Part shown: positions 1 through 64,000 of the stretch, piece by piece | Layout: the number at the start of each line of letters is the position of its first letter | Numbering within the stretch: the first letter of the stretch is position 1 | Source of the DNA: Naegleria gruberi | Lineage: Eukaryota | Reading direction: 5' to 3' (one strand) | Assembly: GCA_000004985.1 (NCBI GenBank) | Contig: GG738907.1 | Length of the DNA: 64,000 nt | Program-made: the position numbers and the translations under genes | The notes under the pieces: model-generated | The model's database searches: none | Told to the model about the DNA's origin: nothing | Seen by the model: only the letters and a program-made list of their open reading frames with translations

Positions 1-1714
1 AGACTTGTTACTGGACACTGATGATGGAGCTTGAGGAGTTGTGAAATTAGAGGAGCCAGTATCATCATCATCGTCGTCATCGTCCATTAAAAGTTGTCGC
101 TTATGTGGTTGACTTGGTTTTGGTGTCGATTTCACTGGGGGTTTCACTGTTTGGGTTGGTGGATTAAATGTGGACTTTTTAACTTTTGGTGGACTATCCA
201 ATTTCAAATCCTCATCTGAATCTACATCAAGATTTTCCAAACTGAGATCAAGTTGTGGGGTTGGTAGTTTTTGTTTTTGTACAATTCTCGAAGCTGACTG
301 AAAGTTTGAGCTGGTATTTACATTATTTACACTCGTAAAAGGAGTTGTCTTTTTAGGGATATTGGTTTGTGATTGAATGTTTGGTCTAGAATTTGATTTG
401 GTTTCTGGAATGGAAATCAGACCATCTTGGAAGTCATCGTCATCCATAAGAAGATCAATTTTTGGTTTGTTGGCTTGGTTGTGAGAAGCTGGCTTACTCA
501 TTGATTGTCCTCCTACAGCTCTGTTTGATGAAGCACTCACGGGAGGGTGCTGTTGTGCCTTAGGTACTTGAATCTCGTCCTCTTCCTCTAATATGTAATC
601 ACTTTCATTGTACGGCACCTCCTTTTCCTCTTCTTCAAATGATGGAGGTCTGTACAGGGCTCTAGTAGGCTTATTTTGATTATTTTCAAATTTACTCTTT
701 AGGAATGAAGCTGTTGAGGAGTGATTGGAAGTTTCCTTTTCAAACTCGAGTTCAGTAAAATCAAATGTTTCGTCATCCTCTTCGTCGTAGATCTGTGGAG
801 TGGATGATGCCCCTCTTGCATAACTAGGTTGTTGTTGTTGAGGTGGATTATATCTATTATTTAAATTAGTATTTTGATTGGCAAGGTTTGAAACTTTTTG
901 TTGGTTGACGACCTGCTTCGGAGTAGCTTGACTAGCACTCTTAAATGATGAAGTATTATTTGCTTGACCGTAACGACTAGTTGGTGTTGTTGTGGCAGAA
1001 TCATTCTTGAAGAATTTACTTGTTACAGCAGGTTTTGTTGATGGAATATCAACATCTCCAAAATCTATTTCACCATCCTCCAAGGAAAACTCATCATCCA
1101 AGTCTTGTTGTTGTTGAACAGCTCGTGCTGGAGGAAGCCTTGAAGTGTTAGTGGAAACAGCTGAAGGTTGTTGTTGTTGGAAAATTGGTGATGGAGTCAA
1201 TCTGGAAGGCTTTGGATTGCCTTCTTGTTGATTTCCCTGTTGTTGCTGGTCGCTACCATAATTCTTCTTCCATGAATCATAATTCTCCTTTAGAGGAGGC
1301 TTGAATTTCTTGACTGATGTAGTAGTAGTAGTTGTTCTGGTTATTGTTGGAGTGGTCCGAGAAGGCTGCTGAGAAGATTGGGAAGGCCTTGATTGTTGTG
1401 AGGTTGATGTTATTGATGATATATTACTATTATTATTATTGCTACTCGATGATGAAGCCTCTGATGATGATGAAATTTCGTCTTCAATTTGAATTTTCAG
1501 ACTCTTTGTTGTAAATTCCTCTCCATTCTCCACATTTGTTATGCCATCACAGTGAGACATGAAAGTTTGCTCCACCTTGTTATTCTTCTCATCGAGAATG
1601 ATCAATGATTTAGTATCCACATTGTACTTTAAAAATCCGTCCTTGTATGATGGAGCCTTCTTTCTCAATTGATTGGTGTAGAGAATTCGGAAGGTTTTAA
1701 TATTATTAGTATTA
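1..1714 (-). CDS. DUF2439 (ZGRF1/Mte1 N-terminal)-like domain protein. The ATG at 1714 and the N-terminal ~570 codons are in the window, and the ORF is still open at position 1, so the C-terminus lies beyond the window start.
   Basis: Reverse-strand translation from the ATG at 1714..1712 reads MSSNTNNIKTFRILYTNQLRKKAPSYKDGFLKYNVDTKSLIILDEKNNKVEQTFM. This matches the DUF2439 N-terminal signature (LYT.Q..KK...DG.LK, compare human ZGRF1 FIVLYTHQKMKKSKVWQDGILK). The rest is S/T/N/Q-rich low complexity with no stop down to position 1. The ORF is missing from the supplied track because it runs off the window edge. Confidence 0.6.
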
Positions 1715-1953
1715 GAAGACATTCACAGAGAGATCGGAACCTTCTGTTAATTCCGATTAATGATGATGATAGCTGAAGCCTTCTCAACTAAAAGATTTGA
1801 TGACTGGATAAGAGCAGAAAAACACAGCTTGAAATTTTTTGTTTTTTTTGTTTGTGGCAATTTTTATCGACTCTTCACTGGAATTTCGCAATACCAAAAA
1901 AACAAAGAAACTGGAGGCTTGATGGTGAATGAATTGACAAGTCTTTTAAAAAA

Positions 1954-3045
1954 ATGCATTGTTGTTTTGATTCAGTTGTCTCGTTGTGTGTATTGAGTTT
2001 TCTTCATCACAGAGACTGGCCAATCACAAAGCCTTTCCTAATTTCCTACACTTTCCGCAAGGTATTCAATTCCGATCGTTTCACCAGAGAATTTTTACAA
2101 AGACAATTGAAATTGGAGGATTGTGATAAATTGGAGGAGACAATTCACAACATGTACTACAAATTTAATTCATCAAATATTAAATGTTACAAAAGAGATC
2201 AAAACAAATACCAAATGATTACCAAGCCAGGTTCTTTGAGGGATGTTTTTCGAATTTATTTTATTTCATCTATTAATGGTGAAGAATCAATGCTCACTAA
2301 TAAGATTGACACTATTATCAAAGTGTTTAACAAGGAACGAAATGCCAAATTGTTGGATACGGTTGTAGAACTTGTCAAGGATGTCAAAAATAGTGTAGCT
2401 ACTTTAGATTCTTTTTATGACTTGACAGAGAATGAAGATACTCACAGTACTGTTTATTATTACTTTGGAGTTGATGAGATATCATCTGAAATCTTTCCAA
2501 GAATATTCAAGAAATTGAAAGGAGTTTATTTCCTCAATCAAGAAGAAACAGACATTTATGATTGTGCAGCATTTAACACATCAGTCGTAGTATTCACAAA
2601 TTCTGGCTATCCTCTACTTATTAAAACAGAATACACAACTAACACGGATACTTATAGAGGCCGTATTGTTGAGGAGGAAAATTGTTCAATTTATTCAGAT
2701 ATGATATTCACACACTCGAAACATTTCGATCAACGTGGAGATTTTCGTCCTGAATTTGAATGTAGCAGATCTAAATTATTGAAAAGTATTCAACCTTTGA
2801 TATTTAAAAAAGATAGTGCAATAACTTTGATGGATGAAGTTGAACATCCTGAAAACCAAGCGAAGGATGGCTTGATTTATGCATTCTTCCAATGTGCATT
2901 TGGAGTAAAGAAAAATTATTTTGCTCAAAATGTGAAGGATGATGATTGGGTACCTCTTTGCATAGTTAAAGATGGTAAATTCATTGAAAACCATGCAGAT
3001 AGTTCAGATGACGAATTTCCTTCCAAAAAAAGAAAATACAAGTAA
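1954..3045 (+). CDS. hypothetical protein. The true start may be an internal Met.
   Basis: A 363-codon ORF with A/T-third-position codon bias like its neighbours. It sits divergently from the gene starting at 1714, with a 240-bp AT-rich putative bidirectional promoter between them. I recognised no domain. The stop is at 3043..3045. Confidence 0.4.
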   Translation: MHCCFDSVVSLCVLSFLHHRDWPITKPFLISYTFRKVFNSDRFTREFLQRQLKLEDCDKLEETIHNMYYKFNSSNIKCYKRDQNKYQMITKPGSLRDVFRIYFISSINGEESMLTNKIDTIIKVFNKERNAKLLDTVVELVKDVKNSVATLDSFYDLTENEDTHSTVYYYFGVDEISSEIFPRIFKKLKGVYFLNQEETDIYDCAAFNTSVVVFTNSGYPLLIKTEYTTNTDTYRGRIVEEENCSIYSDMIFTHSKHFDQRGDFRPEFECSRSKLLKSIQPLIFKKDSAITLMDEVEHPENQAKDGLIYAFFQCAFGVKKNYFAQNVKDDDWVPLCIVKDGKFIENHADSSDDEFPSKKRKYK

Positions 3046-3141
3046 ACAACAAGTTGTTGTGGCAGAATGGCAAACAAACAAATCGAACAAATTTCGTTCA
3101 ACTCAGAAATCTTCCCAGTTGTTGTTTATTTTAAACCTAGC

Positions 3142-6100
3142 TTAAACAGAAGAAACAGTTACTTTCTTTCGATGTGTCAAAAACCATAATCTCAGTCCAA
3201 ATGCTATACATGCCACAAGTCCCATACCTCCAACTATTGGAATACTAATTAAGGCAAATAAGGCATACATGCTATTATCATTGGATTGTGAACAAATATT
3301 ACTTTTACATCCATCTCCACAATAATTAGCTTGGCACTGATCACAATTTGATCCAGTCCAATAACCATCTGCAGAATTGGCTTTACACTGACATATGTTT
3401 TGTGAAATGCAAAGTCCGTGACCTCCACAAACAGCAGAATTGGTTTTTGGAATTTCAAAACATGTCCAAGAATCTGAATTGCCTGGAGTTTTTGTGGAAT
3501 TTTGTGTTGTTGATTGAGTAGTATTATTTACAAGAGTGTTATTATTACTTGTCGTGGTAGTATTTACATTATTGCCTATAAGTGTATTATTATTTACAAT
3601 TGTGTTATTTGAAGAGTTAGTATTTGTAATATTATTATTTGTTATATTGTTTACAGTAGAATTATTATTCAATGACACAGTCTCATTTGTATTCATTGTT
3701 GTATTATTCGAATTATTGACAGTAGTGTTATTTGTAATAGTATTATTTGTAACGGTAGAATTTGAATTAAGTGTTGAGTTTGAAATAGCGTCATTGCTTA
3801 ATGTTCCATTATTGTTTGGAATTGAATTATTGGTATTGGAATTATTCATCTCTAGAGTGGTAGTATTTACAATAATTGAGCAATCCAATCCCTTCCATCC
3901 AAATTGACAATCACACTTATTTACAGTTGAACAGTTTCCATTTCCGGAACACACTGAACTATCATTGGCAAAAATGTTAAAGCAAGAAGGGATGGAACAA
4001 TCGAATCCAAACCATCCATTAAAGCATTGACAAGAATCAGTTGCTGTGCAATTACCATTTCCAGAACAAACTGAGCTCTCATTGCTTACAATTCCAAAAC
4101 AAGTGGACAATTCACAATTATTTCCATAAAAACCAGGATTACAAATGCAAGTATTTGGTGAATTACAAACTCCTCTTGATGAACAAACTTTTGAAGAATT
4201 TGAAATAATTCCAAAACATTTAGAGAATTCACAAAATTGACCACCGTATAAATCTCCACAATCACAAACATCAGGTGCAAAACAAACACCCAAGCCATTA
4301 CAGACATTTGGATTGTTGGCAAAGGTTCCATTGCATGTACGAAGTGTGGATATTACTCTTAGTCGACTATTGTCAGAGTCAATTACAATTATTTCACCAT
4401 TTCGTCTTAAAATTACTCCAGATGGATTATTGATTTTTGAAGCGGAGGCAGTGGTTCCATCTTCACTGTAACCCAAATCACCAGTTCCTGTAATGGTGGT
4501 GATATTACCATTAGAGAGAACTCTTCTAATTCTATTATTGTACGAATCTGCAATCAAGAGTTCATCACCGTCAATGGCAATTCCTTGTGGATATTTGAGT
4601 TGTGCATTTGTTGCTTCGATTCCATCACCGTTATAACCTAATGTGCCTGTTCCTGCAACAGTTATAATTGTTCCATTAGTAAACATCTTTCTTATTCTAT
4701 TGTTATAAGTATCTATTTGAATTAGTTCATCAATTGAAGATTCTTATTTCACTTACCTGCAATGTACATGTTATTACTTGAATCAAATGCGATAGATTGT
4801 GGATAATTCAGCTTGGTATTGTTCGGTAAGAGATAATCACCATTAAAACCAACAGAGCCTCCAATAACTGTGGAAATATTTCCACTTGGTAATATTAGTC
4901 TAATTCTATGATTATACGTATCTGTAATATAAACAAGATCATTTGAATCAACAGTTACTGAAACTGGGGAATTGAGTTTCGCATTTGTTGCTGGAATTCC
5001 ATCGCCATTGTAGCCACCTAATCCAACTCCAGCTATAGTAAGAATTGTACCATTTGTCAAAATTTTTCTAATTCTATTATTACCAGAATCTGGTAAAGTT
5101 TCAATACAAAAAATAATGGAAGATTACTTACCTGCAATATAAATATTACCAATGGAATCAAATGCAATTCCTGTTGGTTTGTTAACTTGAGCACTTGTTG
5201 CCAAAATTCCATCTCCATTATAACCAAAAGATCCAGTACCTGCAATGGTTGTGATGGTCCCATCCAAGTACGAAATCTTTCTAACTCTGTGATTGCTTGT
5301 ATCTGTGAAAATCATTGAAACCTTAATAAATTTCACACAATCAACTGAAAACTTACCAGCAATGTAAATATTTCCCAATGAATCCAATGCAGCACCTTTA
5401 GGTTTACTCAATGCGCTCAATCTAGAATCAACATTTTCACCACAATATGATGGAGAACCTTGTCCAGCTATTGTGGTAATAAATCCATTTGAAATCTTTC
5501 TAATTCTGTGATTTCCCTTATCAGCAATATATAAATCACTTGTGTTCTTGGCAAAATTCATCAATTCAGGAGAGGCAAGAGTTGCCAAATTGACCGTAGT
5601 ATTATCAGTAAAACCATACAAACTCGTTCCTGCAAATGTTGTAATGGTTCCATTGGTAGACACCTTTCTAATTCTATTAGAATCTGAAAAATAAACTTCG
5701 CCTAATGATGAAACTGCAACTCCATAAGGTGAATTAATTTTAGCTAAGGTTGCCAGGCCTCCATCTCCATAATAATCACCTGTTCCAGTACCGGCTATGG
5801 TTACAATAGTGCCATTCAATAATACTTTACGAATTCTGTTATTATTGGTGTCAGCAATATAAATATTGTCTTTCGTATCAACAGCAACACCAAAGGAAAG
5901 AAACAAAGTTGCACTCGTAGCTTTCATGTTATCTCCATTGTAACCTGTGAAAAAGTAATAAATTAAAAAACAGTTCCGTTAAAATACATACCTTGAGAAT
6001 TGCTTCCTGCCACTGTTATAATTGTTCCATTGTTGAACACTTGGCGAATTCTATTATTGTTCACGTCGGTAAAGAGTAATTCTTCCTTGCTATTTAATGT

Positions 6101-6616
6101 AAGGCCATAAGGATAATTAATAGCTGCATTTCTGGCCAATCCATTATCTCCAGAAAAGGAATCAACTCCAGTTCCGACAATGGTTATAATAGTACCATTG
6201 GTTAATATCTTTCTAATTCTATTGTTGCCATTATCACTGAACAACACCTCTCCCATAGAATTAACAACTACTGATACAGGATTTTTCAATTGAGCTCTAA
6301 TTGCTTCAATTCCATCTCCGTTATATCCTGAAAATCCAGTCCCTGCAATTGTTGTAATGGTGCCATTTGGAAATACTTGACGAATTCTGTGATTATTGCT
6401 ATCTGCAATGAAGAGTGAACCATCTGGACCCAATGCTGATGATGCAGGATTTGCCAAAGAAGCCTTAATTGCCAAGCCACCATCACAAACACCTCCACCT
6501 GCAATTGTTGTGATTCTTCTCAATGATGTAGTATTCTGTGCTTGAATTGTTGCAAGAGCGCTTGAAAGTAATAGGAAGACGCTGAGCCAGTAGAATGGAT
6601 TTTGAGTATTGTACAT
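3142..6616 (-). CDS. type-I membrane protein with a signal peptide, about 15 NHL repeats, an N/S/T-rich stalk, tenascin-type EGF repeats, a TM helix and a short tail. Five exons.
   Basis: The ATG at 6616..6614 encodes MYNTQNPFYWLSVFLLLSSALATIQA, a signal peptide. I inferred exons at 6616..5992, 5944..5357, 5302..5132, 5089..4757 and 4712..3142, each +/-1 nt. Introns are 40-54 nt of GTAAGT/GTATGT...AG type. Each junction restores the NHL consensus, for example IYIA-G|AT-DTYNNRIRK. NHL units repeat as NxIYIAD..NhRIRKv..nGtItTiAG. The EGF repeats read CxxxGxCxxxxxCxCxxGWxGxxCx. The TM helix is LFALISIPIVGGMGLVACIAFGLRLWFL. Confidence 0.75.
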
Positions 6617-7013
6617 GGTTTTGATGTCAACTGGGTTTTTTTCTTTTTGTTTTCCTGTTGCATATATGATTAATAAATGTTCTAGAGATGCAATGAAGTG
6701 TAAGAGCTCAAATTCTAGCTGCATCCAACCAAATTAAGCCCTTAATCATTTGATCTCTATTGGAATGATATATTTGGATTTCCATGGAGATCCTTGGGTT
6801 GTTGAGGAAGAGTTCAACACACAACTCGTCGAACAACATAAGAATCCAAAATTCCTTAGATATCCTACACTACACTCGATCTTATTAGAATTAATAAATA
6901 AATCTGTTGAGTTTCCACATGAGTTTCTCTAATTGTCAACAAATGTCATTGAATTACACAATCATTGCTAGACACATTCATATGATTTATTCAATTCCAA
7001 AACAACTTTGAAA

Positions 7014-7523
7014 TTAGACACTGCAAATAAAATTAGTGTCAACCCAACCAATAGAGCTTCCAACCAAAACCTTTGTAACATAAATTCCTTGTTCAGTATA
7101 AATTGGATCAGACAATACATAACCGAATTGACCTTGAACAAATGTGAAAGCAGGCTTTCCATAAAGCAATGGAGTTGAATACACATTCAATGAGCTTCCC
7201 TTACAAACAACTACTTTATCACCACCTCTAAACTCTGACTTGATTGCACACAAATTACTCAACAAGACATCTCCCTGAATGCCATAAACTGAAATTGGAA
7301 ACATGAGTTTTTCTCTGCCACAGAAGAAACTTTGACCAATAATTTCGACACGAGTGTTGGCTGGAAGGAGGAGTGTGTAATTGTTGAGATTGCATTTATC
7401 ATTGTTAATGATTGGTGCAAGTTCTTCTTTTGCTAAATTGCAAATTTCAACATAGATTGGCTTTCCAATAACTAGAAAACTCAATGCTAAGACGAAACAA
7501 GTGAATAGAATTGACTTGAACAT
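7014..7523 (-). CDS. small secreted cysteine-containing protein of 169 aa, hypothetical
   Basis: It has an ATG start and an N-terminal signal peptide (MFKSILFTCFVLALSFLVIG). It is a single ORF with 8 Cys and no TM segment. I recognised no domain. Confidence 0.45.
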   Translation of the reverse strand: MFKSILFTCFVLALSFLVIGKPIYVEICNLAKEELAPIINNDKCNLNNYTLLLPANTRVEIIGQSFFCGREKLMFPISVYGIQGDVLLSNLCAIKSEFRGGDKVVVCKGSSLNVYSTPLLYGKPAFTFVQGQFGYVLSDPIYTEQGIYVTKVLVGSSIGWVDTNFICSV

Positions 7524-8405
7524 TTTTTTTTCAATAGGAGTTTGAATCTAGTTGGATATTCGAATGTTTTATAGTTTTGGATTGAATGTTAAAGCAAATT
7601 CTTAATAATCTTCAAGTAACATTTATTTGAAAATCTTTGAATTGCTTTCATCCAATTTAGTTTGAATGTTACCGTGATTTTCACCGAAATGTCACTCTGA
7701 GTAGTTCAATTTTGATTCTACTAAAAGAAGAACATATGAAACACTTGAAATATGATTATATTCGAATCGTTTCACATGATTCTGCCCTCCAATAACATTA
7801 CGGTAAACTAATAACCTCAATGTTAATTTGAAACCAATCAGAAATTTATTTTTTACAACAAATATTATAAAGGTCAATAAGGAAACTTTATAAATTTTTG
7901 AGAATCAATACTACTAGTTTCGAATAGGTTCCGTTTGGAAATTTCTTGCACCTTTAGCAAGAGATAGCATTCGTCCTCAGCACAAACAAACATCACAACC
8001 CATCAAAAAAGTGTTTTCCCTCCATAAAAATAGAATTTACAGCTCTACCAAAAAAATTTGCAATCAAACTTTTCCTTGCCAACAACTTTCAATAGAAGAA
8101 GATAACCAAAATTGTTGTGTTGTGAGGCAAACCCTATATTCATCTATTCATCATCAAGAAGAAGAGAAGATTTATTCTGTAGTGTACCGTTCATTTGAAT
8201 TATTGTCTCTTGATTGTGATCATCATCAAGTCAACCCGGTTGTTCAAATCATCATTGTATAAAAAAACATCAAAACATCATTAGCATCATCATCAATATT
8301 ATTAACGTTAAACTTTTAAAAGAAACAAAATCATATAACAACAACAATAATAACAAATTTATAAATTTCTAAAGAGAAATCACAAGAAATAATAATAATA
8401 ACAAT

Positions 8406-9873
8406 ATGGGATTAGGAAGTTCAACGCATGCAGGAGAGGAATTTAGTGCTCCCAAGAGACAATCATCTGCTTCATCATCAACTCAGAAAAAGCCTGAAGA
8501 TGTTGTTTTGGAGAAGGTTTTAGCCAATTCGATTATTAAACAAAAACTTGGTAACAATATTCAACAAATGAAGATGTTTGCTCAGCAGTTGGCCTATCCA
8601 GAAGAATTGAAGGAATCGTATTTACACACTGATTGGGTACAAACAACAAAGTTGATATCAGACATTTCGACCAAAGTTAACGAAGATGTTTCTAATTTAA
8701 ATGATGGCAGCAGTAGCCAAGATTTGATTAGGAGAGGATCTCAATTACTTCAATCGACACAATCGGCCAATGATATGAAGATTATTGGCTCTTTTAATTC
8801 TACAATGAACTCACAAGAAGGAGATAATTTTAATAGCGAGCTTGCTAAACAGCCTCCTCTCCAATTGAAGGACAAGATTAGAATTAAATTATTAGTAACC
8901 GAAACTGCAAGAAATAATACTGATAGAACTATTAGACAATTGTTGTCGCCTGTACTGAATCAATTTAATGTTCTACCAGAGATGGGTATGTTCCATACTG
9001 CTCTTATTGTAGGTCCATGGAAATTGGAGGTATGTTCTAATTAACTGACATTTAACTAACATTTAATTTTCTAATTATGTTCTTCATGGTGGACAATGAA
9101 TATTAATCATCATCATCATTTAATAATAATAATAATATGAACTATAGTTTAATGATTCGGGTATTGTAGTACCTAGAAAAATCATGTCACAAGCAGCTGT
9201 AGTTACTGCTGATATTGATTATATTTCGACTGTTGACAGATTGGAACAAGTTATCGACAGTCTTGCTAAAGTAATTTGTAAATGGAACGTGACAATGTAT
9301 TATAAACAAACAGGTGGAGACAAGTCAAAATATGGAAATTGTCAAGATTTTGTGGATGACTGCATGGAAGCATTAGGAGTAAAATTAAACTTTGATGGAG
9401 CCTTGAAGAATTTCCTGACGCGTTTGAGAAAAACAGGAAATAGCAAACTTCAATTCGAAATGACCAGAGAATTTATTGAGACTTTTAATCTAGTTGAAAT
9501 TTATCCATCACTTCAGCGAGCTTTACAACAACACCAAGACAACTCGAGTAGTGGATCGAATAATTCTTCAGAGCAGGATGAAGATCCAGCTGGTGCTCTT
9601 ATTTTTAATACCCATAAGGAACTCGACAAGTTTGTTTGGATTTTGATGAATAAGGACTTTGAATTTCAAAATCATTACCCATGTGAATATCAACTTTTGA
9701 AATCATTTGATAGAGCTTTCTGGGTTAAGGCTATCACTTATCCAGACATGCAACAATTCCATCCACTCTATGAAGATGAGGAAAAGAATCAACCACCACC
9801 AAAGAATGAAGAAAGGAAACACAAGTGTCCTTTCGGAGATCCTTGTGCAGCATCATTCATTTATCTTCAATAA
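8406..9873 (+). CDS. LRAT/H-rev107 (NlpC/P60 papain-like) domain protein with an N-terminal MGxxxS myristoylation motif. Two exons.
   Basis: Exon 1 is 8406..9035 and ends ...HTALIVGPWKLE followed by a GTATGT donor. There is an in-frame acceptor at 9147 (exon 2 from 9148) or at 9168. The spliced product carries the LRAT-family His motif (FHTALIVG...GIVV) and the catalytic-Cys motif NCQDFVDDC (compare NCEHF). The domain therefore spans the two supplied ORFs, 8406..9044 and 9184..9873. The N-terminus is MGLGSS. Confidence 0.55.
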
Positions 9874-11630
9874 ATGTCACATTTTATTTCCAAATCACAA
9901 AAGAATCTCCTATCGATTCGAATATCTGAAATCGCCTCCTCCTTAATGTGGAAATAATTGGTAAAGTGTGCAACAGGTAACATTTCTGCTTTCATCAATT
10001 CAAAAGCATGATTATCAACCTTGGATGAGGTAAGGAAAGTTTTCACAACAAAGCAATCCTGATTCTTACGAAATGGTCTGAAAGAATACATGCTTCTCTT
10101 ATTGATTGTGAATTTTGGCATATTGAGTTTTTCCAATTCATTCCTAGTAAAGCCATTAATTTCTCCTCCATAATTAGTTAGGAAATGTCTTGGTTGTTGT
10201 TTCCTCTTCTTTGAAACGGCTGTGAATCCATCTTCTAGCATTTCTTCGCTTCTAGTCTTGTAAACTGTTGGCCTAGTTTCAGTAAGTGTCTTTTTGGATA
10301 GATCCATAATTAACCATTTGGAATTTTCAAACAATTCCAAGAGAGTAATCTCTTCTGTATTGGTTCCATTATTTGCCCTTTCTAAAAGAATCAAATATTT
10401 TGATTCTGTTAATTTACAAACTTCTCCAATTTTTAAACCTTCCAAGTGTTTTGTTAAGCTTTCCGAAAGAATTTCATCCTTTTCCAAAGTAAAAGCTGAT
10501 CCATTACTTCCAATAGAAAAAACATCAGAATTAGCAATCATGAACATGCCTTTGTGAGATGGTAATTCACAAGAAAGGAGCAGTTTCTTTGAGTTTTGAA
10601 GTAAACTAGGAAGAGGAAATAATCTCTTCTCAATTGTATCCAAATCGTACAATACCAACTGATTTTCATTGATTGTGAGAGTATTTGTAGACTTTCTATC
10701 TGGGAATATTCGATTCAAAGGAGTGAATTTACCAGAAATTAATTCAGATTCTCTTTCAAATGGTGAACTCTTTACATACTTTTCAACCAAAACTCGCGTG
10801 TTTGCAATTTCCAATCTATCCATAATTAATCTAAACTGTACATACATTCCTTCACTCAAGAATGTGAATTTCCCACTATTCACAATATGATTATCCTCAT
10901 TCTCAATTTTCACGTCATTTTCAAAAGTAAACATGTAATGATTCCTCCTGGAAAAATCACCTTCCAATTCCAAATACTTTTTCATCTTGCCATCGATTTC
11001 CAAATCCAAGAATATGAAATCCTCCAAATCACTCACAATCCTAAACTTTCTCATATTTATGAGTGCAATCTTGTATTGAGATATTCCCTGAGTGAAATAC
11101 TCTCCCTCCACACGTTCAGAATCATGATGAAACAAACCACTCGTGTCCTTCCTAATCATCACCAACATGAAAGCATTCGTCATTGCACTCTTAAACCCCT
11201 CAAATTCTCTCAATTCCACGCCATTCTCCTCTACAAAACTAAAGTGCGCAGCCATCATTTTACTCTTAAACAATTGTCTTCTCTTTTCCTTCCGAGCATC
11301 CTTAGCATTCATCGTTGTATTTACATTCTTATTATTTACATTATTTGATGATGATGAATTATTCCTTTTCAAAGCCTTTGATTTTGTATTATTATTATTA
11401 TTATTATTAATTTTAATATTATTATTATTCAAAGCCTTTGATGATGCGGAATTAATTGGCTTAAATGTTTCATGGCAAATCAAGCCTAAAGGAATGACCT
11501 CAGTGGAGGCGATGAAACTCTGTTGTGTTTCCTCTGGTTGATAATAGTAGTAATCATCGGTTTGGTAGAGATCGTTTTCATAGCCTAATAGACTGTTATA
11601 TTTGATCGGAATGATACGATCGGCCACCAT
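9867..11630 (-). CDS. hypothetical protein of 587 aa with a poly-N low-complexity N-terminal region
   Basis: A long ORF with an ATG start at 11630. The coding (ATT)n microsatellite and the duplicated ttcaaagcctttgat motif at 11375..11447 encode KALNNNN..NNNNNNN. I recognised no domain. Confidence 0.45.
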   Translation of the reverse strand: MVADRIIPIKYNSLLGYENDLYQTDDYYYYQPEETQQSFIASTEVIPLGLICHETFKPINSASSKALNNNNIKINNNNNNNTKSKALKRNNSSSSNNVNNKNVNTTMNAKDARKEKRRQLFKSKMMAAHFSFVEENGVELREFEGFKSAMTNAFMLVMIRKDTSGLFHHDSERVEGEYFTQGISQYKIALINMRKFRIVSDLEDFIFLDLEIDGKMKKYLELEGDFSRRNHYMFTFENDVKIENEDNHIVNSGKFTFLSEGMYVQFRLIMDRLEIANTRVLVEKYVKSSPFERESELISGKFTPLNRIFPDRKSTNTLTINENQLVLYDLDTIEKRLFPLPSLLQNSKKLLLSCELPSHKGMFMIANSDVFSIGSNGSAFTLEKDEILSESLTKHLEGLKIGEVCKLTESKYLILLERANNGTNTEEITLLELFENSKWLIMDLSKKTLTETRPTVYKTRSEEMLEDGFTAVSKKRKQQPRHFLTNYGGEINGFTRNELEKLNMPKFTINKRSMYSFRPFRKNQDCFVVKTFLTSSKVDNHAFELMKAEMLPVAHFTNYFHIKEEAISDIRIDRRFFCDLEIKCDIY

Positions 11631-11753
11631 GATGATCTTGTTTTGCTAATTTTTTTTTGTTAATTTTATATATAGAATTATTTTAAATACAGTTTACAAT
11701 AATATTTTGTAAACTTTGAACTCTAATTACCCTAAAAACATGTCCAAAAAAAA

Positions 11754-13371
11754 ATGTCGCAACTCAAACTGCTATTCTCTTTGATGCTGCTCATTTCCAT
11801 CATCCTGGTCATGACGATGAATTTTCAAATTAATGGAAAAATCAATCATCACACATTGATGAATATTAATTCCTCCGATGTAGACAAGAAGAAGATGATG
11901 AATTATAATAATCAAAAGCGAGTCAGGGTAAAATCAAACTCTCAATGTGAATGTTCTTCCTATCCAAATTTAGAAATTCATGATGACGAAAAATTGTCTC
12001 AAATTTTGTTGGAGGCCAAAATGGAATTTATGAAGGGTGTTGTGATGGAAAAATTCAATAGTTTGGATGTTACGTTGATGCTACCTGTCAATGGGACTAA
12101 GGTTTGGAGGAGAGGAAGTGTCAATCCTAGAAAATTGACCTATCCAGCAAGTTGTGTGAAATTGGCTTATTTATTTAGTTCATTCCATTGGTGTAAGAAT
12201 GTGAAGAGGGAGAGAATTGTGGATTGTATTGATATTCATACTCATCCAATGATTACTTGGAGTGATAATTTGGAGACTGGATATGTTGTGGATGCCATCT
12301 CTGAACAATTGAATTTGTACGATTTGAATTCTGTCAATGATGCAAGATTTCATTCATGGTTAGAGAAGAGAAATTTCACAATGAAATATTTGGAGAGTAG
12401 AAATTTGATTGGAAATCAAATTTTCATTGCCAAGACCTATCCAACCAATAGTGGACAAATGCCAATTGGAGCAGAGGCAGTTCAGAGATCTTTCACTGGA
12501 CCTAATGCAATGGCTCCATGTTGTGCTGCTTCATTGGTATTGCAGACAATGTATGGACTCGAGAAGGAGGAAACTGATTATGCAAAGAAGTTGTTATTCC
12601 ATAGAAGATTTGATGATTGGAGTGCTATTGCTCCAGCTCTTCCACCTGGAAGTAAGTTTATTTTAATATTATTCGAAATTGACTACTTATTTGAAATGCT
12701 CATCAAATGAATGAATTTGTAATGCAGCTCTCTTACATAACAAGATTGGAAATGCCTATGATAATATTAATGACCTAGTTCATCTTGTTCTTCCAAATGG
12801 AAAGGAAGCAATTGTGGCCATCTTATCCAATGGTTATCAGAGATCAACTGATTCTACTATTCTAGCTCGTTTCACAGAAATTCTTCTTCAAAAATTGGAA
12901 TTATTGAAAGGTTTGCCACCAATTATTACCTTGACCACTGATTCTGGAAATGCTCGTTACAATACACAAGAGGGATGGATCTATTTCAATAATCAAACTA
13001 TTCAAACCATTGGAAAGGACAGAATTGGAAACTCGATTGTTGTTTTACCTCCAAATCAAAAAGTGGCCACAACTCTCTCATGGGATGTTGAGCTACCTGA
13101 AGATGGACTCTACGAAATTACTGTCTATACAGCCACTGTTGAAACATCAGATGGATCTAGTCAATTTGATGTTCCTTGTATTGTTAATTACTATCCGAAT
13201 GCTAGTTCTGGTTCTACTTATCAAACTCGTTTCTCAACTTGGACAAAGATTGGCGACTATTTACTCAACAAGGGTTTGAATAAGAATGTTGTGCAAATTC
13301 AAGTTCCTCTCAATTATCCGTATCCAGTCTCAGTCAATGCCATCAAGTTTAGCAAGTATCCAAATTATTAA
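11754..13371 (+). CDS. secreted class-A beta-lactamase-like (serine beta-lactamase/transpeptidase fold) protein with a C-terminal extension. Two exons.
   Basis: Exon 1 is 11754..12651 with a GTAAGT donor at 12652. Exon 2 is 12728..13371. The 76-nt intron ends in CAG, and the junction is in frame with the downstream ORF 12814..13371. There is a signal peptide (MSQLKLLFSLMLLISIILV). The motifs appear in canonical order: ASCVK (SxxK), WSDNLETG (SDN), SEQLNL (ExxLN omega-loop) and NKIG followed by AIVAILSNG (a KTG-like strand). Confidence 0.6.
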
Positions 13372-13538
13372 ATTTCATTACGAGGTGCATTAATTTCGGT
13401 TCGAAATATATATATAATATATATCATTTTCATTTCGCAATAAACCTCACTCGCATTAATTTCAAATTACAAAAGTAAAAAATTTGTTGTTAATAGTAAG
13501 GTGAACATCGAAATTTGGGTTGTTGAGAATATTAAGTT

Positions 13539-16500
13539 TTATGTAAAATAATATTTATTTAATGGTAAAAAGCGATGTTTAAGCCTCTTCTTCCTTGAGG
13601 TTTGCGTAATTAATATTGTTGTAATTTTCCTTCTTTTCATCACCACTGCCCGAAGAGCCTTCTTCTTTCTTCTGTAAATAACAAAGGCTACCACTCCTAC
13701 AACAAGAATAACAATTACCACTATTAATAAGATTAATCCCAATCCAATGAGGTAGTAATAGTTGTGATTTTCTCCAATAATAACACTGTTAGAGTCTTTT
13801 GGAAGGCCTTGCTGACTTGATTCATGAGTTGGAGGAGGATTTGGTGCAATCATTTGGGATATGATGGCAACGGAAGATGTCCATGATTTTGAGGAGCAGG
13901 ATACTGAGAAGATGGTTGCTTCTCCTTGTTCTATTTGATTAAGGATGGTTGTAGTTACATTATCAGTGTTCCAGCTGTTAGAATCATAGAATGCACATGA
14001 AAGACTTGTTGCTGCCTCTTTCTGAACTGAAATGTTGTGCATGTATAAGTGGATAGGCTCTTTGAGATTTGTTATTTCAATTCTTTCTGTTGTTCCATTT
14101 TGCAATAGAATGAAATTAACTATTGGACTAACTACTTTGGAATTCTCTTGTGATTTTGATGATTCAGGAATTACAGAGGAAGCCATTGTTAGAATCGTTT
14201 GTCCTAAAGTATTATTCAAAAATACATATTCTGAAATAGTGGAAGGTAGGACCATGATGATATTTTCATACTTTTCGAAGGTGATTGTGAGATGATTGTT
14301 AATATTTTGCACTTCCACAATGTTTGTTTCTGTTTCATTTGATTTCGATTCAATATTTGAACAATAGAAAGAATCTTTCTCAGATTCTGGACACAACACA
14401 TTTTGATCACATTCAGCTCCAAAATATCCATACTTGCATTGACACTTGTCTAATGAAGAGCAGAATCCATTACCAGAACAAACACGTTCATCAGAGAATG
14501 CAATACCAAAACAGTTGAATAACTCACAAGAATCACCAAAGTAGCCACCAGAACATTCACACTTATTTGGAGATACGCAATTCCCTCTGGACGAGCAAAC
14601 TGTCTTGTTGGACATTAGAATATCAAAACATTTGAAAAGTTCACATTCATCTCCTTCATAACCCTCTAAACATTCACATTCATTATATCCAATACAATTA
14701 CCTTTTCCAGAACAAACATTATTAGCAGAAGGTATCTTTCCATAGCAAATTGTATTATCGAGGGTCAATTGAAGCATTGGATTTGGCTCTCCAGCTTTAC
14801 CAGAAATAGCAATAGAAAGTTCCACATAGCTCGATGAAAATTCTGTTATTGGAATAATTAGTGATCTGTCATGGTCTCCATTCGAAGAGTAGCTGCTGTA
14901 GTCTGGGGAGTAAATTTGTTTAGCAACACCGACATTCACATAACCTGAAACAGCCTTAATATTCAAAACGAGATAGTCAGAATATGGCCGTCCGTAATAA
15001 TTGAGGATGTTGGGCATTCCATCAGTAGATGCCTTCATCAATATAGTATCTCGTAAACGGATGAAGGCGTCATCTAAGAAGGCAGATAATTTGAATGTGG
15101 AAGCAACTAGCCCGTAAACTCCAATGTAATAGCATCCAACTTGTTGATTGCTTAACATGAGAACTTGACCGTATTGAGTTTCAGGATCCACTTTCCAATT
15201 ATAATGAGTTTCATTCGCAGGTTGGCAGTCATTAGAAACATACATGATTGTGGAGCCGGTAATATTGATCAACGCAAAGGAAAGATGTGAAGCAATGTTT
15301 TTTTTGAGATCGAATCTGAATTGATGAATCTCATTGTTAGCGACACTATCTTCCCCAGAAATTCTATTCAAAGGTAATACTCTGTAAATAATTTTCACTT
15401 TCAACTTATACGAAACAGGAGTTGAAGAACTCGTCTTGACAGCAATGTAAAGGTAACTTCCTGAAAAGAGGATTTCCTGGTTGTAAATACCATTAATTTC
15501 TTGTGGTGCACCATCTTGCCCTATTGGTTTAGGATTTTCGGTACTGTAATAAAGGTTAATGACACCAACACTTTCAATTGAAATGAGCAATTTCATTGAA
15601 CCATCCAATGGATATTGGTAAAATTGATAGAAATCCGTATTTACAATTTTAGAGGAAACAATCTGGTCATTTGATAAGAGAATTGACTTGTTTGATTGTA
15701 AAGCCATTATTGAGTAGTATGAAAGTGCTGAAAGTTCTGAATAAGTTCCTTCCACTGTAACACGAAACTCATTTGAAGTTATGAGTTTAGAGATTCCTGG
15801 AATTAGCAATGCATTTGGTGACCGTGTACTCCAATTATAATCTCTTGGAGAAGGAAAGGTATTCTTGGTATTGACATACAACTCAACGCTTCCAACTGAT
15901 GTTGAAATGAAGAACATTATATCAGTATTGTTAAGTTCCTCTTGCTTGGCTTTGAAAGTGAAGTATCCATATTTTCCATAAGGTACAACAAACAATCCAA
16001 CTCTTCTTCCATTGATCAATTCTGTTGGAGGATTTTCTGTTGAATATGTCAACGTATAAGAAGAGTCAACTTCACCAAAAACAGAAAATTTGAGATCACT
16101 TCTCTCGTTAATAATCAGTTGTCCAGGTTGACCTACTGTTCCATTAGCTGCCCTAGTGTGAACATATTGATTTGGTCTTTCACTTTCAAAGGAAAGGAAC
16201 AATTTCACACTTCCAAAAAATACAGTCAATGTAAGGCTACTTTTTAGCATATCTTTCTTGTTATGTTGGTAGTAATTCAATTGATTTGCAGCAACTGTTC
16301 CATTCACAGCAACATCCTCTTGTAAAAGCACGTATTCTGGCATTGATTTTACGGTCAAAGTTACCAATCCAATCTTGATTCCAATGTAATAAGTGCCAAC
16401 CTTTGAATCACTCATAGGAATTTGCTTTACTTTTTCTCTATTTGCCAACATGTAATAATCATAACTGTTCTCAGTTGGTTTGGTTCCATACTTGATATAA

Positions 16501-17447
16501 AAGTCTACCATCTTGGTTGTTCTCACAATAACTTCAAACCTTAAATTTTGTAATATCAAGTTATTGTAAACAAAATAGTGCAAATCTGAAGTTGGTGAAT
16601 CCTCCCTGAATGCAATACTAAGACTCTCAGATATCATTGTTGAAGTATTTGCTTGACATGAAACTATTGTAAACTTGTTGTCAACAAAATATCCATACAC
16701 TCCAATCCAGTACTCTCTTGGAGAATTTTCCTCCACTGGAATGGTAACAGAATCAGGTCCATAACTACGTGATGCATAATCATAATCTGTACTGGTTGGA
16801 AATTGAGATATTCCTGAAACATATAGATCAGAATCTCCCTCTTGAGTACCAATAGAAATATAGAGCTTTGTTGGTAGTTGACCAGTGACTTTAACTTTAA
16901 AATAGGAATAACCATTTCTCTCTACCTGACTGTATTGTGGTTGACCATCAACTAGAGTAACATGTGCTGTTTAGGTTCGTTTCCAATAGTAAAAATTTCC
17001 CATGTTTTACAACTTACCTGGACTAGTACTTCCCCACAAGTTGAAAGTAAACCTAGCAGGAGTATTACCATACACACCAATTGTGAAAATATTTCCATTA
17101 CTTGGCCATGTTCCATTCGCAGTGACAAGTAAACTTGGATACGAAAGCAAACACTTTTCACACTGTAAAGTTGGTTGACCATACGTGCTAACATACATGT
17201 AGACTTCACCACTCAACGGAGTCAATGCAAATGTAGCAACAGCACTAGAAAAAAGACTTGGATCTACATAGTAATAATGCCATCCTCCTTCTTCTACCAT
17301 ACCATTTATAGGAATACCAATTTGTTGAATGATTTCTGCTTGATTTTGAGTGGACAGTAAAATATTTAATAATAAAATGATGGTTATCAACAAGAGGGAA
17401 ACAGGAAACAGCTGTGTACGGACCACCACTGGTGGTGTGGAAACCAT
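13539..17447 (-). CDS. large type-I membrane protein of about 1285 aa with a signal peptide, a big extracellular region, three tenascin-type EGF repeats, a TM helix and a short basic tail. Two exons.
   Basis: Exon 1 is 17447..17018 (signal-peptide-like MVSTPPVVVRTQLFPVSLLLITIILLLNILL). A 52-nt intron runs 17017..16966, GTAAGT...CAG. Exon 2 is 16965..13539, in frame with the supplied ORF 13539..16736. The EGF repeats read CYGKIPSANNVCSGKGNCIGYNECECLEGYEGDECE and two more. The TM helix is YYLIGLGLILLIVVIVILVVGVVAFVIY followed by RRKKK. Confidence 0.7.
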
Positions 17448-17917
17448 GTTGGGTTGATTTTTTTTTTGAAGGAGATTCGAATAAAGTTGTGAGATTTACC
17501 TTTCTCCTTTCAAGTCAAACAGCCAATAAAAAATTGTGCGTACTTTTGTTTGCTTTTTACAACTTTCCATTTGGTATACACTCAATTGTGTCATTAAATA
17601 TTTTCACAAAGAAAAACTTATAATGTTGATGAAGGTCAATTAAAATCAATTGCAAAAATTTGACAGCTCTTATTTTATGGATAAACAATTCAATGATTTT
17701 TTGAATGATGATTCAATCTTGTATGAGAAATTAAAGAAATTACGAAAGCTTTCCAATAAGAGTTCAACCTTGGAATAAAGATTACAATAAATATTATTAT
17801 TTTGTATTATTCTATATATATTCCTCTAGGTACCAACCAAATTGAAATATGATTCTACTCTATTATTAAAATTAAAAATAAATTCATCGAAAAAAAAATA
17901 TTCGAAACAAAACTAAA

Positions 17918-19155
17918 ATGGCTTCTAACGGCAAAAAAATTGATATGCACGTTCATATCCTCCCATCAACCGTTCCTGATTGGAAAGAAGAATTTGGCTA
18001 TGGCGGATTTATTTCTATCGAACAAGAAACAACCTCCGACAATAAAGTAAAAGCAAACATGATGAAGGATGGTCAATTCTTTAGAGCTGTTGAAGAAAAT
18101 TGTTGGAATCCAGAGGCTCGTTTGGAAGATATGAAGAAGACAGGTGTAACTGCACAAGTTTTGTCAACTGTTCCTGTCATGTTTAATTATTGGGCTAAAC
18201 CGAATGATGCATTGAAAACTTCAATGTTTTTGAATGATGACATTGCTAATACTTGTAACAAATATGAGGATTATTTCTTGGGACTTGGAACTGTGCCAAT
18301 GCAAGCACCTGATTTGGCATGTAAGGAAATTCGTAGATGTATGGAAGAATTGCACTTGTCAGGAGTAAGTTTTTAAAAGTTTTAAAATTTGAGAAAAATG
18401 AAAAATTGGAAAATAGATTCAAATTGGATCTCATATTAATAATTACTGTTTGGATGATCCTTCATTATTCCCAATTTTTGAAACTGCTGCTGAATTGGAT
18501 TGTCCAATAATGATTCATCCTTGGCAAATGATTGGTTCTGATTTGATGAAAAAATATTGGTTGCCTTGGTTGGTAAGTTTTTCAACATTATTTGAATGGA
18601 ATTTAATATTGAATCGAATAATAATAGGTTGGTATGCCTGCTGAGACTACTTTGGCAATTTGCAGTTTAATTTTCGGTGGAGTATTGGAAAAATTACCAA
18701 ATCTCAAAGTTTGCTTTTCACATGGTATGTTTCATTGTTGAAAATTGAATTTCTAATAATATTTAAATTAGGTGGTGGTAGTTTCCCATATACTATTGGT
18801 AGAATTGAACATGGATACAATGTTAGACCAGATTTGTGTCAAGTAGATTGTAAAGTCAACCCAAGAGATTTCTGTGGAAAAATTTGGGCTGATACCATAA
18901 CACATGATGATGACGTAAGTTATTGAAATTCACAATTTTCAAATTGACATTGACATTTAATAGGCCCTCAAATTACTAGTCAAAGTTTTTGGAGATGATA
19001 GAGTAATGCTTGGATCTGATTATCCATTCCCATTGGGTGAACATCATCCTGGAAAATTAGTTGAAGATTCTACAAGTTTCTCCCAAGAACAAAAGGATAA
19101 GCTTCTCTATTATAATACTAAAGAATTTTTGAATATTCCAAAGGATAAATTTTAA
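17918..19155 (+). CDS. ACMSD: 2-amino-3-carboxymuconate-6-semialdehyde decarboxylase (ACMSD, amidohydrolase-2 family). Five exons.
   Basis: The exons are 17918..18364, 18417..18572, 18628..18724, 18772..18914 and 18964..19155. Introns are 47-55 nt of GTAAGT/GTATGT...TAG type. The spliced protein aligns along its length with animal ACMSD: the metal-binding HxH start (IDMHVHILP), [54 protein letters not shown] and [11 protein letters not shown]. Confidence 0.9.
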
Positions 19156-19294
19156 ATAAATGGAATTGAGATTTAGAATTGAGATTAAAGTGGAAAATAT
19201 TCGAAAGTTACAAAATTATTAGATAAGAAATGGTAATTTATTTATTTCATATTTTTGAGATTACCATGATTGAATTGGCTTCGAATGTGAAAAT

Positions 19295-20538
19295 TTAAAT
19301 ATCAGCAAGACCAGACCAAACGTTGCTTTCAATACCACATTCGTCCTTTCCTCTCAAAATCCAGAAGTGTCCATCCTTTGAAAAATGTTAAACTAAACTA
19401 TATTCGAAAGTCGTAAACTTACAATTCCCCAAGAAGTTCCCCAAGAATTGGCAACAATCCAATATGGAGTTTCCTTTCCATCAGAAGTAACACCCCAACC
19501 TTGATTTGTAATTTCAATTATTTAACACTTTACAAAAAATTTCAATTCTAAACTTACCAATAACCTTAATAGCGTGACCACCCATAACACCACCAGTAAC
19601 ATGTCTATAAACACCCTTCTTATAAGAGAAGAAATCCCTATTTTCCATTAAAATTTCGTATAAATTATTATAAATTCAAAAATTGTAAACTTACTTGTAA
19701 ACAGTGAAAGCAGCTTGAACTGGACCATTAGCTTGAATATCCTTTTGAATATCAGAAACTGATCTCAAGTGAGCAATACTATCCTTCTTAACCTTGACCA
19801 ATTCAATTTGAGATCCATCTTTACAATTTCTAGCACAAGTGTTAACTTTTCCATTTTCACCAGAATAGTATGGGTCACATTCTTCGGTTGGGATACCAGT
19901 TGTGGCTAAGAACTTCCAGGCCAAGTTGAGGTAACCACCTTCGCAGCCATAGTTGGATTTATCGCAAGAAACCATGTATTGTGGGGAGAGAACGTGGTCA
20001 ACTGAGCCATTGGTGGCAATACAGAGTCTGTCAGAGACAACTTCTGAGGCAGCTGATTGAATTATTAGAGAATTGAATCGATTTTTGATACTTACAAACT
20101 ATGTAGAATGTGAATATTGATTCAAATATGAAAAATCAAACTTACAAGCCCAACAGGAACCACAATTCTATAAAAGGAAATTCTATTAGTTTCTAATAGA
20201 TTGAAAATACTTACTCCTTGATCACGAACTTCATGAACACAATGACCCCACTTTTCTCTTGAATCAAAAGTAGTGGCAACTCTAACATTTTGTTGAATAG
20301 TCTTTCTTGGAAGATTATTGACAGGATCAACAATGACAGCTCCCAATAATTTTCTAGCTTCACCCAAAGTCATTCCTTCAAATCTTGGATACTTGGTAGC
20401 AGTCCAACCAACATCACTATTAGCATTAATTCTGGCGATCATTCTATGATCATGAACTGGTCTACTGTCCAAGAAGGATTGGCACATGACAGCAGAAATT
20501 GCAACGAGCAATAAGACACAACAGGTAACAACTCTCAT
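19295..20538 (-). CDS. cathepsin B-like papain-family cysteine protease, secreted. Six exons.
   Basis: The minus-strand exons are 20538..20215, 20167..20146, 20052..19695, 19637..19558, 19499..19423 and 19385..19295. Introns are 37-93 nt, GTAAGT...AG. A signal peptide is followed by the pro-region, then RDQG|NCGSCWA (active-site Cys), [17 protein letters not shown] (occluding-loop region), [11 protein letters not shown] (active-site His) and NSWGTSWG. The exon 2-3 junction is uncertain and may hide a 4-nt microexon. Confidence 0.8.
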
Positions 20539-20709
20539 TGTTTTCTTTTGATTTTTTTTGATAATAAGATGACAATAGAATAGTTTGATTGGGTATTTAT
20601 TGGATTTTCTTATTCGGATTTCGGAGATGCAATGTGGAGAAGGAACGGAACGGAGACGGAAAGATTTTTATGGATTTTTTAAAAAGATTTCAATGTTAAA
20701 GAAATTATT

Positions 20710-22659
20710 TTATTGTTGTAAATATCTGCAGCCAACAAGATATAGTAAATAAATCAAAATCAGCTTCAATGTCAAGGCAATGACAGCTGCATTGGTTTCT
20801 GTTGAACTAGTTCTGAATCTCTTTGATGCAAAATAATCTGGATAGATCTGTTCTGTTTTAGTGAGCTTCAACAAGTCATCAATTGACCATTCTCCATTTC
20901 TATTTGGGGAATGATTCAACAAACGCAAGATGATTTCCTTTCTGCCTTCATAATCTGCAAGTTGATAAATTTCAAATAATTGTCCAGCTAATATTCTAGA
21001 AAGCAAAATGTTAAATGTTTTGTGAGGTCTTTCAATATCCTTCTTGGATAATAAACTTGCATAATTTACATTTTTAGAAATTTCCAAAGTTTCCAAATTT
21101 GGTAGTTGTTTTAAATAATTTACAAATTCGTCATTGAAAAATTGAACTGGATCTACTTCTGTCTTGTAATGAACGAGGAATAGTTTGAGGAGGAGAATAT
21201 TCTTGATAAATTCTTCTCTAGTTTCCAATGGTCGAGTGAATTTCTTATTAAAGAACTTGGCCACACGAACAGTATTGAATCCAATGTCGAAAATTGACAT
21301 TTTAGAATCAGTAGCAATGGTTTCGAACAGGAAAGGAATGACATGTTTGAAATTGGAAGATAACGTGTCCAGTTCTGTAAAATTATTGAGATTCAGCAAG
21401 ATTAATTCATGTAAACTGAAAGCTAGAGATCTAATTAGAGCTCTATACTCCAAAGAGTTCAATTTCGTGTCATTTCCATACAGTACAATCACCATGGCAG
21501 GTGTTCTTCCTTCCTTAATAGTAAACGTCTTACAGGGAAAATCTTCTGTTGAATTTTCCTTCTTTCTTCCTTTAACAATGTAAATAGTTCCGAAACTCTT
21601 CGATTTCTTATCACCTTCATGGCATTGAATTCTAACAAATGAATTTTCATTATCCTTAAAGAGTGAAAAATAGAAATTTCCCTTATTCATGGATATGAAA
21701 TCTTTAACTGCCTTATCAGTTGAAAATTTTCCATATTTTTCAATATTCAAATGAGGGAAAACCAACAGGGTTCTAATAAAACTCAATCTGTTTTGTAATT
21801 TCCAAATTGGAATACTTGATTTGAATGGAGAAAATCTTAAAACACTTTCAATGGAACGTTGAGCATGTGGCTTGACAAGTTCCATTCCAGTTTCGAATAT
21901 TTTCAAGAATTCGCTTGGCTCTTTCAACATTAGCTCTTCTCTATGAATCTTGCCTTTGATAAATTCATCTCTCAATAAATTCTCCATGTCTTGATTGAGA
22001 GAATGTGAATTTTCATAAGATTCCAATGATTTTCCATCATTTTTCCAACTTGGTTTGACATTTGGCAACTGAAATGATGGAACACTTTCATCTCCTCCAA
22101 AATATTGCTCTAACAACTCGTCCATGTATGGAACTTTCTGATTATAAACTTCATTCGAATATTTTTCAACCATTTCCAAATTTTTCTTCAATTCCAATTC
22201 AAGAATTTTCAATTTTTCCTTTTGATTTTCAATAAATTTTAATTCTTCTTCTGTTAAAATCTCATTCATCACATAAATCCATCTCTTGATTGGTAAATAA
22301 TGTGAAATTATCAAATCTTCCATTGTTGGTCGCATTTCTGCTTGTTTGTTTCGAATAGCAAGTCGTGGAATGGTTTTTAATGCATTTTCCAATGAATTTA
22401 ATTTAGTTTGAATTAAATTATGGAAGGAATCTTGCCAGAAGGGAGAATTTACATTCTTCTTGTGATGATCACTTCTTGTAATTAATTTATAAATTGTTGG
22501 AAAGGAATCGTCCAGTTTCGGAGTGGTCTTAACTTGTCTATAGAAACGATTGACAACTTTTCTGGCATAATTTCTGTAAGAATGTGTTTCGTATGAGATT
22601 AAACTTGTGCCAATTCGATGAAATTTTCCCACAGAACCCGAAACTAAAGGTTTCATCAT
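20710..22659 (-). CDS. hypothetical protein of 649 aa with a C-terminal hydrophobic segment, possibly tail-anchored
   Basis: A single long ORF with an ATG at 22659..22657. The C-terminus AAVIALTLKLILIYLLYLVGC is TM-like. I recognised no domain. Confidence 0.45.
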   Translation of the reverse strand: MMKPLVSGSVGKFHRIGTSLISYETHSYRNYARKVVNRFYRQVKTTPKLDDSFPTIYKLITRSDHHKKNVNSPFWQDSFHNLIQTKLNSLENALKTIPRLAIRNKQAEMRPTMEDLIISHYLPIKRWIYVMNEILTEEELKFIENQKEKLKILELELKKNLEMVEKYSNEVYNQKVPYMDELLEQYFGGDESVPSFQLPNVKPSWKNDGKSLESYENSHSLNQDMENLLRDEFIKGKIHREELMLKEPSEFLKIFETGMELVKPHAQRSIESVLRFSPFKSSIPIWKLQNRLSFIRTLLVFPHLNIEKYGKFSTDKAVKDFISMNKGNFYFSLFKDNENSFVRIQCHEGDKKSKSFGTIYIVKGRKKENSTEDFPCKTFTIKEGRTPAMVIVLYGNDTKLNSLEYRALIRSLAFSLHELILLNLNNFTELDTLSSNFKHVIPFLFETIATDSKMSIFDIGFNTVRVAKFFNKKFTRPLETREEFIKNILLLKLFLVHYKTEVDPVQFFNDEFVNYLKQLPNLETLEISKNVNYASLLSKKDIERPHKTFNILLSRILAGQLFEIYQLADYEGRKEIILRLLNHSPNRNGEWSIDDLLKLTKTEQIYPDYFASKRFRTSSTETNAAVIALTLKLILIYLLYLVGCRYLQQ

Positions 22660-22703
22660 TTTTTTATTTACATTTAAATATTAAATTTTGATTGAATTGT
22701 TAT

Positions 22704-23060
22704 TTACAAATTTTCTTTTTGATAAATTTCAACTTGCTTGATCATATTGAAAAGCAAATCTTCAACTTGCATGGCAGATTTTTCAATTCCATTTACAAAT
22801 TGACTATATAAGGTAAAATTAGTTTCCTTTCCACACATGCCAAGTTTCTGAACGAGTGGCATTCTGTCGAATTCTTCTATTTGTTTCCTTCTTTCTGAAT
22901 ATTTCTCAATTCTTTCATTTTCTGAATAGATAAAAAAGTATAAATACCATTCTAGGTAAAGATCCAATTTTCTACTTGACAATTCGTCAACAGATTGGTG
23001 ACCAGTATGGGAAATGAACATTCTCTCGAGGGGAATCCAATAATTTTCATAAATTTGCAA
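22704..23060 (-). other. downstream ORF that overlaps the DUF262 CDS end by 14 nt in another frame. It is either a frameshifted C-terminal continuation (pseudogene or assembly indel) or spurious.
   Basis: It starts at TTG, not ATG. No GT..AG intron can join the two frames. I see no recognisable DUF1524/HNH motif. Confidence 0.3.
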
Positions 23061-23874
23061 TTTGCTTAGTTTCGTCCAGTTTGGAAAGTAAGTGATTCTT
23101 GATTAGGTCTGAATAGGATAAGTCAATTCCAGGAGTTTTGATGTAAAAGAGAATTTGATTGGATTTTCCAACATCGTACCGTTCTCCAAAACATTCTTGT
23201 GCATTAATTTCAGATTCTTCATATTCAATAATCACAAATTTACCATTTATGGTAAGAATTGGAATAAGGCTTGATTTTACAATGGCCAAACTATTAACTT
23301 GTTGTTTTACAAGTTGTGATTTGAAGATTTTGTAAAATATTTGTCTGGTATTGTGCATATTAGAGTTTTGAAGAAGATTAGTTTGATCACCTTTGAATCC
23401 AATAAGAATTTCGATATTCGAAACTCTGTCGTCATGACTTGGGATTAATCGAGAAACATTCTTTGCAATTTCACTTGCCTTTGCATATTTATCTTCACTT
23501 GACAAGTATTCCTCTTGCAATTTCTTCAAATCAACTGACTTGACAAAGATATACGAATGAATTTCGTCTAAAATCTTTTCACTATCTACCAATTCCAAAG
23601 CAGCATCTCTCAAAGCACAAATCCCAATCAACAAGGTAGTCAATCTCTGTTGACCATCAATACAAACTCTACTTGCCAACTTCTTTTGAAAAAACAACTT
23701 TCCAATATGATGACCGAATGAAGTTCCATTGAAAACCAAATCATTGTACAATTGCTTGACAATCTTACTATTCCAGCAATATTTTCTTTGATAGATTGGA
23801 ATCTGAATCTGTGAACTCTTACCAAATGAAGGATCTTTAAATAGAGAGCTAAGTGTATGTGGTTCGATTTTCAT
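23047..23874 (-). CDS. DUF262 (ParB/Srx-like nuclease superfamily, GmrSD N-terminal type) domain protein. It appears intronless.
   Basis: The hallmark DUF262 motifs are present: IQIPIYQRKYCW (the IP.YQR.Y.W motif) and CIDGQQRLTTLLIG (the DGQQR motif). It is a continuous 275-aa ORF with no GTAAGT-type intron, unlike most neighbouring genes. Confidence 0.65.
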   Translation of the reverse strand: MKIEPHTLSSLFKDPSFGKSSQIQIPIYQRKYCWNSKIVKQLYNDLVFNGTSFGHHIGKLFFQKKLASRVCIDGQQRLTTLLIGICALRDAALELVDSEKILDEIHSYIFVKSVDLKKLQEEYLSSEDKYAKASEIAKNVSRLIPSHDDRVSNIEILIGFKGDQTNLLQNSNMHNTRQIFYKIFKSQLVKQQVNSLAIVKSSLIPILTINGKFVIIEYEESEINAQECFGERYDVGKSNQILFYIKTPGIDLSYSDLIKNHLLSKLDETKQIANL

Positions 23875-24046
23875 TCTTTTTTTTTGATTTTGTTTTTGTG
23901 TTTTTACAATTTTGCGCTATTTATAGTTTTTACAGTGCTCTTGAAAAATTTTGTAAAGTTCTCAGAGCAATGTTTTTTATAGCTGGGAAGAATTTAGGAG
24001 TTTAAAATTTCAAAATTGTTTTTTTATTAATGATATGTTTGTGGAA

Positions 24047-26497
24047 TTACATGATTGTGCATTTCCTTTTTCGTGAGGGATTTTGAAGTTTGCTTTTTCT
24101 TCTCTTCAATTCTTGTGATAGGGTGGCATCGTCCTTGGCCAATGCCTGATCAATGATTGGTAATGTTTTCACATACGTCTTGACTCGGGCTCTATACATC
24201 ATGGCTGAAATTTTCTCAAAGGAGCTTTGAATATTCTCCAGAGTGTCTGTATTAACAATGACCACATCCTTAATAAAGTACGAGTAGGTTTTCTGAACCT
24301 CCCATAAATCATTCAAGGAAATCTCGTGTAAGGTGGTATTTTTCGTGATTGTTCCCAGAATGATGGCTGCTGGAGGATCCATGGTTGTTCTTTGCTCATC
24401 CTTCTTTCTAAACTCGATACACTTTTCAATGTACTTGATCATGGCATCGAGGGAACTTCTGCTCGACATGTAGGCAACGAATATGACTCCATCAGTGCCT
24501 CTGAACTTGTATTCTGCACTATTTGGAGCGAGGGAATAGTCCATAAAACTGCACGATTCTACCTTTACTTTGAATTCTTCCTTGTTAAATTTTATACTCT
24601 TACATTCAAAGTCAGTTTTGCCTGGTAAGGTGAATTTCATGTAAATAATTCATGAATAAATATTTGAAAACTTACTCTCGAAAAATAGAGATCTAATTGT
24701 TTGCACAACAAGAAAGTTGACACCAGCAACCAACAAGTAAAAGTAATTGGATGGATCGTAAACTACATTCTTCTTTTTAGGAATGACAACCTTTTGTTGC
24801 AGAGATTGAGTATTCACATACGAGTAGAGTCTCTTGTAGGAAATGTTCAATGACTTTTTACATTCGAGATCCCTCATGTACTCTTCCAGCTTGTCAATGG
24901 TTGGAAAATTAGGATAGACATATTGCCACAGTATCATGTATTTCCAAAAACCTTCCACAATACTATTCTTGAATTGATCTTCATTTTCAGGATCAAATTC
25001 AAGAGCCGAGTGAAAACTTTTAGAAATGAGCATTAAATTAAAATAATCACGAGTAAGCTCTGCTGGGAATGGTGTATATTTCGGATAGTGGCCTATTCTT
25101 CTCATGGTTGAGCTGGAATTTCTTCTCGATATGGTAGAATTACTCGAATCTATAGGTGTTATTGAACTAGGAGAAAAGGAACCAATCATGTTAGTACCTG
25201 TTGGTGAAAAGGAAAAGTCAGCAAACAAGCTTGACGTATGGGTTGTTGTACATAGTATAAAACTGGCAATGTGTAAAATAATTTCTTGTGGACAGTCAGA
25301 AAGATTCGAATAATTCCTAATTTTTTGTCGTTTAGGTTTTTGACTAGAAAGCTGTGACAGTGTACTACTCAACCTCCTGATGAATTTTAAATTTGATGAA
25401 GGATTATTAGTCGGTGATGAAAGTACTTCATCTTGCTCCGTGAGACAAATTATTGTTGTTGGGTCAATCAGGCATGTGGCATTTGCCGTCATTTTTTCAC
25501 CATTATTTTCAAGTGTTTGGTTATTTTTATCTCCTTCCTGATCAATCTGGGAACGATTTTCCCTTCCCAAAACCTTGTCATTAATCAAACAGTTTTCTGC
25601 TGGGTTGCCTTCTTCTGTATGTCTTTCGTTTGAGGAAGAATGAAAGCTCAGTTCTTCTCTACTACTGCAACTAGTATTAGTTGTTGGTGATTCGACAAAT
25701 GGTACGACATTTGATTCATTACTGCAACAACTAATATTTGATAAGCTGTGATTCGTATTGTGGACTCCTGAAACAGATGAGGAAAATGACTTGAATGAGG
25801 ATAAAGTATTAGTGGTTGAATGTTTCTTCTTGTTAGGTGTTATTAGAGAGCCATCTACTGTTAGAAATTGAGTGTTAGAAGGACTCTTATTTAGTGGTGG
25901 AGAATGGTAATGTTTCTTTGCCATCTTGGATTCTTTAGATTTACGTAAGAGTCTTGTGAGAATGTTATTTCCCTTAATGGTCAAACTTTGACCATTAGTT
26001 AGTAGTGAAGGTTGAGTAGTATTTGATGTTATTGAGATGGTTGGAATGGCAGTGTTAGTGAGGGCAATAGAAGGAGGACATGCTTGATTATTCTTATTAT
26101 TCGAAACGAGGGTCTCTGAGCGAGAGAATGAATCTCTAGATTTCTGAGAAACTTTAGGTAATGGATTCGAGCTGGATCTTCCTCTTGTCTTACTTTCATC
26201 TGGAGCAAAACTTGGACTAGCCATTGAATCTGTCTCATGAATAGAACATCTCTTCAAATTTGCTGATTGACTAGCCAATAAATCATTCCTCTCCTGAATA
26301 CCAACATCATGCTTTGAAACTTGATTTAAATTTCTACTAAATATTGAAAGAGAGCTAACGACACCATTAATACTATTTGATGAAATATCCAATCTTGAAA
26401 AGGATAAATTTGAGCCTTGATTTCTCTTACGACGTTGTTTCGTATAAGATGGAGCCAATTGAGCAGTTGAAAGTAGTACTACTTGATGAGAGGGCAT
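24047..26497 (-). CDS. F-box protein of about 800 aa with a C-terminal Ras-like domain that has no P-loop, ending in a polybasic stretch and a CaaX box. Two exons.
   Basis: Exon 1 is 26497..24676 and exon 2 is 24621..24047. The 54-nt intron runs 24675..24622, GTAAGT...CAG. It joins the supplied ORFs 24650..26497 and 24047..24640 in frame, and the track's M at 24640 lies inside the intron. The F-box-like motif is LSDCPQEIILHIASFIL. The C-terminal domain has a Ras-fold-like pattern (YLLVAG, TDGVIFVAY, ILGTITK) but no GxxxxGK[ST]. The tail reads KRRKSKLQNPSRKRKCTIM, polybasic plus CaaX. Confidence 0.6.
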
Positions 26498-27542
26498 GAT
26501 AATTTCATCAACAACAACAACAATTCATCAAGATGTTTTTTCTTCTTCTTTCCTTATTGTATTTTCCGTATATAATGTTCTAATGAAAGGCTTGATGTTT
26601 TTCTCTCAAAGAGTTTGCAATTAATAATGATGATGATGTATTCAACCAACAACAACAACAGCAGCTAGCAATACTTGTCTTTTTTTCGTATTTGGTTTCA
26701 TAGAGAACAAAATCTACAAGAGATAATACAAAGTGAGATGAAGGGAAAGGCTTCTTCATGGCATATGAAAGGTTGATGGATTCAATCGTGTTTAGGGACG
26801 GAAACTTGCTTATTCTCAAATGTTATCAAAAACTACCTTTCTCTTCCGAAAGTTGATGATATCTCTTCAATATGATGATAGTGGTTAGAAGTTCTACGTA
26901 TTTAATTAAATAACCAATTTAAATAATATATTTATAATATATAGTGGGTATGATTGATATGACTTGAAAGAACATAAATAATTAGATTCATCATTGTTGA
27001 TTTGTTGATGGAGAAATCTCTCTTCCGTTCGGTGTTATGGCAAGCTTTACTAATGAGAAAGATGCGTATTGGGAGATTGGAATAGAAGAGTTAATCTCTC
27101 TTAGATATTACTATGAATACATGGAATCTTTCATGAAGTCCTTCGCAGTGTGATGAATTGATGAAGCTAGTAGAATTTTTTTAAATGTTGTTCAAAAGTA
27201 AAGAAACTAAGTGAACAAGACATTAGCACAATTAATTGTTAGATAATTCTATCGATCAAAGATACCAAAACAATATTTTTATTTTTTTAATTTAAATTTA
27301 AAAAAATGGCGGCTAACGGCTAGTTATTTACCATAGACACTTTTCAGGCTCGTTTGATCAAAAAGTAAAATTTAAAGTAAAATTTTCCTTCTCCCCTCTC
27401 TTAGGACAATAAACAAAATTCATTATCATCAATTATTGAACCATCATCATTCCTCTTCACCATCACCCAGATAACTTTTGAAATACAAAAAGAAAAAAAC
27501 AAAGAACTTCATCATCAAGAAGAACAATAAGAAGAAAAAAAA

Positions 27543-28316
27543 ATGTTTGATTGGATACGTTTTATATGGGCTTTGATCGTGATTTACCTCTTCAAGGGAA
27601 AGGAAAATATCATACAGACAAAGGCTGAATTGGCCAAGCAAGAACACTTTCCAAAGAAGAAGAAACAAGAAGAACAAGTCTCGCATCATCATGCCGAAGA
27701 TGTTTATCACGAAATTGTACCATCACATAAACATGTTACTCACTATTTGGTAACTCCTTTTGATTTGGACTGGAATTTGCACATGAATAATGCTCAATAT
27801 TTAACTGCTATGGAATTGGGAAGAGTTTCATACTTTTTGACAACAGGATTACAAACAAGAGCTAGAAAGCTTAAAGTTAATCCATTGTTGATGGGAGTAT
27901 CATTCCAATTTAGAAAAGATGTTGGTTGTTTTACTAATATCAAATTGGAAACACAAGTAATTTCCTATGATGACAAATTCATGTATTTTGAACAAACCTT
28001 GTCAACTGGTAAACATCAACATATTGGAAGAGGTATTGCTCGTGTTGGTTTTGCTCAGAGAGGAAAGGGATTGCTCTCCAGTCAAGATTGGATTAAACTT
28101 CTCCCAACAAACAGTAAATCAGAAGAGGAAATGAAATTGGCAGAAGCTATGCATCTTGATAAACAAATCGAAAAGGCCAAGACTTTCCTGAGAGAAGATC
28201 AATCACAAACAGTTAGTGTTGATGAACACGCTCAAGCTAGTATGGCAAAGGAAGTTTTAAAGAGATTGGAAAGAGTCAAGACTTTTGCTGCTCACGATTT
28301 GACTTTGAAGGAGTAA
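27543..28316 (+). CDS. hotdog-fold thioesterase, THEM6-like (4HBT_2 family)
   Basis: It has an N-terminal hydrophobic anchor. The core VTPFDLDWNLHMNNAQYLTAMELGR is the thioesterase-superfamily signature, and the C-terminus is charged. Confidence 0.65.
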   Translation: MFDWIRFIWALIVIYLFKGKENIIQTKAELAKQEHFPKKKKQEEQVSHHHAEDVYHEIVPSHKHVTHYLVTPFDLDWNLHMNNAQYLTAMELGRVSYFLTTGLQTRARKLKVNPLLMGVSFQFRKDVGCFTNIKLETQVISYDDKFMYFEQTLSTGKHQHIGRGIARVGFAQRGKGLLSSQDWIKLLPTNSKSEEEMKLAEAMHLDKQIEKAKTFLREDQSQTVSVDEHAQASMAKEVLKRLERVKTFAAHDLTLKE

Positions 28317-28582
28317 CACTTTGTTAATTTTGGATATTTACTTAATAATTAAAAAATTAATTATTAAATATTTCAGCAAACGATATTTTCCAATATTTTC
28401 GTCTAATTTCTGATCGCATCACCAGACAGGAATTAACAATGATTTAATGAAACAATACATTCTTTTTATTATCAAGTCATGAAAACCAATGAAAAGACAA
28501 GCAATAATATCATGTCTGACAACTGCTAATTTTGTACAATACTGTCCCCAATTATTCATTTGGTAATACTTGTCGCAATTAG

Positions 28583-31120
28583 ATGCCACTTTATGAAAAA
28601 GAACAAAAGAAAAAAATGGCACAAGTTGAAACGTTAGATTCGTGTAGTTCAATTCAAGAGCCAATAGTGCCAGAAAGTCAGCAAGAGACTTGTCTCATAA
28701 GTGCTGACAATGATTCTAAACTTGAAGAATCTCAAGTTCATCTCTCCGAAATATCAACATCATCTTCACCTTCAGTTCACCAACAACCCGAAAATCCAAA
28801 CTCATCCCTATTTGAATTGTCAAATTACTTTGGTATTGGCCATTTATTGGATGAAACACAAGAGTATTCATATGAAACTTGTCAATTTACAAGTTGTTCT
28901 CAACAATGTCATGAATTTTTATTTAAATTCCATCACGGATTACTCTCTTCGAAGCCTAATTCATTGATGATAGATTTCGATTGGGAAGATCACATTGATG
29001 TAGTTTCCGTCATCCTTCAGCTTGTAAACCAATCTGAAGAAAAGTCGATAGACATGGCTTCTACACAGTTAAAAGCAAAAATTTATGTAAAATGTGCTGA
29101 ATCAACTGTTGATTTGCAGATCAATGCAATTTCAGGCATTCCTTTGACAAGTTGGATTGGAAAATTGGTCTTGCCGATTGTGAAATTTTCTCACTTGCCT
29201 TCAACACTTTCAAACTTGAAAGAATTCGTTCCACTGAGCGAAGAATTGAGTGAGGAGATGAAAATGGTATTCTTCTCTAGTTATCCTTCACTATTCAGAC
29301 AATATTTCAATCATTTTCCAAGTGTTAATGATCAGAAAAATGCAAACATGGTATTATCCGATTTTTTGATTGGTTTATTATGGATTGGTTGTTTGAATAT
29401 TGAAAAATCCAATGAAATTTCATCCAGAGTGAGGACTGTCATGCAAAGATCGATAGGATGTCTTCAGTATTGGATTAGTAATTATGGATTTTGTTTTGAT
29501 GTGCTGAGTAGCAATTTTGTCAAATCATCCCTTCAACAAATTGAAGAATTATTGAACAAGATTGAAAAGAATGAGTGGAAAGATGAATTAAGTGGAGTTT
29601 TGAAATTAATTTCAGAAGATTCATTGAATCAACATGCATTTCCATTATCTTTCAATGATTGGTCGGAATATCTTTCAAACAAGAGGAAGGAGTTGGGTCT
29701 TGATGAAGAGGAAGAAGAAAATGCAGAAGAAGAAACTCAAGAAGCAGATGAAGAAGAGGAGTATACTCAAGTTGAAGAGGAAGGAGAGGACGAAGATGAA
29801 GAGGAAGAGGAGGAAGAAGTAGATGTCTCTGAAATGTTCAACAAGCTATCCTCCTTCATTCTCTCCCAACATGATTTGCAAGCCACTGAAATTCCTGAAG
29901 TATTTGCAAATCAAGAGGAAATTCTGCTTGCTAATTTACCAAATGACATTGACAGTGTTTATTCTATCGTTTTGGATATAATGAGAAAGTCTAATCCCGA
30001 AAAGGCATCATTTTTTGAGGAGTTAGCACAACCTGATTTGTATCTTCATTTCATAATGCAATGGTCTCCTCTTGAAATTGCCAAGCAATTGACAAACTAT
30101 GAGTTTACTAATCATTTTGAACAATGCAAGACTCATGACTTTTTCTCAACAGGCGCACTCAGTAATAATCAAAGTAATTTGGATCAAATGATTGACAGAT
30201 TTAATTGGATGTCATTGTGGATTGTTTACACCATTCTAAGACAAGAAAGTTTGGAGAATCGTGTGAAAATTATTGGATATTTTGTTCAAGTCATGTTTTT
30301 CACATTATCCTTACAAAATTATCAAAATACCATGTGTATCATTAGTGCATTCCACAATAGTTGCATCTCTAAATTGGCAACAGCTTGGAAGGAGGTTAGC
30401 GAATTGAGAGATCAGACCAATGCTTTTACTTATCATCAATTTCTTGAAGGAGTCAATGATTTACTCTCACTTCAAAAGAAATTTTTCAAATTGAAATATC
30501 ACATTATTCAAAATATTGAAACAAGTTTGGAAAACAATGAAGAAGGCACTCAATTCTCCTGCATTCCATATGTTGGTGTTTGGCTTGGTGAAATTTCCAG
30601 TATTGAAACTTATTATAATGACTTTGTTTCACCACCAACTCATCTCAAACAACATCACAGTCACATTTCAAATTCCAACACGACTCTTCACACCCACCAA
30701 TATCCTCATCACTATCTGTTCAACTATGAAAAGAAGAGATTAATCACCAAACCTCTCAAGGAAATTCAAACATTCCAAAAGCTTTCCTTGCACACTGAAA
30801 ATGAAAACATTTCACTCTTCAAATCTGTACCATTACTGTTACATGTCCTGTCAACTAATGAAATGATCAAGGCGCTTCCTCTCGATCCATCAAATAGTTC
30901 TAATAGTCCAAGCTCAAATGGACCAACGAATGAGAGTGCTCTTTCTGTAAATTCTCAACATTCTGATTTGAGTCCAGCACTTTCGAATATTTCATTGAGC
31001 TCGAATGGATCTGGTTTCTTCCAAGGTCAATCGACAGTCATGTTAAAATCCGTAACAAATAGTGAATATATGAAGAAGATATTCCGTGAAATGACAAAGG
31101 AAATTCTTCAAAAGGAATAA
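28583..31120 (+). CDS. RasGEF (CDC25-homology) domain protein of 845 aa
   Basis: The C-terminal half carries the CDC25 catalytic-domain motifs: LEIAKQLTNYEFTNHFEQCKTHDF, CIISAFHNSCISKLATAWKEVS and IPYVGVWLGEI. There is an acidic E/D-rich linker at 29690..29820. Confidence 0.75.
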   Translation: MPLYEKEQKKKMAQVETLDSCSSIQEPIVPESQQETCLISADNDSKLEESQVHLSEISTSSSPSVHQQPENPNSSLFELSNYFGIGHLLDETQEYSYETCQFTSCSQQCHEFLFKFHHGLLSSKPNSLMIDFDWEDHIDVVSVILQLVNQSEEKSIDMASTQLKAKIYVKCAESTVDLQINAISGIPLTSWIGKLVLPIVKFSHLPSTLSNLKEFVPLSEELSEEMKMVFFSSYPSLFRQYFNHFPSVNDQKNANMVLSDFLIGLLWIGCLNIEKSNEISSRVRTVMQRSIGCLQYWISNYGFCFDVLSSNFVKSSLQQIEELLNKIEKNEWKDELSGVLKLISEDSLNQHAFPLSFNDWSEYLSNKRKELGLDEEEEENAEEETQEADEEEEYTQVEEEGEDEDEEEEEEEVDVSEMFNKLSSFILSQHDLQATEIPEVFANQEEILLANLPNDIDSVYSIVLDIMRKSNPEKASFFEELAQPDLYLHFIMQWSPLEIAKQLTNYEFTNHFEQCKTHDFFSTGALSNNQSNLDQMIDRFNWMSLWIVYTILRQESLENRVKIIGYFVQVMFFTLSLQNYQNTMCIISAFHNSCISKLATAWKEVSELRDQTNAFTYHQFLEGVNDLLSLQKKFFKLKYHIIQNIETSLENNEEGTQFSCIPYVGVWLGEISSIETYYNDFVSPPTHLKQHHSHISNSNTTLHTHQYPHHYLFNYEKKRLITKPLKEIQTFQKLSLHTENENISLFKSVPLLLHVLSTNEMIKALPLDPSNSSNSPSSNGPTNESALSVNSQHSDLSPALSNISLSSNGSGFFQGQSTVMLKSVTNSEYMKKIFREMTKEILQKE

Positions 31121-31136
31121 ACACAGTCTGTCAAGT

Positions 31137-32516
31137 TTATTTATGCCACAATTTATAGAAATCTGTCAATCCTTCACACTGAACTGCTTTAAGAGTCAAT
31201 TCATGATCCAATTCCAAATCAGCATTTTCCAAAGCTGTTCTCATACCAAACACTTTCCAACCATTGAACAGAACAAAATTATAAGAACCTTTTGAAAAGA
31301 ATGGGGTTGTGTAAATTAATACACAAGTTGTGGTATTTGCAGGAATTGTAATTGAAGTGTTGTCATTCCAATCTTCAGCGTTGGAAGTGTAATTGTAAAC
31401 ACATGACCATGAAACTGAACTGACAGAGTTTCGTTTAGTATCATTTTGATTAGGAGTTCCCAAATAAACACTAGCTCCTTCATAACCACTGCTCCAACCA
31501 CAACTTCCTCCATGAGACAATGTAAATGAAATATTCGATGCCTTGGTATTCTTGATAAAGAAACATCCCAACATTGCTCTCGGATACTGATAAAAGTTTC
31601 CATTATTATTCAAGCAAGTATGCTGTTCCTTAAAAAGGAAAGTTCCAGTGGAACCTTGAAGAAATTCAACAGCAGGAGGTCTACTGAAAAGCACATACGT
31701 ATTATTGTAGCTGTGAGTGCCACACAATATGGCAGCCATGTTCTCAGCACCTGCAGAATGCCATTGACCAAGTTGAGAAGTAAAAGCTGCGTTGTCACTA
31801 TTCGAATCTTCACATCTTGAAAGAATTCCAAATACGAAAGGTAACGAATTGGAATTCATTATCAAACTCTTGTCCATTTTTTTAACCTTTCTTGCATTCT
31901 CCTCAAATAGCTCCTTAATTTCCTTAACTTCATCCCTTGCTTGCATGTACATTTTCTTCCAATATTCATTGTCTTGGGAGAGCATGTTGATTTTGAAAGA
32001 GAAGGAATCGATCATCTTTTGGATTCGTTTTTCCAACAATTGTGCATTCTTTTCTAGAGCTGTTTCTTGGGTGCCAGTGTTGATTTCGGATAGAGCCAAG
32101 TAAAATACGAAACTTTCATCACTAATGCTATCGTAAATGGTGAATCTCAAGTAGAGGAAGGCGCCTCCTACCTTGGAAATGATGCCAAGAGATGGTAAAC
32201 TGTTAATTCTGGCACTAGTCTTGTAATTTTCCAAACTTTTTGGACTAAAGAAAAAGTATCCTAAATGTTGTTGATTATTCGAAGGTTTGGAGAATAACAA
32301 CTTGCAAGAATTAAAAAAGGCACGCAAATTGTTCTTTCCTTCACAATTTTGGGGAGTTCCAATGGAGAGAATTTCTTGGGCAGATTTTACAGAGCTGACA
32401 AATGTCTTGCTCTTGTTAGACAGTTGGAGGGTGAAATTTTCTTCTGACAAGGAGAGGTTCACTTTGAATGAAAGGTTTCTCTCTGGATCAAGAGAAATAT
32501 CGTTTTCGAATTGCAT
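31137..32516 (-). CDS. hypothetical protein of 459 aa
   Basis: A single ORF with an ATG at 32516 and matching codon bias. I recognised no domain. Confidence 0.4.
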   Translation of the reverse strand: MQFENDISLDPERNLSFKVNLSLSEENFTLQLSNKSKTFVSSVKSAQEILSIGTPQNCEGKNNLRAFFNSCKLLFSKPSNNQQHLGYFFFSPKSLENYKTSARINSLPSLGIISKVGGAFLYLRFTIYDSISDESFVFYLALSEINTGTQETALEKNAQLLEKRIQKMIDSFSFKINMLSQDNEYWKKMYMQARDEVKEIKELFEENARKVKKMDKSLIMNSNSLPFVFGILSRCEDSNSDNAAFTSQLGQWHSAGAENMAAILCGTHSYNNTYVLFSRPPAVEFLQGSTGTFLFKEQHTCLNNNGNFYQYPRAMLGCFFIKNTKASNISFTLSHGGSCGWSSGYEGASVYLGTPNQNDTKRNSVSSVSWSCVYNYTSNAEDWNDNTSITIPANTTTCVLIYTTPFFSKGSYNFVLFNGWKVFGMRTALENADLELDHELTLKAVQCEGLTDFYKLWHK

Positions 32517-32624
32517 ATTTTTTTTTTGTTTGACAAGTTTTCTTGCAAGACATTTGACATGATTTGTGAATTCGAAAGCAAGTTGTCAAATTTTCATATC
32601 AAGTCATCAAACATTCGTAAAAAA

Positions 32625-33575
32625 ATGCAAAAGTTTGAAAGTTCTTTCAATTTCAAAGCTTCTACTCCAGTTTCTTCTTCTCCTTCTTCCCAGCTCTCAA
32701 GTTTAATCCAAGTTAAGCGAGACGAAATTTTAAACTATAGTTCAGAATCCAACAAACGTTTCTTCAAGGAATCTCTCAACATTGAACAAACCAACATTTG
32801 GCTATTTGGACAACCAGGTGTTGGCAAGTCAAAACTTACAAATTCCTTGTTTAAATCATTACACGGAGTTTTCGACAAGGAAACAGTTGCAATCTCCGGA
32901 GGTTCCACCAATAGCCACGTGACCCAAGACTTGAAGTACATTCCCCTTTATTCACCAATACTTTCTGGTGGAAAACCTGGTAATGTACGTGTTGTGGATG
33001 CTTGGGGTAACGATGGTTCCAATTATGATCCAACCCTATTCGAAAGTATTTTGAAAGGAAAGGTTTCGAATAATTCACAACAAAAGAGTTTGAAACCAAG
33101 TGCAAAAGAAGATAAGAGCAGACAAGTGCATGCTATTGTTTTTGTAGTGACTGCTTCTTCGTGCTCTTCTGATCAGGACTGCAAAATGATTGCTCAATAT
33201 AGCAAAATTGCAATGCAAAATAATCTTTATCCTATTTTGGTAATCACAAAGGTTGACTGTTTGAATGAAGAATTCAAGACTCATCCTGAAAAAATTGATT
33301 CTGATCCTGCTGTCAAGAAGGCTGTCATGGATGTTTGTCAAAATACTGGAATTGAACCTGATTCAGTTTTTTGCACAAGAAATTTGGCAGTTGACATTCA
33401 AAAGGAAAGAAATGATTTCATTGTTTTGAGAAATCTTGAAATTTTAGAAGCATGCCTATCAGCAGCTGATAGATTTTTCGAATATAAGGCCTATTTCTCA
33501 AATGAGAATGAAAATGTAGAACTTTCTAATAGTTTAGTTTTAAATGCAAAATACATTGGTGATTTATTGGAATAA
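32625..33575 (+). CDS. TRAFAC-class P-loop GTPase, septin/AIG1-like
   Basis: G1 is WLFGQPGVGKSKLTNSLF, G3 is VVDAWG (DxxG) and G4 is ITKVD (NKxD-like). I chose the ATG at 32625 (MQKFESS). The supplied ORF begins upstream at 32511, where it overlaps the divergent neighbour's start. Confidence 0.6.
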   Translation: MQKFESSFNFKASTPVSSSPSSQLSSLIQVKRDEILNYSSESNKRFFKESLNIEQTNIWLFGQPGVGKSKLTNSLFKSLHGVFDKETVAISGGSTNSHVTQDLKYIPLYSPILSGGKPGNVRVVDAWGNDGSNYDPTLFESILKGKVSNNSQQKSLKPSAKEDKSRQVHAIVFVVTASSCSSDQDCKMIAQYSKIAMQNNLYPILVITKVDCLNEEFKTHPEKIDSDPAVKKAVMDVCQNTGIEPDSVFCTRNLAVDIQKERNDFIVLRNLEILEACLSAADRFFEYKAYFSNENENVELSNSLVLNAKYIGDLLE

Positions 33576-34439
33576 TTACAATAAACATTGCTTGAGTTTT
33601 GAATGTAATTCATCAGGGAGCGAATCTATTGAGATTTCTTTTGTTGAATATTTGAAAGGTATCTCAATAAAACCAATGGAATTGAATTGTGACATTTCGT
33701 CAAATGACATTTTTGGTTGATTTTTAAATCTGAGAAATAAACACGTTCCTGAGGCATTTCTCACAAGATCATCCAAACTAGCATGAAAAATTTGATCTAA
33801 ATTTCTTTGAATTTCTCTTGCATCACTTTCTCTCAAAGCCACAAACACGTTGAGAATTTTCTTATTCGAAACTTTTCTTTCACAATATTCACTATACGAA
33901 AGTATACTATATTCGATATATCTTCCAACATTTTTCAATGGGTTGCTACTACTCTCCACAATACTAATCTCCAAACAGTTGGAAATGAGTGAAACAACTT
34001 CTTGAATCCATTTCTGCATGTTTTCACAATTGTCAACTAGGATGAAGAGAAGATCAGCAATTTTTTCACTGGTTGTTGGTTTTGTTTGATGAATGGAAAC
34101 TGCAGAAACCGAAGGTTGATTAGGATGAGAATATCTTGTTGGATTGACATAAGAATTTGATTGATTCGAATATGTTGGTGGATTCGAATAATAATTTCCC
34201 ACTCCTCCACCTCCACCTGTGTAAATGTAATTATTATTGTTATTTCCACCATAAAAATTTGATTCTAACTGACTCACACGAATCTCCAAACGCGTGAGAC
34301 GATTACTAATAATCTCAAGAGTTTCTTGTTGTTGTCTATTGTTAAGTTGAAGCAGATTCGAAATACCTTCAGTAATCATATCATAGGCATTATTTTTCAC
34401 CTGGAGAGTTTCAATAGTGGACGATGAAGAATTGCCCAT
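33576..34439 (-). CDS. hypothetical N-myristoylation-motif protein with a coiled-coil and a poly-N/G tract
   Basis: I chose the ATG at 34439, which encodes MGNSSSS. The tool's ORF starts at 34475. Its stop abuts the stop of the convergent GTPase gene at 33575/33576. Confidence 0.45.
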   Translation of the reverse strand: MGNSSSSTIETLQVKNNAYDMITEGISNLLQLNNRQQQETLEIISNRLTRLEIRVSQLESNFYGGNNNNNYIYTGGGGGVGNYYSNPPTYSNQSNSYVNPTRYSHPNQPSVSAVSIHQTKPTTSEKIADLLFILVDNCENMQKWIQEVVSLISNCLEISIVESSSNPLKNVGRYIEYSILSYSEYCERKVSNKKILNVFVALRESDAREIQRNLDQIFHASLDDLVRNASGTCLFLRFKNQPKMSFDEMSQFNSIGFIEIPFKYSTKEISIDSLPDELHSKLKQCLL

Positions 34440-34523
34440 CTTGTTTTTTTTTTTGATTGATGGGAGAATTCTCATGACAGTTTTATTGAATACAAATATT
34501 TGTTGTGATGACTGACAGGAAGT

Positions 34524-35729
34524 TTACAGGTTGGATCTTCTCTTGTTGTGCTCTCTCAAGCAAAACTCAATGGTTTCCCTTCCAATATTAATTTCTCCGC
34601 AATGAGCTTGTTCAAATCCTTCACAACCTGGCGATGAATTAATTTCACAAATTTTGTAAACATTTTCATGATCGAGTAAAATGTCAACTCCTGAAATATC
34701 CAAATGACATTCCTTTGTGGTCAACCGTGCCAATCTTTCTAGCTCTTCATTCATTGGAAATTTTTCACACAAAGCTCCTTGATGAAAATTTGCTTTGAAA
34801 TTTCCATTCGTTGATTTTCTCATCATTGAGCCAACTACCATATCTCCCATTACAATAATTCGTAAATCCTTTCCACTCGAATTGGAAATAAACTCTTGCA
34901 ATATCCAATTATTTGAGGTTGAAATTATTTCATTTAAATCTTGAAGTTGATTTCTGTCCTTAATTAGAATAATTCCCTTTCCTTGACTTCCATTCGTCTT
35001 TTTCAAAACCTTTGGATAGCCACCTAGTTTCTGCTCAATCCATTCGAATCTAGTGAGTGGAAATGTTGCAGCAATTGTTTTTGGAATGGAAATTCTCTTT
35101 CGTGCTAGAGTTTGCATTGTAACAAGTTTATCCTTTGAAATTTCCATTCCTTTTGAAGAATTCAAAACCAAACACTGTTCGAAACTTTCCAAAAATCGTA
35201 AAAGAGCCATTTCACAATACGTAATTTTAGCTCCACATCTATTAATGATGACATTTGGCAATTCCACTATTTTCCCATCATATTCCACTTGATTTTGCAA
35301 CAAGTCAGTTTCTGAATCAGCACACACTGAAAACAATCCAGTTACCTTACTCGAAACCAACACACCAGCTCTCCATCCTTCCTCAATAATCCTTCGTCGA
35401 GTATAATTCAATTCCTGATTGGTTGAAATAATCCAAACTCTCAATTTTGCTTTTTTATATCCAAAACCTTTAATCATTTGCAAGCCGTGCTCTTCCGAGT
35501 TGTACAATGTATCATCCTGTGCATTCAAATAAATAATCATCTTGGAATGGGATGAAGAGGATGAAGAGGAAATATATTTTGGTTTTAATTGAAATGATAA
35601 AGCATATTCAGGAATTGTAATTTCTCTTGAGGATGACAATTCCGATGCAGATGATGATGATGATGAGGTGTAGATCTCTTTCGTCATTGGTTCTGCCTTA
35701 ATTGTTACTAATTTTCCATTGGTTAGCAA
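34524..35729 (-). CDS. RimK-type ATP-grasp ligase (RIMKL/alpha-L-glutamate-ligase-like)
   Basis: The ATP-grasp motifs are NRCGAKITYCE, GGYPKVLKKTNGSQGKGIILIKD, DLRIIVMGDMVVGSMMRK..NFKANFHQG and the catalytic loop LDISGVDILLD...YKICEINSSPG. Confidence 0.7.
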   Translation of the reverse strand: MLTNGKLVTIKAEPMTKEIYTSSSSSSASELSSSREITIPEYALSFQLKPKYISSSSSSSHSKMIIYLNAQDDTLYNSEEHGLQMIKGFGYKKAKLRVWIISTNQELNYTRRRIIEEGWRAGVLVSSKVTGLFSVCADSETDLLQNQVEYDGKIVELPNVIINRCGAKITYCEMALLRFLESFEQCLVLNSSKGMEISKDKLVTMQTLARKRISIPKTIAATFPLTRFEWIEQKLGGYPKVLKKTNGSQGKGIILIKDRNQLQDLNEIISTSNNWILQEFISNSSGKDLRIIVMGDMVVGSMMRKSTNGNFKANFHQGALCEKFPMNEELERLARLTTKECHLDISGVDILLDHENVYKICEINSSPGCEGFEQAHCGEINIGRETIEFCLREHNKRRSNL

Positions 35730-36469
35730 GCAATCCGATTGGATTATATTCTATTTGATGAATATCTTGCTGTGATGATAATTCTACCGTGCAACTTTTA
35801 TAAATTTCCTTCATTTCTCCTTAATATAATTGTTTGTAATTTTTTTATAAAATTGTTGTTTTTTCAAAAGTATAATTTCAGTGGTCATTTCATTAATTTA
35901 TTATCAATCAGCTGTAGGTATATGATTGTTCTTCTTGTAAATATTAAGTACATTGAATCTTGCTCTTTGTAATATTAAGGTTTCACATACAAGAACAATC
36001 AAAGGAACTACTATATAGCAATCATTGTTAATTTATCTCGATTTATTGGGCGGAGGATTGATAGCCCAATCACAATAAGCAATGGCCTAGGTAGTTAGAT
36101 TGAAATTGAACGTTACACCTGTGTTTGGCCAATCGAAATAGGCAATGACATCGCTAACATCACCATGGTATCATTCAATACAAACCAACTTATAAAAATT
36201 GTTGTAATTTTCACAGTAGTACGTATTTACAGTACTGTAAAAACACCTTAAAAACACTTTAAAAAAAATGGCATCACACCTTTTGGTCATCACCATATGA
36301 TAACACGCAATTCTTTTGAATATCCTTAAGTGTGGGATCATCAGCACTCGAATAATACCACAAGCTGAAATAATTTCAGAGACTTTTAAGTAGGTGTTAA
36401 ATTTAATTTAAGTATTAATCATCAACAAGAAACTAAGTTAACAATTCTATCAATCGGAAAAGTTGAGAA

Positions 36470-37000
36470 AAGTTCGGAGATGGATTGCATTTGTTATTGG
36501 TGCTGCCATGATGATTGCTGCTGGAACACAGTATGCATTTTCATCGATTAGTCCTAATTAGTCCTTCTTTGAAAAAGTAAGTTGTGTGAGAAAGATCAAA
36601 TATTTAGTAATAATTATTTTAATTATTAATCATTGGAATATTAAAATAGACGATTTGATTTGACTCAAACTGAGGTGAATACTATTGGAACAGCAGCAAA
36701 TTTGGGAACTAATTTCAGTTTTCTCTTTTCTTTGGTGAATGATGTTCTTGGAGCTCGTTCTTGTAGTTTTGTTTCTGGTGCCTTCTTGTTTGGATCTTAT
36801 TTTCTGATGGCATTGACAGTTTCTGGAGCTATTCCAGGAGCAGAGAATTATATTGCACTTTCTGCATTCATGTTTATTATGGGTAACAGTAGTGGTGGAG
36901 CTTAGACAAAGAACCTACTGCCACTCATACCACCTTGTCCGAACATTGGTTTGTGTTGCCAGCACTGTGGCATTCTGATATGGCTAAGGGATATCTACAT
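36470..37000 (+). pseudogene. truncated and disabled fragment of an MFS transporter (nodulin-like/OFA-like N-terminal region)
   Basis: The N-terminal MFS/nodulin-like segment reads RRWIAFVIGAAMMIAAGTQYAFSSISPN followed by a TAG stop. After an intron-like AT-rich gap, ...FDLTQTEVNTIGTAANLGTNFSFLFSLVNDVLGARSCSFVSGAFLFGSYFLMALTVSG..GNSSGGA runs into another stop. Only about 140 of an expected 500 or more residues are present. An in-frame stop precedes a local duplication (attagtcctaattagtcct). It runs into the 3' end of the convergent gene at 37092. Confidence 0.4.
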
Positions 37001-37091
37001 ATTCAGAGGACCTTATCTTGAATAAGATGGTAATCCTTCATTGAACTTATTATTGATAATAATGTAATTTAATTTCTATTTTTTAGTGTAA

Positions 37092-38304
37092 TTAGAGTTG
37101 GAAGATTAAGAGGATAGAGAAAACGAGTACCATGATCCATGAGCTTCCCTTAGCAAGGAATGGTTGAGCATTACTGGTGGCAGTAACATTGAGATTAGTG
37201 AATGTGGCTAAACCATATGCAGTATCCCAAGCCTTGACGGTACACCCACACGTACCGTTCATCTGTCTATTTGCCCAATCAAAGTAGGCAATAGCATCAC
37301 CTACAATGGCGTGAACAGCATTATTCTTGACATCAGTATATTGCAAGTTGACAGCTGCATACTTGACATAGGTGGCAGCTGTCAATTCAGTCTTGATGAA
37401 AGTGGCATAATTAGTTCCATCATATGCTGTTATATTTTAAATGAATGGATTGTTATAATTATTATAATATTTCACATGAAAAGATGATGATTGGAATATT
37501 TCACATGAAAAAATTGATTATAATTTTGCCAATTAATAATTTAAAACAACTTGATATACTTACCACCAACTTTGATACCAGTTTGATTCAATTGGTAGAT
37601 ATCATTAAAGACCTTGTTTGGTTCCAATCCAGTTCTGATCCATCCCTTTGAAGCTCCTCCAAAAGAACATTGAAAGTGAACATCCTTAACTCTATTGTCG
37701 ACATCAGGACGAGTATTAGCAGTGACCATGTCGCCTGTAAAATATTCAAATATTATAAATTTGAATAAATTTACATAAAATTTCAATTAAATGTCAATTT
37801 TGATTTTCAAACTTACATTGATTAGTTGAAACAGCAAGTTTCAAAGTTTCAAAGAAACCCAAAGCAGTAGTGTTGAATCTGATAATATTAGTTTGATAAT
37901 TGCTTCCATAGTGTTCATTGATCTTTCTGACAACAGATTGAGCCAAATAGGTCTTGGTTGATAACCATGGTTCAATAGTACCAGTTTCCCTATTAAATGT
38001 AAAATTTTAACAAGATATTGATTCAAATCAATTGAAATACATACCAACACATGTTTAAAGCAGTTCTTCCAACGAATGGATCCTTTGCAGGCCATTTAAC
38101 AGTACCTGCACATGTTGGAACGTTGAAATACATATTCTTCGAATAGTAGGCAATCCATGCAGTGTCAGTTGTCAAATCTTGAACAGCAGCATCCAAAGCA
38201 TCAGAAACAGCTTGAGTGATGGATGCTTGGCAGTGGACTTGAGTAGCAAACAAGATGGCAGTTGTTGCAATTAAGAGAATGAGGATAGAAGAAGTACTTT
38301 TCAT
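37092..38304 (-). CDS. secreted GPI-anchored protein, hypothetical. Four exons.
   Basis: The exons are 38304..38045, 37989..37817, 37734..37564 and 37426..37092, with consistent phases. Introns are 55, 82 and 137 nt. There is a signal peptide (MKSTSSILILLIATTAILFATQVHC). The C-terminus ...SNAQPFLAKGSS plus the hydrophobic tail WIMVLVFSILLIFQL is a typical GPI attachment signal. Confidence 0.6.
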
Positions 38305-39460
38305 TGTAGTTTTTTTTTTGAGTTGGGGAGAGTAATGAGGACAACAGCAAGTGTCAATAAACAACTTCAGTGCATAATACCATTTAAATGACCGTTTGTT
38401 TAAATGTCAGTTGATGTTTGACGTTCGCGTCTGTATTTCAATCCTTTTCTATATCATTTTCACATTTAGACAATCGGCACACCATATCCATGTCCTTTAA
38501 TCTTTCCATATTGGTCTTATGCCTCAACTGTTTCAGTACACACTAGATAAAACACACCATTTAGTGTCAATACCTTATTGCTTAGAGGAGGAATGCAAGA
38601 ATTCATGAAGGTGAGGAATGACCCAACCCGTGCATTCCTCAATCACTGTACTGGATGATGGAGAGATGAATGGAAATGAAATAGGAAGTCGTAAACAATG
38701 ATGATGATTAGCAAGGCTTTGGATCTGTGTTTTATCTCTCTAAAATATCATTTCGAGTCGATTTATGTTGTCTCTCTTGTATGATAGTTGGTATTGATAA
38801 ATAGAAGTTGGTATTGAAGCTTGGTGTCGATAGGTAAAGAGAGGTAAGTGGATCGTGGTGATATTGGATGATGGAGAGGAGTTGGAGGAATTTAAAATTC
38901 ATGCAGAATATTTGCCGAAAATGTAAATCTATATTAACAATTTAATCATGAATATTAAATATGCAGAGGCGAGATTGTGTGATCATCGAGGAGAAGTGAT
39001 TGTATCGTGATCGAAATAAATAAATAATAAAATTGAATTTTTAATTAAATATTAAAATTATATTGATTATGAAATATCAAATTATGAAACAGATCAAACC
39101 CTTTGAAATTATCTTTTCTGCATTCCTTCCGCTCAGTTCAGATATTGTGATGGTAAGAAGCTTAATTTAATAAAAATTTAAAAAAGTCACCAAAGCGCGT
39201 TAAAAATGTTGGTTCATACAACATGTTTAAAAAGTATATAATATCATGTGAGGGTTAGTGATCAGGGCATCTACGGTTCATATCAAACTTGTGCAGAACT
39301 TGCAAATATTTCCTTCCATTGCCATTACATTTCCGAGATGTCTTCCATCATTTGGAAATTAGGTGAATACGCAATGCTAATTATCCTTTCGTCATCACAT
39401 CATAAATTGAAATTAAATCCACTTGTAATATTGGTAATCAAATAACCAACACCAAAAACA

Positions 39461-42400
39461 ATGCCACCAAAATATGTCATTCAACAGCAAAAATTGAAAC
39501 AACAGGCAGTGTCTAATCAATCACCACAAGCAAATTCTAATGGTTTATTTGTTCAACTGGGTGTGTTACCACAAACCAATCCACAACCACAACCAACTTT
39601 AGTTGATTTACCTCCTCTTGTTGTTCCCACCAACAGTATCATTACTCCGTCCACACCAAATGATCAATCATCTACACCACTGTCAGCTGTTTCAACATCA
39701 TCCATAAGTTTGCAAGCATCATCAACACCAACTAGTTCATCACCTCCTGCAGCCAAACCAGCAACAAAGAACGAAACTAAAAAACCAAAAGAGAAAGACA
39801 AGAAAGAAAAGGACAAGAAGGAAAAAAAAGAAACGAAGGATAAGAAAGAAAAGAAAGAAAAGAAGGAAAAGAAAGAAAAAAAGGAGAAGGAAGAGAAGGA
39901 CAAGAAGAGAAAAAAGGTTCCAGAAAAGTCTTCTGAAAAAAGTAAAAAGAAGAAATCCGATGCTTCTACTCCAACAATCAACACAACATCAATTACCAGT
40001 AGTAGTGCAACTCCAACAGTACCATCTCCACAAAAGGTTGTAAAAGATGTTGAAATGACAGATGTCTTAACAAAGGAAGAAGTGATCAAAGCAGTGTTTG
40101 AAAATATTCCAAAACAAGTTATTGTTAAAATATCATGCTTGGATTCTAATGAGTTCCAAATTGATGAAGATATTGTATTAAGTGAAGAGGGAATTCCAAT
40201 TGTTAACGGTATCAAATTGTTTCAATCAATTGATTGGAACAATTCATTAGAAGATCATGAATCTTTCTTTAATTTCAACTGCTCACTTGTTCTTTCAACT
40301 ATTGCCAGCGAAAGTTCAATAACAGTTCAAGAGTTTATTTATTCTATTGATGAGGCACTCAAATTGAATCAACAGTATTGTAAGGATTTGATGCGTTCTA
40401 TGAATATTTCACACGAAAACTATTCCTTTGTGTACGATTTGCAAACCAACTCAATGAGCTTGATTTTCAAGAGAGAAACAGAAATAGTGGAACTTGCTGA
40501 AATGCTCTACGAAATCAAGACTATTAGAGAACTGAAGGAGGCTGAAGAAATGGAAGCCGAGGAGCAAATTATTACAGAGGGACCAATAGATGAAATTCAA
40601 GTCAATTTTGAGTTTAATTTTGAAAAGGAGGAGAAAAAGTATGTATTGGAGCTTCGTGCACCAAAGGCAAAATCGTACAAAACCATTGTCTCATCCCATC
40701 TCCAAATTGCTGAAAGTGATATTTTGAATTATGGTGAAATAGCTAGCGAAACACTGGTTGAAGCTAATGGTGTATTACCAACAAAACTGAAGGACGTTCT
40801 AGCTAGCAGAGTTGATGTAAAGGTAGTGCATCGTCATGTCTATTATGAGCAGAGAGTAATTTCATATGAAATATTCGAAAGAATGAAGGATATTATTGGA
40901 CAGACTGAGTTTTCATTATATAATCATCTCTGCTTTCTAGTTTGTACGCCTGATCAGAATACCTTATGGCATCAGACAATGGAAAGATTGGAAAGATCCA
41001 ACATTCTGCCACCAAATACCAAACTTTCACATGTCTCAATCAAGTATAGAAAAGATCACGTCCAGATGTTCGAAAAATTCAGAGACAGAATTGCAAATGA
41101 AAAAGAAACTCTCTTCATTATAATTGTAGACGAGTGTCACTATGCAATTACCAAAGAAGGTGCTCACGACAAGATTGTTAATGATGAGCTCGCTCTTCAA
41201 CACAATAACTTTTTCATTCTATTGGTGAGCGCAACCCCTTACAATGTCCTCTCAGTTGATAGTAATATTCCAGAAGTGTACAAACTCTTGAACAAACATG
41301 AAGATTTGGAAGTTGGTACAAAAATTCAAGTCACTTCCACGAATTATAACAAGATAGGATTTGGTGTATTGATCAAATATGAGGAGCAATATTCTACTCC
41401 TGTGTATGAGCTAATTGAATCCAAGGATCAAAATATATTTTTGGAGGATGTAGAAGAAATAACTGGTAAGATTATACCACTCATGAGTGATGAATCTGAA
41501 GAGAAAAACTTTGAAATTGGAGAAGTTGTGGAATATGAAGAAGTTCCTGACACAAATCCTCAACCAACTTCTAAGAAATCAATCTCAACAGTCAGGTACA
41601 TAGTCAAATCCCTAACAAGAAACTTGGAAATGGAAGTAAACCTCTCAGATAGAGATTTACGAAAGATTAATACTTCAAAAACTAGAAGAATTACAAATCA
41701 AGCAATTGGCAATATTCCAAAGGGAAAACTTGTTGAAATACATGATATAATCAAGTGGAGTGTAACTTTCAAACCAGTGAATAATGATCCAGCAGTATCC
41801 AAAGAATACACCCTCAATGATTGGCAATTCAAACACCTTACCAATTACGAGGAGTACAATGTTGTGAGTTGGAGTGAAGTACAAAAGCGTACAACCTTGG
41901 AAAGAACAGAGCAAGATAATCAAACGAAGAAATACTTCAGCAAACAGGATTACATTAATTCTCTCAAGCAAGAAGAACCACTTGTTTTCAAAGATTTAGA
42001 ATTTGAAAGAGTTCTGAAAAAGATCAAGGTTGCATCCAATACTTTAAGACCAATCATGTTAGCTATTGACTATCACTTTTGGATTATTACTGAAGGATTG
42101 AGAAGAAAACTATATGATGAAGTTACTGCTTACAGACATTTTAATTCCATTGATGCTGCTCTTGATATTGAACCAAAGCACAAAATATACGTAGAGATTT
42201 GTAAATTAATTTATCTAGCTTACTTGTGTGCTAAACATTTGAAGATGGATGATGTTTTGGAGAATCAAGAATTTGATGACGAGGACGATGACTATGATAT
42301 CCTTGATGAAACTAAAAAGACCGTAAAGAAAAAGAAGGAAGATTTGGAAAAGAAAATTCAACATTTACTGGAATATTTGAAAAATAAGTTCAAGCCAAAG

Positions 42401-45291
42401 AATCCTGAAAGATTATTTTCAGTTTTAATCGATCAAGAATCCCACACCAAAACTCTCATTAATACCTTGATAGAATCTGGTAAAATTCCAAATGATAACA
42501 GTGTGACGTTGAGAGGGAAAATGAAAATATTGAGAATTACAACTACAGATTTTGCCAACACTGTTTTCAAGCTATTGAGAAGTTCCATTTCCAAAGTAGC
42601 AGCAAGTGGCTACATTTCACCAGATATTCTCATAGACACTGGTGAAAATCCACTCACTCTCGATCAATTATCTTTCATCTCAAGAATGAAACTTGCTGAA
42701 AAAGTTCTGTCCACAGAAGATTATGAAGTTTTCCAAAGAAAACCAAGTAGACTTTCTAAGGAGAAAAAATCTTTGGAATACATTAATTTACACAATTTCC
42801 CTTGCATTCTAATCCTAGTTGCCAAAGGTCGTCAGGGAGATACCTTCCCTAATTCATTTGATTGCTTGGATATGAGAGCCAAAGGTGATTCCTTGCCAAA
42901 TTACTCATCTTTTACACAAGAATTTGGTCGTTTGTGTAGATATGTGGACGATTCTGACAAGAAACCTATTGCACTTGTAACAGATTCAATTTATAAGGAT
43001 TTATCCAAGTGCGGTGAAGGTGGAGCTACAATAGTAGGTAACACGAGCATGAAGCTTGATACCTACATGACCAAGATGAAAGGAAAGGAAGGTCAAAAGT
43101 ATTGGTCCATTGTTACATTCTGTAGAAGAACCATGACTGCAGTTGATGGAAAAAAGCTTAAAGGTGAAAAGAAAAGTCCTCCTTCCTATGATTCAATGAG
43201 ATCAGGTTCTGATAAGGATATCTCCTCAAAGAAAAATCACAAGAATCGTATGTTACTATTCGCCGAACCACAAGTAAGTATATTTATAGTATTTGTGAAT
43301 ATTAATAACAATGAAATCAGATTGGTAAAACAGACGCCTTTATTCACTGTTTGGAAAGAGTAATTCATGACATTGAGAAAAATAGAAGTGAGCGTATGGT
43401 TGATATTAATGAAGAAGAACAACCATACGATGATAATTCTATTGGTGTTGATGCTGTTATTTCTAACTATTCTGAATTGGAACGTGTATTACCTTACTTT
43501 GAAAATTTACAAGGTCAACAAAGGGGTGAATACAGCTCAATTTCTGCTGGAAAGTATGCCAAGCTTGTTTTGAAAACCAGAGAGGAAATATTCACTGAAT
43601 TTACACCTGATAAGATCAGGTCTGTACACAAATTATCAAGAATTGAATCTTTCATGACAAGTTCCAATCATTATTGGAGCAAGTTTATGGAAAAATTGAG
43701 TAGCCACAACTTTGATTTGGAAACATTCCAGACATTTGATGGAAGATACAATGATATTTTACATCCTTCATCTGGATATAGAACGCTGAAGTTTGGAGAA
43801 TCAAGTTCTACATCATCCTCGAAAGAAATTATTGAGAAAGTTGACTTATCCGAAAAGATGAATATTGGTCTTGCAGATATGAATTATAAGGATAAATTAA
43901 TTACCATCCAATTGCAAAAGGTATTTGGATTGAAGATGGCCATGCTAGAGTCTTGCTTTCCAGGAGAAAAGCCATTAATTTCCATTCCATCAAGCAAAAT
44001 GAATTGGTTTGTAATTTCATCAGATCAACAACATGTCACCAGATTCCTACTGCCTGATGATCCTAATGGTGTTAGAAGTTGGATATTTGTCCCTTCTTGG
44101 AATAGAAGTGCCTCAGGTTTATTCTATCTGAAAAGTATGAAGGTTCCATATAGACAAGTAATTGTTGTAAGACATTCCGAATTCAAGTGCTATAGAAATG
44201 TTTTGGGAGGAGATTTTGTGATTATGAGCTTACCAGATATTGTGAATATGAAAGATCTTTTCAAACTATTCCCAATCCCAACAACTGAACAAAGAAAGTT
44301 ACAGTACAATGAAATAGTGGATGGAAAAACTCTTATTGATTATGAAATGAAGGACGATGTTGGAGGAATTGGCTACTCTAGAATGGTCATTCAAATTCTT
44401 TCCTATGCATTTGGTTTGGAATTTATTTGGATGATGGATGATAATTGCCATCACTTTGAGAAGGTTGAAAATGGTAGAAAGGTTCCTTGCTCATTGGCAG
44501 AAGTTTTAATTCCACTCGAGAAAATTGTCTATGATGAAAACAAACCAATTTCAACTATTACTCAGTCAATTCAACCAATATTTAAAAATAGACAAAATCC
44601 ATCTCTGAATATCACTCTTAATGATAGTATAAGCAGTTTTACTCCTGGAAAGGATAAAATTGCCATGATTGGAGTTAGAAAGGATGGATACAGATATTCT
44701 TCATCGATCAACTACAAACCATTTGTAAACAGTTTCACCATTTGTTCTCTCTTCCTTTTGAATACAAAAAGAACAATTGATTCTGGTTGTATATTCCCAT
44801 CAAGAAGATATTTAGAAGACATTGAATTTGAATATTTATGTTTGGAAAGAGGCTTATATTGTGTGAAATCACAAAACTATTTCCTTCATAAACCTGCGAA
44901 TCCGTTGAGAATAGATTATGTTTTACCAGTTCCAACCATGTATGAAATTGAAGAGGAAATTTTTAATACCATTTCAAACTCAATTTCCACCTCTCAAGCC
45001 AACGAACCTTCAAATGAATTCTTAGCAATCAAAGATTTGATCAAGAATTCAAATCCTCAAGCAATCATATTTGATGATTCTAGGAGTTTCATCATGCAAG
45101 CATCTTCAATCTTTTTGACAGCTCCCACTTTTGAAATGTTCACCTTTTTTCAAACAAACGACATTAGAGAAAATCTCAGATCCATCTTGAGCTTCCTTCC
45201 TTTTGCCAAATCGCAAACCTCTGTGTTTTATTATTCCCCAAGTTCTGATGAATCATCAACCAAAGAATTGATACTAAAGTTTGTGAAATAG
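39461..45291 (+). CDS. very large protein of about 1930 aa: a K/E-rich N-terminal repeat region, a central SF2-helicase/ResIII-like core with motifs II to VI but no recognisable Walker A, and a long C-terminal region. Two exons.
   Basis: Exon 1 is 39461..43273, with a GTAAGT donor at 43274. The 47-nt intron ends in TCAG at 43320. Exon 2 is 43321..45291, in frame with the supplied ORF 43351..45291, whose M is a TTG. Motif II is LFIIIVDECHYAI (DECH). Motif III is FILLVSATPYN (SAT). Motifs V and VI are ILILVAKGRQGDTFPN and TQEFGRLCRY (QxxGRxxR). The region upstream of DECH (..HLCFLVCTPDQNTLW..) has no GxGK[ST]. The 39790..39910 stretch is a (GAA/AAG) repeat encoding KEKKEK. Confidence 0.6.
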
Positions 45292-45303
45292 TAATAAAGT
45301 AAT

Positions 45304-48300
45304 TTATTTAAGATAGATATTTGCATAAGCGGAACTACTGGTACTACCTCTGAATGGATTTTTATAACACCGAGTGAAAAGATCAGCACTTCTGGATGGC
45401 CCAAAACCTAGGAAACAATAATCCTGGTTTACCTGATCACAATCAAGTTCTCTCCAGTACAATATAGGATCCTTAAGTGAGTAAGCGAGTCTCTTACAAT
45501 TACCTCCATCTTTCAGTTCACTAAGGTCTGCTGTTGTAAAGCTGGTTTCAATAGATTCCTTGGTCTTGTACATTAAGTAAGAACTTGTTGAAAGTAAAAT
45601 ATTCCACTTGTCATCTGCTAATGATCCTCCTGAATAATCGCCTACAACTCGTTCAATAAATGACGGATCATATAGATTTGATCTCGATGAGACTAAAGTC
45701 CATCCACCATCAGCAATCGATTGTTCACAATACACAACAAAATTGAGTGAGTTTTCATCAGGCCATATCCAATAAAACCCAGAACCTTGATTTGGATATC
45801 TAGCCAAATATTCAGAACAAGATTTCAATCCGTAATCACCTTCAATGAAAGCTCCATCTATATTATCTATCTTGGTTGTAACAATAGTTGATGCAGTGAA
45901 CGGTTGATTTGCAAAGGTTAGCTTGTATGTTGAGAGGGAAATGTTTTGACCAGAATATAGATATCTACTAGAGAAATCATAAGAATAAATATACAATGTT
46001 GTAGAGTTATCAACATATGGATAAGTGATTCCTAAATAGCTATCAGAAACTCTTTGTAAAGTGTCAAACCATTGTAATGGAGTATTCTTGTTAGCCTTAA
46101 TTATCGATGTATTTGGCTTATACTTGAGTCTAAAGCCTCCAATCAAGTAAATTCCATCTGGGTCCATTATAAGATTGGTTTCTGATAATGGATATGGTAG
46201 CAAAGAGTTGGTGCCTCTCCACTTCATGTCAAATATGGAAGCAATATAAATCTCTGAAGTTGGTTGATTACTAGGATAAGCTCTTCCACCAAGAAGGTAA
46301 AGAGAATCGTCCAAAACGTATACTACTCCATTATAAATAGGGAAGGGAATATAGAATTCCTTCTTCATTTCTTCCCACATTAGTAAGTTCGAAACATTAG
46401 CTCTAATAACCTTGTAGGTTGGCACGATTTCATCTCTATCAAGGGTTAACCCACCAAAAATGTACAAGAATTCATCAACCAGAGCAACCATACCTGATGC
46501 CACTGGATAAGGAAGTGTTTGATTGTAGACAGTCAAGCAATCCAAACACCTTTTAGAAATGATTCTATCCGAGAGTGTGTTATTGACAAATCCTCCAAAG
46601 TAGAAAGTTACTCCATCAATTTGAAAATCGTGAGTGCTGTGGAATGAGAATGCATTAAAGTACCCTATTTGTGCCTTTGTAGAAACTGGTTTATCGAGAG
46701 CAGACTTTTTGAAAGATACCAGGTCAAAGCTTTCTGCAGTGTAACTAAAGAATGTTGATTCTGTGACAATGGATCTATGTGTAGCATTTTCATATACTGG
46801 ATATTTTCTTTCCATTGGTGGAGTGTATTTGATATTAAATCTAATTGCACTAATCATGGTTTTGTATGTTCCAGTTGCTATATTACTGAAAGGAGAGATG
46901 GATTGTCTTCCTCCCAACAAGAACCCAATAGTTGCCTTGTAAGAATACATTGAAATAGAACCTTCTTTGAGAATACTCATATCATGAATATTATCAATTG
47001 TTGGAATACTAGCAAAATCTGGCTCCCATTGAGTACTACATTCTTTACCAGTTGCACATTGGCAAATATTATTAGCACCCCAGACAAAGAGCCTTCTATC
47101 ATCTGAAAGGGCAAGAGTGATTTCATTCTTGTGGGCAATCTTAATAATTTTACGATAGCTGCCAATAACTGCTTTTCTTATAGTTACTGGCGTAGTGGAA
47201 GATACACTGTCACCTGTTCCAAGAGCTCCATTACCATTGTAACCAAATGATAATACTCCACCATTGCTCAATAGTAAAATTGTAGAATAGTCCCCACAGT
47301 GGAAATCCACAATGGCTGTGTTTGTTGGATAAAAACTAGTTGGAAAAGTGGTTGGGGTTGTTACGTTAACTGGAACATTGTTATTTACAAAACAAGTTGT
47401 TGTTGGAATGACATATCTATCAACTCCATTATTACCTCTTCTTCCCTAAATTGATTTAAATGTGTGAATAAACATGCGAAAATTGTAACTTACCCAATAA
47501 TAAAAAGTACCACTCTGAGAAACACCAATGGCATGATGCATACCAAAGCAAATCTTTGAAAATTTTAGTGTTGCAGATATTATAGTTGGAGTGGTTTTAT
47601 CTCCCCAAACTCCAACACCAAGGTTGTACTCAGTGTTTCTTCCCCACGATCGTGCATACCCATTATTGTCTATTAACACTGAAGTGTAAGGACCTGCATT
47701 AATATAGGAAACTGCTCCACTATGTGAGAGGACCAATGTTGGAAGAGAAATATCTACCTTACTTCCAATTCCAAGCTGACCATATGAATTAGAACCCTGT
47801 AATAATTAAAGTTGAAATAATGTGAATTATTGAACAACTTACCCAACCATAGATTGCCTTATTTGTCAGAACCAAAGCGTGAGATGCACCACATGCCAAT
47901 TGTCTAATATATTCATCTGACAATAGAGTCAAACTCACAGGATATTCATTCGTTGTAGGATTACTTCTACCCAAAGTGTTTAATCCCCATGAATATAAAA
48001 TACGAGTATTTGGATCCAGATATAATCCAAAATAATCACCAGTACACATTGTTGTTCTTTCTCTGAATGTATCTTGAGCTGGTCTATAGAATGTTGTGTT
48101 GATTGCTTTCAATGTTGGATACGAACTATTCATCATTCGAGTTGTCAGTTCCTGTGTAATTAAGGAACTATTCATCACTGCGTTCATTCCCAAAAGACTT
48201 GTCGAATATCTTTGAAAGGATGTTTTCAAATTAAGTGCTGAAATGTTTTGCATAAAGTGACTATCCCTTGATGATAATGTAATGAACTGAAGTTTCTCTA

Positions 48301-48604
48301 AATTTTTCTGCTCATAGACTAGATAAGCCTTTCCTGGAGCAAGGTTACGAGACATGGCAATGGCTCTTCTCTGTGTAGAGACTAGCTTCTTTTGATAATC
48401 CACTTGTTTTGTATAGTTTCCCCATTGTTCATCCTTTTGAATAATCATTGTCCTCAACTCTTTTCGTTGTATCAATTCATTAATATAAATCTCTGAAGTT
48501 TTTTGTCCTTCTACAACCATGGTTGATAGCTTGTTCATATTGACCATCATGATCACTACAATCAATCCAATCAAGCATACCAATCCCTTAATTGATCCTC
48601 TCAT
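45304..48604 (-). CDS. membrane-anchored RCC1-repeat / Kelch-like beta-propeller / fibrinogen-related-domain-like fusion protein of about 1070 aa. Three exons.
   Basis: Exon 1 is 48604..47843 (ATG at 48604 encodes MRGSIKGLVCLIGLIVVIMMVNM, a signal anchor). Exon 2 is 47796..47494 and exon 3 is 47445..45304. The 46- and 48-nt introns are GTAAGT...AG. RCC1 repeats occur as WGLNTLGRSN, GSNSYGQLGIGS, SWGRNTEYNLGVG, YYWGRRGNNG, FGYNGNGALGTGD and WGANNICQCATG. The central Kelch/galactose-oxidase-like repeats read FYFGG, LYIFGG, LYLLGG and IYLIGG. The C-terminal SCSEYLARYPNQGSGFYWIWPDENSLNFVVYCEQSIADGGWTLVSSR resembles the FReD N-subdomain (C.e....sG.Y.I.p....f.VyCDM...GGGWTviQrR). Confidence 0.65.
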
Positions 48605-49184
48605 AATTTTATCAGCAATGTGATGATTATTATTATACAATAGAGAGGATGAGAGGCAGTTGTGATCCCTTAATTGACGGGTTACAAACAAAGTTTGCGG
48701 GTGAGGACGAGCATGATGTGGTCCCATTTTTTTTTGTGGTTATTTGGTTTTGTTTTACCATTGTTTACAGTTGAATTACTGGGTGATAGCTGCGGCTTTT
48801 TTCGAATGGATCGAAATATAATGTTGTGGGTATTTAATGAATCATTCATGGAGGTTGATAAAGAGCTAATTGTACTTGATGAGAAACTTGAATTTTTCCA
48901 CGATGATGAAAATTCACCAATAAAAACTACTACTATTAAAATCATGTTGAGATGATGTGAAACCACTCCGAAAATCAGCATTGCCACAAAGTACCATTGT
49001 TGAATATTTTTCAAGATTATTTTGTTAGCTAACATCTCATCTTCAAATTGATTCGGTATAGTTGGAAGGAGAAAGGAATTGTGGTGAACCCTGTATTGAA
49101 TAAGAAGAATAAAAATATGTTTCCGCTAAAAATTTTAAAAAATAAAATTCAAAAAAAATCAACATCTAATCATCTCACATCATC

Positions 49185-50636
49185 ATGTATATTCAAGCCA
49201 ACAATATTAACATTGGTGTGAAGTTGAATCTTCTCCACAAGAAGAAACCTACCACTCAAGTTGAAGAAGCCTTTGATTTACAAAAGTTTACTTCTTTGCA
49301 ATCTTTCAAGGAATACATTATGGAAAAGTATTTTAAATTGGAGAAAACTCCTCTTCTCCAACAACAACCAGAACAACAACCAGAACAAGAGCCTCTTGAT
49401 GATCAAAAGAATTCCATGATTCTTATTGTTAAAGTTCAAAAGGATTGGTTGAACAATAACACTTCAAAGCCAAACATATTTAAACGTATTGAAGGTGAAG
49501 AAGAGTGGAATCAAGTTATTCAAGCTGTTCTACTTGCTCATACCAAGGAACAATCTATCATTGTTGGTGAGAATTTGCCAAAGGCCATTATAGTTGAATT
49601 CAAACTCAAGTGTAAACCTGCAAAGCGAATGATCAAGAAGCAATTAAAAGAGTTGAAGAAACAAAAGAAGCAAATCAAGAAGCAATTCGTAAGCTTGAAG
49701 GAAGAGAATACTTCACCATCTGTTGCTATTGTTGCCGAAAATATGTATCCTACTTTGAATGTCCCAGTTGAAGAAGTTGACAACAAGAATAACACTGAAA
49801 CAAACACTCTTAAAGTAAAGAGAGAATTACTTTTGGAAAAGAAGCTCAAATTACAAGAGATGAGAGCCAAGTTAAAGATGATGAAACTTGAAGCAAAGCT
49901 TGGAGAAGATAATGGAGAAAAGATTGAAAAGAAACTTGAAAAGCATCAAGCAAAACTTCAAAGAAAGAAGGAAAAGTTGGAGAAGAAGGAAAATCACAAG
50001 ACTGAAAAGTTAATCAAGAAGCAAGAAAAGAGAGAGCTCAAGTTGAAAGAAAAGGAATTAAAAATTGAACAATCCAAAGATGATGTTCAACTCTTTGAAG
50101 AAAATGGCCAAGCTCTCGTTTTAAAACCAGAAATTAAGAAAATTTTCATTGATGGTAACAATATGTTCTTTATGAATAGAGCTATGAGACACATTCTTTT
50201 GGAATTGAAGAATAGAAAGTTAGCTGAAGACTTGATTTCAACCACTTCTAAAATGTACTCACAACTATCAGAATTGTTATGGAATCAACAATTGCACTTG
50301 ATGCAAGTTTGCTTTGATTCCTCAAGTCAACAAGTCATCAACAATCCTAATGTTACATTTGTTGTAACATCTGCCAAACAGGAAGGATATCCATCTGCTG
50401 ATGATCTACTTGTTGAACTTGCAAATAGACAGAATATTGCTTGTCTTTTGGATTCATGTCTATTTGTAACATCTGATAGAGTTTTAAGACAACGTTTGAG
50501 AAGTGTTGGAAATGGTGCCAAGTGTGTTGGTTCTGCAAATTGGATGAAATTTATTTATTCCCATTTGTGTTCTAATACCAATGAACTATCTTTGGATGAT
50601 TGGTTGTTACAACTTTTAAATGGATTAAATCATTAA
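49185..50636 (+). CDS. K/E-rich coiled-coil protein with a C-terminal NYN/PIN-like nuclease-fold domain (tentative)
   Basis: A 483-aa ORF. The middle is a long KLEKK coiled-coil. The C-terminus reads IFIDGNNMFF...VTFVVTSAKQEGYPSADDLLVELA...CLFVTSDRVLRQRL, which resembles the NYN domain (vFiDgeN...vvLvSgDsDf). Confidence 0.45.
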   Translation: MYIQANNINIGVKLNLLHKKKPTTQVEEAFDLQKFTSLQSFKEYIMEKYFKLEKTPLLQQQPEQQPEQEPLDDQKNSMILIVKVQKDWLNNNTSKPNIFKRIEGEEEWNQVIQAVLLAHTKEQSIIVGENLPKAIIVEFKLKCKPAKRMIKKQLKELKKQKKQIKKQFVSLKEENTSPSVAIVAENMYPTLNVPVEEVDNKNNTETNTLKVKRELLLEKKLKLQEMRAKLKMMKLEAKLGEDNGEKIEKKLEKHQAKLQRKKEKLEKKENHKTEKLIKKQEKRELKLKEKELKIEQSKDDVQLFEENGQALVLKPEIKKIFIDGNNMFFMNRAMRHILLELKNRKLAEDLISTTSKMYSQLSELLWNQQLHLMQVCFDSSSQQVINNPNVTFVVTSAKQEGYPSADDLLVELANRQNIACLLDSCLFVTSDRVLRQRLRSVGNGAKCVGSANWMKFIYSHLCSNTNELSLDDWLLQLLNGLNH

Positions 50637-50757
50637 TATAATAAACAAATGAATACGTATAATTCCTTCTATTCAGACACTGTCACACGCCATTGTAAAC
50701 CAAAACCAAAACTATTAAAACAATGAATGTATAGGATTTATTTTAAATGTGAACGTA

Positions 50758-50830
50758 GCCCGTCTAGCTCAGTCGGTAGAGCGCAAGGCTCTTAACCTTG
50801 TGGTCGTGGGTTCGACCCCCACGGTGGGCG
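50758..50830 (+). tRNA. tRNA-Lys(CTT): tRNA-Lys (anticodon CTT)
   Basis: GCCCGTCTAGCTCAGTCGGTAGAGCGCAAGGCTCTTAACCTTGTGGTCGTGGGTTCGACCCCCACGGTGGGCG is 73 nt. The acceptor stem has 7 bp (two G-U pairs). The D-arm is TAGCTCAGTCGGTAGAGC. The anticodon stem CAAGG/CCTTG closes the loop CTCTTAA, giving anticodon CTT. The T-arm is GGGTTCGACCCCC. It closely matches eukaryotic cytosolic tRNA-Lys. Confidence 0.9.
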
Positions 50831-51162
50831 ATTCATATTTTTTCTTTTATTTGAATACTGCTGGTGTTTTTGTTGCTCTACTATCGTATCTTATATGAGT
50901 TTACAACTTAAAGACTTCCAAAGCTATGAAAGCTGTTGATGTATGTTATAAATTGGCAAGTTGACTTTCCTTCACTGAACTTTATTCTTGTCCGACCATA
51001 CCATTTTCTATTCACAGTTCCGATAACTGACATTTTCAAAGAACTATTCTCCTTCACTTGTCTTCACCAATGAACTGAAACTAGCTGAAACATATTCACT
51101 TATTCGAAACAACTCAACAACAACTTTGCACCGAAAAAAAAACAAACAATTAGAAATACAAC

Positions 51163-52038
51163 ATGACAGTCACCCAACAACCAATCCAACAAACCTATTC
51201 GAATCCAAACGATTCAGTACCCACCACTGAAGTTTTCAAAAACTTGATTCGTGAAAAATCTCCATCTCTCCACGAATACACTCTCCAACATTCATTCAGC
51301 ACTGCCAAATATCTATGTGGTGCCAGTTGTGGATGTTTCAGAATTCCATGTCTCAGAGATGACATTTCACACATTACAATTTTCCCACCTCCAAGTGATT
51401 TCTCACCAAATCATGCATGTTCATCCTCATGCAATACCAAACTTGGTAAAGATCGTGTCCAAAGAGGTAATTCATGCTGTGATGCAGGTTGTTTTGATTG
51501 TTTTTGTAGAACTTGTTTTTGCTGTTTGAATTGTTGGACAAATGCTGAAGGTTGTTTGATTTTGTGTTGTTTACTTGTTTTGGTGTTGAGTATATTTTTG
51601 GGAGGGATTTATTTGTTGACTGCTCCTGTGGCTATTTTTCTCTTTGTTTATTATGAGAAGGAGACAACAGTTGAATTGGATGATGAGAAGAGACAAGTTA
51701 GAATGACTAGTAGAGGAAAGTATATTAGAAAGGAAACTATTCTTTCATCCTATGCCATCTCTTATGATCAAATTCATGATATTTATGCTCAATTGGTTAG
51801 TGAAGGAAGCAATGGTCCTATTGATTCAGAATATTGCCTCGTTCTTCAAACAAAAGAAGGTCAACTAGTCAACTTGTCCAAACCTTTGGATTTGAAATTT
51901 GCTGATATCAATGGAGGTGTAAAATATTTGAGAGATTTCTTGAGAATGAGAGGAGTTATATTTGTGAGAGATTCTCAATATGGTGGAATGGCAACTATGA
52001 ATAATAACACAATGCCAATGAATCATCAAATGGTTTAA
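51163..52038 (+). CDS. cysteine-rich membrane protein, hypothetical
   Basis: An ATG ORF of 291 aa. It has a Cys cluster (CCDAGCFDCFCRTCFCCLNCW) next to a TM segment (ILCCLLVLVLSIFLGGIYLL). I recognised no domain. Confidence 0.4.
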   Translation: MTVTQQPIQQTYSNPNDSVPTTEVFKNLIREKSPSLHEYTLQHSFSTAKYLCGASCGCFRIPCLRDDISHITIFPPPSDFSPNHACSSSCNTKLGKDRVQRGNSCCDAGCFDCFCRTCFCCLNCWTNAEGCLILCCLLVLVLSIFLGGIYLLTAPVAIFLFVYYEKETTVELDDEKRQVRMTSRGKYIRKETILSSYAISYDQIHDIYAQLVSEGSNGPIDSEYCLVLQTKEGQLVNLSKPLDLKFADINGGVKYLRDFLRMRGVIFVRDSQYGGMATMNNNTMPMNHQMV

Positions 52039-52452
52039 GTTTAGAATAATTTCAACATTCAACTAATAAATATTGCTTAAATGGAGTTGCTTAAGTTATT
52101 GATCGTAACAAGATAAGTCAATTAGAATTGACATTGAATTTTCAAGTGATTTTTCTGAAATGAAATAATAATTAATAATGTTATGTGAAATATGGCCACT
52201 TACAAACTGATACCTCACAATAGCAACTGAACTGACAAGTATTCCAAACGAAATTAGTTTATTTCTAATAATTACATTAATCTCTGTTTCATTTAACTAG
52301 TGATATGTTTTGGAACGTTGACATCTTGCATGCAGCTTGACCTCTCAATACCACAAATCCAAAAAATCTTTGCTGATTTTTTATTTAATTTTTTGTATGT
52401 AAACGAACTAAACATTTAGTCTAACTCTATTCGAATTATAATCCCATTCCAT

Positions 52453-53480
52453 TTAGAAAGGATGTGTCTTGGCATATGAATCAAACTCTACAATCTCGAA
52501 CCAGTAGTGAAGAATCGAAATGACTCCTTCCTCCAGTTTTCTATCCAATAATTTATCCTGAACATGTCTTTCCAATAACATGTGGTATAAAGCACAGAAC
52601 ATTACTGAAATGACAACACCCAAGATGACATCCACAGTGTAATGTTCCTTTGCAACAATGATCAGGAAACATCCAACGAAAGTAACTGTAAACAGAATTG
52701 TGTTAAAGATCATTCGTACAGCTTTCGACCATCTATCCGAATGTGAATAGTACCAGACGAACCAAAAAACGAGAATGAGAGCGGTTGCATGTCCTGTTGG
52801 TAGAACGTGAATTCAATTTTGTCGATTGGCAATTAAATTTTTCGTTTACATGGTCAAATCAAGAAATTAACAATACGAAACTTACCTGAAAACACATAAT
52901 CTCCACAAGTATCACCAAAATTTGTAATATTCAAAGCCTTCCCAAGCCTCTCTGCCAAGCTTAAATTCTGCAATCTGATACAATTCTCCTTATATTCACT
53001 CGTTGGTATACTAAACGTTGTAACACTAATGCATAATGTTCGAATGTTCAATAAAGTTGCATGAATAAACAAGTATCGATGAAAGATGGCAAGCTTATTT
53101 CTCTTTCTAAAGAAAGCCACCATCAACATCATGACAATACCAACCAAAGCAAGAATTTCAGAGATTGTGAAAGCTGTCTGACTTGCATGTGGAAGATTCT
53201 CTAAAAAAACATCTCTGGCTGGCTCCATATTGGTGGACACACGTGGAATGACAAAGAATAGGAGTGTGAATTTGGTGATGAGGGCAGTGGCTATAAAGTA
53301 CATGATGAATAAGAATAGACGAAGCAAACTCTTGCCATGTCTGAGGAGGAAAGCTTTCGAATTGGATTTGGAGGTTGTTACATATTTTGTGGCTTCACCT
53401 GCTTCAAGACTTGCTAATGGAAATTCTTCGTGTTGTTCTTGAGAATAGCTGTCTGTTAAGCTAGTTGTGTCTGAAGACAT
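52453..53480 (-). CDS. sphingomyelin synthase-like (SMS/PAP2-superfamily) multipass membrane protein. Two exons.
   Basis: Exon 1 is 53480..52886 (ATG at 53480 encodes MSSDTTS; the tool's upstream start at 53519 is a GTG). A 92-nt intron runs 52885..52794, GTAAGT...CAG. Exon 2 is 52793..52453. The spliced product reconstitutes SMS motif D3, CGDYVFS-GHAT, across the junction. It also carries motif D4, HYTVDVILGVVISVMFCALYH, and several TM helices. Confidence 0.7.
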
Positions 53481-55113
53481 TTTTTTAAAGTGTGAATCGT
53501 TATTGAGCGTATGCCTCACATGAACGACACAAGTTTCGTCTAATTGTTGAGGTGTCCTCCATTATTTCTTCCACCACAACATGTGCTTAGAGTCATTCAG
53601 CTCACTCAATTGGACTTTGTTGGAGGTTGAGCGCATTCATAGAGGACTTGCTCAACTCTGCTATTTGGACGCCAAAGAACGCCAAATGTTTGTAACCGAA
53701 AGGAAAATATTACCGTACTTTAAAAGGGAATTCTCAACGATTTTTATATAATTTAATGGTGCTTCTTTTTTAGAGAAAGGATGCGATTTTTTAAACATTT
53801 GGGACAGTGCTGCCTTCACAAGTCTTCATATTATTGCATTACTATTTTTGGCAAGTTGACAGCTGTTTCAAGCATGATACAAATGTTGTAGTGTGTTTTC
53901 TTTTCTGTATTTGATATTTGAAGATAAAAGGCAGATTTCTCACACTGCTTGATGAAATTGTTAAGTGGAAATTGCCAAATATTTGATTTTTGGATTAAAT
54001 TTTGCATGGTTATGGACAAATGCAATAAATAAAGAATTACAAAGAGAAGTTAGCAAGATGATTAGTAATCTGAAAGGATAAAACATTCTGAAGCAGTGAA
54101 GACAGATGAAACACTATTCGAAAGTGTTCGAATCTCTTCCTAGATGCAAAGCTACCTTGATTTTTATCATTTCCAAATGTTGCATTCAATCACGATAGCA
54201 AACATTGCTTTCGAATAATTCGATACAGTAACCAGCTAGGCAGTGATACATTGATTACCAATCAATTTCGAATAAAGGCACCAATGAATGTTACTTCTAA
54301 CTGTTAAAATAAATCAACATTAATTCGCTAAGGCACTGCCTAGAAACCTAACCCTTTAGTCCTATTAGGAGTTGCAACGTGCAAACATTCGTGTGTGTAA
54401 TAGTACTTTCGGATTAGTCGGTAGAATTAGTCGTGTGCGATTCATTCATCACTTCTTTTTCTTTATTACAAATTTTTATTATTCAAATTTGAACATTTTG
54501 AATACGAGTACTCTAACGATAAGAGAAAAAGAGAGAGGATTGATTTCGAGACAGTTTTTTCGTTTTTGTGAAGTAAGCAGATTTCCAGAATTGCTTTTCG
54601 GAATTGATGCCAATTAGAAATGTGTTCCTTCTACGATTCTAATAGGAACATGAAGCTTTTATGCCTGAAAAAAATATCATCAAGCAACATGTGAAAGGTA
54701 TGAATAGTGGAGAGGTTGTTGGATTTGTTGGAGGAGGTTAAATTTCTTGGATTGATTATTTAATTGTGTGGAGTTTGGAAGTTTAACAATACTAATAACA
54801 AATGTTCCGAATATTTAAATTAAAGCAGGGTTGTGCCGTTTGATATTTCACATTTTAATTGAATGGCTATATCACGATGAATGCACCTCATCCCGACGAT
54901 TTGTGGTGCTGTAGGTTTTGTCTTTTTGTTTGGTCCTTCAGCTGAATTAAAAACTAAAGTTTGATAATTTGGGGTTTTTAATTTCGTGATTACCAACTCC
55001 GATTTATTGGTCCGTAAAATTGCCCAAAAAATTGCCCTTAAAACAGTGCAAATATTTCATTCAATTCAGCTGCAATATGTTCACAGCAAAACAGAAAAAA
55101 AATAGAATCATAT

Positions 55114-58100
55114 ATGAGAGGTTATATTTTCTTATTGATATTAGTAGTTCTATTGCTTGCCCTTGCAGGTTGTGGAAACACACAGGAACCTATTAGAGAA
55201 CTTCATCATTTTGGTCTCAATTATGCAGTGGACACATCTAAAATAGTCATGTATCAACTTGCTGTTCCAAATCTACATGGAACCATGACGTTGGATTTCG
55301 ATAGGAATGGTAAATGGAGTGGAAACTATTCCCTCACACATAGTAAGATTAATGCTAGATTCTTTTTTGATGCATTCGAATCAGAAATGTTTTCATTTGA
55401 CTTTACAAATCTGTCATGTGAAAATGTGAACTCATGTAAAATCACTGTGAATACGCAAAGATCAATTTTGAAGAATGTAGATCCTTATGGAATGCAAATA
55501 GTTGGCGTTAGGAAGGATATAGTCAGAAATCAACTCTTAAAGTTCGATATTCAATATGAGAATTTTGGAGAATTTGAACTGACTAGTAATTTTACAATAA
55601 CTTTTTCTCAAATTAGTGAAACATCATTTTCCTTCCAATACTACATGCAAGGTGTTATTCATCCGGTTAGCAATATGAGAGCTTCAATTCCAATAAGCTT
55701 TCCTAGAGATGTCAGTTATCATGTGGATGAATATAAAACCTCCATGTCAATTCTCCTATCCTTTGACAATGCCCCAATTATTGACAAGTCTCAACTCTCA
55801 TTATCCCCAAAAATTTTGCTTCAAACCTTCTTTACTGGACTCATCCCAAATTACTACACTTCAATCTATTCCTTCCAATTATGGAAGACAGATCTTAATG
55901 GTAGAAAACTTTCCCAACGAATTAGCATTCCATTTACGTATGATAGTTCGAAAGGTTTCGAACGAAGAGTGAGTTTTGTTTCAAATTCAATTTTTATGGA
56001 TCCTGAAACAATTCAGTGTGCCTACTTGGATCCAGTCACGAAATCTTTTGTTCTTGATGATAATTCTCATGTATTGGAGGTTAGCGCATATGGAACCATT
56101 AAGAATTTTGTTTTACAATGTTCAGAATTTGAATTTGATGAGAAATTTGATATTTTCATGGTTGGTAAACAAGATGATAGAAAGATGAGGGAATGTAGGT
56201 TTGGAGAGGATTGTGCCATGTCAGGAAATATGTTACAATATTATAATATTATGACCGATAGCAAGAGATTGGATAACTTGGTATTGAAGGGTGACAGAAT
56301 GTCAGAATTTGGTGGAAGTGTTATTGTAAACAATGAAAATGTGACCAATTATCAACGTTTTGCATCTCCAATAACATTCCAAAAACCTCTTTCCTTGAAA
56401 TTGGTATTCTCTCTGAATATTACTAATTTGAATGAGTCAAATTCGAAAGTTTCAGACAATTTACTTCACTTGGAATATACCAATATTATCCAGCCACATG
56501 TTGATCCGTTTTCAATGAGAGTTACTATTCTAGATGAGAAACAGAATGCATTCGTTCTCTGTCAACCAGATTCTCCTAAATTAGGGGAAGCAGTTTGGTC
56601 AATTGATCCTTTTTTGACATCAACTTTGAAATTCATTACATTTGGTTTGTGGGTATATGACACAACCACAGCAAATCTGGGAGATGTTGTCTTTGTCAAT
56701 TATCCAAGAAGAATTGAGTACAGTTTAGAGTCTTCTCTTAGCTTGATAGTTTACTTTGAAGATGTTGAAATTCGTGATCAAGCTCATAGACCTTACTATA
56801 TTGTCAATGAAATCAAAGATTTAACAAGTCCATTAAGGGATGACTACAACTTGATCAAGAGTTTCAAGTTCGAGTATCGCGAAGGGTTGGAAATTATGGA
56901 TTATGATGAGGGCAGAATATTCCAGTTTCTTCCAAGCACTCAATTCCTAGATTCAAAAGGAGAGGAAATTACTCTAAGATTTGAAGAAATGACATGTGCC
57001 TATCTACTCAAAGATTCATCCACTGGAGAATTTACCATTCTCGAGTTTAGTGATGATAGAACAGTTCTTAAACAAGACGAAAACCAAAATTGGAAATATG
57101 AGCTTGATTGCTCGGAAGATATTAGAGAAACTGAATTTTATGTGATGTTGATAGCAAGAAAGTTCAAGAGGGAGCTTCAGATTTCAAGATTTGGTGAGAT
57201 GATTGTCCTTGATCCAAGATTGATTACTGAATTTAGAAGTGAATGGTCACCTAAAGATATTTTACAAATAAGTGTCAATCCTAACAGTGATTTGGAGGGG
57301 TATTATATTTTAAATAGTAAGAAAGTGAGCGATTATCAAGGATTTAGTATTCCTCAAACCATACAGAAACCATTAACTATTTTAGGAGTTTATGAGCTAG
57401 TTCAAAATTCCAGATCAAGCAATGATGAGAAAATGTTAAATGCCATTGACGTGTACTTGAAAAAAGATAGTTCAATTTTCAATATGGATCCTCTTTCTTT
57501 TAGATTGTTCAAAGTGGACATAGACACATCAAGTTTCCAATTAATATTCGATGACAAACCTTTCGCAGGACCTTGGAATTTTCAAGACAATTTATTGGTT
57601 AATCGAGAGTTTACATTTGCTGTTTGTGCGTTCACATCCAACAAAGCTGAATTTGGTGAAAATTACCTAATTTCTTATTCCAGATTATTGACCTACAACT
57701 TGAGTAATGATGATTTTGTTTCGTATACATTTGAAAATGAAAATGATCTAACAGGGTCAAACTTTAAAATGGTTCATTTGAATACCCAGCAAACTACTAT
57801 AATAGATCCAATTTCTAAAGAGGAGTACATCCCAATATACTTATTTTCAATCTCACAAAATTTGATGACTTTTGGATTGAACAGTTGGCGGGAATTTTCA
57901 ATTTCAAATGTAAATGTGGATTTGGATCCAAATTCTGTTAGATGTGCTTATTCATTAGGACAGGGGTTTCATATTTCTCAAACTACTAAACCACTTGTGA
58001 TTGGAAATCAAGTTTCCATGAAATGTTTGGATAATATTATGGTCAACTCGTACAATTTTACGATTATTGCCAAAAAGATGAACTATCCACCAACTCCAAT

Positions 58101-58812
58101 CCCAAGTCCATCTATCAAACCAACACCAGAACCAAGTATTGTTCCAGAACCTTCAATTCGTCCACCAACACCTATTCCTTCACTACAACCAGCTCCTGTT
58201 CCATCTACTTATCCAGAACCTCCAACACCAATCAGTTCATTCGATAGAGAAAATGGAATTAATCTCGGTAAGGATACATCAGTTTCAAGAATTATCAAAT
58301 CTGGAGATTCTATTCTCTATAGAATATCCATTCGTCCAAATCAACAGCTTTCGCTTTCATGCGCTTCACTCATGGGAAAGTCTATGAACATATTTATTGG
58401 ACAAGATTTCAAACCTACACATCAAAAGTTTACTCTCCAAATGAATTCGAATCAAGTTAGGTCAGTGGAAAATCGATCAGCGCAGTCACAAGTAATTTTT
58501 ATAATGGTTGAGGGCCCTTCTGAAGGTTCTTCTCAAATTGTTCTTCTTCCTTCCGTTGAAAAAGTTGAAAATCCTGAGAATAGTCCTATTCGAAATGAGA
58601 GTAATGGTTATTCTGCATTTTTTGCAATAACTGCTTTATTGACCTTAATGTTAATCGGTTCAATGTTTGTAACATTGGGAGTTTTTATATATATGAGAAG
58701 GAAACAACAGATTATTTCAAATATGGGAAAGGAATCCTATGAGTTGATTTTGAAAGAAAGACCAAATGGAGATCAAGTAAGAGCAAGTTATTACACGGAG
58801 GAAAATTTATAG
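55114..58812 (+). CDS. large type-I membrane glycoprotein of 1232 aa, hypothetical
   Basis: It has a signal peptide (MRGYIFLLILVVLLLALAGC) and a 1100-aa extracellular region with many N-x-S/T sites. A P/T/S-rich stalk follows (PTPIPSPSIKPTPEPSIVPEPSIRPPTPIPS), then a TM helix (AFFAITALLTLMLIGSMFVTLGVFIYM) and a short cytoplasmic tail. Confidence 0.5.
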   Translation: MRGYIFLLILVVLLLALAGCGNTQEPIRELHHFGLNYAVDTSKIVMYQLAVPNLHGTMTLDFDRNGKWSGNYSLTHSKINARFFFDAFESEMFSFDFTNLSCENVNSCKITVNTQRSILKNVDPYGMQIVGVRKDIVRNQLLKFDIQYENFGEFELTSNFTITFSQISETSFSFQYYMQGVIHPVSNMRASIPISFPRDVSYHVDEYKTSMSILLSFDNAPIIDKSQLSLSPKILLQTFFTGLIPNYYTSIYSFQLWKTDLNGRKLSQRISIPFTYDSSKGFERRVSFVSNSIFMDPETIQCAYLDPVTKSFVLDDNSHVLEVSAYGTIKNFVLQCSEFEFDEKFDIFMVGKQDDRKMRECRFGEDCAMSGNMLQYYNIMTDSKRLDNLVLKGDRMSEFGGSVIVNNENVTNYQRFASPITFQKPLSLKLVFSLNITNLNESNSKVSDNLLHLEYTNIIQPHVDPFSMRVTILDEKQNAFVLCQPDSPKLGEAVWSIDPFLTSTLKFITFGLWVYDTTTANLGDVVFVNYPRRIEYSLESSLSLIVYFEDVEIRDQAHRPYYIVNEIKDLTSPLRDDYNLIKSFKFEYREGLEIMDYDEGRIFQFLPSTQFLDSKGEEITLRFEEMTCAYLLKDSSTGEFTILEFSDDRTVLKQDENQNWKYELDCSEDIRETEFYVMLIARKFKRELQISRFGEMIVLDPRLITEFRSEWSPKDILQISVNPNSDLEGYYILNSKKVSDYQGFSIPQTIQKPLTILGVYELVQNSRSSNDEKMLNAIDVYLKKDSSIFNMDPLSFRLFKVDIDTSSFQLIFDDKPFAGPWNFQDNLLVNREFTFAVCAFTSNKAEFGENYLISYSRLLTYNLSNDDFVSYTFENENDLTGSNFKMVHLNTQQTTIIDPISKEEYIPIYLFSISQNLMTFGLNSWREFSISNVNVDLDPNSVRCAYSLGQGFHISQTTKPLVIGNQVSMKCLDNIMVNSYNFTIIAKKMNYPPTPIPSPSIKPTPEPSIVPEPSIRPPTPIPSLQPAPVPSTYPEPPTPISSFDRENGINLGKDTSVSRIIKSGDSILYRISIRPNQQLSLSCASLMGKSMNIFIGQDFKPTHQKFTLQMNSNQVRSVENRSAQSQVIFIMVEGPSEGSSQIVLLPSVEKVENPENSPIRNESNGYSAFFAITALLTLMLIGSMFVTLGVFIYMRRKQQIISNMGKESYELILKERPNGDQVRASYYTEENL

Positions 58813-61800
58813 GTTGCTAACGGTAAAACAAAATGGAAAATGCACAAACTTAGTAACACCTATTTATTGAAAGATACGTTTAATAAAATTGTATTTTCCA
58901 ATAGATTCTCCTGTGTTGTTTGAATTGTTCCGTCACACCAGCGTTCCACAAAACGCTGTTCTTTCAATTTCTGTTAAATTAAGAAAGAACAGAGAGTTTT
59001 ATCATATTCAATTTGCGTATTTACTCTTTGCAGAAATGTCAACAATCTGTTCCTTAGTCAATAATTCTCCATTTGATTTAAATTTAACTCCAAAAATAGT
59101 ATTCAGTATCACAATGCGCTCTATTAACGAAAAATTAAAATAAAAAAATGGACAATACTCAACCTGCTGGGTTTGGAAATACATACTCTTTGATTATTCA
59201 ATGAAAAACTACTTAACCATTCATTATGATATCTTACAAACTTGTTCTATACATTTAGGAGGAGCTACCCTGAAAGGATGACATCTTTAAATCAAATATT
59301 CATCGAACTATAAGGCACAGGTTTGAAAGACAAATATTGAAAGTTAGAAAAACGAGTAAAAATGAAAATTTTATAATTTAAAATCGGGGAACAGACCAAA
59401 TGATGGATAACGAACGTTGTTCCTCCTTGATCGACTAAGTAATTATCGAGAAGGAAGGTTTCTAAATATTTGCAAAATTTCATTCACATCCTTCAATAAT
59501 AATTTTCAAACCGAAAAATTTAAAAATAGAATGGATTAATATCAATAATTTTGGAGATGTGGATTATTATCTAGTATTTTAATGATGGAAGTGGAGGTGC
59601 CATAGGCACCCACTTCCATCAAGTGGAGAAACTACATTGAAGGAGGATCTGTTAAAAAAAATACAAGAACATCATGCCTCCTTCATCTTCAAGTATTGCT
59701 CCTTCTTCGTCATCTATATCATCAATTATTGAACCAACTATTATAAAAACTGTTGGAACAATAACAACATCAAAAAGAAAAATGATCACTAAACCAAAGA
59801 GGAAGAATAAAAAGAAAATTGCAGATGAGGATGTAATTGTTCCTGTTGTGGATAGAATTGTTTTAGATAGATCCAATATTTCTAAATTCATCAACTTTAA
59901 TTCAAGATTACAATTATTTGAAATTTTACAAAATACTAATTATAATGTAGAGTTGCGAGGAACGATGCAACGTTAGTATTTCGACAAATTGTAAACAATA
60001 AAATTGAGTTGATAAATAATTTTATGCTCAAAAAAATTAAGTATATTGAAATGGTTCAAACACCAAGCAAGGCGAATATTTCCAACATTCGTCAAAGAGT
60101 TTCAGCAAGCAAATCCTCAACTTCTACCTACAAGTCAGGTTACATCCCAGTAACTGACAATGGTAGCTCAGCTTCACTCCCCTCTGTGGTTGACCCAGGG
60201 TTTTGGTTGGTTTGGGTTTGGTTAGGATTCAGAGTTGATTTATTTGGGTTATTTAAGAGATTACTTAGTGAAGATTCATATCATTGATTATATTTCTTAT
60301 CATCTATTAATGATGTAAATTTGATGGTTTCATTTCTTATATTGATAGATATTTAAAGGTCAGGTCAGTATCAACTTTTGAAATATGGACTTTGAGAAGT
60401 CAAATGTTTGGGACGTGAATCTACTCATTAGATTGAATAGGTATTGCTAATAAAGTAACATTTCATTGATTTATTGATTATAACGGTCAAATTGAGTTGA
60501 ATGGAAGTGAATCACATGTTGATTGATCGTGGATGGGTAGTTTCGCCACGTAGTGGTGCAACTACCAACCTTTGTAGATTGAATCACGTTGATTTGCATC
60601 AATCTTCAATATGTATCATTATCAAGAGTGATTATTCACCAATTCAATGATCAATATTCAATAATCGGTTTGATTTTCAATCAATAACTTGATCATCAAG
60701 CTTTGAATTAATATTCCAGTAATCAACGGCAGTCTATTTTTAAATTTAATCAAAGACCATATATAGTAGCTTGACTTTTATGATTTGGAAACTATCTAGA
60801 TTTGTTCTATATTGAATAATCTATTTGAAAATGAGATGAATTAACTCTTCAATTTAGTTTATTGATATTACTATATAAATGGTATTATTTCTTACAGAGT
60901 CTTCCACAGAACTCACTCTTGAAATATTAATTGTACTAGAGCGTGTGAGAAACATAATGGTGGTGGAATTAATCAATAACTCGTTGAAATGACTGAGATG
61001 GAATGTAAACTATGGTCTATTTGTCTTGCAATGGTGACCTGACAGTGTCAATTTCATCAAATTATTTCAAATTGATTACATTCAATAAAAAACCGTTCTA
61101 TACATCAAACATGTCATATAGAATGAGTTTCAATATTTAATATTATGAACTGACTCTGTTGGATACCATCTCTATAAATATAACAAGATGAAAAGTGTCA
61201 ACATTCAATTACACATGCATGTAACTATGAAGAGTCATCATTATATCATCTAGATAGGTAATATTTCAAGTTTCAGTGGAATTGACTGTCTACATATTGA
61301 GATGTGTATACTAAGGCTGAAGAAGTGTCACCTTCACTGATTACTGACATGAATATGACAATTGAATATATTATTGTTGCATAAATAATTCATTGTTCAA
61401 TGATTACGATATGATGGTAAAATTTAATTTTGGAATTAAGATACTTCCCCATTGATTACCTTAGATGTTCCTTAGTTGACTTGAAGATATTGAGCCATCA
61501 ATATGAAACTTTCTCAGATTGTTCTCCTCATGAAGGGAAGTGTATTCATATTAGATACTTGTATTATATTTTGTAAACTGACTGAGATGGTATATATTCT
61601 ATATGTTGAAATGTGACAATTTGACAGATTGTTATTATTATCATATTGAATTCAATTCTAACACTATAAAATTGATACCATATGTATAATAGTTTGATTA
61701 AATGTATCTGGTAAAGTTACAGGATGATTGGAAGTACTTTCATTGAGATGGAGTGTTCACTAAGATATATTAAGTGTTGACATTGAACATTTACTGATTA

Positions 61801-61899
61801 ATTTTATGAAAATAGTTTGAACTGTTTCTAAACTATTGTAGATGTATTTAATTGATGTATAGGCTATGTGATATCAATTCCAGACTGATTGTACGTGCA

Positions 61900-63300
61900 A
61901 TGAGTGAGTTGGAGTATAATCTATGACATCATGCCAAATTTCTATAGTAAATTGATAGAGTTGATATCTCACTATCTACTGAACCAATATTCATGAAATT
62001 GATACCATATGTTAATTAGAGTATCTACATATCATGATATCAATTTCAGTGAAAATGGAGTTGTTTCTGTACCTTTCAGATTTCCATCCATTCTCTTGAA
62101 ATATCACCATGTACTATCTACTGAATGCATTTCTTGAAATGAAATTATATAATTTGATGAAAGTCCACTTTATTTGAGATGTAGAACACGATATTATCAT
62201 TTATTTTGAGATTGGTAATTCTTCCTATAGTATCATCCTTATTATCTTAATTGACTAAAAGAGGTCAAGGAGATATTTCAAAACATAAAATAAATTATAT
62301 TTTCGAGATGTACTATCGATTTCCAATCGATTGATATGTATTTTGTTGATTGAGGATTTGGTTCTCTATATTCAAGATTTCCTACTGCTTCCAAGTCAAC
62401 CTTGATATTTCACCCTTTACCTTACTGAAAGATGGAATGTTCACCAAAACGTCTGAAATTTGAATCATATACAGTATTTGAGATGTTGAACATAATGGTA
62501 ATGTTTCATAGAGTGGTCATTTTCCAGATTTTCATGCATGTCCATAGTTGACTAGTTGGTATGATAGAGTTGAAATCATGAACATGAAAGTGAAAATAAA
62601 CTTAATATTCTATCTCCACTCATCGAATGGAGCATTTTCATGTATATTTTGTTGATTGAAGTGATGTATTTGATAGAGTTGGTCTGACTTGTCTTTTCTT
62701 AAAGTCAACCATAATATATCAACATTTACCTTCCCATGGTACCATTTCTGATTTTTATGATATGAAATTGAATTCTACATCATTATATATCATCTAAATC
62801 ATGTTGGTAAAGTTTTAATAGGTGGTCTTTTTTCAAGATTTCATCCTTTTCATCATAGTTGACTATGTGTGGTTGAGGGAAGAAATCTTTAAATATGAAA
62901 GTGAAAATAAATTTGATATTCGATGTTTACTCATCAAATGGAACATTTTCATATCAGGATTCAATATGTTTTGATGAGAAACTCAAAAGTTATTGTTGAC
63001 CTATTTTACCTCACATCTTCCCTTTTCTCTCTATACTTTTATATCTACAGACATGAAATTTTGAAATTTTATATGAAAGTGATTATGAATGTTGTTAACG
63101 ATGATATAGACTATATAATCTCATTAAAGGATTTTGAAATTAACATTCTTCCTATAGTTTCATTTTAGAAATTTTAATCTGACATTATTTACAAAGTTAA
63201 TATTTTATAAATTGAAAAACTAAATATACCACGTTATTCTACTCATCATTTCCAATCGAATGATATATAATTTAATGATATTTGAATAAGTTTATAATTT
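61900..63300. repeat. degenerate tandem subtelomeric satellite with a unit of about 310 bp, at least four copies
   Basis: Motifs recur with a 306-314-nt period. atgaaagtgaaaataaa appears at 62584 and 62896. catagttgact appears at 62543 and 62857. tcatcgaatggagcattttcat at 62620 recurs as tcatcaaatggaacattttcat at 62931. tttccaatcgattgatatgta at 62319 recurs at 63250. The gagatg-containing motif recurs around 60990, 61295, 61570, 61741, 62170 and 62475. The region has no coding capacity. Confidence 0.55.
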
Positions 63301-63358
63301 TGGGCTAGGGTTTGAAGGTTGGGTTTAGAAGAATTCTATTTTTAGGTTGGGTTTGGTT
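63301..63358 (+). repeat. degenerate telomere-like relic (GGGTTT/TAGGGTTT variants) proximal to the terminal array
   Basis: The sequence is tgggctagggtttgaaggttgggtttagaag...ttaggttgggtttggtt. A similar relic at 60189..60245 reads ggttgacccagggttttggttggtttgggtttggttaggatt. Confidence 0.5.
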
Positions 63359-63610
63359 ATCGTTTCGTACTCATTGGATCTTCATTATTATTGAAATACA
63401 TAATCAATGATATACATCATTAAATAGGTTACAATCTCAGCTATCCAGTGGGCTATAGATTGTGTATAGTTTCTTATCTAATTATTGAGATAATCAGCAA
63501 TTCCTCCCTCAATATATTGCGATTTTACTATTCCTAGGGAAAGGTAAAAGAATGATCAGAAATTGATCAATAAAAAATATATGTCATACTAGAGATGATT
63601 TGCTATCGAT

Positions 63611-64000
63611 TGGTGTGGGTTTGGGTTTGGGTTTGGGTTTGGGTTTGGGTTTGGGTTTGGGTTTGGGTTTGGGTTTGGGTTTGGGTTTGGGTTTGGGTTT
63701 GGGTTTGGGTTTGGGTTTGGGTTTGGGTTTGGGTTTGGGTTTGGGTTTGGGTTTGGGTTTGGGTTTGGGTTTGGGTTTGGGTTTGGGTTTGGGTTTGGGT
63801 TTGGGTTTGGGTTTGGGTTTGGGTTTGGGTGGGTTTGGGTTTGGGTTTGGGTTTGGGTTTGGGTTTGGGTTTGGGTTTGGGTTTGGGTTTGGGTTTGGGT
63901 TTGGGTTTGGGTTGGGTTTGGGTTTGGGTTTGGGTTTGGGTTTGGGTTTGGGTTTGGGTTTGGGTTTGGGTTTGGGCTCTGGGTTTGGGTTTGGGTTTGG
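63611..64000 (+). repeat. terminal telomeric array (GGGTTT)n, equivalent to (TTTGGG)n, of about 63 units. It runs to the window end.
   Basis: Near-perfect hexamer repeats start at tggtgtgggtttggg (63611). The G-rich strand is written 5'->3' toward the window end, as expected for a right-hand chromosome terminus. Rare variants occur: gggtgggttt at about 63829, gggttgggttt at about 63908 and gggctctgggttt at about 63975. Confidence 0.9.

Follow-up and report, generated by a model that had tools for sequence, protein, structure and literature searches.

A spliced Naegleria gruberi gene for a class-A beta-lactamase-fold protein with a putative sugar-binding module

A gene in the window (the whole 64,000-nucleotide stretch of Naegleria gruberi contig GG738907.1 that was analysed) raised the question of whether an amoeba carries a secreted class-A beta-lactamase acquired from bacteria long ago, as the original prediction had proposed, or a different enzyme built on the same scaffold. 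All features described below lie on the plus strand. The open reading frame that starts at ATG 11754 runs into a stop at 12710, and excision of an intron spanning this stop (12652..12727) fuses it in frame with the open reading frame at 12814-13371. Conceptual splicing of the two gave a product of 513 aa terminated by TAA at 13369-13371. Exon 1 (11754..12651), delimited from the open reading frame list, the spliced translation and tblastn, encodes aa 1-299 and the first base of codon 300; the 76-nt phase-1 spliceosomal intron (GTAAGT...CAG) splits the Thr300 codon as A|CT; and exon 2 (12728..13371) carries the remainder of codon 300 through aa 513 and the TAA stop. The GC content was 24% in the intron, 36% in the coding sequence and 34% in the window. 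Across the junction (LPPG|TLLHNKIG), the spliced protein aligned without gaps to homologues from Willaertia and bacteria, which have no intron, and in the Naegleria fowleri orthologue (FDP41_013034; 67% identity) an intron interrupts the same codon in the same phase. With GT..AG ends, a restored frame, colinear homologues and a position conserved in N. fowleri, the 76-nt intron was thus confirmed, and the search for orthologues in related genomes yielded both the N. fowleri and the Willaertia copies. The window showed no synteny with the N. fowleri or Willaertia loci apart from the gene itself, and a Willaertia genome paper lists "beta-lactamase" copies and nothing more. The gene is real, spliced and present in a single copy, in a genome of Naegleria (heterolobosean) type.

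The protein begins with a hydrophobic segment (11754..11822; aa 1-23), predicted to be a signal peptide or a type-II signal anchor. The mean Kyte-Doolittle value of aa 4-22 was 2.45, no other 19-aa segment of the protein was so hydrophobic, and hydrophobic leaders also start the Willaertia, rotifer and bacterial homologues. These features support the predicted targeting of the protein to the secretory pathway. A low-complexity, unconserved linker (11823..11939; aa 24-62), which is gapped in every homologue of the alignment, is followed by a C64-x-C66 pair typical of the eukaryotic copies, and then by a serine hydrolase domain (11976..12909; aa ca. 75-360), split by the intron, and a C-terminal module (12931..13368; aa ca. 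368-513).

To place the first domain, the N. fowleri orthologue was used as a stand-in for the window protein in the structure model and in the representative-protein search. No match was obtained when the window protein was compared with PDB sequences by phmmer, and the family profile alone reached PBP-A, class-A beta-lactamases and 6f2p in the PDB, with E values of 3e-9 for PBP-A (2j7v) vs ca. 1e-5 for true beta-lactamases. The match to the Pfam Beta-lactamase2 profile (PF13354) was significant, and the fold matched class A. The best profile and fold matches were class-A beta-lactamases and the class-A-like PBP-A; among the matches listed, DD-peptidases scored lower and no glutaminase occurred, so that no other branch of the transpeptidase superfamily gave a better match there. 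These results demonstrated a class-A beta-lactamase/PBP-A fold for the catalytic domain, with the acylation machinery Ser133/Lys136, Ser170/Asn172 and Lys305/Gly307.

The SxxK motif (S133-C-V-K136; 12150..12161), which provides the nucleophilic Ser and the Lys, lies inside the invariant YPASCVKLAY, was invariant in both family alignments and is located at the N-terminus of helix 127-145 in the model. The SxN motif (S170-D-N172; 12261..12269) aligns to the SDN of PBP-A; S170 and N172 were invariant across the family, and D171 was variable (SSN in rotifers). Both motifs had been named in the original prediction, and both fall in family-invariant columns. The KTG-like element proposed with them was retained only as Lys and Gly. 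In K305-I-G307 (12742..12750), on strand beta3 (model strand 296-304), the canonical Thr/Ser is replaced, and while K and G were nearly invariant across the family, the middle residue was of 12 kinds (I/T/N/A/V/P/L/Y/S/M/D/W). The proposed ExxLN element is actually ExLN (E184-Q-L-N187; 12303..12314), located 14 residues past SDN. N187 was invariant in the family and not in the outgroup, and E184 was found only in Heterolobosea and a few unlabelled relatives, being mostly G/S/N elsewhere; the HMM alignment to PBP-A put E184-N187 near TEM 144-147, off the omega loop. Since E184 is unconserved, it is not Glu166. The "canonical spacing" claim likewise failed, as the distances S133 to S170, S170 to E184 and E184 to K305 are 37, 14 and 121 residues vs 60, 36 and 68 in TEM. 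When the active-site residues were checked for conservation, therefore, the counterparts of Ser70, Lys73, Ser130 and Lys234 were conserved, but E184, the supposed counterpart of Glu166, was not.

Two other elements occupy the enlarged omega region. K227-T-Y-P-T-N-S-G234 (12432..12455) is a family-specific invariant motif, of which K-T-[WY] is also kept in a ca. 300-aa outgroup family; because the pLDDT of the model was low here (62), it is probably a mobile loop. G239-A-E241 (12468..12476) contains an invariant Glu with which the omega-region helix begins. E241 was present throughout the family and in most sequences of the outgroup, and helix 234-243 of the model comes before N251, which the HMM alignment places at the TEM D179 position. 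As the omega loops are unalignable at the sequence level, we infer from conservation and from the place in the secondary-structure order that E241 may be equivalent to Glu166 as a candidate deacylation base. An hhalign comparison of the family with one approximate TEM-1 sequence returned a spurious 37-column match (probability 0.6), which was unused.

The C-terminal domain matched the Golvesin_C / CBM6-CBM35-CBM36-like_2 profile and has a beta-sandwich fold; Golvesin_C was the Pfam match, and the family profile matched the C-terminal domain of 6f2p with an E value of 3.8e-23. From its domain family, the module appears to be CBM35-like and sugar-binding; in Bacteroides Cbeg4/5, this InterPro domain acts as a lectin (PMC9166713). 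Both the catalytic and the Golvesin_C domains were found in 70/70 family members. A C-terminal domain of ca. 150 aa is thus present as predicted; however, it is a bacterial inheritance together with the catalytic domain and not a eukaryotic add-on. When the C-terminal domain alone was used as a profile query for Golvesin_C architectures and golvesin, only 11 fragments were obtained. The C-terminal ca. 145 aa share their domain family with part of golvesin, a Golgi/post-Golgi membrane protein of Dictyostelium, and the CBM6/35/36-like_2 domains of Paenibacillus/Bacillus xanthan lyases and of Cbeg4/5 are of that family too. The partners of Golvesin_C elsewhere differ, being a PL8 lyase, no enzyme, or the uncharacterised N-terminal part of golvesin; no Dictyostelium homologue of the catalytic domain was found in the homologue searches.

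The two-domain family (PF13354+PF25275) is small and mainly bacterial; of 1.84 billion representative clusters, 155 belong to it. Its bacterial members come from Sumerlaeota, Planctomycetota, Armatimonadota and Steroidobacteraceae, and its eukaryotic ones from Heterolobosea, bdelloid rotifers and unknown protists; the contigs of the members P0004, P0005 and P0034 are eukaryotic. The window protein carries the family signature of YPAS[CT]VK, SxN, KT[YW]PTNSG, GxE, N251 and KxGxAY followed by a C-terminal Golvesin_C domain. Literature searches returned no paper on this family. Its nearest sequence neighbour is the unnamed ca. 300-aa family used as the outgroup (P0178-P0224; YPASVVKL...DSDNDAT...QKTW...GRE...SKAGWT), with 27-30% identity and E values of 1e-9 to 1e-4. 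The two share YPASxVKL, K-T-[WY], the E241-equivalent Glu, N251 and a K-x-G without Thr, but the neighbour is a single domain without Golvesin_C, one member of it being fused to an amidohydrolase; no solved structure was found for it. Among proteins of solved structure, the closest in sequence to the catalytic domain is the class-A-fold DD-peptidase PBP-A (Tll2115 of Thermosynechococcus elongatus; PDB 2j7v). PBP-A has SxxK and SDN at the same places and is also devoid of the omega-loop Glu166, with Leu158 instead (PMC11189452). The identity is only 16-17%, with an unalignable omega region, and the KTG(D) of PBP-A is canonical and its omega loop short, in contrast to the K-I-G and the enlarged omega region of the window protein, which also differs in its shortened H2-H4 region, CBM fusion and eukaryotic secretory targeting.

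Taken together, we consider it probable that the gene encodes a horizontally acquired, two-domain, glycan-tethered serine amidase/peptidase or esterase, probably with a role in the breakdown of bacterial cell walls or other glycans. In the proposed mechanism, the CBM would anchor the enzyme on a glycan chain, Ser133 would attack an amide or ester substituent of that glycan to form an acyl-enzyme, and the invariant Glu241 on the enlarged omega region (KTYPTNSG...GAE) would activate the deacylating water. If the assignment of Glu241 is right, such a water would make the protein a hydrolase and not a transpeptidase. In beta-lactamases and DD-carboxypeptidases, the Thr/Ser of KTG binds the carboxylate of the substrate; since this residue is unconserved in the family, the substrate is probably neither a beta-lactam nor a free D-Ala-D-Ala terminus. 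Peptide stems of peptidoglycan are the likeliest single substrate, at rather less than an even chance; the bacterivore would strip or cut them in its phagosomes or on its surface, beside glycan-cleaving enzymes. Naegleria, Willaertia and bdelloid rotifers, which are all the identified eukaryotic holders, are bacterivores. The bacterial copies often adjoin degradative genes, for glycoside hydrolases, esterases or NamZ. In four Steroidobacteraceae loci, genes for NamZ (exo-muramidase, GH171) and FGGY lie upstream of the family gene, NamZ directly so. AmiE of Bacillus subtilis has a beta-lactamase-type fold and belongs to the penicillin-recognising superfamily, but to its class-C-type PF00144 branch and not to PF13354, and it has no CBM. 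AmiE (YbbE), an exo-muramoyl-L-alanine amidase, offers a functional analogy only, as a secreted serine hydrolase that frees glycan chain ends of their peptides for NamZ (PMC8054146). The NamZ adjacency may, by analogy, parallel the amiE-nagZ-namZ operon of B. subtilis, in which the amidase removes peptides and so enables NamZ (PMC8054146). The neighbourhoods are heterogeneous: many bacterial loci have housekeeping neighbours only, and the NamZ link is limited to one subclade of related genomes. When the neighbours in 80 bacterial loci were clustered naively, most of what emerged was family-level synteny of Steroidobacteraceae (cyclase, FG-GAP, cystathionine lyase, M20 peptidase and EamA genes) without an obvious functional link.

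A more far-reaching form of this reading can be put forward only tentatively. The class-A scaffold would here carry a new class of enzymes, serine amidases or esterases tethered by a CBM, in which a relocated Glu (E241) on a rebuilt omega loop (KTYPTNSG...GAE) activates the catalytic water. They would cleave peptide or acyl groups from glycans (peptidoglycan, exopolysaccharides), and the family would have passed once from bacteria to a phagotroph and then between eukaryotes (Heterolobosea, unknown protists and bdelloid rotifers) as a tool for prey digestion.

A possible but less likely alternative to the peptidoglycan reading is an esterase or amidase of other glycans, which would strip acyl or aminoacyl groups from polysaccharides that contain uronic acids or rhamnose (bacterial exopolysaccharide or algal and plant wall polymers, for example), with a role in polysaccharide breakdown. 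The CBM35-like module is akin to that of xanthan lyase and to uronic-acid-binding CBM35s, and the KTG Thr that binds carboxylate is unconserved. The gene neighbourhoods in Sumerlaeota, Chthonomonas and Planctomycetales (GH39-like+CBM9, GH106 rhamnosidase, CE15/AXE-like esterase and GHL10) also agree with such a role: a GH39-like+CBM9 gene lies immediately upstream in three Sumerlaeota loci, the Chthonomonas gene is flanked by GH106 and an S9/S15 hydrolase, and a CE15/AXE-like esterase gene lies upstream of the planctomycete gene. Sumerlaeota have several paralogues with the fn3/Ig extensions that are frequent in secreted CAZymes. On the other hand, PBP-A, the closest of the solved relatives, acts on peptidoglycan as a DD-peptidase, the NamZ adjacency in Steroidobacteraceae favours peptidoglycan, and the eukaryotic holders are bacterivores and not polysaccharide specialists. 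We know of no carbohydrate esterase with a class-A fold. The GH106, CE15-like esterase and GH39-like+CBM9 neighbours themselves fit other polysaccharides no less than peptidoglycan.

That the protein is a genuine class-A beta-lactamase acting against the beta-lactam antibiotics of soil and water appears improbable. Like TEM, CTX-M, BlaC and PenP, it has the class-A fold, the SxxK, SDN and Lys-x-Gly positions, and an Asn/Asp ending the omega region (N251, at the TEM D179 position); the invariant omega-region Glu could stand in for Glu166, and the sources label orthologues "beta-lactamase class A catalytic domain-containing protein". However, identity to class-A beta-lactamases was 11-19%, and the NCBIfam bla_class_A profile (NF033103) scored the window protein at 13.2 bits, and family and outgroup members at 19-30 bits, no member exceeding 30, against a cutoff of 200. 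No E166xxxN170 is present at the canonical place, the match proposed for it being coincidental, and the KTG Thr/Ser has given way to a freely varying residue. In the model, the H2-H4 region, where TEM residues 104-105 are located, has shrunk from ca. 33 to 9 residues. Besides, an obligatory fusion to a CBM would be senseless for a small-molecule substrate, and there is no peptidoglycan in amoebae and rotifers that would need protection. The designation "class-A beta-lactamase-like" hence stands for the fold and fails on Glu166, K(T/S)G and the profile score, and, judged by its sequence, the protein is non-canonical and outside the strict class-A beta-lactamases.

The origin of the gene was assessed with a simple bootstrapped distance tree (NJ) rooted on the outgroup. 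The family was separated from the outgroup with 100% bootstrap support and Heterolobosea were recovered with 99%. A eukaryote clade of 25 members, for which the C256-C257 pair is a synapomorphy, received 64% (45% when the P0034 group was included). Bacteria were monophyletic in 0/60 bootstrap replicates, and Gammaproteobacteria formed the earliest branch. The eukaryotic copies thus appear, with modest support, to form one clade nested among bacterial sequences, and this nesting makes an old horizontal acquisition, before the split of Naegleria and Willaertia, the best reading, in agreement with what had been predicted; the rarity of the gene in eukaryotes was borne out as well by its distribution. 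An ancient vertical eukaryotic gene lost from most lineages, with any transfer running from eukaryotes to bacteria, is very improbable. It would account for a single eukaryotic clade across Heterolobosea, rotifers and unknown protists and for the shared C64-x-C66 and C256-C257, but it is at odds with the branching order of the bacteria, with an outgroup family that looks bacterial (its source organisms are unrecorded; one member has an amidohydrolase-type fusion), and with the absence of so small a family from almost all sequenced eukaryotes. Bdelloid rotifers are, moreover, notorious recipients of horizontal transfer (PMC6264785). No homologues were found in viral contigs, and there was no sign of a giant-virus vector.

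If the proposed class is real, the penicillin-recognising serine hydrolase superfamily would gain new members, hydrolases tethered to glycans, whose omega loop is rebuilt and which are without the residue that binds the carboxylate of beta-lactams or D-Ala-D-Ala, and the class-A scaffold would provide, together with PBP-A, another natural case of the positioning of a deacylating base. For resistome surveys, the "class A beta-lactamase domain" proteins of amoebae, rotifers and many MAGs would best be left out of counts of resistance genes. For eukaryote evolution, the gene shows cleanly how a degradative gene from bacteria has gained introns and secretory targeting; several unrelated bacterivores share it. 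Current understanding is not overturned; phagotrophs commonly acquire bacterial hydrolases horizontally. N. fowleri is a lethal pathogen, for which a hydrolase that is secreted or surface-bound and that humans lack could be a marker of minor value.

Contamination, an assembly artefact, a dead pseudogene or a non-catalytic lectin can be dismissed almost outright: the named closest non-heterolobosean relatives are bacterial or rotifer sequences, but the intron is common to N. fowleri, the GC content of the coding sequence resembles that of the window, both flanks are eukaryotic (RasGEF, EGF, RCC1/Kelch and GREB1-like genes), an independent, 99%-identical metagenome contig exists and all family-invariant catalytic residues are intact. 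Lying amid such genes on a eukaryotic chromosome, the gene is therefore not a contaminant, as had been argued from the start. The metagenome contig (L001) retains the intron, in which 5/76 positions differ from the window vs 14/1542 exonic positions (Fisher p=0.0014), a ca. 7-fold faster divergence of the intron. With 14 differences only, dN/dS between the two was uninformative; 6/10 of the amino-acid differences fall within aa 1-56.

The gene at 11754-13371 (+ strand) was originally predicted to encode a secreted class-A beta-lactamase-like protein and to contain a spliceosomal intron. In the ORF listing of the window, the first ORF extends over 318 codons from the ATG at 11754 to a stop at 12710 in AT-rich sequence, and the second ORF (12814-13371) lies in a different frame. 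Excision of the intron at 12652-12727 (+ strand; 76 nt, GTAAGT...CAG, 24% GC) restored the frame and yielded a 1542-nt CDS of 513 codons with a TAA at 13369-13371. Three independent results support this splice. Over the junction LPPG/TLLHNKIG, the spliced protein aligned without gaps to its homologues from Willaertia and bacteria, which lack introns. Of the two introns in the N. fowleri orthologue (P0001, 67% identity), the second occupies the identical codon and phase, splitting Thr (A/CT) after LPPG. L001, a 2.1-kb metagenome contig, showed 99.1% exon identity and 93.4% intron identity to the window gene, with differences at 5 of 76 intron and 14 of 1542 exon positions (Fisher p = 0.0014). 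The other N. fowleri intron (L003 8662-8809; 148 nt, phase 1), located directly before the KTYPTNSG motif, is missing from the window gene, and the Willaertia gene has no introns.

Contamination, which the original prediction had also dismissed, was excluded since the window contains one copy of the gene, its GC content (36%) is like that of the window (34%), and eukaryotic genes lie on both sides (EGF/teneurin-like, RasGEF, RCC1/Kelch and GREB1-type helicase). By its best database hits, the host is a heterolobosean of the Naegleria type.

Several features of these neighbours were recorded. Large flanking ORFs at 13539-16736 (-) and 3142-4686 (-) carry teneurin-like EGF (and NHL) repeats, and the 1065-aa teneurin-like ORF closes with a hydrophobic segment and then a basic tail, as type-I membrane proteins do. 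The 1300-aa ORF at 39461-43363 (+) matches the GREB1 circularly permuted SF2 helicase (PF20692, E = 1.9e-130) and, judged by this match, represents the GREB1 type in a heterolobosean-like genome. The divergent upstream neighbour at 9867-11630 (-) encodes 587 aa with Asn-rich runs and had no match in a Pfam search; only 123 bp separate both start codons, and the two genes may have a short bidirectional promoter region in common. At the Willaertia locus (L089 126-5910 (-)), a distance of 90 bp separates the orthologue from an ORF of 1911 aa that has a reverse-transcriptase (RVT_1) domain, and the locus showed no synteny with those of the window and N. fowleri.

The window protein matched Golvesin_C (aa 392-507, E = 1.4e-5) and Beta-lactamase2 (E = 1.7e-3) in Pfam, both sub-threshold, and both domains were matched by all 70 aligned relatives (best E-values, 8e-77 and 2e-16). 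On sequence grounds it belongs fully to a PF13354+PF25275 family that has no name and on which no paper was found, and the alignments show a carbohydrate-binding-type module (CBM) always attached to the predicted catalytic domain across this family. The C-terminal part, previously described as an extension, is a real domain, and the idea of an add-on to a beta-lactamase was not supported. Against PDB sequences, the family profile matched a xanthan-lyase module (E = 3.8e-23), CBM35 modules (about 2e-5) and PBP-A (3e-9), the last better than true beta-lactamases (1e-5 or weaker). For the N. fowleri orthologue, an AlphaFold2 model (71-row alignment, mean pLDDT 90.3) gave a TM of about 0.7 (normalised to target) in Foldseek, in line with the class-A fold, and its secondary-structure order is that of TEM with three differences: an H2-H4 connection shortened to 9 residues, an insertion after H5, and an omega region enlarged to about 32 residues. 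This region contains the family-invariant K227-T-Y-P-T-N-S-G234, in a loop with pLDDT 62, and the family-invariant G239-A-E241, which opens a 10-residue helix just ahead of N251, aligned to the TEM D179 position. The nearest outside family, made up of uncharacterised proteins of about 300 aa of the type YPASVVKL...QKTW...GRE...SKAGWT, likewise conserves K-T-[WY], the E241 equivalent and N251.

The predicted signal was real in that aa 4-22 form the sole strongly hydrophobic segment, which may be a cleaved leader or a type-II anchor. Since the homologues start with signal-peptide-like leaders, targeting to the secretory pathway appears to be common to the eukaryotic copies. Rotifer copies (P0007, P0012, P0017 and P0023) additionally end in a Ser-rich stretch and a hydrophobic tail (homologue alignment columns ~920-960), absent from amoebal and bacterial copies, which resembles a GPI-anchor signal.

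Site conservation was read from an alignment of 70 sequences and a site table of 119, in which S133 and K136 (YPASCVKLAY), S170, N172, K305 and G307 were essentially universal. Three of the four predicted motifs are therefore real and under selection, with SxxK corresponding to S133/K136, SDN to S170-N172, and the KTG-like element to K305/G307, and all putative acylation residues expected of a penicillin-recognising serine hydrolase were shown to be intact. The KTG-like element stood only in part, because its middle residue is Ile and varies freely in the family (twelve different residues); the protein thus lacks the Thr/Ser with which beta-lactamases and DD-carboxypeptidases bind the carboxylate of their substrate. 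The fourth motif, given as ExxLN (SEQLNL), is really ExLN (E184-Q-L-N187). E184 begins 14 residues past SDN, while TEM Glu166 lies 36 residues past Ser130; the segment fell at TEM positions ~144-147, the end of helix H5, in an HMM alignment to PBP-A, and residue 184 is Glu only in Heterolobosea and a few unlabelled relatives, being G, S or N in most others. The spacing described as canonical is 37, 14 and 121 residues as compared to 60, 36 and 68 in TEM. In one family member, a 592-aa protein of the representative library (P0124), the catalytic residues are replaced (S133 to E, K136 to Y, S170 to F, K305 to V) and E241, N251 and the greater part of the KTYPTNSG-type loop are retained, making this protein a possible pseudoenzyme.

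While the class-A-like fold holds, the name class-A beta-lactamase does not, since the protein lacks the Glu166 motif and K(T/S)G and scored 13 bits with the curated NCBIfam class-A model (cutoff 200 bits; no member above 30 bits). The KTG of PBP-A is missing as well. A PBP-A/DD-peptidase-type acyl-enzyme hydrolase mode on a class-A fold is predicted. The scaffold and chemistry are already familiar; the omega region, the obligatory CBM fusion and the unusual eukaryotic distribution are distinctive.

The family comprised 84 clusters in a search of 5.8 billion sequences, and 155 representatives at E<=1e-3 (57 at E<=1e-30) among 1.84 billion. Named bacterial carriers were MAGs without exception, from Sumerlaeota, Phycisphaerae, Planctomycetales, Armatimonadota (Chthonomonas), one Gloeobacterales cyanobacterium and many Steroidobacteraceae. 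Sumerlaeota have several paralogues per genome, with up to three copies per MAG, some in tandem (L087 8001-9683 and 9778-11247; also L004, L008 and L091). In one gammaproteobacterial Steroidobacteraceae subclade, the hydrolase and Golvesin_C are fused at their N-terminal side to a membrane fatty-acid-hydroxylase domain (PF04116) that most resembles the ornithine-lipid hydroxylase OlsE (L088 8001-10373; also L029, L030 and L034). Eukaryotic carriers were N. fowleri, Willaertia magna, bdelloid rotifers (Adineta, Rotaria) and metagenomic contigs with plainly eukaryotic neighbours (RecQ/C2/Peptidase_S10, KH/Smr/Kelch and RNase III/proteasome/SNARE); a search for viral homologues found none.

A neighbour-joining tree, built on 281 columns of the catalytic domain and with the outside family of ~300-aa proteins as root, gave bootstrap values of 100% for the family and 99% for Heterolobosea. 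All 11 known eukaryotic sequences fell in one 25-sequence clade with 14 unlabelled sequences having the C256-C257 pair, which occurs in the eukaryotic clade only; its bootstrap was 64%, or 45% once the P0034 group was included. Since bacteria were monophyletic in none of 60 replicates, the eukaryotic copies are nested in bacterial diversity, which supports the predicted old, domesticated horizontal acquisition. The simplest history would be that the complete two-domain gene passed from a bacterium to a eukaryote, that it subsequently spread between phagotrophic eukaryotes or was widely lost, and that the Naegleria lineage then gained its intron(s). Transfer of bacterial hydrolases to phagotrophs is common; this is a tidy case with a putative new active-site arrangement and a predicted function.

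Bacterial neighbourhoods were often degradative, and many loci had only housekeeping or uninformative neighbours. At three Sumerlaeota loci the next gene upstream, on the same strand, is a GH39-like+CBM9 gene; the Chthonomonas gene sits between GH106 and an S9/S15 hydrolase, and a CE15/acetyl-xylan-esterase-like gene is upstream in one planctomycete. NamZ (exo-beta-N-acetylmuramidase, GH171) and an FGGY kinase are immediately upstream at four Steroidobacteraceae loci; the PF04116-fusion subclade keeps this arrangement, with an amine oxidase downstream. All identified eukaryotic carriers presumably eat bacteria. PBP-A, the closest solved relative, is a peptidoglycan DD-peptidase (PMC11189452), and NamZ of the B. 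subtilis amiE-nagZ-namZ operon needs MurNAc ends stripped of peptide by the amidase AmiE (PMC8054146). On this basis, hydrolysis of peptidoglycan stem peptides is ranked first, albeit tentatively. In the proposed mechanism, the CBM would dock the enzyme onto a glycan, an amide or ester substituent of this glycan would be bound as an acyl-enzyme by Ser133, activated by Lys136 and assisted by Ser170, Asn172 and Lys305, and Glu241, invariant in the rebuilt omega region, would then activate the deacylating water. An esterase or amidase acting on a non-peptidoglycan glycan ranks second and is rather unlikely. A true beta-lactamase is an improbable, distant third. Loss of the KTG hydroxyl disfavours both a beta-lactam and a free D-Ala-D-Ala carboxylate as ligand.

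The present assignment corrects the annotation. Database labels for the family were 'hypothetical', 'class A beta-lactamase-related serine hydrolase' and 'protein phosphatase methylesterase 1'. The last, a JGI label on P0008, P0010, P0039, P0045, P0064, P0065, P0068, P0074 and P0076, names an enzyme of the unrelated alpha/beta-hydrolase fold and looks like a propagated annotation error.

Follow-up and report, generated by a model that had tools for sequence, protein, structure and literature searches.

In the DUF262 proteins DndI and SspE, the arginine of the DGQQR motif is needed for NTP hydrolysis, and the DndI substitution R87A abolishes ATPase activity (PMC11662687; PMC10952713). In both proteins a tyrosine of the N-terminal motif senses DNA modification and hydrolysis alters DNA binding (PMC11662687, PMC10952713); in DndI, Tyr25 lies in a modification-sensing hydrophobic patch (PMC11662687). 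For components of Menshen, Dazbog and PD-T4-2 that carry DUF262 only, the presumed role is that of an NTPase or sensor controlling a distinct effector (PMC10952713). As for eukaryotes, the available part of one survey reports GmrSD homologues in three genomes, for example that of Thalassiosira oceanica, and in that part neither describes a nuclease-less eukaryote-type clade nor mentions Naegleria (Machnicka et al. 2015, PMC4619093). Our literature search brought up no paper that describes DUF262 proteins of Naegleria or of the eukaryote type.

Here we analyse a DUF262 gene in a 64,000-nucleotide stretch of the Naegleria gruberi genome (contig GG738907.1 of assembly GCA_000004985.1), hereafter the window. 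We conclude that the gene is an ordinary resident, belonging to a little-noticed eukaryotic branch of DUF262 proteins without a nuclease, and that it carries a one-base frame break.

The DUF262 gene and its two reading frames

The gene consists of two overlapping ORFs (Table 1), whose coordinates and strand an earlier note, made from the letters alone, had given correctly. Its assignment of the gene to the DUF262 family is likewise borne out: both characteristic motifs are present, and in a Pfam search ORF1 matched PF03235 (GmrSD_N) at 77.3 bits (E 2.3e-21; curated threshold 33.2 bits) over profile positions 7-199 of 199. The columns of DGQQR and of the N-terminal QR..W are invariant in both alignments used here (A1 and A3). 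The protein has the ParB/sulfiredoxin-like fold, with Foldseek in agreement, and in the AlphaFold2 model of the repaired protein (mean pLDDT 85.6, pTM 0.86) the helices encoded by ORF2 form one body with the rest. The deposited N. gruberi "predicted protein" (P0001, 275 aa) is ORF1, at 100% identity.

Table 1. Features of the DUF262 gene, in positions of the window
Feature	Position	Strand	Description
ORF1	23874..23047	minus	275 codons + TGA (23049..23047); ATG at 23874; holds the complete PF03235 GmrSD_N domain
ORF2 as listed	23060..22704	minus	118 aa; TTG start; ends in TAA
Whole gene as deposited	22704..23874	minus	ATG 23874, TAA 22706..22704; intronless; one surplus base; repaired product 389 aa
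IPIYQRKYCW motif	23802..23773	minus	Residues 25-34
DGQQR motif	23658..23644	minus	Residues 73-77; NTP-binding/hydrolysis signature of DUF262; within CIDGQQRLTTL 71-81
+1-frame open stretch	22704..23102	minus	Stop-to-stop 23102..22707, then TAA; YxxYWxPxE motif 23051..23028 and C-terminal helical domain
Likeliest site of surplus base	23054..23063	minus	...AAG CAA ATT GCA AAT TTA TGA...; permissive interval 23049-23105

The suggestion that the gene encodes a GmrSD-like restriction enzyme does not stand. PF07510 (DUF1524/HNH) was found in neither ORF, nor in the flanking genes or any eukaryotic relative, and ORF2 alone has no match in Pfam. Because this DUF1524 nuclease half is absent, the Naegleria protein lacks the very part that defines a GmrSD-type restriction enzyme. 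Its profile matches thus place it in the DUF262 family as a protein with the NTP-binding domain and without a nuclease domain.

The codons of ORF2 begin one base 3′ of those of ORF1, which is the +1 frame, and both frames are open across 23050-23102. The overlap in another frame that had been described is therefore real, but its length of 14 nt is set by an arbitrary TTG start. Three lines of evidence bear on how the two ORFs are related. Firstly, we joined ORF1 and ORF2 with one base taken out, and of the merged product 98% of the length aligns both with the N. fowleri protein P0003 (472 aa) and with a JGI metagenome protein, P0002 (444 aa), 93% with N. lovaniensis P0004 and 75% with Willaertia magna P0005, at 32-34% identity throughout. 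Secondly, the stop-to-stop translation of the ORF2 frame matches by itself the C-terminal (3′) part of the orthologous genes at four loci (L001-L004; E 1e-8 to 1e-12), and at three of the four (L001, L002 and L004) this match starts 7-10 nt past the end of the ORF1 match. Two residues encoded by ORF2, W279 and E283, are invariant in A1, at least 90% conserved in A3 and nearly invariant among 57 family members.

Thirdly, single bases were removed one position at a time and each resulting product was scored against an HMM of eight relatives. One ORF of 389 aa results wherever a base is removed within 23049-23105, and the best scores (251-253 bits, against 219.8 bits for ORF1 alone) are obtained at 23054-23063, a range within which the scan does not fix the exact surplus base. 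The repaired junction, KQ-xxx-YENYW, equals KQFEMYEKYW of N. fowleri in length. Furthermore, the chance of 131 open codons in the downstream frame at this composition is 1.6e-5. Collectively, the end-to-end orthologue alignment, the orthologue matches of ORF2 itself and the deletion scan indicate that the two ORFs are a single gene and that the tail is its frame-shifted continuation and not a separate gene, as the earlier note had proposed in speaking of a frameshifted tail.

Real frameshift or sequence error

Our best explanation of the locus as a whole is one intronless resident DUF262 gene with one surplus base and a slight lean towards a real frameshift, and to this complete account we give an even chance. 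The gene is the N. gruberi orthologue of the uninterrupted N. fowleri and Willaertia genes, and its intact product of about 389 aa combines a DUF262 (GmrSD_N, ParB/sulfiredoxin-fold) NTP-binding domain with a helical C-terminal domain and no nuclease. In this sequence a surplus base near 23054-23063 shifts the last ~114 codons to the +1 frame, and translation would stop after 275 residues, giving the truncated model that has been deposited. If the frameshift is real, the gene may be a pseudogene or one null haplotype of the laboratory strain.

Since the downstream frame runs on for 131 codons without a stop, the change is either very young or artefactual; the surplus base and this intact frame leave as live options the same two that had been named before, a gene recently disabled or a gene mis-assembled. 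We lean slightly towards a real, very young frameshift, with our confidence close to evenly divided. The competing explanation, to which we assign a probability somewhat short of one half, is that the surplus base is an artefact of base calling or assembly, in which case the gene would be an uninterrupted ORF of 389 codons in the organism and the mistake would lie in the public model alone. The improbably long open downstream frame, which keeps its YW.P.E motif, speaks for such an error, and the absence of decay in that frame fits an error equally well. The family is also under purifying selection (dN/dS of 0.20 between the N. fowleri and N. lovaniensis orthologues), and short A and T runs occur at the site, together with the near-duplicate GCAAATT/GCAAATTT. 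The runs, however, are merely 3 bases long, and, a junction at 34523 aside, a canonical intron is present at every other ORF break seen in the 64-kb window, which therefore gives no hint of frequent local indel errors. The N. gruberi reference is presumably a Sanger assembly with a low indel rate. Searches for a second N. gruberi copy of the gene gave none: only P0001 came back from this species, no Logan-derived copy turned up, and a metagenome scan gave only a 25%-identical relative.

A further point in favour of an error is that indel artefacts mimic frameshifts in the assembly of a sister species. The N. lovaniensis orthologue (L002 10001-11372, PYSW02000021.1) has two 1-nt deletions relative to N. 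fowleri, and its model P0004 (388 aa) bypasses both by means of an invented intron that skips conserved coding sequence. In the same 21-kb locus the HSP20, Glyco_transf_61 and GATA genes and a 470-aa gene are likewise shifted in frame when compared with N. fowleri, and about half of the intronless genes of the locus are frame-broken in this comparison. These breaks in neighbouring genes indicate that the N. lovaniensis assembly is indel-prone, with many uncorrected indels. We considered repeated decay of the DUF262 gene in Naegleria and dropped it, as the indel-prone assembly explains the N. lovaniensis breaks. The N. lovaniensis model, which hides two indels behind an invented intron, needs correction or a flag, and so does the 275-aa N. 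gruberi model, which is truncated whether the frameshift is real or an error.

Programmed +1 ribosomal frameshifting of the antizyme or prfB type would produce the full-length protein from the sequence as it is; we consider this very improbable. The shift needed is indeed +1, and slippage at the UUA-UGA stop would yield a protein as long as expected (...KQIANLENYW...). However, N. fowleri, Willaertia, the L004 metagenome contig and a related Symbiodinium gene all have plain single ORFs, which means that the frameshift is not conserved. Moreover, a slip at the stop codon loses a conserved Tyr (240.5 vs 252.8 bits), and no slippery motif of a known kind occurs.

A resident gene and its genomic setting

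Orthologues were found in three further heterolobosean genomes, those of N. fowleri, N. lovaniensis and Willaertia magna. A heterolobosean profile retrieves a set of PF03235-only proteins ahead of any two-domain bacterial protein, and cluster look-up of this set identified several Symbiodinium species, Paramoeba, a diatom MAG and MMETSP transcripts; a Dysnectes relative came from the search with the merged product. We built trees by neighbour-joining, not maximum likelihood, on 247 columns. In these trees, 16 eukaryote-type sequences together with one Logan protein stand apart from 50 bacterial homologues (bootstrap 295/300), and the eukaryote-type clade stands apart from 82 prokaryotic and viral homologues (194/200), a set extended by the top matches found in 185,579 prokaryotic species genomes and in IMG/VR. 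The four heterolobosean sequences group in 197/200 bootstraps. The best identities to proteins of the prokaryotic species genomes are 23-30%, and the full-length viral matches in IMG/VR are at 23-27%. The clade has a QRxYCW signature, though not an exclusive one, since a few cyanobacterial proteins share its CW part. These searches and trees indicate that the gene is a resident member of a eukaryote-type, DUF262-only branch that includes Naegleria, Willaertia, Dysnectes, Paramoeba, Symbiodinium and a diatom. An ancient bacterial transfer into some eukaryote, perhaps followed by spread, is possible.

The earlier note had instead read the gene as horizontally acquired. We weighed this as a recent acquisition from a bacterium or virus, with the gene as a degenerating GmrSD-type restriction gene lying near a telomere. 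It is true that the DUF262 family is overwhelmingly prokaryotic, that the gene is intronless, that giant viruses of amoebae carry DUF262 proteins and that synteny between N. gruberi and N. fowleri is absent around the gene. We nevertheless regard this history as highly unlikely. Recent transfer is not supported, because the gene falls in the eukaryote-type clade, its composition is native and its identity to prokaryotic and viral proteins reaches only 23-30%. Its GC of 0.31-0.32 and GC3 of 0.29 are native-like beside the window ORFs (0.35 +/- 0.02 and 0.30 +/- 0.05), no donor exceeds ~30% identity, and orthologues are present in three other heterolobosean genomes. A DUF1524 remnant is also absent, and the next ATG lies 44 nt past the stop. 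The check for a bacterial donor by phylogeny likewise turned out against recent transfer, since in the neighbour-joining trees the Naegleria gene groups with eukaryotic DUF262-only proteins. A viral vector as source was tried and rejected, as the IMG/VR and BFVD matches are only distant.

Synteny, which we considered as a sign of vertical descent, is uninformative for N. gruberi: bar the DUF262 gene, none of the ORFs in the N. gruberi window has a match in the loci of N. fowleri, N. lovaniensis or Willaertia. The N. fowleri and N. lovaniensis loci are syntenic with each other. In the Willaertia region L003 4424-11746 (JBEGDK010000070.1) the DUF262 orthologue lies head-to-head with a FAN1-like VRR_NUC gene and adjoins a SAD/SRA gene, a setting seen in one genome that may be coincidence.

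The intronless state is common to the orthologues in N. fowleri, Willaertia and L004 and to one Symbiodinium member of the clade, and the N. lovaniensis orthologue also reads intronless once the false model intron is set aside. The missing intron is thus a family trait and not the mark of a recent arrival. Vertical orthologues with introns in related eukaryotes had been named as the observation that would count against a foreign gene; vertical orthologues were indeed found, which does count against it, although they too are intronless.

A spliceosomal intron at the ORF junction is rejected for lack of a GT and of room. No GT dinucleotide occurs in the minus-strand interval 23105..23049, in keeping with the earlier description of the gene as intronless and without a splice signal, and the introns identified in the window are 46-77 nt long, start with GTAAGT or GTATGT and end with AG. 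With the exception of the 34523 junction, every other ORF split examined in the window has a canonical GTAAGT/GTATGT..CAG intron. The idea that the ORFs are two independent genes, or are joined by an unconventional very short intron, is in our view extremely unlikely, for although two ORFs are listed, ORF2 as listed offers no ATG of its own upstream of Met14, its homology carries on along the orthologue sequence without a gap, and fewer than 20 nt, with no GT, lie between the conserved residues, against 46-77 nt for the introns of the window.

The contrast with intron-rich neighbours was overstated: other genes of the window do have introns, but the downstream neighbour, a single 649-aa ORF whose ATG lies 44 nt past the DUF262 stop, has none and the upstream one has one. 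The upstream neighbour (24047-26497, minus strand) is one gene made of two same-frame ORFs of 615 and 197 aa; its intron at 24675..24622 is 54 nt long (GTAAGT..CAG) and holds a TGA, and its protein has no Pfam match and ends in a CaaX-like CTIM. Same-strand stop-to-ATG spacers of just 44 nt (22659-22704) and 48 nt (34475-34524) occur on the minus strand; alternatively, weak GTAAAT/GTAAAC introns may fuse those ORFs.

Other ORFs of the window encode RasGEF, RCC1/Kelch, EGF/NHL and GREB1-like helicase-glycosyltransferase proteins, which fits a protist nuclear genome. The GREB1-like gene (39461-45291, plus strand), 16 kb from the DUF262 gene, encodes a circularly permuted SF2 helicase (PF20692, E 1.9e-130), after which comes a TET-associated glycosyltransferase domain (PF20691, E 2.6e-10). 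Its split between two frames is not a second frameshift, as a canonical 47-nt intron lies at 43274-43320. Two teneurin-like proteins with EGF and NHL repeats (PF07974, PF23106, PF01436) are encoded at 3142-4686 and 13539-16736, both on the minus strand, and a tRNA-Lys(CTT) lies at 50758-50830. The gene had been placed near a subtelomere, and a telomere-like array, (TTTGGG)x65, does occupy the window end (63612-64000), 39.7 kb from the gene. Degenerate TTTGGG copies occur around 63300-63360, and from ~59 kb outwards the GC content is low (0.29) and long ORFs are absent.

Possible role and comparison with known systems

If the protein works like DndI and SspE, its DGQQR pocket would bind and hydrolyse NTP and an aromatic patch (Tyr28) would touch DNA. 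Nucleotide turnover may then switch DNA binding or a partner interaction, with no DNA cutting by the protein itself. We infer that the intact protein would act as an NTP-driven DNA-binding switch without a cutting activity of its own. N. gruberi keeps the DGQQR arginine (R77), and Tyr28 aligns with DndI Tyr25 in an HMM alignment to 9jfl_B. Against the mechanism proposed for Tyr28, the orthologues have Phe, not Tyr, at the sensing position.

A bolder reading, which we consider unlikely and offer as speculation, is that the nuclease-less eukaryote-type DUF262 proteins would be an undescribed family of NTP-driven readers of hypermodified bases (5hmC, 5hmU or their glycosylated forms), derived by co-option of the sensing half of a type IV restriction enzyme. 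The hints are circumstantial: the GREB1-like gene with its helicase and TET-associated glycosyltransferase domains lies nearby in N. gruberi, and the Willaertia orthologue sits beside SAD/SRA and FAN1-like nuclease genes. TET/JBP enzymes are present in Naegleria, and dinoflagellates are rich in 5hmU. If the branch does read modified DNA, it would add to the cases in which eukaryotic chromatin biology has taken over a defence module from prokaryotes.

The gain from this analysis is modest, an annotation fix and a lead on a eukaryotic DUF262 clade. A gene that looked bacterial is part of a patchy eukaryotic DUF262 branch that lost, or never had, the nuclease half, which cautions that domain identity alone is insufficient for calling horizontal transfer.

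Among known proteins, the DUF262 proteins of giant viruses (Harvfovirus, Yasminevirus, Catovirus and relatives) have the same fold (Foldseek E 1.9e-8 for Harvfovirus), but are only 10-19% identical to the Naegleria protein, and the top three (E <= 0.001) are longer, at 759-847 aa. The hosts of these viruses are amoebae, with no evidence that the viruses served as a source. The components of Menshen, Dazbog and PD-T4-2 likewise have DUF262 without DUF1524. Similarity of the sequences to the models of these systems is negligible, only P0002 matching NsnA (E 0.0099), and in contrast to these systems, neither Naegleria nor Willaertia has a conserved neighbouring effector gene. SspE (PDB 6JIV/7DRR) and the GmrSD/BrxU type IV enzymes are represented by the PADLOC models SspE, Orf5 and HEC-06, all of which the Naegleria protein matched. 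These models are ~550-770 aa long, and the match covers the N-terminal half only, with the defining nuclease half missing.

The comparison with DndI of Salmonella (PDB 9JFL), the effector of the phosphorothioate-sensing IscS-DndBCDE-DndI defence system, shows both a difference and a likeness. DndI is a 596-aa protein with a C-terminal DUF1524/HNH nickase domain that works with the dnd modification genes, whereas the Naegleria protein ends after its helical region, with no HNH and no dnd context. The two proteins share the N-terminal DUF262 domain with its DGQQR motif (D83-R87 in DndI), and both are aromatic at the sensing position of Tyr25.

Follow-up and report, generated by a model that had tools for sequence, protein, structure and literature searches.

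The minus-strand locus in the 64,000-nt window, i.e. the whole stretch of Naegleria gruberi DNA that was analysed, is one two-exon gene, XP_002671276.1. On balance, and with some reservation, we favour the reading that it encodes an F-box protein, probably membrane-anchored, which has diverged within a family confined to Naegleria (built from an F-box-like extension, a helical linker, a Ras-type G domain, a C-terminal helix and a CaaX box ending in Met), has turned into a pseudo-GTPase and would act as a farnesylated, membrane-tethered SCF adaptor.

Gene structure and orthologues

Two ORFs are present on the minus strand, 24650..26497(-) (615 aa) and 24047..24640(-) (197 aa), which the first-pass annotation had proposed to join across a 54-nt intron into a single protein. 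Indeed, splice reconstruction connected both ORFs in frame via a 54-nt GT..AG intron, and the resulting 798-aa product is identical to N. gruberi XP_002671276.1 (NAEGRDRAFT_53059, a "predicted protein" in RefSeq). For comparison we used a set of four orthologues, i.e. those of N. gruberi, N. fowleri (contig L002), N. lovaniensis and a metagenomic Naegleria-like contig of an undescribed relative (L001). The gene is organised as follows.

24676..26497, minus strand: CDS exon 1, aa 1-607 and the first base of codon 608 (ORF list, splice reconstruction, match to XP_002671276.1)
24622..24675, minus strand: intron of 54 nt, phase 1, GTAAGT...CCAG, at the same position and in the same phase in L001 and L002
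24047..24621, minus strand: CDS exon 2, aa 608-798, with the TAA stop at 24047..24049
25304..26497, minus strand: N-terminal region rich in S, T and N, aa 1-398, of low conservation and probable disorder (four-orthologue alignment; no Pfam match)

Retention of the intron leads to a stop after 7 codons. The junction is shared by the orthologues: L001 contains a 40-nt and L002 a 70-nt intron, in both the donor is GTAAGT and lies at the same codon, in the same phase, and the intron sequences are unrelated, with conserved coding sequence flanking them on both sides. From the shared donor codon and phase, the unrelated introns and the conserved flanks we conclude that the splice is no chance join. 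The N. fowleri splice reconstructed here reproduces RefSeq XP_044562031.1 exactly, and the N. lovaniensis RefSeq protein runs uninterrupted over the same junction (at the protein level; the intron position was checked in L001 and L002). The exons are thus joined in three independent RefSeq models. Exon 2 lacks beta1 and alpha1 of the Ras-like domain, and the sole ATG-initiated ORF there begins within the intron.

The reading frame is intact in all four species. Values of pN lie between 0.15 and 0.20 and synonymous sites are saturated (pS 0.84-0.89), which is why pN and pS are reported instead of dN/dS; the orthogroup is under purifying selection. The gene is syntenic with a divergent 4HBT_2 thioesterase gene. 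A tblastn search of the window with the protein and with H-Ras revealed neither a paralogue nor any further small GTPase gene. A RasGEF (845 aa) is encoded nearby at 28583..31120. The corresponding stretch of the N. fowleri contig has no gene call resembling it, and we therefore set aside a functional link between the two genes.

The N-terminal region carries a basic KQRRKR cluster at aa 20-25. A conserved N-terminal KRRKR cluster could represent a nuclear signal, which would be at odds with a purely membrane role.

F-box and its insertion

The F-box-like motif, with CPQEIILHIASFIL at aa 402-415, is interrupted in the native protein and was resolved into three parts.

25253..25303, minus strand: F-box helix 1, LSDCPQEIILHIASFIL, aa 399-415 (F-box-like, 12.9 bits in the native sequence; PF00646 after excision; hhalign)
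25055..25252, minus strand: low-complexity insertion of 66 residues inside the F-box, aa 416-481 (alignments; the two halves match different parts of the Pfam profile)
24926..25054, minus strand: F-box helices 2-3 and EGFW motif, TRDYFNLMLISKSFHSAL...EGFWKYMILW, aa 482-524 (PF00646 positions 19-35)

The native F-box remained below the Pfam gathering scores (13.5 and 12.9 bits, each for a different half, versus 20.5 for PF00646 and 24.3 for F-box-like, PF12937), since the 66-residue insertion separates helix 1 from helix 2. With the insertion excised, at a point that we chose ourselves and whose choice favours a match, PF00646 reached 24.3 bits (cut-off 20.5) over profile positions 1-35. Comparison with nine reference F-boxes by hhalign gave 92%, with a score of 32.8 versus a maximum of 15.0 for shuffles. 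The signature LP/CP-xEIL...SF and [VI]sKsF...W is kept in all four orthologues, and the end of the insertion is conserved as well (SR..R[NH]S...YPKYT.FP.EL). Judging from these profile comparisons, the motif is probably a genuine F-box interrupted by low-complexity sequence; the F-box claim of the first-pass annotation holds for the joined halves and for hhalign, but not for Pfam on the native sequence. Located in the loop between helix 1 and helix 2, the insertion could impair Skp1 binding.

Naegleria has one of the largest Ras-superfamily repertoires known, and Herman et al. (2021) found that, of all extra domains on its Ras-superfamily GTPases, the F-box occurs most often, and they also described subgroups that bear a CaaX box (PMC8296547, supplementary text 4, Table S8). 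They proposed GTPase-dependent ubiquitination for such fusions (PMC8296547). The architecture had been called unusual beforehand, which is overstated for Naegleria given these reported fusions and CaaX boxes; what is new here is an orthogroup that is uncatalogued in this census and fully degenerate. Neither XP_002671276, EFC38532 and 53059 nor six diagnostic peptides occur in the 19 supplementary files of PMC8296547 that were searched. The F-box fusions to Rab-like, Rho, Ran and G-alpha domains resemble the present protein in that the F-box is N-terminal to the Ras-superfamily domain, and one Rab-like subgroup has a conserved CaaX, but a "GTPase dependence" of XP_002671276.1 is not expected to involve nucleotide switching. 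No signal was obtained by hhalign against six Rab-like F-box sequences (14.7-18.6) and one degenerate Ras from Table S8. In view of this absent profile similarity we rejected the "Rab-like F-box + CaaX" clade as the home of the protein.

A closer match is the extension-bearing Ras subgroup of Table S8 (e.g. XP_002673059.1, XP_002682439.1, ACER01000547.1), which combines an N-terminal 'LPxEILxxILSF...FQSL...EFWW' extension with a C-terminal helix and CaaX-M. Like our protein, it is genus-restricted and has, in colinear order, an F-box-like helix 1, linker, G domain, 'LLKxVIxxD' helix and C-a-a-M. It differs in mostly keeping GxxxxGK[ST], DxxG and NKxD, whereas XP_002671276.1 has a deleted P-loop and replaced G motifs, and additionally the 66-residue F-box insertion and a probably disordered N-terminus of about 400 residues. 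The subgroup extension has no F-box annotation in Table S8 and reaches at most about 13 bits in Pfam for helix 1, with F-box-like_2 at 17.5 bits in one member.

These low scores, together with the sub-threshold native F-box and the motif-splitting insertion, are what could be expected if the "F-box" were a helical extension peculiar to the family, which has lost Skp1 binding and instead packs against the G-like domain or regulates it. In that case the protein would be a membrane-tethered pseudo-GTPase scaffold or decoy that works independently of SCF and sequesters proteins at the membrane, namely the effectors of its GTP-binding paralogues or their regulators (GEFs, GAPs); known class I pseudo-GTPases are indeed pure interaction modules (PMC5593906, PMC12490416). 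We consider this explanation unlikely, though deserving of serious attention, because the joined halves pass the F-box threshold and hhalign recognises them, the F-box signature is conserved throughout the orthologues and bona fide F-box fusions are common in Naegleria GTPases.

The Ras-like domain

The region downstream of the F-box was delimited by profile comparison and structure prediction.

24743..24925, minus strand: helical linker, aa 525-585, which is conserved and colinear with its counterpart in the extension-bearing Ras subgroup (hhalign; AF2 secondary structure)
24170..24742, minus strand: degenerate Ras-like G domain, aa 586-758, spanning the intron (hhalign to the Naegleria Ras subgroup; Rab35 profile match; AF2/Foldseek)
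24107..24169, minus strand: C-terminal helix KTLPIIDQALAKDDATLSQEL, aa 759-779, which aligns with the 'LLKxVIxxDxxxI' helix in the subgroup (hhalign)
24704..24736, minus strand: P-loop (G1) site, LLVAG-VNFLVV, with a 5-residue deletion where relatives have vGKS (hhalign)
24539..24562, minus strand: G3 site, VESCSFMD (aligned to the subgroup)
24338..24361, minus strand: G4 site, ILGTITKN (aligned to the subgroup)
24239..24256, minus strand: G5 site, VNTDTL (aligned to the subgroup)

The reference profile was built from 10 N. gruberi 'Ras' proteins of Table S8 (PMC8296547). Its end-to-end hhalign comparison with our orthologues extended colinearly over 289 columns, from F-box helix 1 to the CaaX box, with a probability of 96.1%, a P value of 3.4e-9 and a score of 69.6, as compared with a mean of 16.2 (sd 3.6, maximum 33.2) for 100 column shuffles. 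After removal of tails and extensions the G domain alone still scored 32.8-32.9 over 138-140 colinear columns (shuffle maximum 20.5-20.6), and the N-terminal half alone scored 29.3 (shuffle maximum 15.2). The closest single paralogue was ACER01000547.1 (262 columns, 76%). From this we conclude that a Ras-derived origin of the C-terminal domain is supported through profile-profile homology to the Naegleria-specific Ras subgroup. Scores of direct hhalign comparisons with canonical Rab-only and Ras-only alignments, for which some reference sequences were entered by hand, lay inside the shuffle range. Membership of the Ras superfamily is therefore transitive, and an affinity to the Rab or the Ras subfamily is not claimed.

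Pfam gave nothing significant for the whole protein or its halves and listed no Ras-type family (PF00071 or related) even at E<=10, and a phmmer search of PDB sequences with the last 230 aa returned chance matches only. A three-orthologue profile placed Rab35 on top of the PDB matches (E 0.48), in the correct register of beta2-beta3, switch II and beta4. The AF2 models were of low confidence (pLDDT 38.8 for the single sequence and 42.3 for a four-row alignment of database entries); within this limit the predicted order alpha1-b2-b3-a2-b4-a3-b5-a4-b6-a5 is that of Ras. RAB43 and Ras were the best two Foldseek matches (E 0.046-0.059, not significant) in a list where GTPases stand beside FNR, flavodoxin-like and helicase folds, all without significance, and this result is only suggestive because of the low pLDDT of the model searched. 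A word-indexed search of 5.8 billion proteins, with the single sequence and then with a profile, matched solely an exon-1 fragment (P0001), and exhaustive phmmer against 1.84 billion representative proteins recovered orthologue fragments and a repeat-protein artefact (P0004) only, with no GTPase among them.

Taken by themselves, the empty Pfam and phmmer results, the shuffle-level canonical scores and the mixed Foldseek folds would also suit an unrelated alpha/beta domain (flavodoxin/Rossmann-like). In that case the N-terminal extension, the C-terminal helix and the CaaX box, which the protein has in common with the subgroup, would account for all of the similarity. The G-domain-only alignment scored above all shuffles, however, and together with the register of the Rab35 match, the Ras-like order of secondary structure and the two leading, non-significant Foldseek matches, it makes such an origin improbable. 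The earlier description of the domain as Ras-like and P-loop-less is thus borne out for the missing P-loop and for the homology to the Naegleria subgroup, whereas structure prediction and the canonical Ras/Rab comparison did not corroborate it.

The C-terminal domain contains no GxxxxGK[ST] anywhere, and the P-loop site is in the same state in all four orthologues. At the positions of G3 DxxG(Q), G4 [NT]KxD and G5 SA[KL] we read ESCSF, G[TN]IT[KN]N and NTDTL, which do not match these motifs, and the replacement residues are invariant in the four species. As far as the alignments tell, the domain is a fully degenerate pseudo-GTPase in which every GTP-binding motif has been lost, and because the P-loop is deleted and the base-recognition motif NKxD is gone, it is predicted not to bind nucleotide. 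Nevertheless, no other part of the protein is conserved as well as the degenerate domain, whose mean column identity in the orthologue alignment is 83%. A dead G domain that is so strongly conserved in four orthologues should have a task that does not depend on nucleotide.

The loss of all catalytic motifs, and the birth-and-death evolution and pseudogenes that Herman et al. reported for such Naegleria families (PMC8296547), might suggest that the locus is a pseudogene or a paralogue in decay, or else that it holds two genes and the CaaX exon lies outside a functional F-box protein. This is most improbable in view of the intact frame and conserved intron position, the pN values beside saturated synonymous sites, the invariant replacement residues, the high conservation of the degenerate domain, the incomplete exon 2 whose ATG ORF begins in the intron, and the RefSeq models that join the exons.

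C-terminal tail, proposed function and known systems

As had been noticed before, the protein ends in a polybasic stretch followed by a CaaX box, i.e. KRRKSKLQNPSRKRK-CTIM-stop.

24062..24106, minus strand: polybasic stretch KRRKSKLQNPSRKRK, aa 780-794 (direct reading; basic character conserved in orthologues)
24050..24061, minus strand: CaaX box CTIM, aa 795-798 (direct reading)

Conservation of this box was confirmed, with CTIM in N. gruberi, CSVM in both N. fowleri and N. lovaniensis and CVLM in L001, so that C-a-a-M follows a basic stretch in all four orthologues. According to established CaaX rules, farnesyltransferase prefers Met at position X, which predicts farnesyl rather than geranylgeranyl. 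We infer farnesylation and membrane association from this Met and the adjacent basic residues. The K-Ras4B membrane anchor likewise has a CaaX ending in Met directly after a Lys/Arg-rich stretch; the analogy is limited to the tail, and the basic stretches of N. fowleri, N. lovaniensis and L001 are shorter and less regular.

In the SCF adaptor reading that we favour, the farnesylated CaaX box and its neighbouring polybasic stretch would tether the protein to acidic membrane, as in K-Ras4B, while the F-box would recruit Skp1-Cul1-Rbx1. The nucleotide-free Ras-like domain could serve as a constitutive, non-switching protein-binding module and would present a membrane-proximal partner for ubiquitination. 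Farnesylation, membrane localization, Skp1 binding, the lack of nucleotide binding and any substrate are all features that we infer. A bolder version, to which we give only tentative credence, is that the protein is a genus-wide SCF substrate receptor with the farnesyl-anchored, nucleotide-free pseudo-GTPase as its substrate-recognition module. Such a receptor might mimic activated or empty Ras and thereby capture GEFs, GAPs or effectors for ubiquitination. If true, this would be the first pseudo-GTPase acting as the substrate-binding domain of an F-box protein, and it would give Naegleria a means of pruning its very large Ras network by degradation.

Parts of this arrangement are known from other systems. 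Human FBXL2 (PMC9988375) and FBXO10 (PMC11042265), with a geranylgeranylated CaaX, and Legionella AnkB, with a farnesylated one (PMC2916131), are F-box proteins whose C-terminal CaaX targets an SCF ligase to membranes (see also PMC5627969); in contrast to our protein their substrate modules are LRR, CASH or ankyrin repeats, and they are non-homologous to it outside the F-box. RhoBTB proteins are Cul3 adaptors with a GTPase domain (PMC4931677), in which a cullin-adaptor domain is likewise fused to a member of the Ras superfamily whose GTPase cycling is atypical or absent. They use BTB/Cul3 instead of F-box/Cul1, have the GTPase domain at the N-terminus, lack a CaaX in RhoBTB1/2 and are of independent origin. 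The class I pseudo-GTPases p190RhoGAP pG1/pG2, AAGAB and CENP-M (PMC5593906, PMC12490416) have kept the G-domain fold, lost the nucleotide-binding motifs and serve protein interaction; they are proven by structures and binding assays, whereas our assignment rests on sequence, and they all lack a fused F-box. Among the papers searched, none combined 'pseudoGTPase' with 'F-box'.

The frequency of F-boxes on Naegleria GTPases suggests that G-protein signalling and ubiquitination are connected in a way that is still largely unexplored (PMC8296547), and the orthogroup indicates that the link between F-box and G domain can outlast the loss of the GTP switch. Since a careful manual census missed the protein, we conclude that degenerate members are under-counted in such surveys. 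In practical terms the gain is modest, namely an annotation beyond "hypothetical protein" and a tractable pseudo-GTPase test case. A farnesyltransferase inhibitor is active on N. fowleri, in which inhibition of this enzyme is being explored as therapy (PMC7560193), and the orthologue described here adds a candidate farnesylated protein in this species.

Gene structure and the split F-box

The first-pass annotation had joined two ORFs across a short intron into one protein with an F-box-like motif, a C-terminal domain lacking GxxxxGK[ST] and a polybasic, CaaX-bearing end. Indeed, each of these observations is borne out by the following features:

24650..26497, minus strand: ORF bearing exon 1 (615 aa in the ORF list)
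24047..24640, minus strand: ORF bearing exon 2 (197 aa in the ORF list), neighbouring the 615-aa ORF
24675..24622, minus strand: intron (54 nt, GTAAGT…CCAG, phase 1)

Splicing out the intron yields an in-frame protein of 798 aa, and read-through leads to a stop after 7 codons. By exact-sequence look-up, the spliced product and the deposited model XP_002671276.1 (EFC38532.1, NAEGRDRAFT_53059) are one and the same sequence, which the database names only "predicted protein". The F-box-like motif, CPQEIILHIASFIL, is located at aa 402-415, direct reading revealed no GxxxxGK[ST] throughout the C-terminal domain, and the protein ends with KRRKSKLQNPSRKRK-CTIM-stop.

In the native sequence, Pfam returned only two separate sub-threshold F-box matches, i.e. 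F-box-like on the CPQEIIL… part (12.9 bits) and F-box (13.5 bits, profile positions 19-35) on DYFNLMLISKSFHSAL, which follows some 65 residues later. According to the alignment, a 66-residue low-complexity insertion (aa 416-481) separates F-box helix 1 from helix 2. The match to PF00646, which the first-pass annotation had proposed as a check, is thus below threshold natively but reaches 24.3 bits (cut-off 20.5, profile positions 1-35) once the insertion is excised at a point of our choosing. An insertion-excised profile of the four orthologues (N. gruberi, N. fowleri, N. lovaniensis and the metagenomic Naegleria-like contig L001) matched nine reference F-boxes, four of them from Table S8 of a published census of Naegleria Ras-superfamily GTPases (PMC8296547), with 92% probability and a score of 32.8 (shuffles ≤15.0, n = 30). 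Because we chose the excision point, these matches are not a blind test; they give good support to the F-box assignment, with Skp1 binding being putative. The main alternative is a scaffold or decoy protein with a non-functional F-box; for this reading, the sub-threshold native scores have to be weighed against the matches obtained after excision.

Near the end of the insertion (window about 25055..25110, minus strand, aa ~455-481), the motif SR(SG)R[NH]S..[ST]..[KR]R..YPK[YL]T.FP.EL is kept in all four orthologues despite its low-complexity surroundings. It is reminiscent of a basophilic-kinase site and might have a role in regulating the split F-box.

The degenerate C-terminal domain and its conservation

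Direct evidence for a Ras-like C-terminal domain is weak. There was no Ras family match in Pfam, an exhaustive phmmer search of 1.84 billion representatives matched no GTPase, and hhalign comparison with canonical Rab or Ras alignments scored within the shuffle range. Rab35 was the top PDB profile match (E 0.48), with the correct register over β2-β3/switch II/β4. The structural comparison with Ras/Rab folds, also proposed in the first-pass annotation, was of low confidence: the order of elements in the AF2 models agrees with Ras (α1-β2-β3-α2-β4-α3-β5-α4-β6-α5), but pLDDT was low (38.8 and 42.3) and the best Foldseek matches, RAB43 and a Ras (E≈0.05), were not significant.

The decisive evidence is transitive and, at the level of sequence comparison, argues for a Ras-derived domain. 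In some N. gruberi "Ras" proteins of Table S8, a normal G domain is preceded by an LPxEILxxILSF…FQSL…EFWW extension at the N-terminus and a linker, and a C-terminal "LLKxVIxxD" helix leads to a CaaX ending in M (PMC8296547). We compared the orthologue family with ten of these extension-bearing proteins.

Table. hhalign scores of the orthologue family against ten extension-bearing N. gruberi "Ras" proteins.
G domain only: 32.8-32.9; shuffle maximum 20.5-20.6
N-terminal half: 29.3; shuffle maximum 15.2
End to end (F-box helix 1 to CaaX, 289 colinear columns): 69.6 (96.1%, P 3.4e-9); shuffles (n = 100) mean 16.2, sd 3.6, maximum 33.2

That the C-terminal domain is not a G domain, as the failed direct searches might suggest, is unlikely beside these scores. 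In the alignment, a 5-residue deletion falls exactly on the P-loop (LLVAG–VNFLVV vs vlG…vGKSsI), and DxxG(Q), NKxD and SAK are matched by ESCSF, G[TN]IT[KN]N and NTDTL, respectively; the residues replacing the G motifs are invariant in 4/4 orthologues. The P-loop is also unrecognisable (e.g. 'IAMFGSEISQLYHHM') in other F-box/extension-bearing Rab-like and Ras proteins of Table S8, such as XP_002680400.1, ACER01000495.1 and XP_002671156.1, so the GTP switch may have been lost repeatedly in these Naegleria families and not just in the XP_002671276.1 gene.

Protein searches (5.8 billion clusters; 1.84 billion representatives, exhaustive) retrieved only orthologue fragments (P0001, P0002 and P0003), all split at the identical exon boundary by prokaryote-style gene calling. 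On their contigs, L001 (JGI metagenome 3300002220) and L002 (N. fowleri), codon and phase of the GTAAGT donor are shared; the introns, 40 and 70 nt long, respectively, are unrelated in sequence and flanked on both sides by conserved coding sequence. The spliced product of L002 itself matches RefSeq XP_044562031.1 exactly (1019 aa), the N. lovaniensis orthologue is XP_044551473.1 (1009 aa), and the gene is preceded, in the window as in N. fowleri, by a 4HBT_2 thioesterase gene transcribed divergently. Conservation begins at the F-box motif (aa 399), the S/T/N-rich region from aa 1 to ~398 being barely alignable, and peaks in the C-terminal domain (83% mean column identity). Since pN is 0.15-0.20 over the G-like domain and tail, with saturation at synonymous sites (pS 0.84-0.89), we conclude from the coding sequences that the degenerate domain is under strong purifying selection. 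The CTIM end, whose conservation had been left to be checked, recurs as C-a-a-M after a basic stretch in every orthologue (CTIM, CSVM, CSVM, CVLM). A pseudogene or two separate genes is unlikely given this selection and the shared intron position.

A basic cluster, K-[QR]-R-R-K-R (window 26423..26440, minus strand, aa 20-25), is conserved within the otherwise unalignable N-terminal region, being present in N. fowleri and N. lovaniensis and, as KTRRKRK, in the upstream ORF of L001 (about 1575..1595). The cluster has the look of a nuclear localisation signal, and such a signal would conflict with an exclusively membrane-anchored protein. L001 (MLSBCLC_10045441, 13.6 kb, heterolobosean, environmental metagenome) carries its orthologue at 1454/1592..3341; as this shares no more than ~60-70% identity with its counterparts in the three sequenced Naegleria species, the contig stems from a relative that has not been sequenced. 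The start called for the orthologue (ATG 1592) probably lies too far downstream, since the ORF with the conserved basic motif reaches 1454.

Published fusions and proposed function

Among the extra domains found on Ras-superfamily GTPases of Naegleria (Rab, Rho, Ran, Gα), the F-box is the commonest (PMC8296547, supplementary text 4), and divergent Rab-like clades carry it N-terminally, one of them with a conserved CaaX; from such fusions, the authors suggested GTPase-dependent ubiquitination (PMC8296547). The architecture as such is therefore already published for the genus, and "unusual", as the first-pass annotation had called it, is too strong; the observation made there is confirmed and its interpretation largely right, but novelty was over-rated. 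The gene itself is missing from the census (accession and peptide search), the Rab-like F-box sequences tested showed no similarity to the XP_002671276.1 family, and no paper joining "pseudoGTPase" and "F-box" was found in the literature searched. We conclude that the gene adds a new, fully degenerate variant to the described fusion class and is not a categorically new architecture; it should be better annotated and makes a reasonable target for experiments.

Under established CaaX rules, Met at the X position leads to farnesylation, so that Cys795 would be farnesylated. Farnesyl and polybasic stretch together would tether the protein to the membrane in a K-Ras4B-like manner, the split F-box would recruit Skp1-Cul1, and the Ras-like domain, nucleotide-free, would constitutively bind a partner or substrate close to the membrane. 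Functional analogues are the prenylated F-box proteins FBXL2, FBXO10 and Legionella AnkB (PMC9988375, PMC5627969, PMC11042265, PMC2916131), the RhoBTB Cul3 adaptors (PMC4931677) and class I pseudo-GTPases (PMC5593906, PMC12490416). N. fowleri is susceptible to a farnesyltransferase inhibitor (PMC7560193).

Other genes in the window

13539..16736, minus strand: 1065-aa protein with teneurin-type EGF repeats
20710..22659 and 22704..23060, minus strand: ORFs adjacent to 23047..23874
23047..23874, minus strand: XP_002671275.1, next gene downstream, GmrSD_N/DUF262 domain (Pfam, 77 bits)
28583..31120, plus strand: 845-aa RasGEF-domain protein, two genes from the pseudo-GTPase gene, past the thioesterase gene
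39461..43363, plus strand: GREB1-like circularly permuted SF2 helicase (437 bits), running on into the next, overlapping ORF
43351..45291, plus strand: helicase-domain end and TET-associated glycosyltransferase (TAGT) domain
45304..47310, minus strand: 668-aa RCC1/Kelch/fibrinogen-C-like protein
50758..50830, plus strand: tRNA-Lys (anticodon CTT), sole Rfam match in the window

Prokaryotic type IV restriction enzymes have GmrSD_N/DUF262 as their N-terminal domain, and the XP_002671275.1 gene may have been laterally acquired or domesticated in a eukaryote; a neighbouring 649-aa ORF had no Pfam match. Nothing like the RasGEF protein is found among the genes called at the corresponding position of L002, and its linkage to the pseudo-GTPase gene therefore looks coincidental. 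The helicase and TAGT ORFs are probably a single gene broken by a short intron or frameshift, which bears on TET/JBP-type DNA base modification in Naegleria. The 1065-aa and 668-aa proteins seem typical members of the surface and signalling repertoires that are expanded in Naegleria.

Follow-up and report, generated by a model that had tools for sequence, protein, structure and literature searches.

The 64,000-nucleotide stretch of Naegleria gruberi DNA analysed here (the window) carries a two-exon gene that very probably encodes a 1927-aa GREB1-like protein, in which a circularly permuted SF2 (cpSF2) helicase is joined to a TET-associated glycosyltransferase (TAGT) and for which we propose the role of a motor-coupled sugar transferase in this heterolobosean amoeba. 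The initial annotation had likewise seen a single spliced gene of about 1930 aa, in agreement with the spliced product and its one terminal stop, but its title described a protein without a recognisable Walker A. The predicted splice assembles a canonical Walker A, AEPQ-IGKT (aa 1268-1275; nt 43262-43273 and 43321-43332), at the very junction that the annotation had proposed. The raw open reading frames seem to lack this motif because the intron cuts its codons, falling between Q1271 and I1272 inside the P-loop. The features of the gene are listed below.

39461..43273, + strand: exon 1, 3813 nt or exactly 1271 codons (aa 1-1271); a low-complexity and lineage-specific N-terminus, then the cpSF2 helicase as far as ..LLFAEPQ, the first Walker A half
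39788..39916, + strand: KEK/KKRKK-rich low-complexity stretch (aa 110-152)
40829..41260, + strand: RecA-like lobe 1, without its own beta-1, P-loop and alpha-1 (aa 457-600)
40928-40978, + strand: motif Ia-like LCFLVCTPDQNTLWHQT, within lobe 1 (aa 490-506)
41129..41140, + strand: motif II / Walker B, DECH (aa 557-560)
41228..41236, + strand: motif III, SAT (aa 590-592)
41276..42475, + strand: large inter-lobe insert (aa ~606-1005), a beta-rich module and then a helical bundle in the AF2 model (model residues 167-566)
42521..43015, + strand: RecA-like lobe 2 (aa ~1021-1185)
42827-42853, + strand: motif V, GRQGDTFPN (aa 1123-1131)
42917-42943, + strand: motif VI, QEFGRLCRY (aa 1153-1161)
43247..43401, + strand, intron-interrupted: permuted motif I unit (aa 1263-1298), with strand MLLFA, P-loop AEPQIGKT and helix DAFIHCLERVIHDIEKN...
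43274..43320, + strand: GT-AG intron of 47 nt in phase 0, GTAAGTATATTTATAGTATTTGTGAATATTAATAACAATGAAATCAG (GTAAGT...CAG)
43321..45291, + strand: exon 2 (aa 1272-1927 plus stop); IGKT (the second Walker A half), helix alpha-1, a linker, the TAGT glycosyltransferase and a C-terminal tail
44077..44892, + strand: TAGT domain (aa ~1524-1795)
44437-44442, + strand: DD motif of the TAGT domain (aa 1644-1645)
44893..45288, + strand: lineage-specific C-terminal tail without family assignment (aa 1796-1927)

The helicase region matched Pfam PF20692 (cpSF2-GREB1), which Pfam describes as a 'circularly permuted SF2 helicase found in GREB1 proteins', in three stretches (E=7.9e-159; best stretch aa 459-1194), and its score of 531 bits against a gathering cut-off of 26.2 places it among GREB1-like proteins. 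Two RecA-like lobes bearing motifs II, III, V and VI are present, as in canonical SF2 helicases, and the motifs are those that the initial annotation had read from the letters. Their order is DECH (557), SAT (590), motif V (1123), motif VI (1153) and finally AEPQIGKT (1268). The linear arrangement is thus Ia-II-III-insert-V-VI-I, with the strand, P-loop and helix of RecA lobe 1 moved C-terminal of lobe 2; the P-loop lies 107 residues downstream of motif VI because the core is circularly permuted. The AF2 model (overall pLDDT 83.9, pTM 0.84) has lobe 1 strands at aa 489-496, 550-557 and 584-590. In compact members of the family, the inter-lobe insert is far shorter.

The context of the Walker A motif, RMLLFAEPQIGKTDAFIHCLERV, is a textbook strand, P-loop and helix, and the AF2 model renders the permuted unit as a sheet strand (model 824-828) followed by a helix (model 835-859), with block pLDDT of 92-96. 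From this strand assignment and the high pLDDT, K1274 is predicted to pack beside D557/E558, with the permuted unit completing RecA lobe 1. A single match to the Walker A pattern is not decisive alone, because 5.3% of shuffles of this protein also give one by chance; what decides is conservation. All 30 aligned relatives share its Q, G, K and T without exception, and QxGK[ST] occurs within 450 aa downstream of motif VI for all 67 motif-VI occurrences in the retrieved relatives, while none of 46 relatives has a Walker A upstream of DExH. At E<1e-3, the search found 444 relatives in a set of 1.84 billion representatives, and every full-length one has the order II-III-V-VI-Walker A and the signature R.LL.AE[PC]QIGKTG. 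The initial annotation had named orthologues and a conserved DECH box as checks on its reading; orthologues were found (below), and the D and H of DECH are invariant across relatives, as are SATP, the G and T of motif V and the Q, G, R and R of motif VI, with the E of DECH nearly invariant in the 30. All ATPase residues (GKT, the DE of DECH, SAT, and the Q/R/R of motif VI) are present and invariant or nearly so among relatives.

The C-terminal 650 aa, to which the initial annotation had assigned no function, contain the second domain. This region matched Pfam PF20691 (TAGT; E=4.5e-9, 37 bits, above the cut-off of 27.5) and PHROG 842 (beta-glucosyl-HMC-alpha-glucosyltransferase; E=6.9e-11). It keeps the family-conserved residues R1625, D1644, D1645, N1752, E1770, D1771, K1787 and K1795, and by these profile matches and its intact DD and ED acidic motifs it is assigned to the TET-associated, phage/JGT-type glycosyltransferases. 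The tail beyond it (aa 1796-1927) had no Pfam match, and no alignment columns conserved at 60% or more were found past aa 1795.

Rather than a dead scaffold, the helicase module is most likely a working ATPase or translocase that depends on nucleic acid, and the most likely role of the whole protein is that of a sugar transferase coupled to this motor. In such a mechanism, the cpSF2 module would bind DNA or chromatin and either move along it or remodel it, so that the acceptor becomes accessible to the glycosyltransferase domain, which would use a nucleotide-sugar as its sugar donor. This acceptor could be TET-generated 5-hydroxymethylpyrimidines in DNA, or protein Ser/Thr as reported for human GREB1. 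ATPase activity in the Naegleria protein is not guaranteed, because published work describes the helicase module of human GREB1 as lacking catalytic activity.

The same protein might instead act as human GREB1 does, as a protein O-glycosyltransferase of the O-GlcNAc type, with cpSF2 as a mere nucleic-acid- or protein-binding scaffold and no DNA base glycosylation; we give this somewhat less than an even chance. Human GREB1 O-GlcNAcylates ER-alpha in a glycosyltransferase-dependent manner, and the wide distribution of the clade has been proposed to imply a general protein-modifying role (Shin et al. 2021, PMC7968844). In the window, 28 other ORFs of at least 150 aa were also scanned against Pfam and gave no TET/JBP domain, so that no linked TET/JBP gene is seen there. 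Against a mere scaffold, the ATPase motifs are intact and invariant across protist relatives, which would argue for a working motor, and the nearest characterised relatives of the glycosyltransferase domain act on hydroxymethylated DNA bases. In Naegleria, active TET enzymes also produce 5hmC, according to references in PMC8256090, which cites those of N. gruberi. The more specific proposal of a DNA translocase, powered by ATP, that takes a glycosyltransferase along the genome and glycosylates TET-made 5hmC/5hmU, giving Naegleria DNA an unreported base-J-like or glucosyl-hmC-like base, is one that we hold tentatively and consider rather unlikely. If it were true, the ancestral form of the family would be DNA-directed and represented by the protist GREB1-like proteins; in animals, the family is now known solely for protein O-glycosylation.

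The initial annotation had favoured a degenerate pseudo-helicase, or a ResIII-like ATPase with a lost Walker A or a non-canonical, cryptic P-loop near LVCTPDQNT. Its observation that no Walker A precedes DECH was accurate, since no [AG]x4GK[ST] was found upstream of DECH in the spliced protein, the 300 residues before it included, and the inactivity ascribed to the human module would suit a dead enzyme. Family-wide, however, the Walker A lies downstream, and here it is a canonical [AG]x4GKT C-terminal to motif VI. LVCTPDQNT, placed by the annotation at the motif I position, occupies a strand-plus-helix position that corresponds to motif Ia: in one relative (P0065) the equivalent segment aligns to Pfam DEAD from profile position 35 and to ResIII from position 43, and both alignments thus begin just after motif I. 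One result counted against the circular-permutation explanation, in that moving the P-loop unit in silico back before lobe 1 barely improved the canonical helicase profile matches (DEAD from E=0.023 to 0.0049; ResIII unchanged at ~1e-4), and PDB profile searches returned nothing significant. Lobe 1 had a weak ResIII match over motifs II-III (E=4.4e-4). The annotation had itself held that a canonical GKT on re-translation would speak against a pseudo-helicase; with that motif found, we rejected this reading as highly improbable.

Two ORFs lie on the + strand, one at 39461..43363 (1300 aa) and the other at 43351..45291 (646 aa), and the 47-nt intron by which the initial annotation had linked them does join them in matching phase. 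Its acceptor is the sole one that keeps the frame open, an earlier AG at 43288-43289 leading to TAT TTG TGA. The closest homologues, hypothetical proteins of Naegleria lovaniensis (C9374_001944) and Willaertia magna (ABK040_005548), have an identity to the query of 52% over 59% and 39% over 100%, respectively, and can be regarded from sequence comparison as orthologue-level matches. Both have the same two Pfam domains, motif order and AEPQIGKTD P-loop, although the Willaertia magna protein has an additional N-terminal segment rich in Cys. In Willaertia magna (P0002), the sequence HRNRILLFAEPQIGKTDSFLHFLERL runs without a break across the splice junction, and in N. lovaniensis an intron interrupts the same P-loop 4 nt further downstream, in phase 1. 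Two separate genes, with the intron kept, a helicase-like product of ORF 39461..43363 ending ...AEPQVSIF...WKE at a stop and the glycosyltransferase translated apart, are very improbable, for although both listed ORFs are open, without splicing the invariant GKT would be missing from the product, the TTG at which listed ORF 2 begins falls within the conserved helix alpha-1, the two homologues are collinear across the junction with both domains present, the N. lovaniensis intron lies in the same P-loop, and the cpSF2-TAGT fusion is the norm in the family. Homology thus supports the predicted splice and a single two-exon gene. We also observed that the N. lovaniensis gene model seems to be mis-framed just upstream of the P-loop.

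The N-terminus carries the KEK-rich stretch that the initial annotation had described as a KEKKEK repeat, for which a nuclear-localisation role is possible. The first 440 aa align to heterolobosean homologues only, and a full-length Pfam scan at E<=1 returned PF20692 and PF20691 only, with no match to the animal GREB1 N-terminal domain.

As a discovery, this protein matters little, because the cpSF2 and TAGT architecture is already curated in Pfam and published, with heterolobosean members explicitly mentioned in the literature. It is a cautionary case, in which an intron in the P-loop and a circular permutation together make an intact ATPase resemble a pseudo-enzyme in a linear reading of ORFs. 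The strict conservation of the ATPase motifs in this protein and in the protist and metagenomic relatives retrieved fits poorly with the 'catalytically inactive helicase' label taken from human GREB1. With its characterised TET enzymes, Naegleria is a reasonable organism in which to ask whether GREB1-like proteins glycosylate DNA.

Among known systems, the protein resembles animal GREB1 and GREB1L, in which ~1900-1950 aa hold a cpSF2 helicase and, C-terminal to it, a TET-associated / Fringe-like glycosyltransferase. The cpSF2-GREB1 plus TAGT composition of the animal proteins is attributed to Iyer et al. 2013, as cited in PMC7968844; Shin et al. 2021 (PMC7968844) describe GREB1 as a circularly permuted SF2 helicase with a glycosyltransferase akin to those that act on DNA bases, and name Naegleria-like Heterolobosea as one of the groups that carry this architecture. 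Animal GREB1 has an N-terminal Zn-binding domain (Shin et al. 2021, PMC7968844), whereas the N-terminus of the Naegleria protein is low-complexity and heterolobosean-specific, with no match to it. The Naegleria protein has intact GKT, DE(C)H, SAT and QxxGRxxR, while the human helicase module is called catalytically inactive in the literature (PMC7968844 among the sources). The sole substrate of a GREB1 protein shown by experiment is a protein, ER-alpha, and not DNA, and ER-alpha does not exist in the Naegleria lineage. Canonical SF2 enzymes (DEAH/RHA, RIG-I-like, SNF2, HsdR/ResIII, Cas3) have motif I at the N-terminal side, whereas here it comes after motif VI, and they differ further in that the Naegleria protein has a ~400-aa insert between its lobes; its lobe 1 scores below the Pfam gathering cut-offs for ResIII (20.6 bits vs 22.5) and DEAD (14.9 vs 26). 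The phage TAGT enzymes, PHROG 842 and the kinetoplastid base-J glucosyltransferase JGT share a homologous glycosyltransferase domain with conserved acidic DD/ED motifs. Phage TAGT genes are encoded beside TET/JBP and methyltransferase genes (PMC8256090), a linkage not seen within the Naegleria window, and whereas phage TAGT and JGT are stand-alone enzymes, the Naegleria domain is fused to a helicase.

The two ORFs proposed to form one gene are both present on the plus strand, and the 1927-aa protein obtained by joining them (the window protein) carries every sequence motif that the initial annotation had listed:

39461..43363, plus strand: ORF 1, 1300 aa
43351..45291, plus strand: ORF 2, 646 aa
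43274-43320, plus strand: intron of 47 nt, sequence GTAAGTATATTTATAGTATTTGTGAATATTAATAACAATGAAATCAG
aa 110-152, window protein: KEK-rich stretch
aa 557-560, window protein: DECH (motif II)
aa 590-592, window protein: SAT (motif III)
aa 1123-1131, window protein: GRQGDTFPN (motif V)
aa 1153-1161, window protein: QEFGRLCRY (motif VI)

Exon 1 (39461-43273) comprises exactly 1271 codons, and the join from 43273 to 43321 keeps the frame, with a single stop at the protein's terminus. The window is AT-rich (~34% GC) and eukaryotic in character. The sole other AG inside the intron, at 43288-43289, was rejected as an alternative acceptor because a TGA is reached two codons later. The Willaertia protein spans the junction unbroken (HRNRILLFAEPQIGKTDSFLHFLERL). 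The phase-keeping intron, the 1927-aa product and an orthologue collinear across the junction argue, at the level of sequence, for one spliced SF2-like gene, as was first proposed.

Splicing also assembles the motif on which the earlier reading turned. Exon 1 ends in ...RMLLFAEPQ and exon 2 begins with IGKTDAFIHCLERV..., giving AEPQIGKT at aa 1268-1275, a canonical Walker A located 107 residues past motif VI. The initial annotation had found no recognisable Walker A, since the unspliced ORF reads AEPQVSIF... at this point; its statement holds upstream of DECH, where the pattern [AG]x4GK[ST] does not occur in the window protein, and fails downstream of motif VI. The proposal of a pseudo-helicase, or of a non-canonical P-loop, is refuted by this canonical GKT. 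Because 5.3% of shuffled versions of the window protein contain the pattern by chance, the motif by itself is no proof, and it is conservation that supplies it.

A phmmer search of 1.84 billion representatives with aa 440-1330 returned 444 relatives at E<1e-3, 183 of them at E<1e-10. The motif order was the same in all full-length relatives: DExH, SATP, motif V, QExGRxxRY and then R.LL.AE[PC]QIGKTG, located 70-340 residues past QExGRxxRY. Wherever enough downstream sequence was available, QxGK[ST] followed motif VI (67 of 67 occurrences), and in none of 46 relatives did the 300 residues before DExH contain a Walker A. In a 30-sequence conserved-block alignment, the invariant positions were the D and H of DECH, SATP, the G/T of motif V, the Q/G/R/R of motif VI and the Q/G/K/T of the Walker A.

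Two further forms were observed among the relatives. A compact subfamily of circularly permuted SF2 (cpSF2) proteins, from metagenomic sources (P0028, P0040, P0048, P0075, P0076, P0085, P0096, P0106, P0124, P0125, P0131 and P0134), spans only ~300 aa from DExH to motif VI, without the large insert, and has the signatures DEAH, EQDxGRxxRY and G[RLK]PQIGKTG; it may be the ancestral, insert-free form. P0007 (Hondaea fermentalgiana GBG30820.1, 4793 aa) and P0008 (2887 aa) each contain two complete tandem cpSF2 modules, with every module ordered II-III-V-VI-Walker A.

The segment LVCTPDQNT, which had been placed at the motif I position, is motif Ia, which in ordinary SF2 proteins comes after motif I and leads from strand to helix. 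Lobe 1 of the relative P0065 matches Pfam ResIII above the cut-off (E=2e-6, 28.2 bits) from profile position 43, and Pfam DEAD just under the cut-off of 26 (E=1.6e-5, 25.1 bits) from profile position 35; the motif I part of both profiles has no partner at its N-terminus. The window protein itself matches ResIII over motifs II-III only, under the cut-off (E=4.4e-4). When aa 1258-1300 were placed before lobe 1 in silico, the DEAD E-value moved marginally, from 0.023 to 0.0049, and the match did not extend over motif I. Searches of PDB sequences found no match with the window protein as a single sequence or with the glycosyltransferase region, and nothing significant with a profile in native block order (Cas3 on top at E=0.082) or with one in de-permuted block order, which gave no helicase match.

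In homologue searches, the full-length alignment (A1) retrieved only two proteins, low-complexity KEK words having dominated the search, and the conserved-block alignment (A3) retrieved 16, all short fragments; neither yielded a named animal GREB1 sequence. AlphaFold with a 7-sequence alignment (A2) gave an unusable model (pLDDT 45.7), and with a 46-sequence alignment (A4) the model of aa 440-1330 reached pLDDT 83.9 and pTM 0.84. In that model, lobe 1 has strands at aa 489-496 (LCFLVCTP), 550-557 (LFIIIVDE) and 584-590 (FFILLVS), followed by a ~400-aa insert, beta-rich plus helical, and a second alpha/beta lobe bearing motifs V and VI. The last elements are a strand (aa 1263-1267), the P-loop and a helix (aa 1274-1298), a block with pLDDT 92-96. 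The model would juxtapose K1274 to D557/E558. Foldseek against PDB and viral models gave no match at E<1e-3, with weak SF2 helicases on top.

Pfam scanning of the spliced protein identified two families, each above its cut-off: PF20692, "circularly permuted SF2 helicase found in GREB1 proteins" (531 bits, cut-off 26.2; E=7.9e-159), and PF20691, "TET-associated glycosyltransferase" (TAGT), at aa 1526-1655 (37 bits, cut-off 27.5; E=4.5e-9). PHROGs family 842, a beta-glucosyl-HMC-alpha-glucosyltransferase, matched aa 1526-1697 (E=6.9e-11). The C-terminal region, first described as of unknown function, therefore contains a known glycosyltransferase domain. When the region past the Walker A was aligned across 48 relatives, the window protein was seen to keep F1527, P1529, Y1562, P1576, G1622, R1625 (100%) and Q1629, as well as D1644-D1645 (98%), N1646, G1722, N1752 (96%), E1770-D1771, K1787 and K1795; with all conserved positions kept, the domain (aa ~1524-1795) looks catalytically competent. 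The first 440 and final 130 residues are lineage-specific. Among 5.8 billion proteins, the nearest matches were Naegleria lovaniensis C9374_001944 (52% identity) and Willaertia magna ABK040_005548 (39% identity across the whole query), and both carry PF20692 and PF20691, as the window protein does. By this best-match homology the window comes from a heterolobosean, probably of the genus Naegleria.

The splice is further supported by N. lovaniensis, whose locus (L001, PYSW02000014.1) also has an intron within the Walker A codons, caa att g/gtaggt...tatttag/gt aaa act, at 14150-14216. It lies 4 nt downstream of the window intron position and splits the Gly codon behind its first base (phase 1), while the window intron (43274-43320) falls at the Q/I boundary in phase 0; the offset could mean that one intron has slid or that two were gained independently at almost one site. 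Just upstream, at ~13990-14130, the deposited model C9374_001944 reads ...KYWIWSHIAEEQCKLWMERRLVLFAEPQ, and this DNA read in a different frame gives CRRTMQAVDGKKVKGDKAVPPSYD...QKQCHQNRLVLFAEPQI. As the second reading aligns collinearly with the window protein, the deposited model seems to be mis-framed or over-spliced there.

The window protein joins an intact, permuted SF2 ATPase core to an intact TAGT-type glycosyltransferase. The motor would bind or translocate on nucleic acid, or remodel chromatin, and would deliver the glycosyltransferase to its acceptor. Hydroxymethylpyrimidines in DNA are one plausible candidate, because the domain's nearest characterised relatives act on 5hmC or 5hmU DNA and because N. 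gruberi has TET enzymes, whose biochemical characterisation is among the references in PMC8256090. A protein is also a plausible candidate, since human GREB1 has ER-alpha as an O-GlcNAcylation substrate (Shin et al. 2021, PMC7968844). We consider each somewhat less than an even chance, the protein slightly ahead, and assign the remainder to neither.

A phage-like TET/JBP gene neighbourhood was rejected, as Pfam scans of 28 other ORFs of >=150 aa in the 64-kb window detected no TET/JBP domain. A 275-aa ORF (23047..23874, minus strand), lying about 15.6 kb to the upstream side of the GREB1-like gene, matches PF03235 GmrSD_N (DUF262; E=2.3e-21), a ParB-like domain found at the N-terminus of type IV restriction enzymes that cleave DNA with glucosylated hmC; the minus-strand ORFs beside it (24047..24640 and 24650..26497) have no Pfam match. 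A modified-DNA-base theme possibly ties this ORF to the GREB1-like gene, or their proximity is coincidence. The GREB1-like gene is preceded by a 3.7-kb 'ORF-poor' gap, where short minus-strand ORFs at 36600-38400, including one with a signal-peptide-like start (MKSTSSILILLIATTAILFATQVHC; 38023..38364) and one with a hydrophobic C-terminal tail (37092..37385), resemble exons of a gene for a secreted or GPI-type protein. Further content, with loci at 3142-6724 (minus), 13539-16736 (minus), 34524-35729 (minus) and 50758-50830 (plus), comprises teneurin-like NHL/EGF repeat proteins, a RimK-type ATP-grasp ligase (E=1.4e-41), RasGEF, RCC1/Kelch and thioesterase ORFs, and one tRNA-Lys(CTT).

The feature is a member of a family that has been described before. 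GREB1-like proteins are present in Naegleria-like Heterolobosea according to Shin et al. 2021 (PMC7968844), who, citing Iyer et al. 2013, describe GREB1 as a circularly permuted SF2 helicase, catalytically inactive in the human protein, combined with a glycosyltransferase related to those that act on DNA bases; a 2018 review agrees on the helicase. Compared with GREB1, the window protein has both profile-defined features and the motif order. Unlike animal GREB1, it has no animal N-terminal domain detectable by Pfam scan, and every ATPase residue is intact, whereas the human GREB1 helicase is described in the literature as 'inactive'. On these two grounds we regard it as a GREB1-like protein rather than an orthologue of GREB1 sensu stricto.
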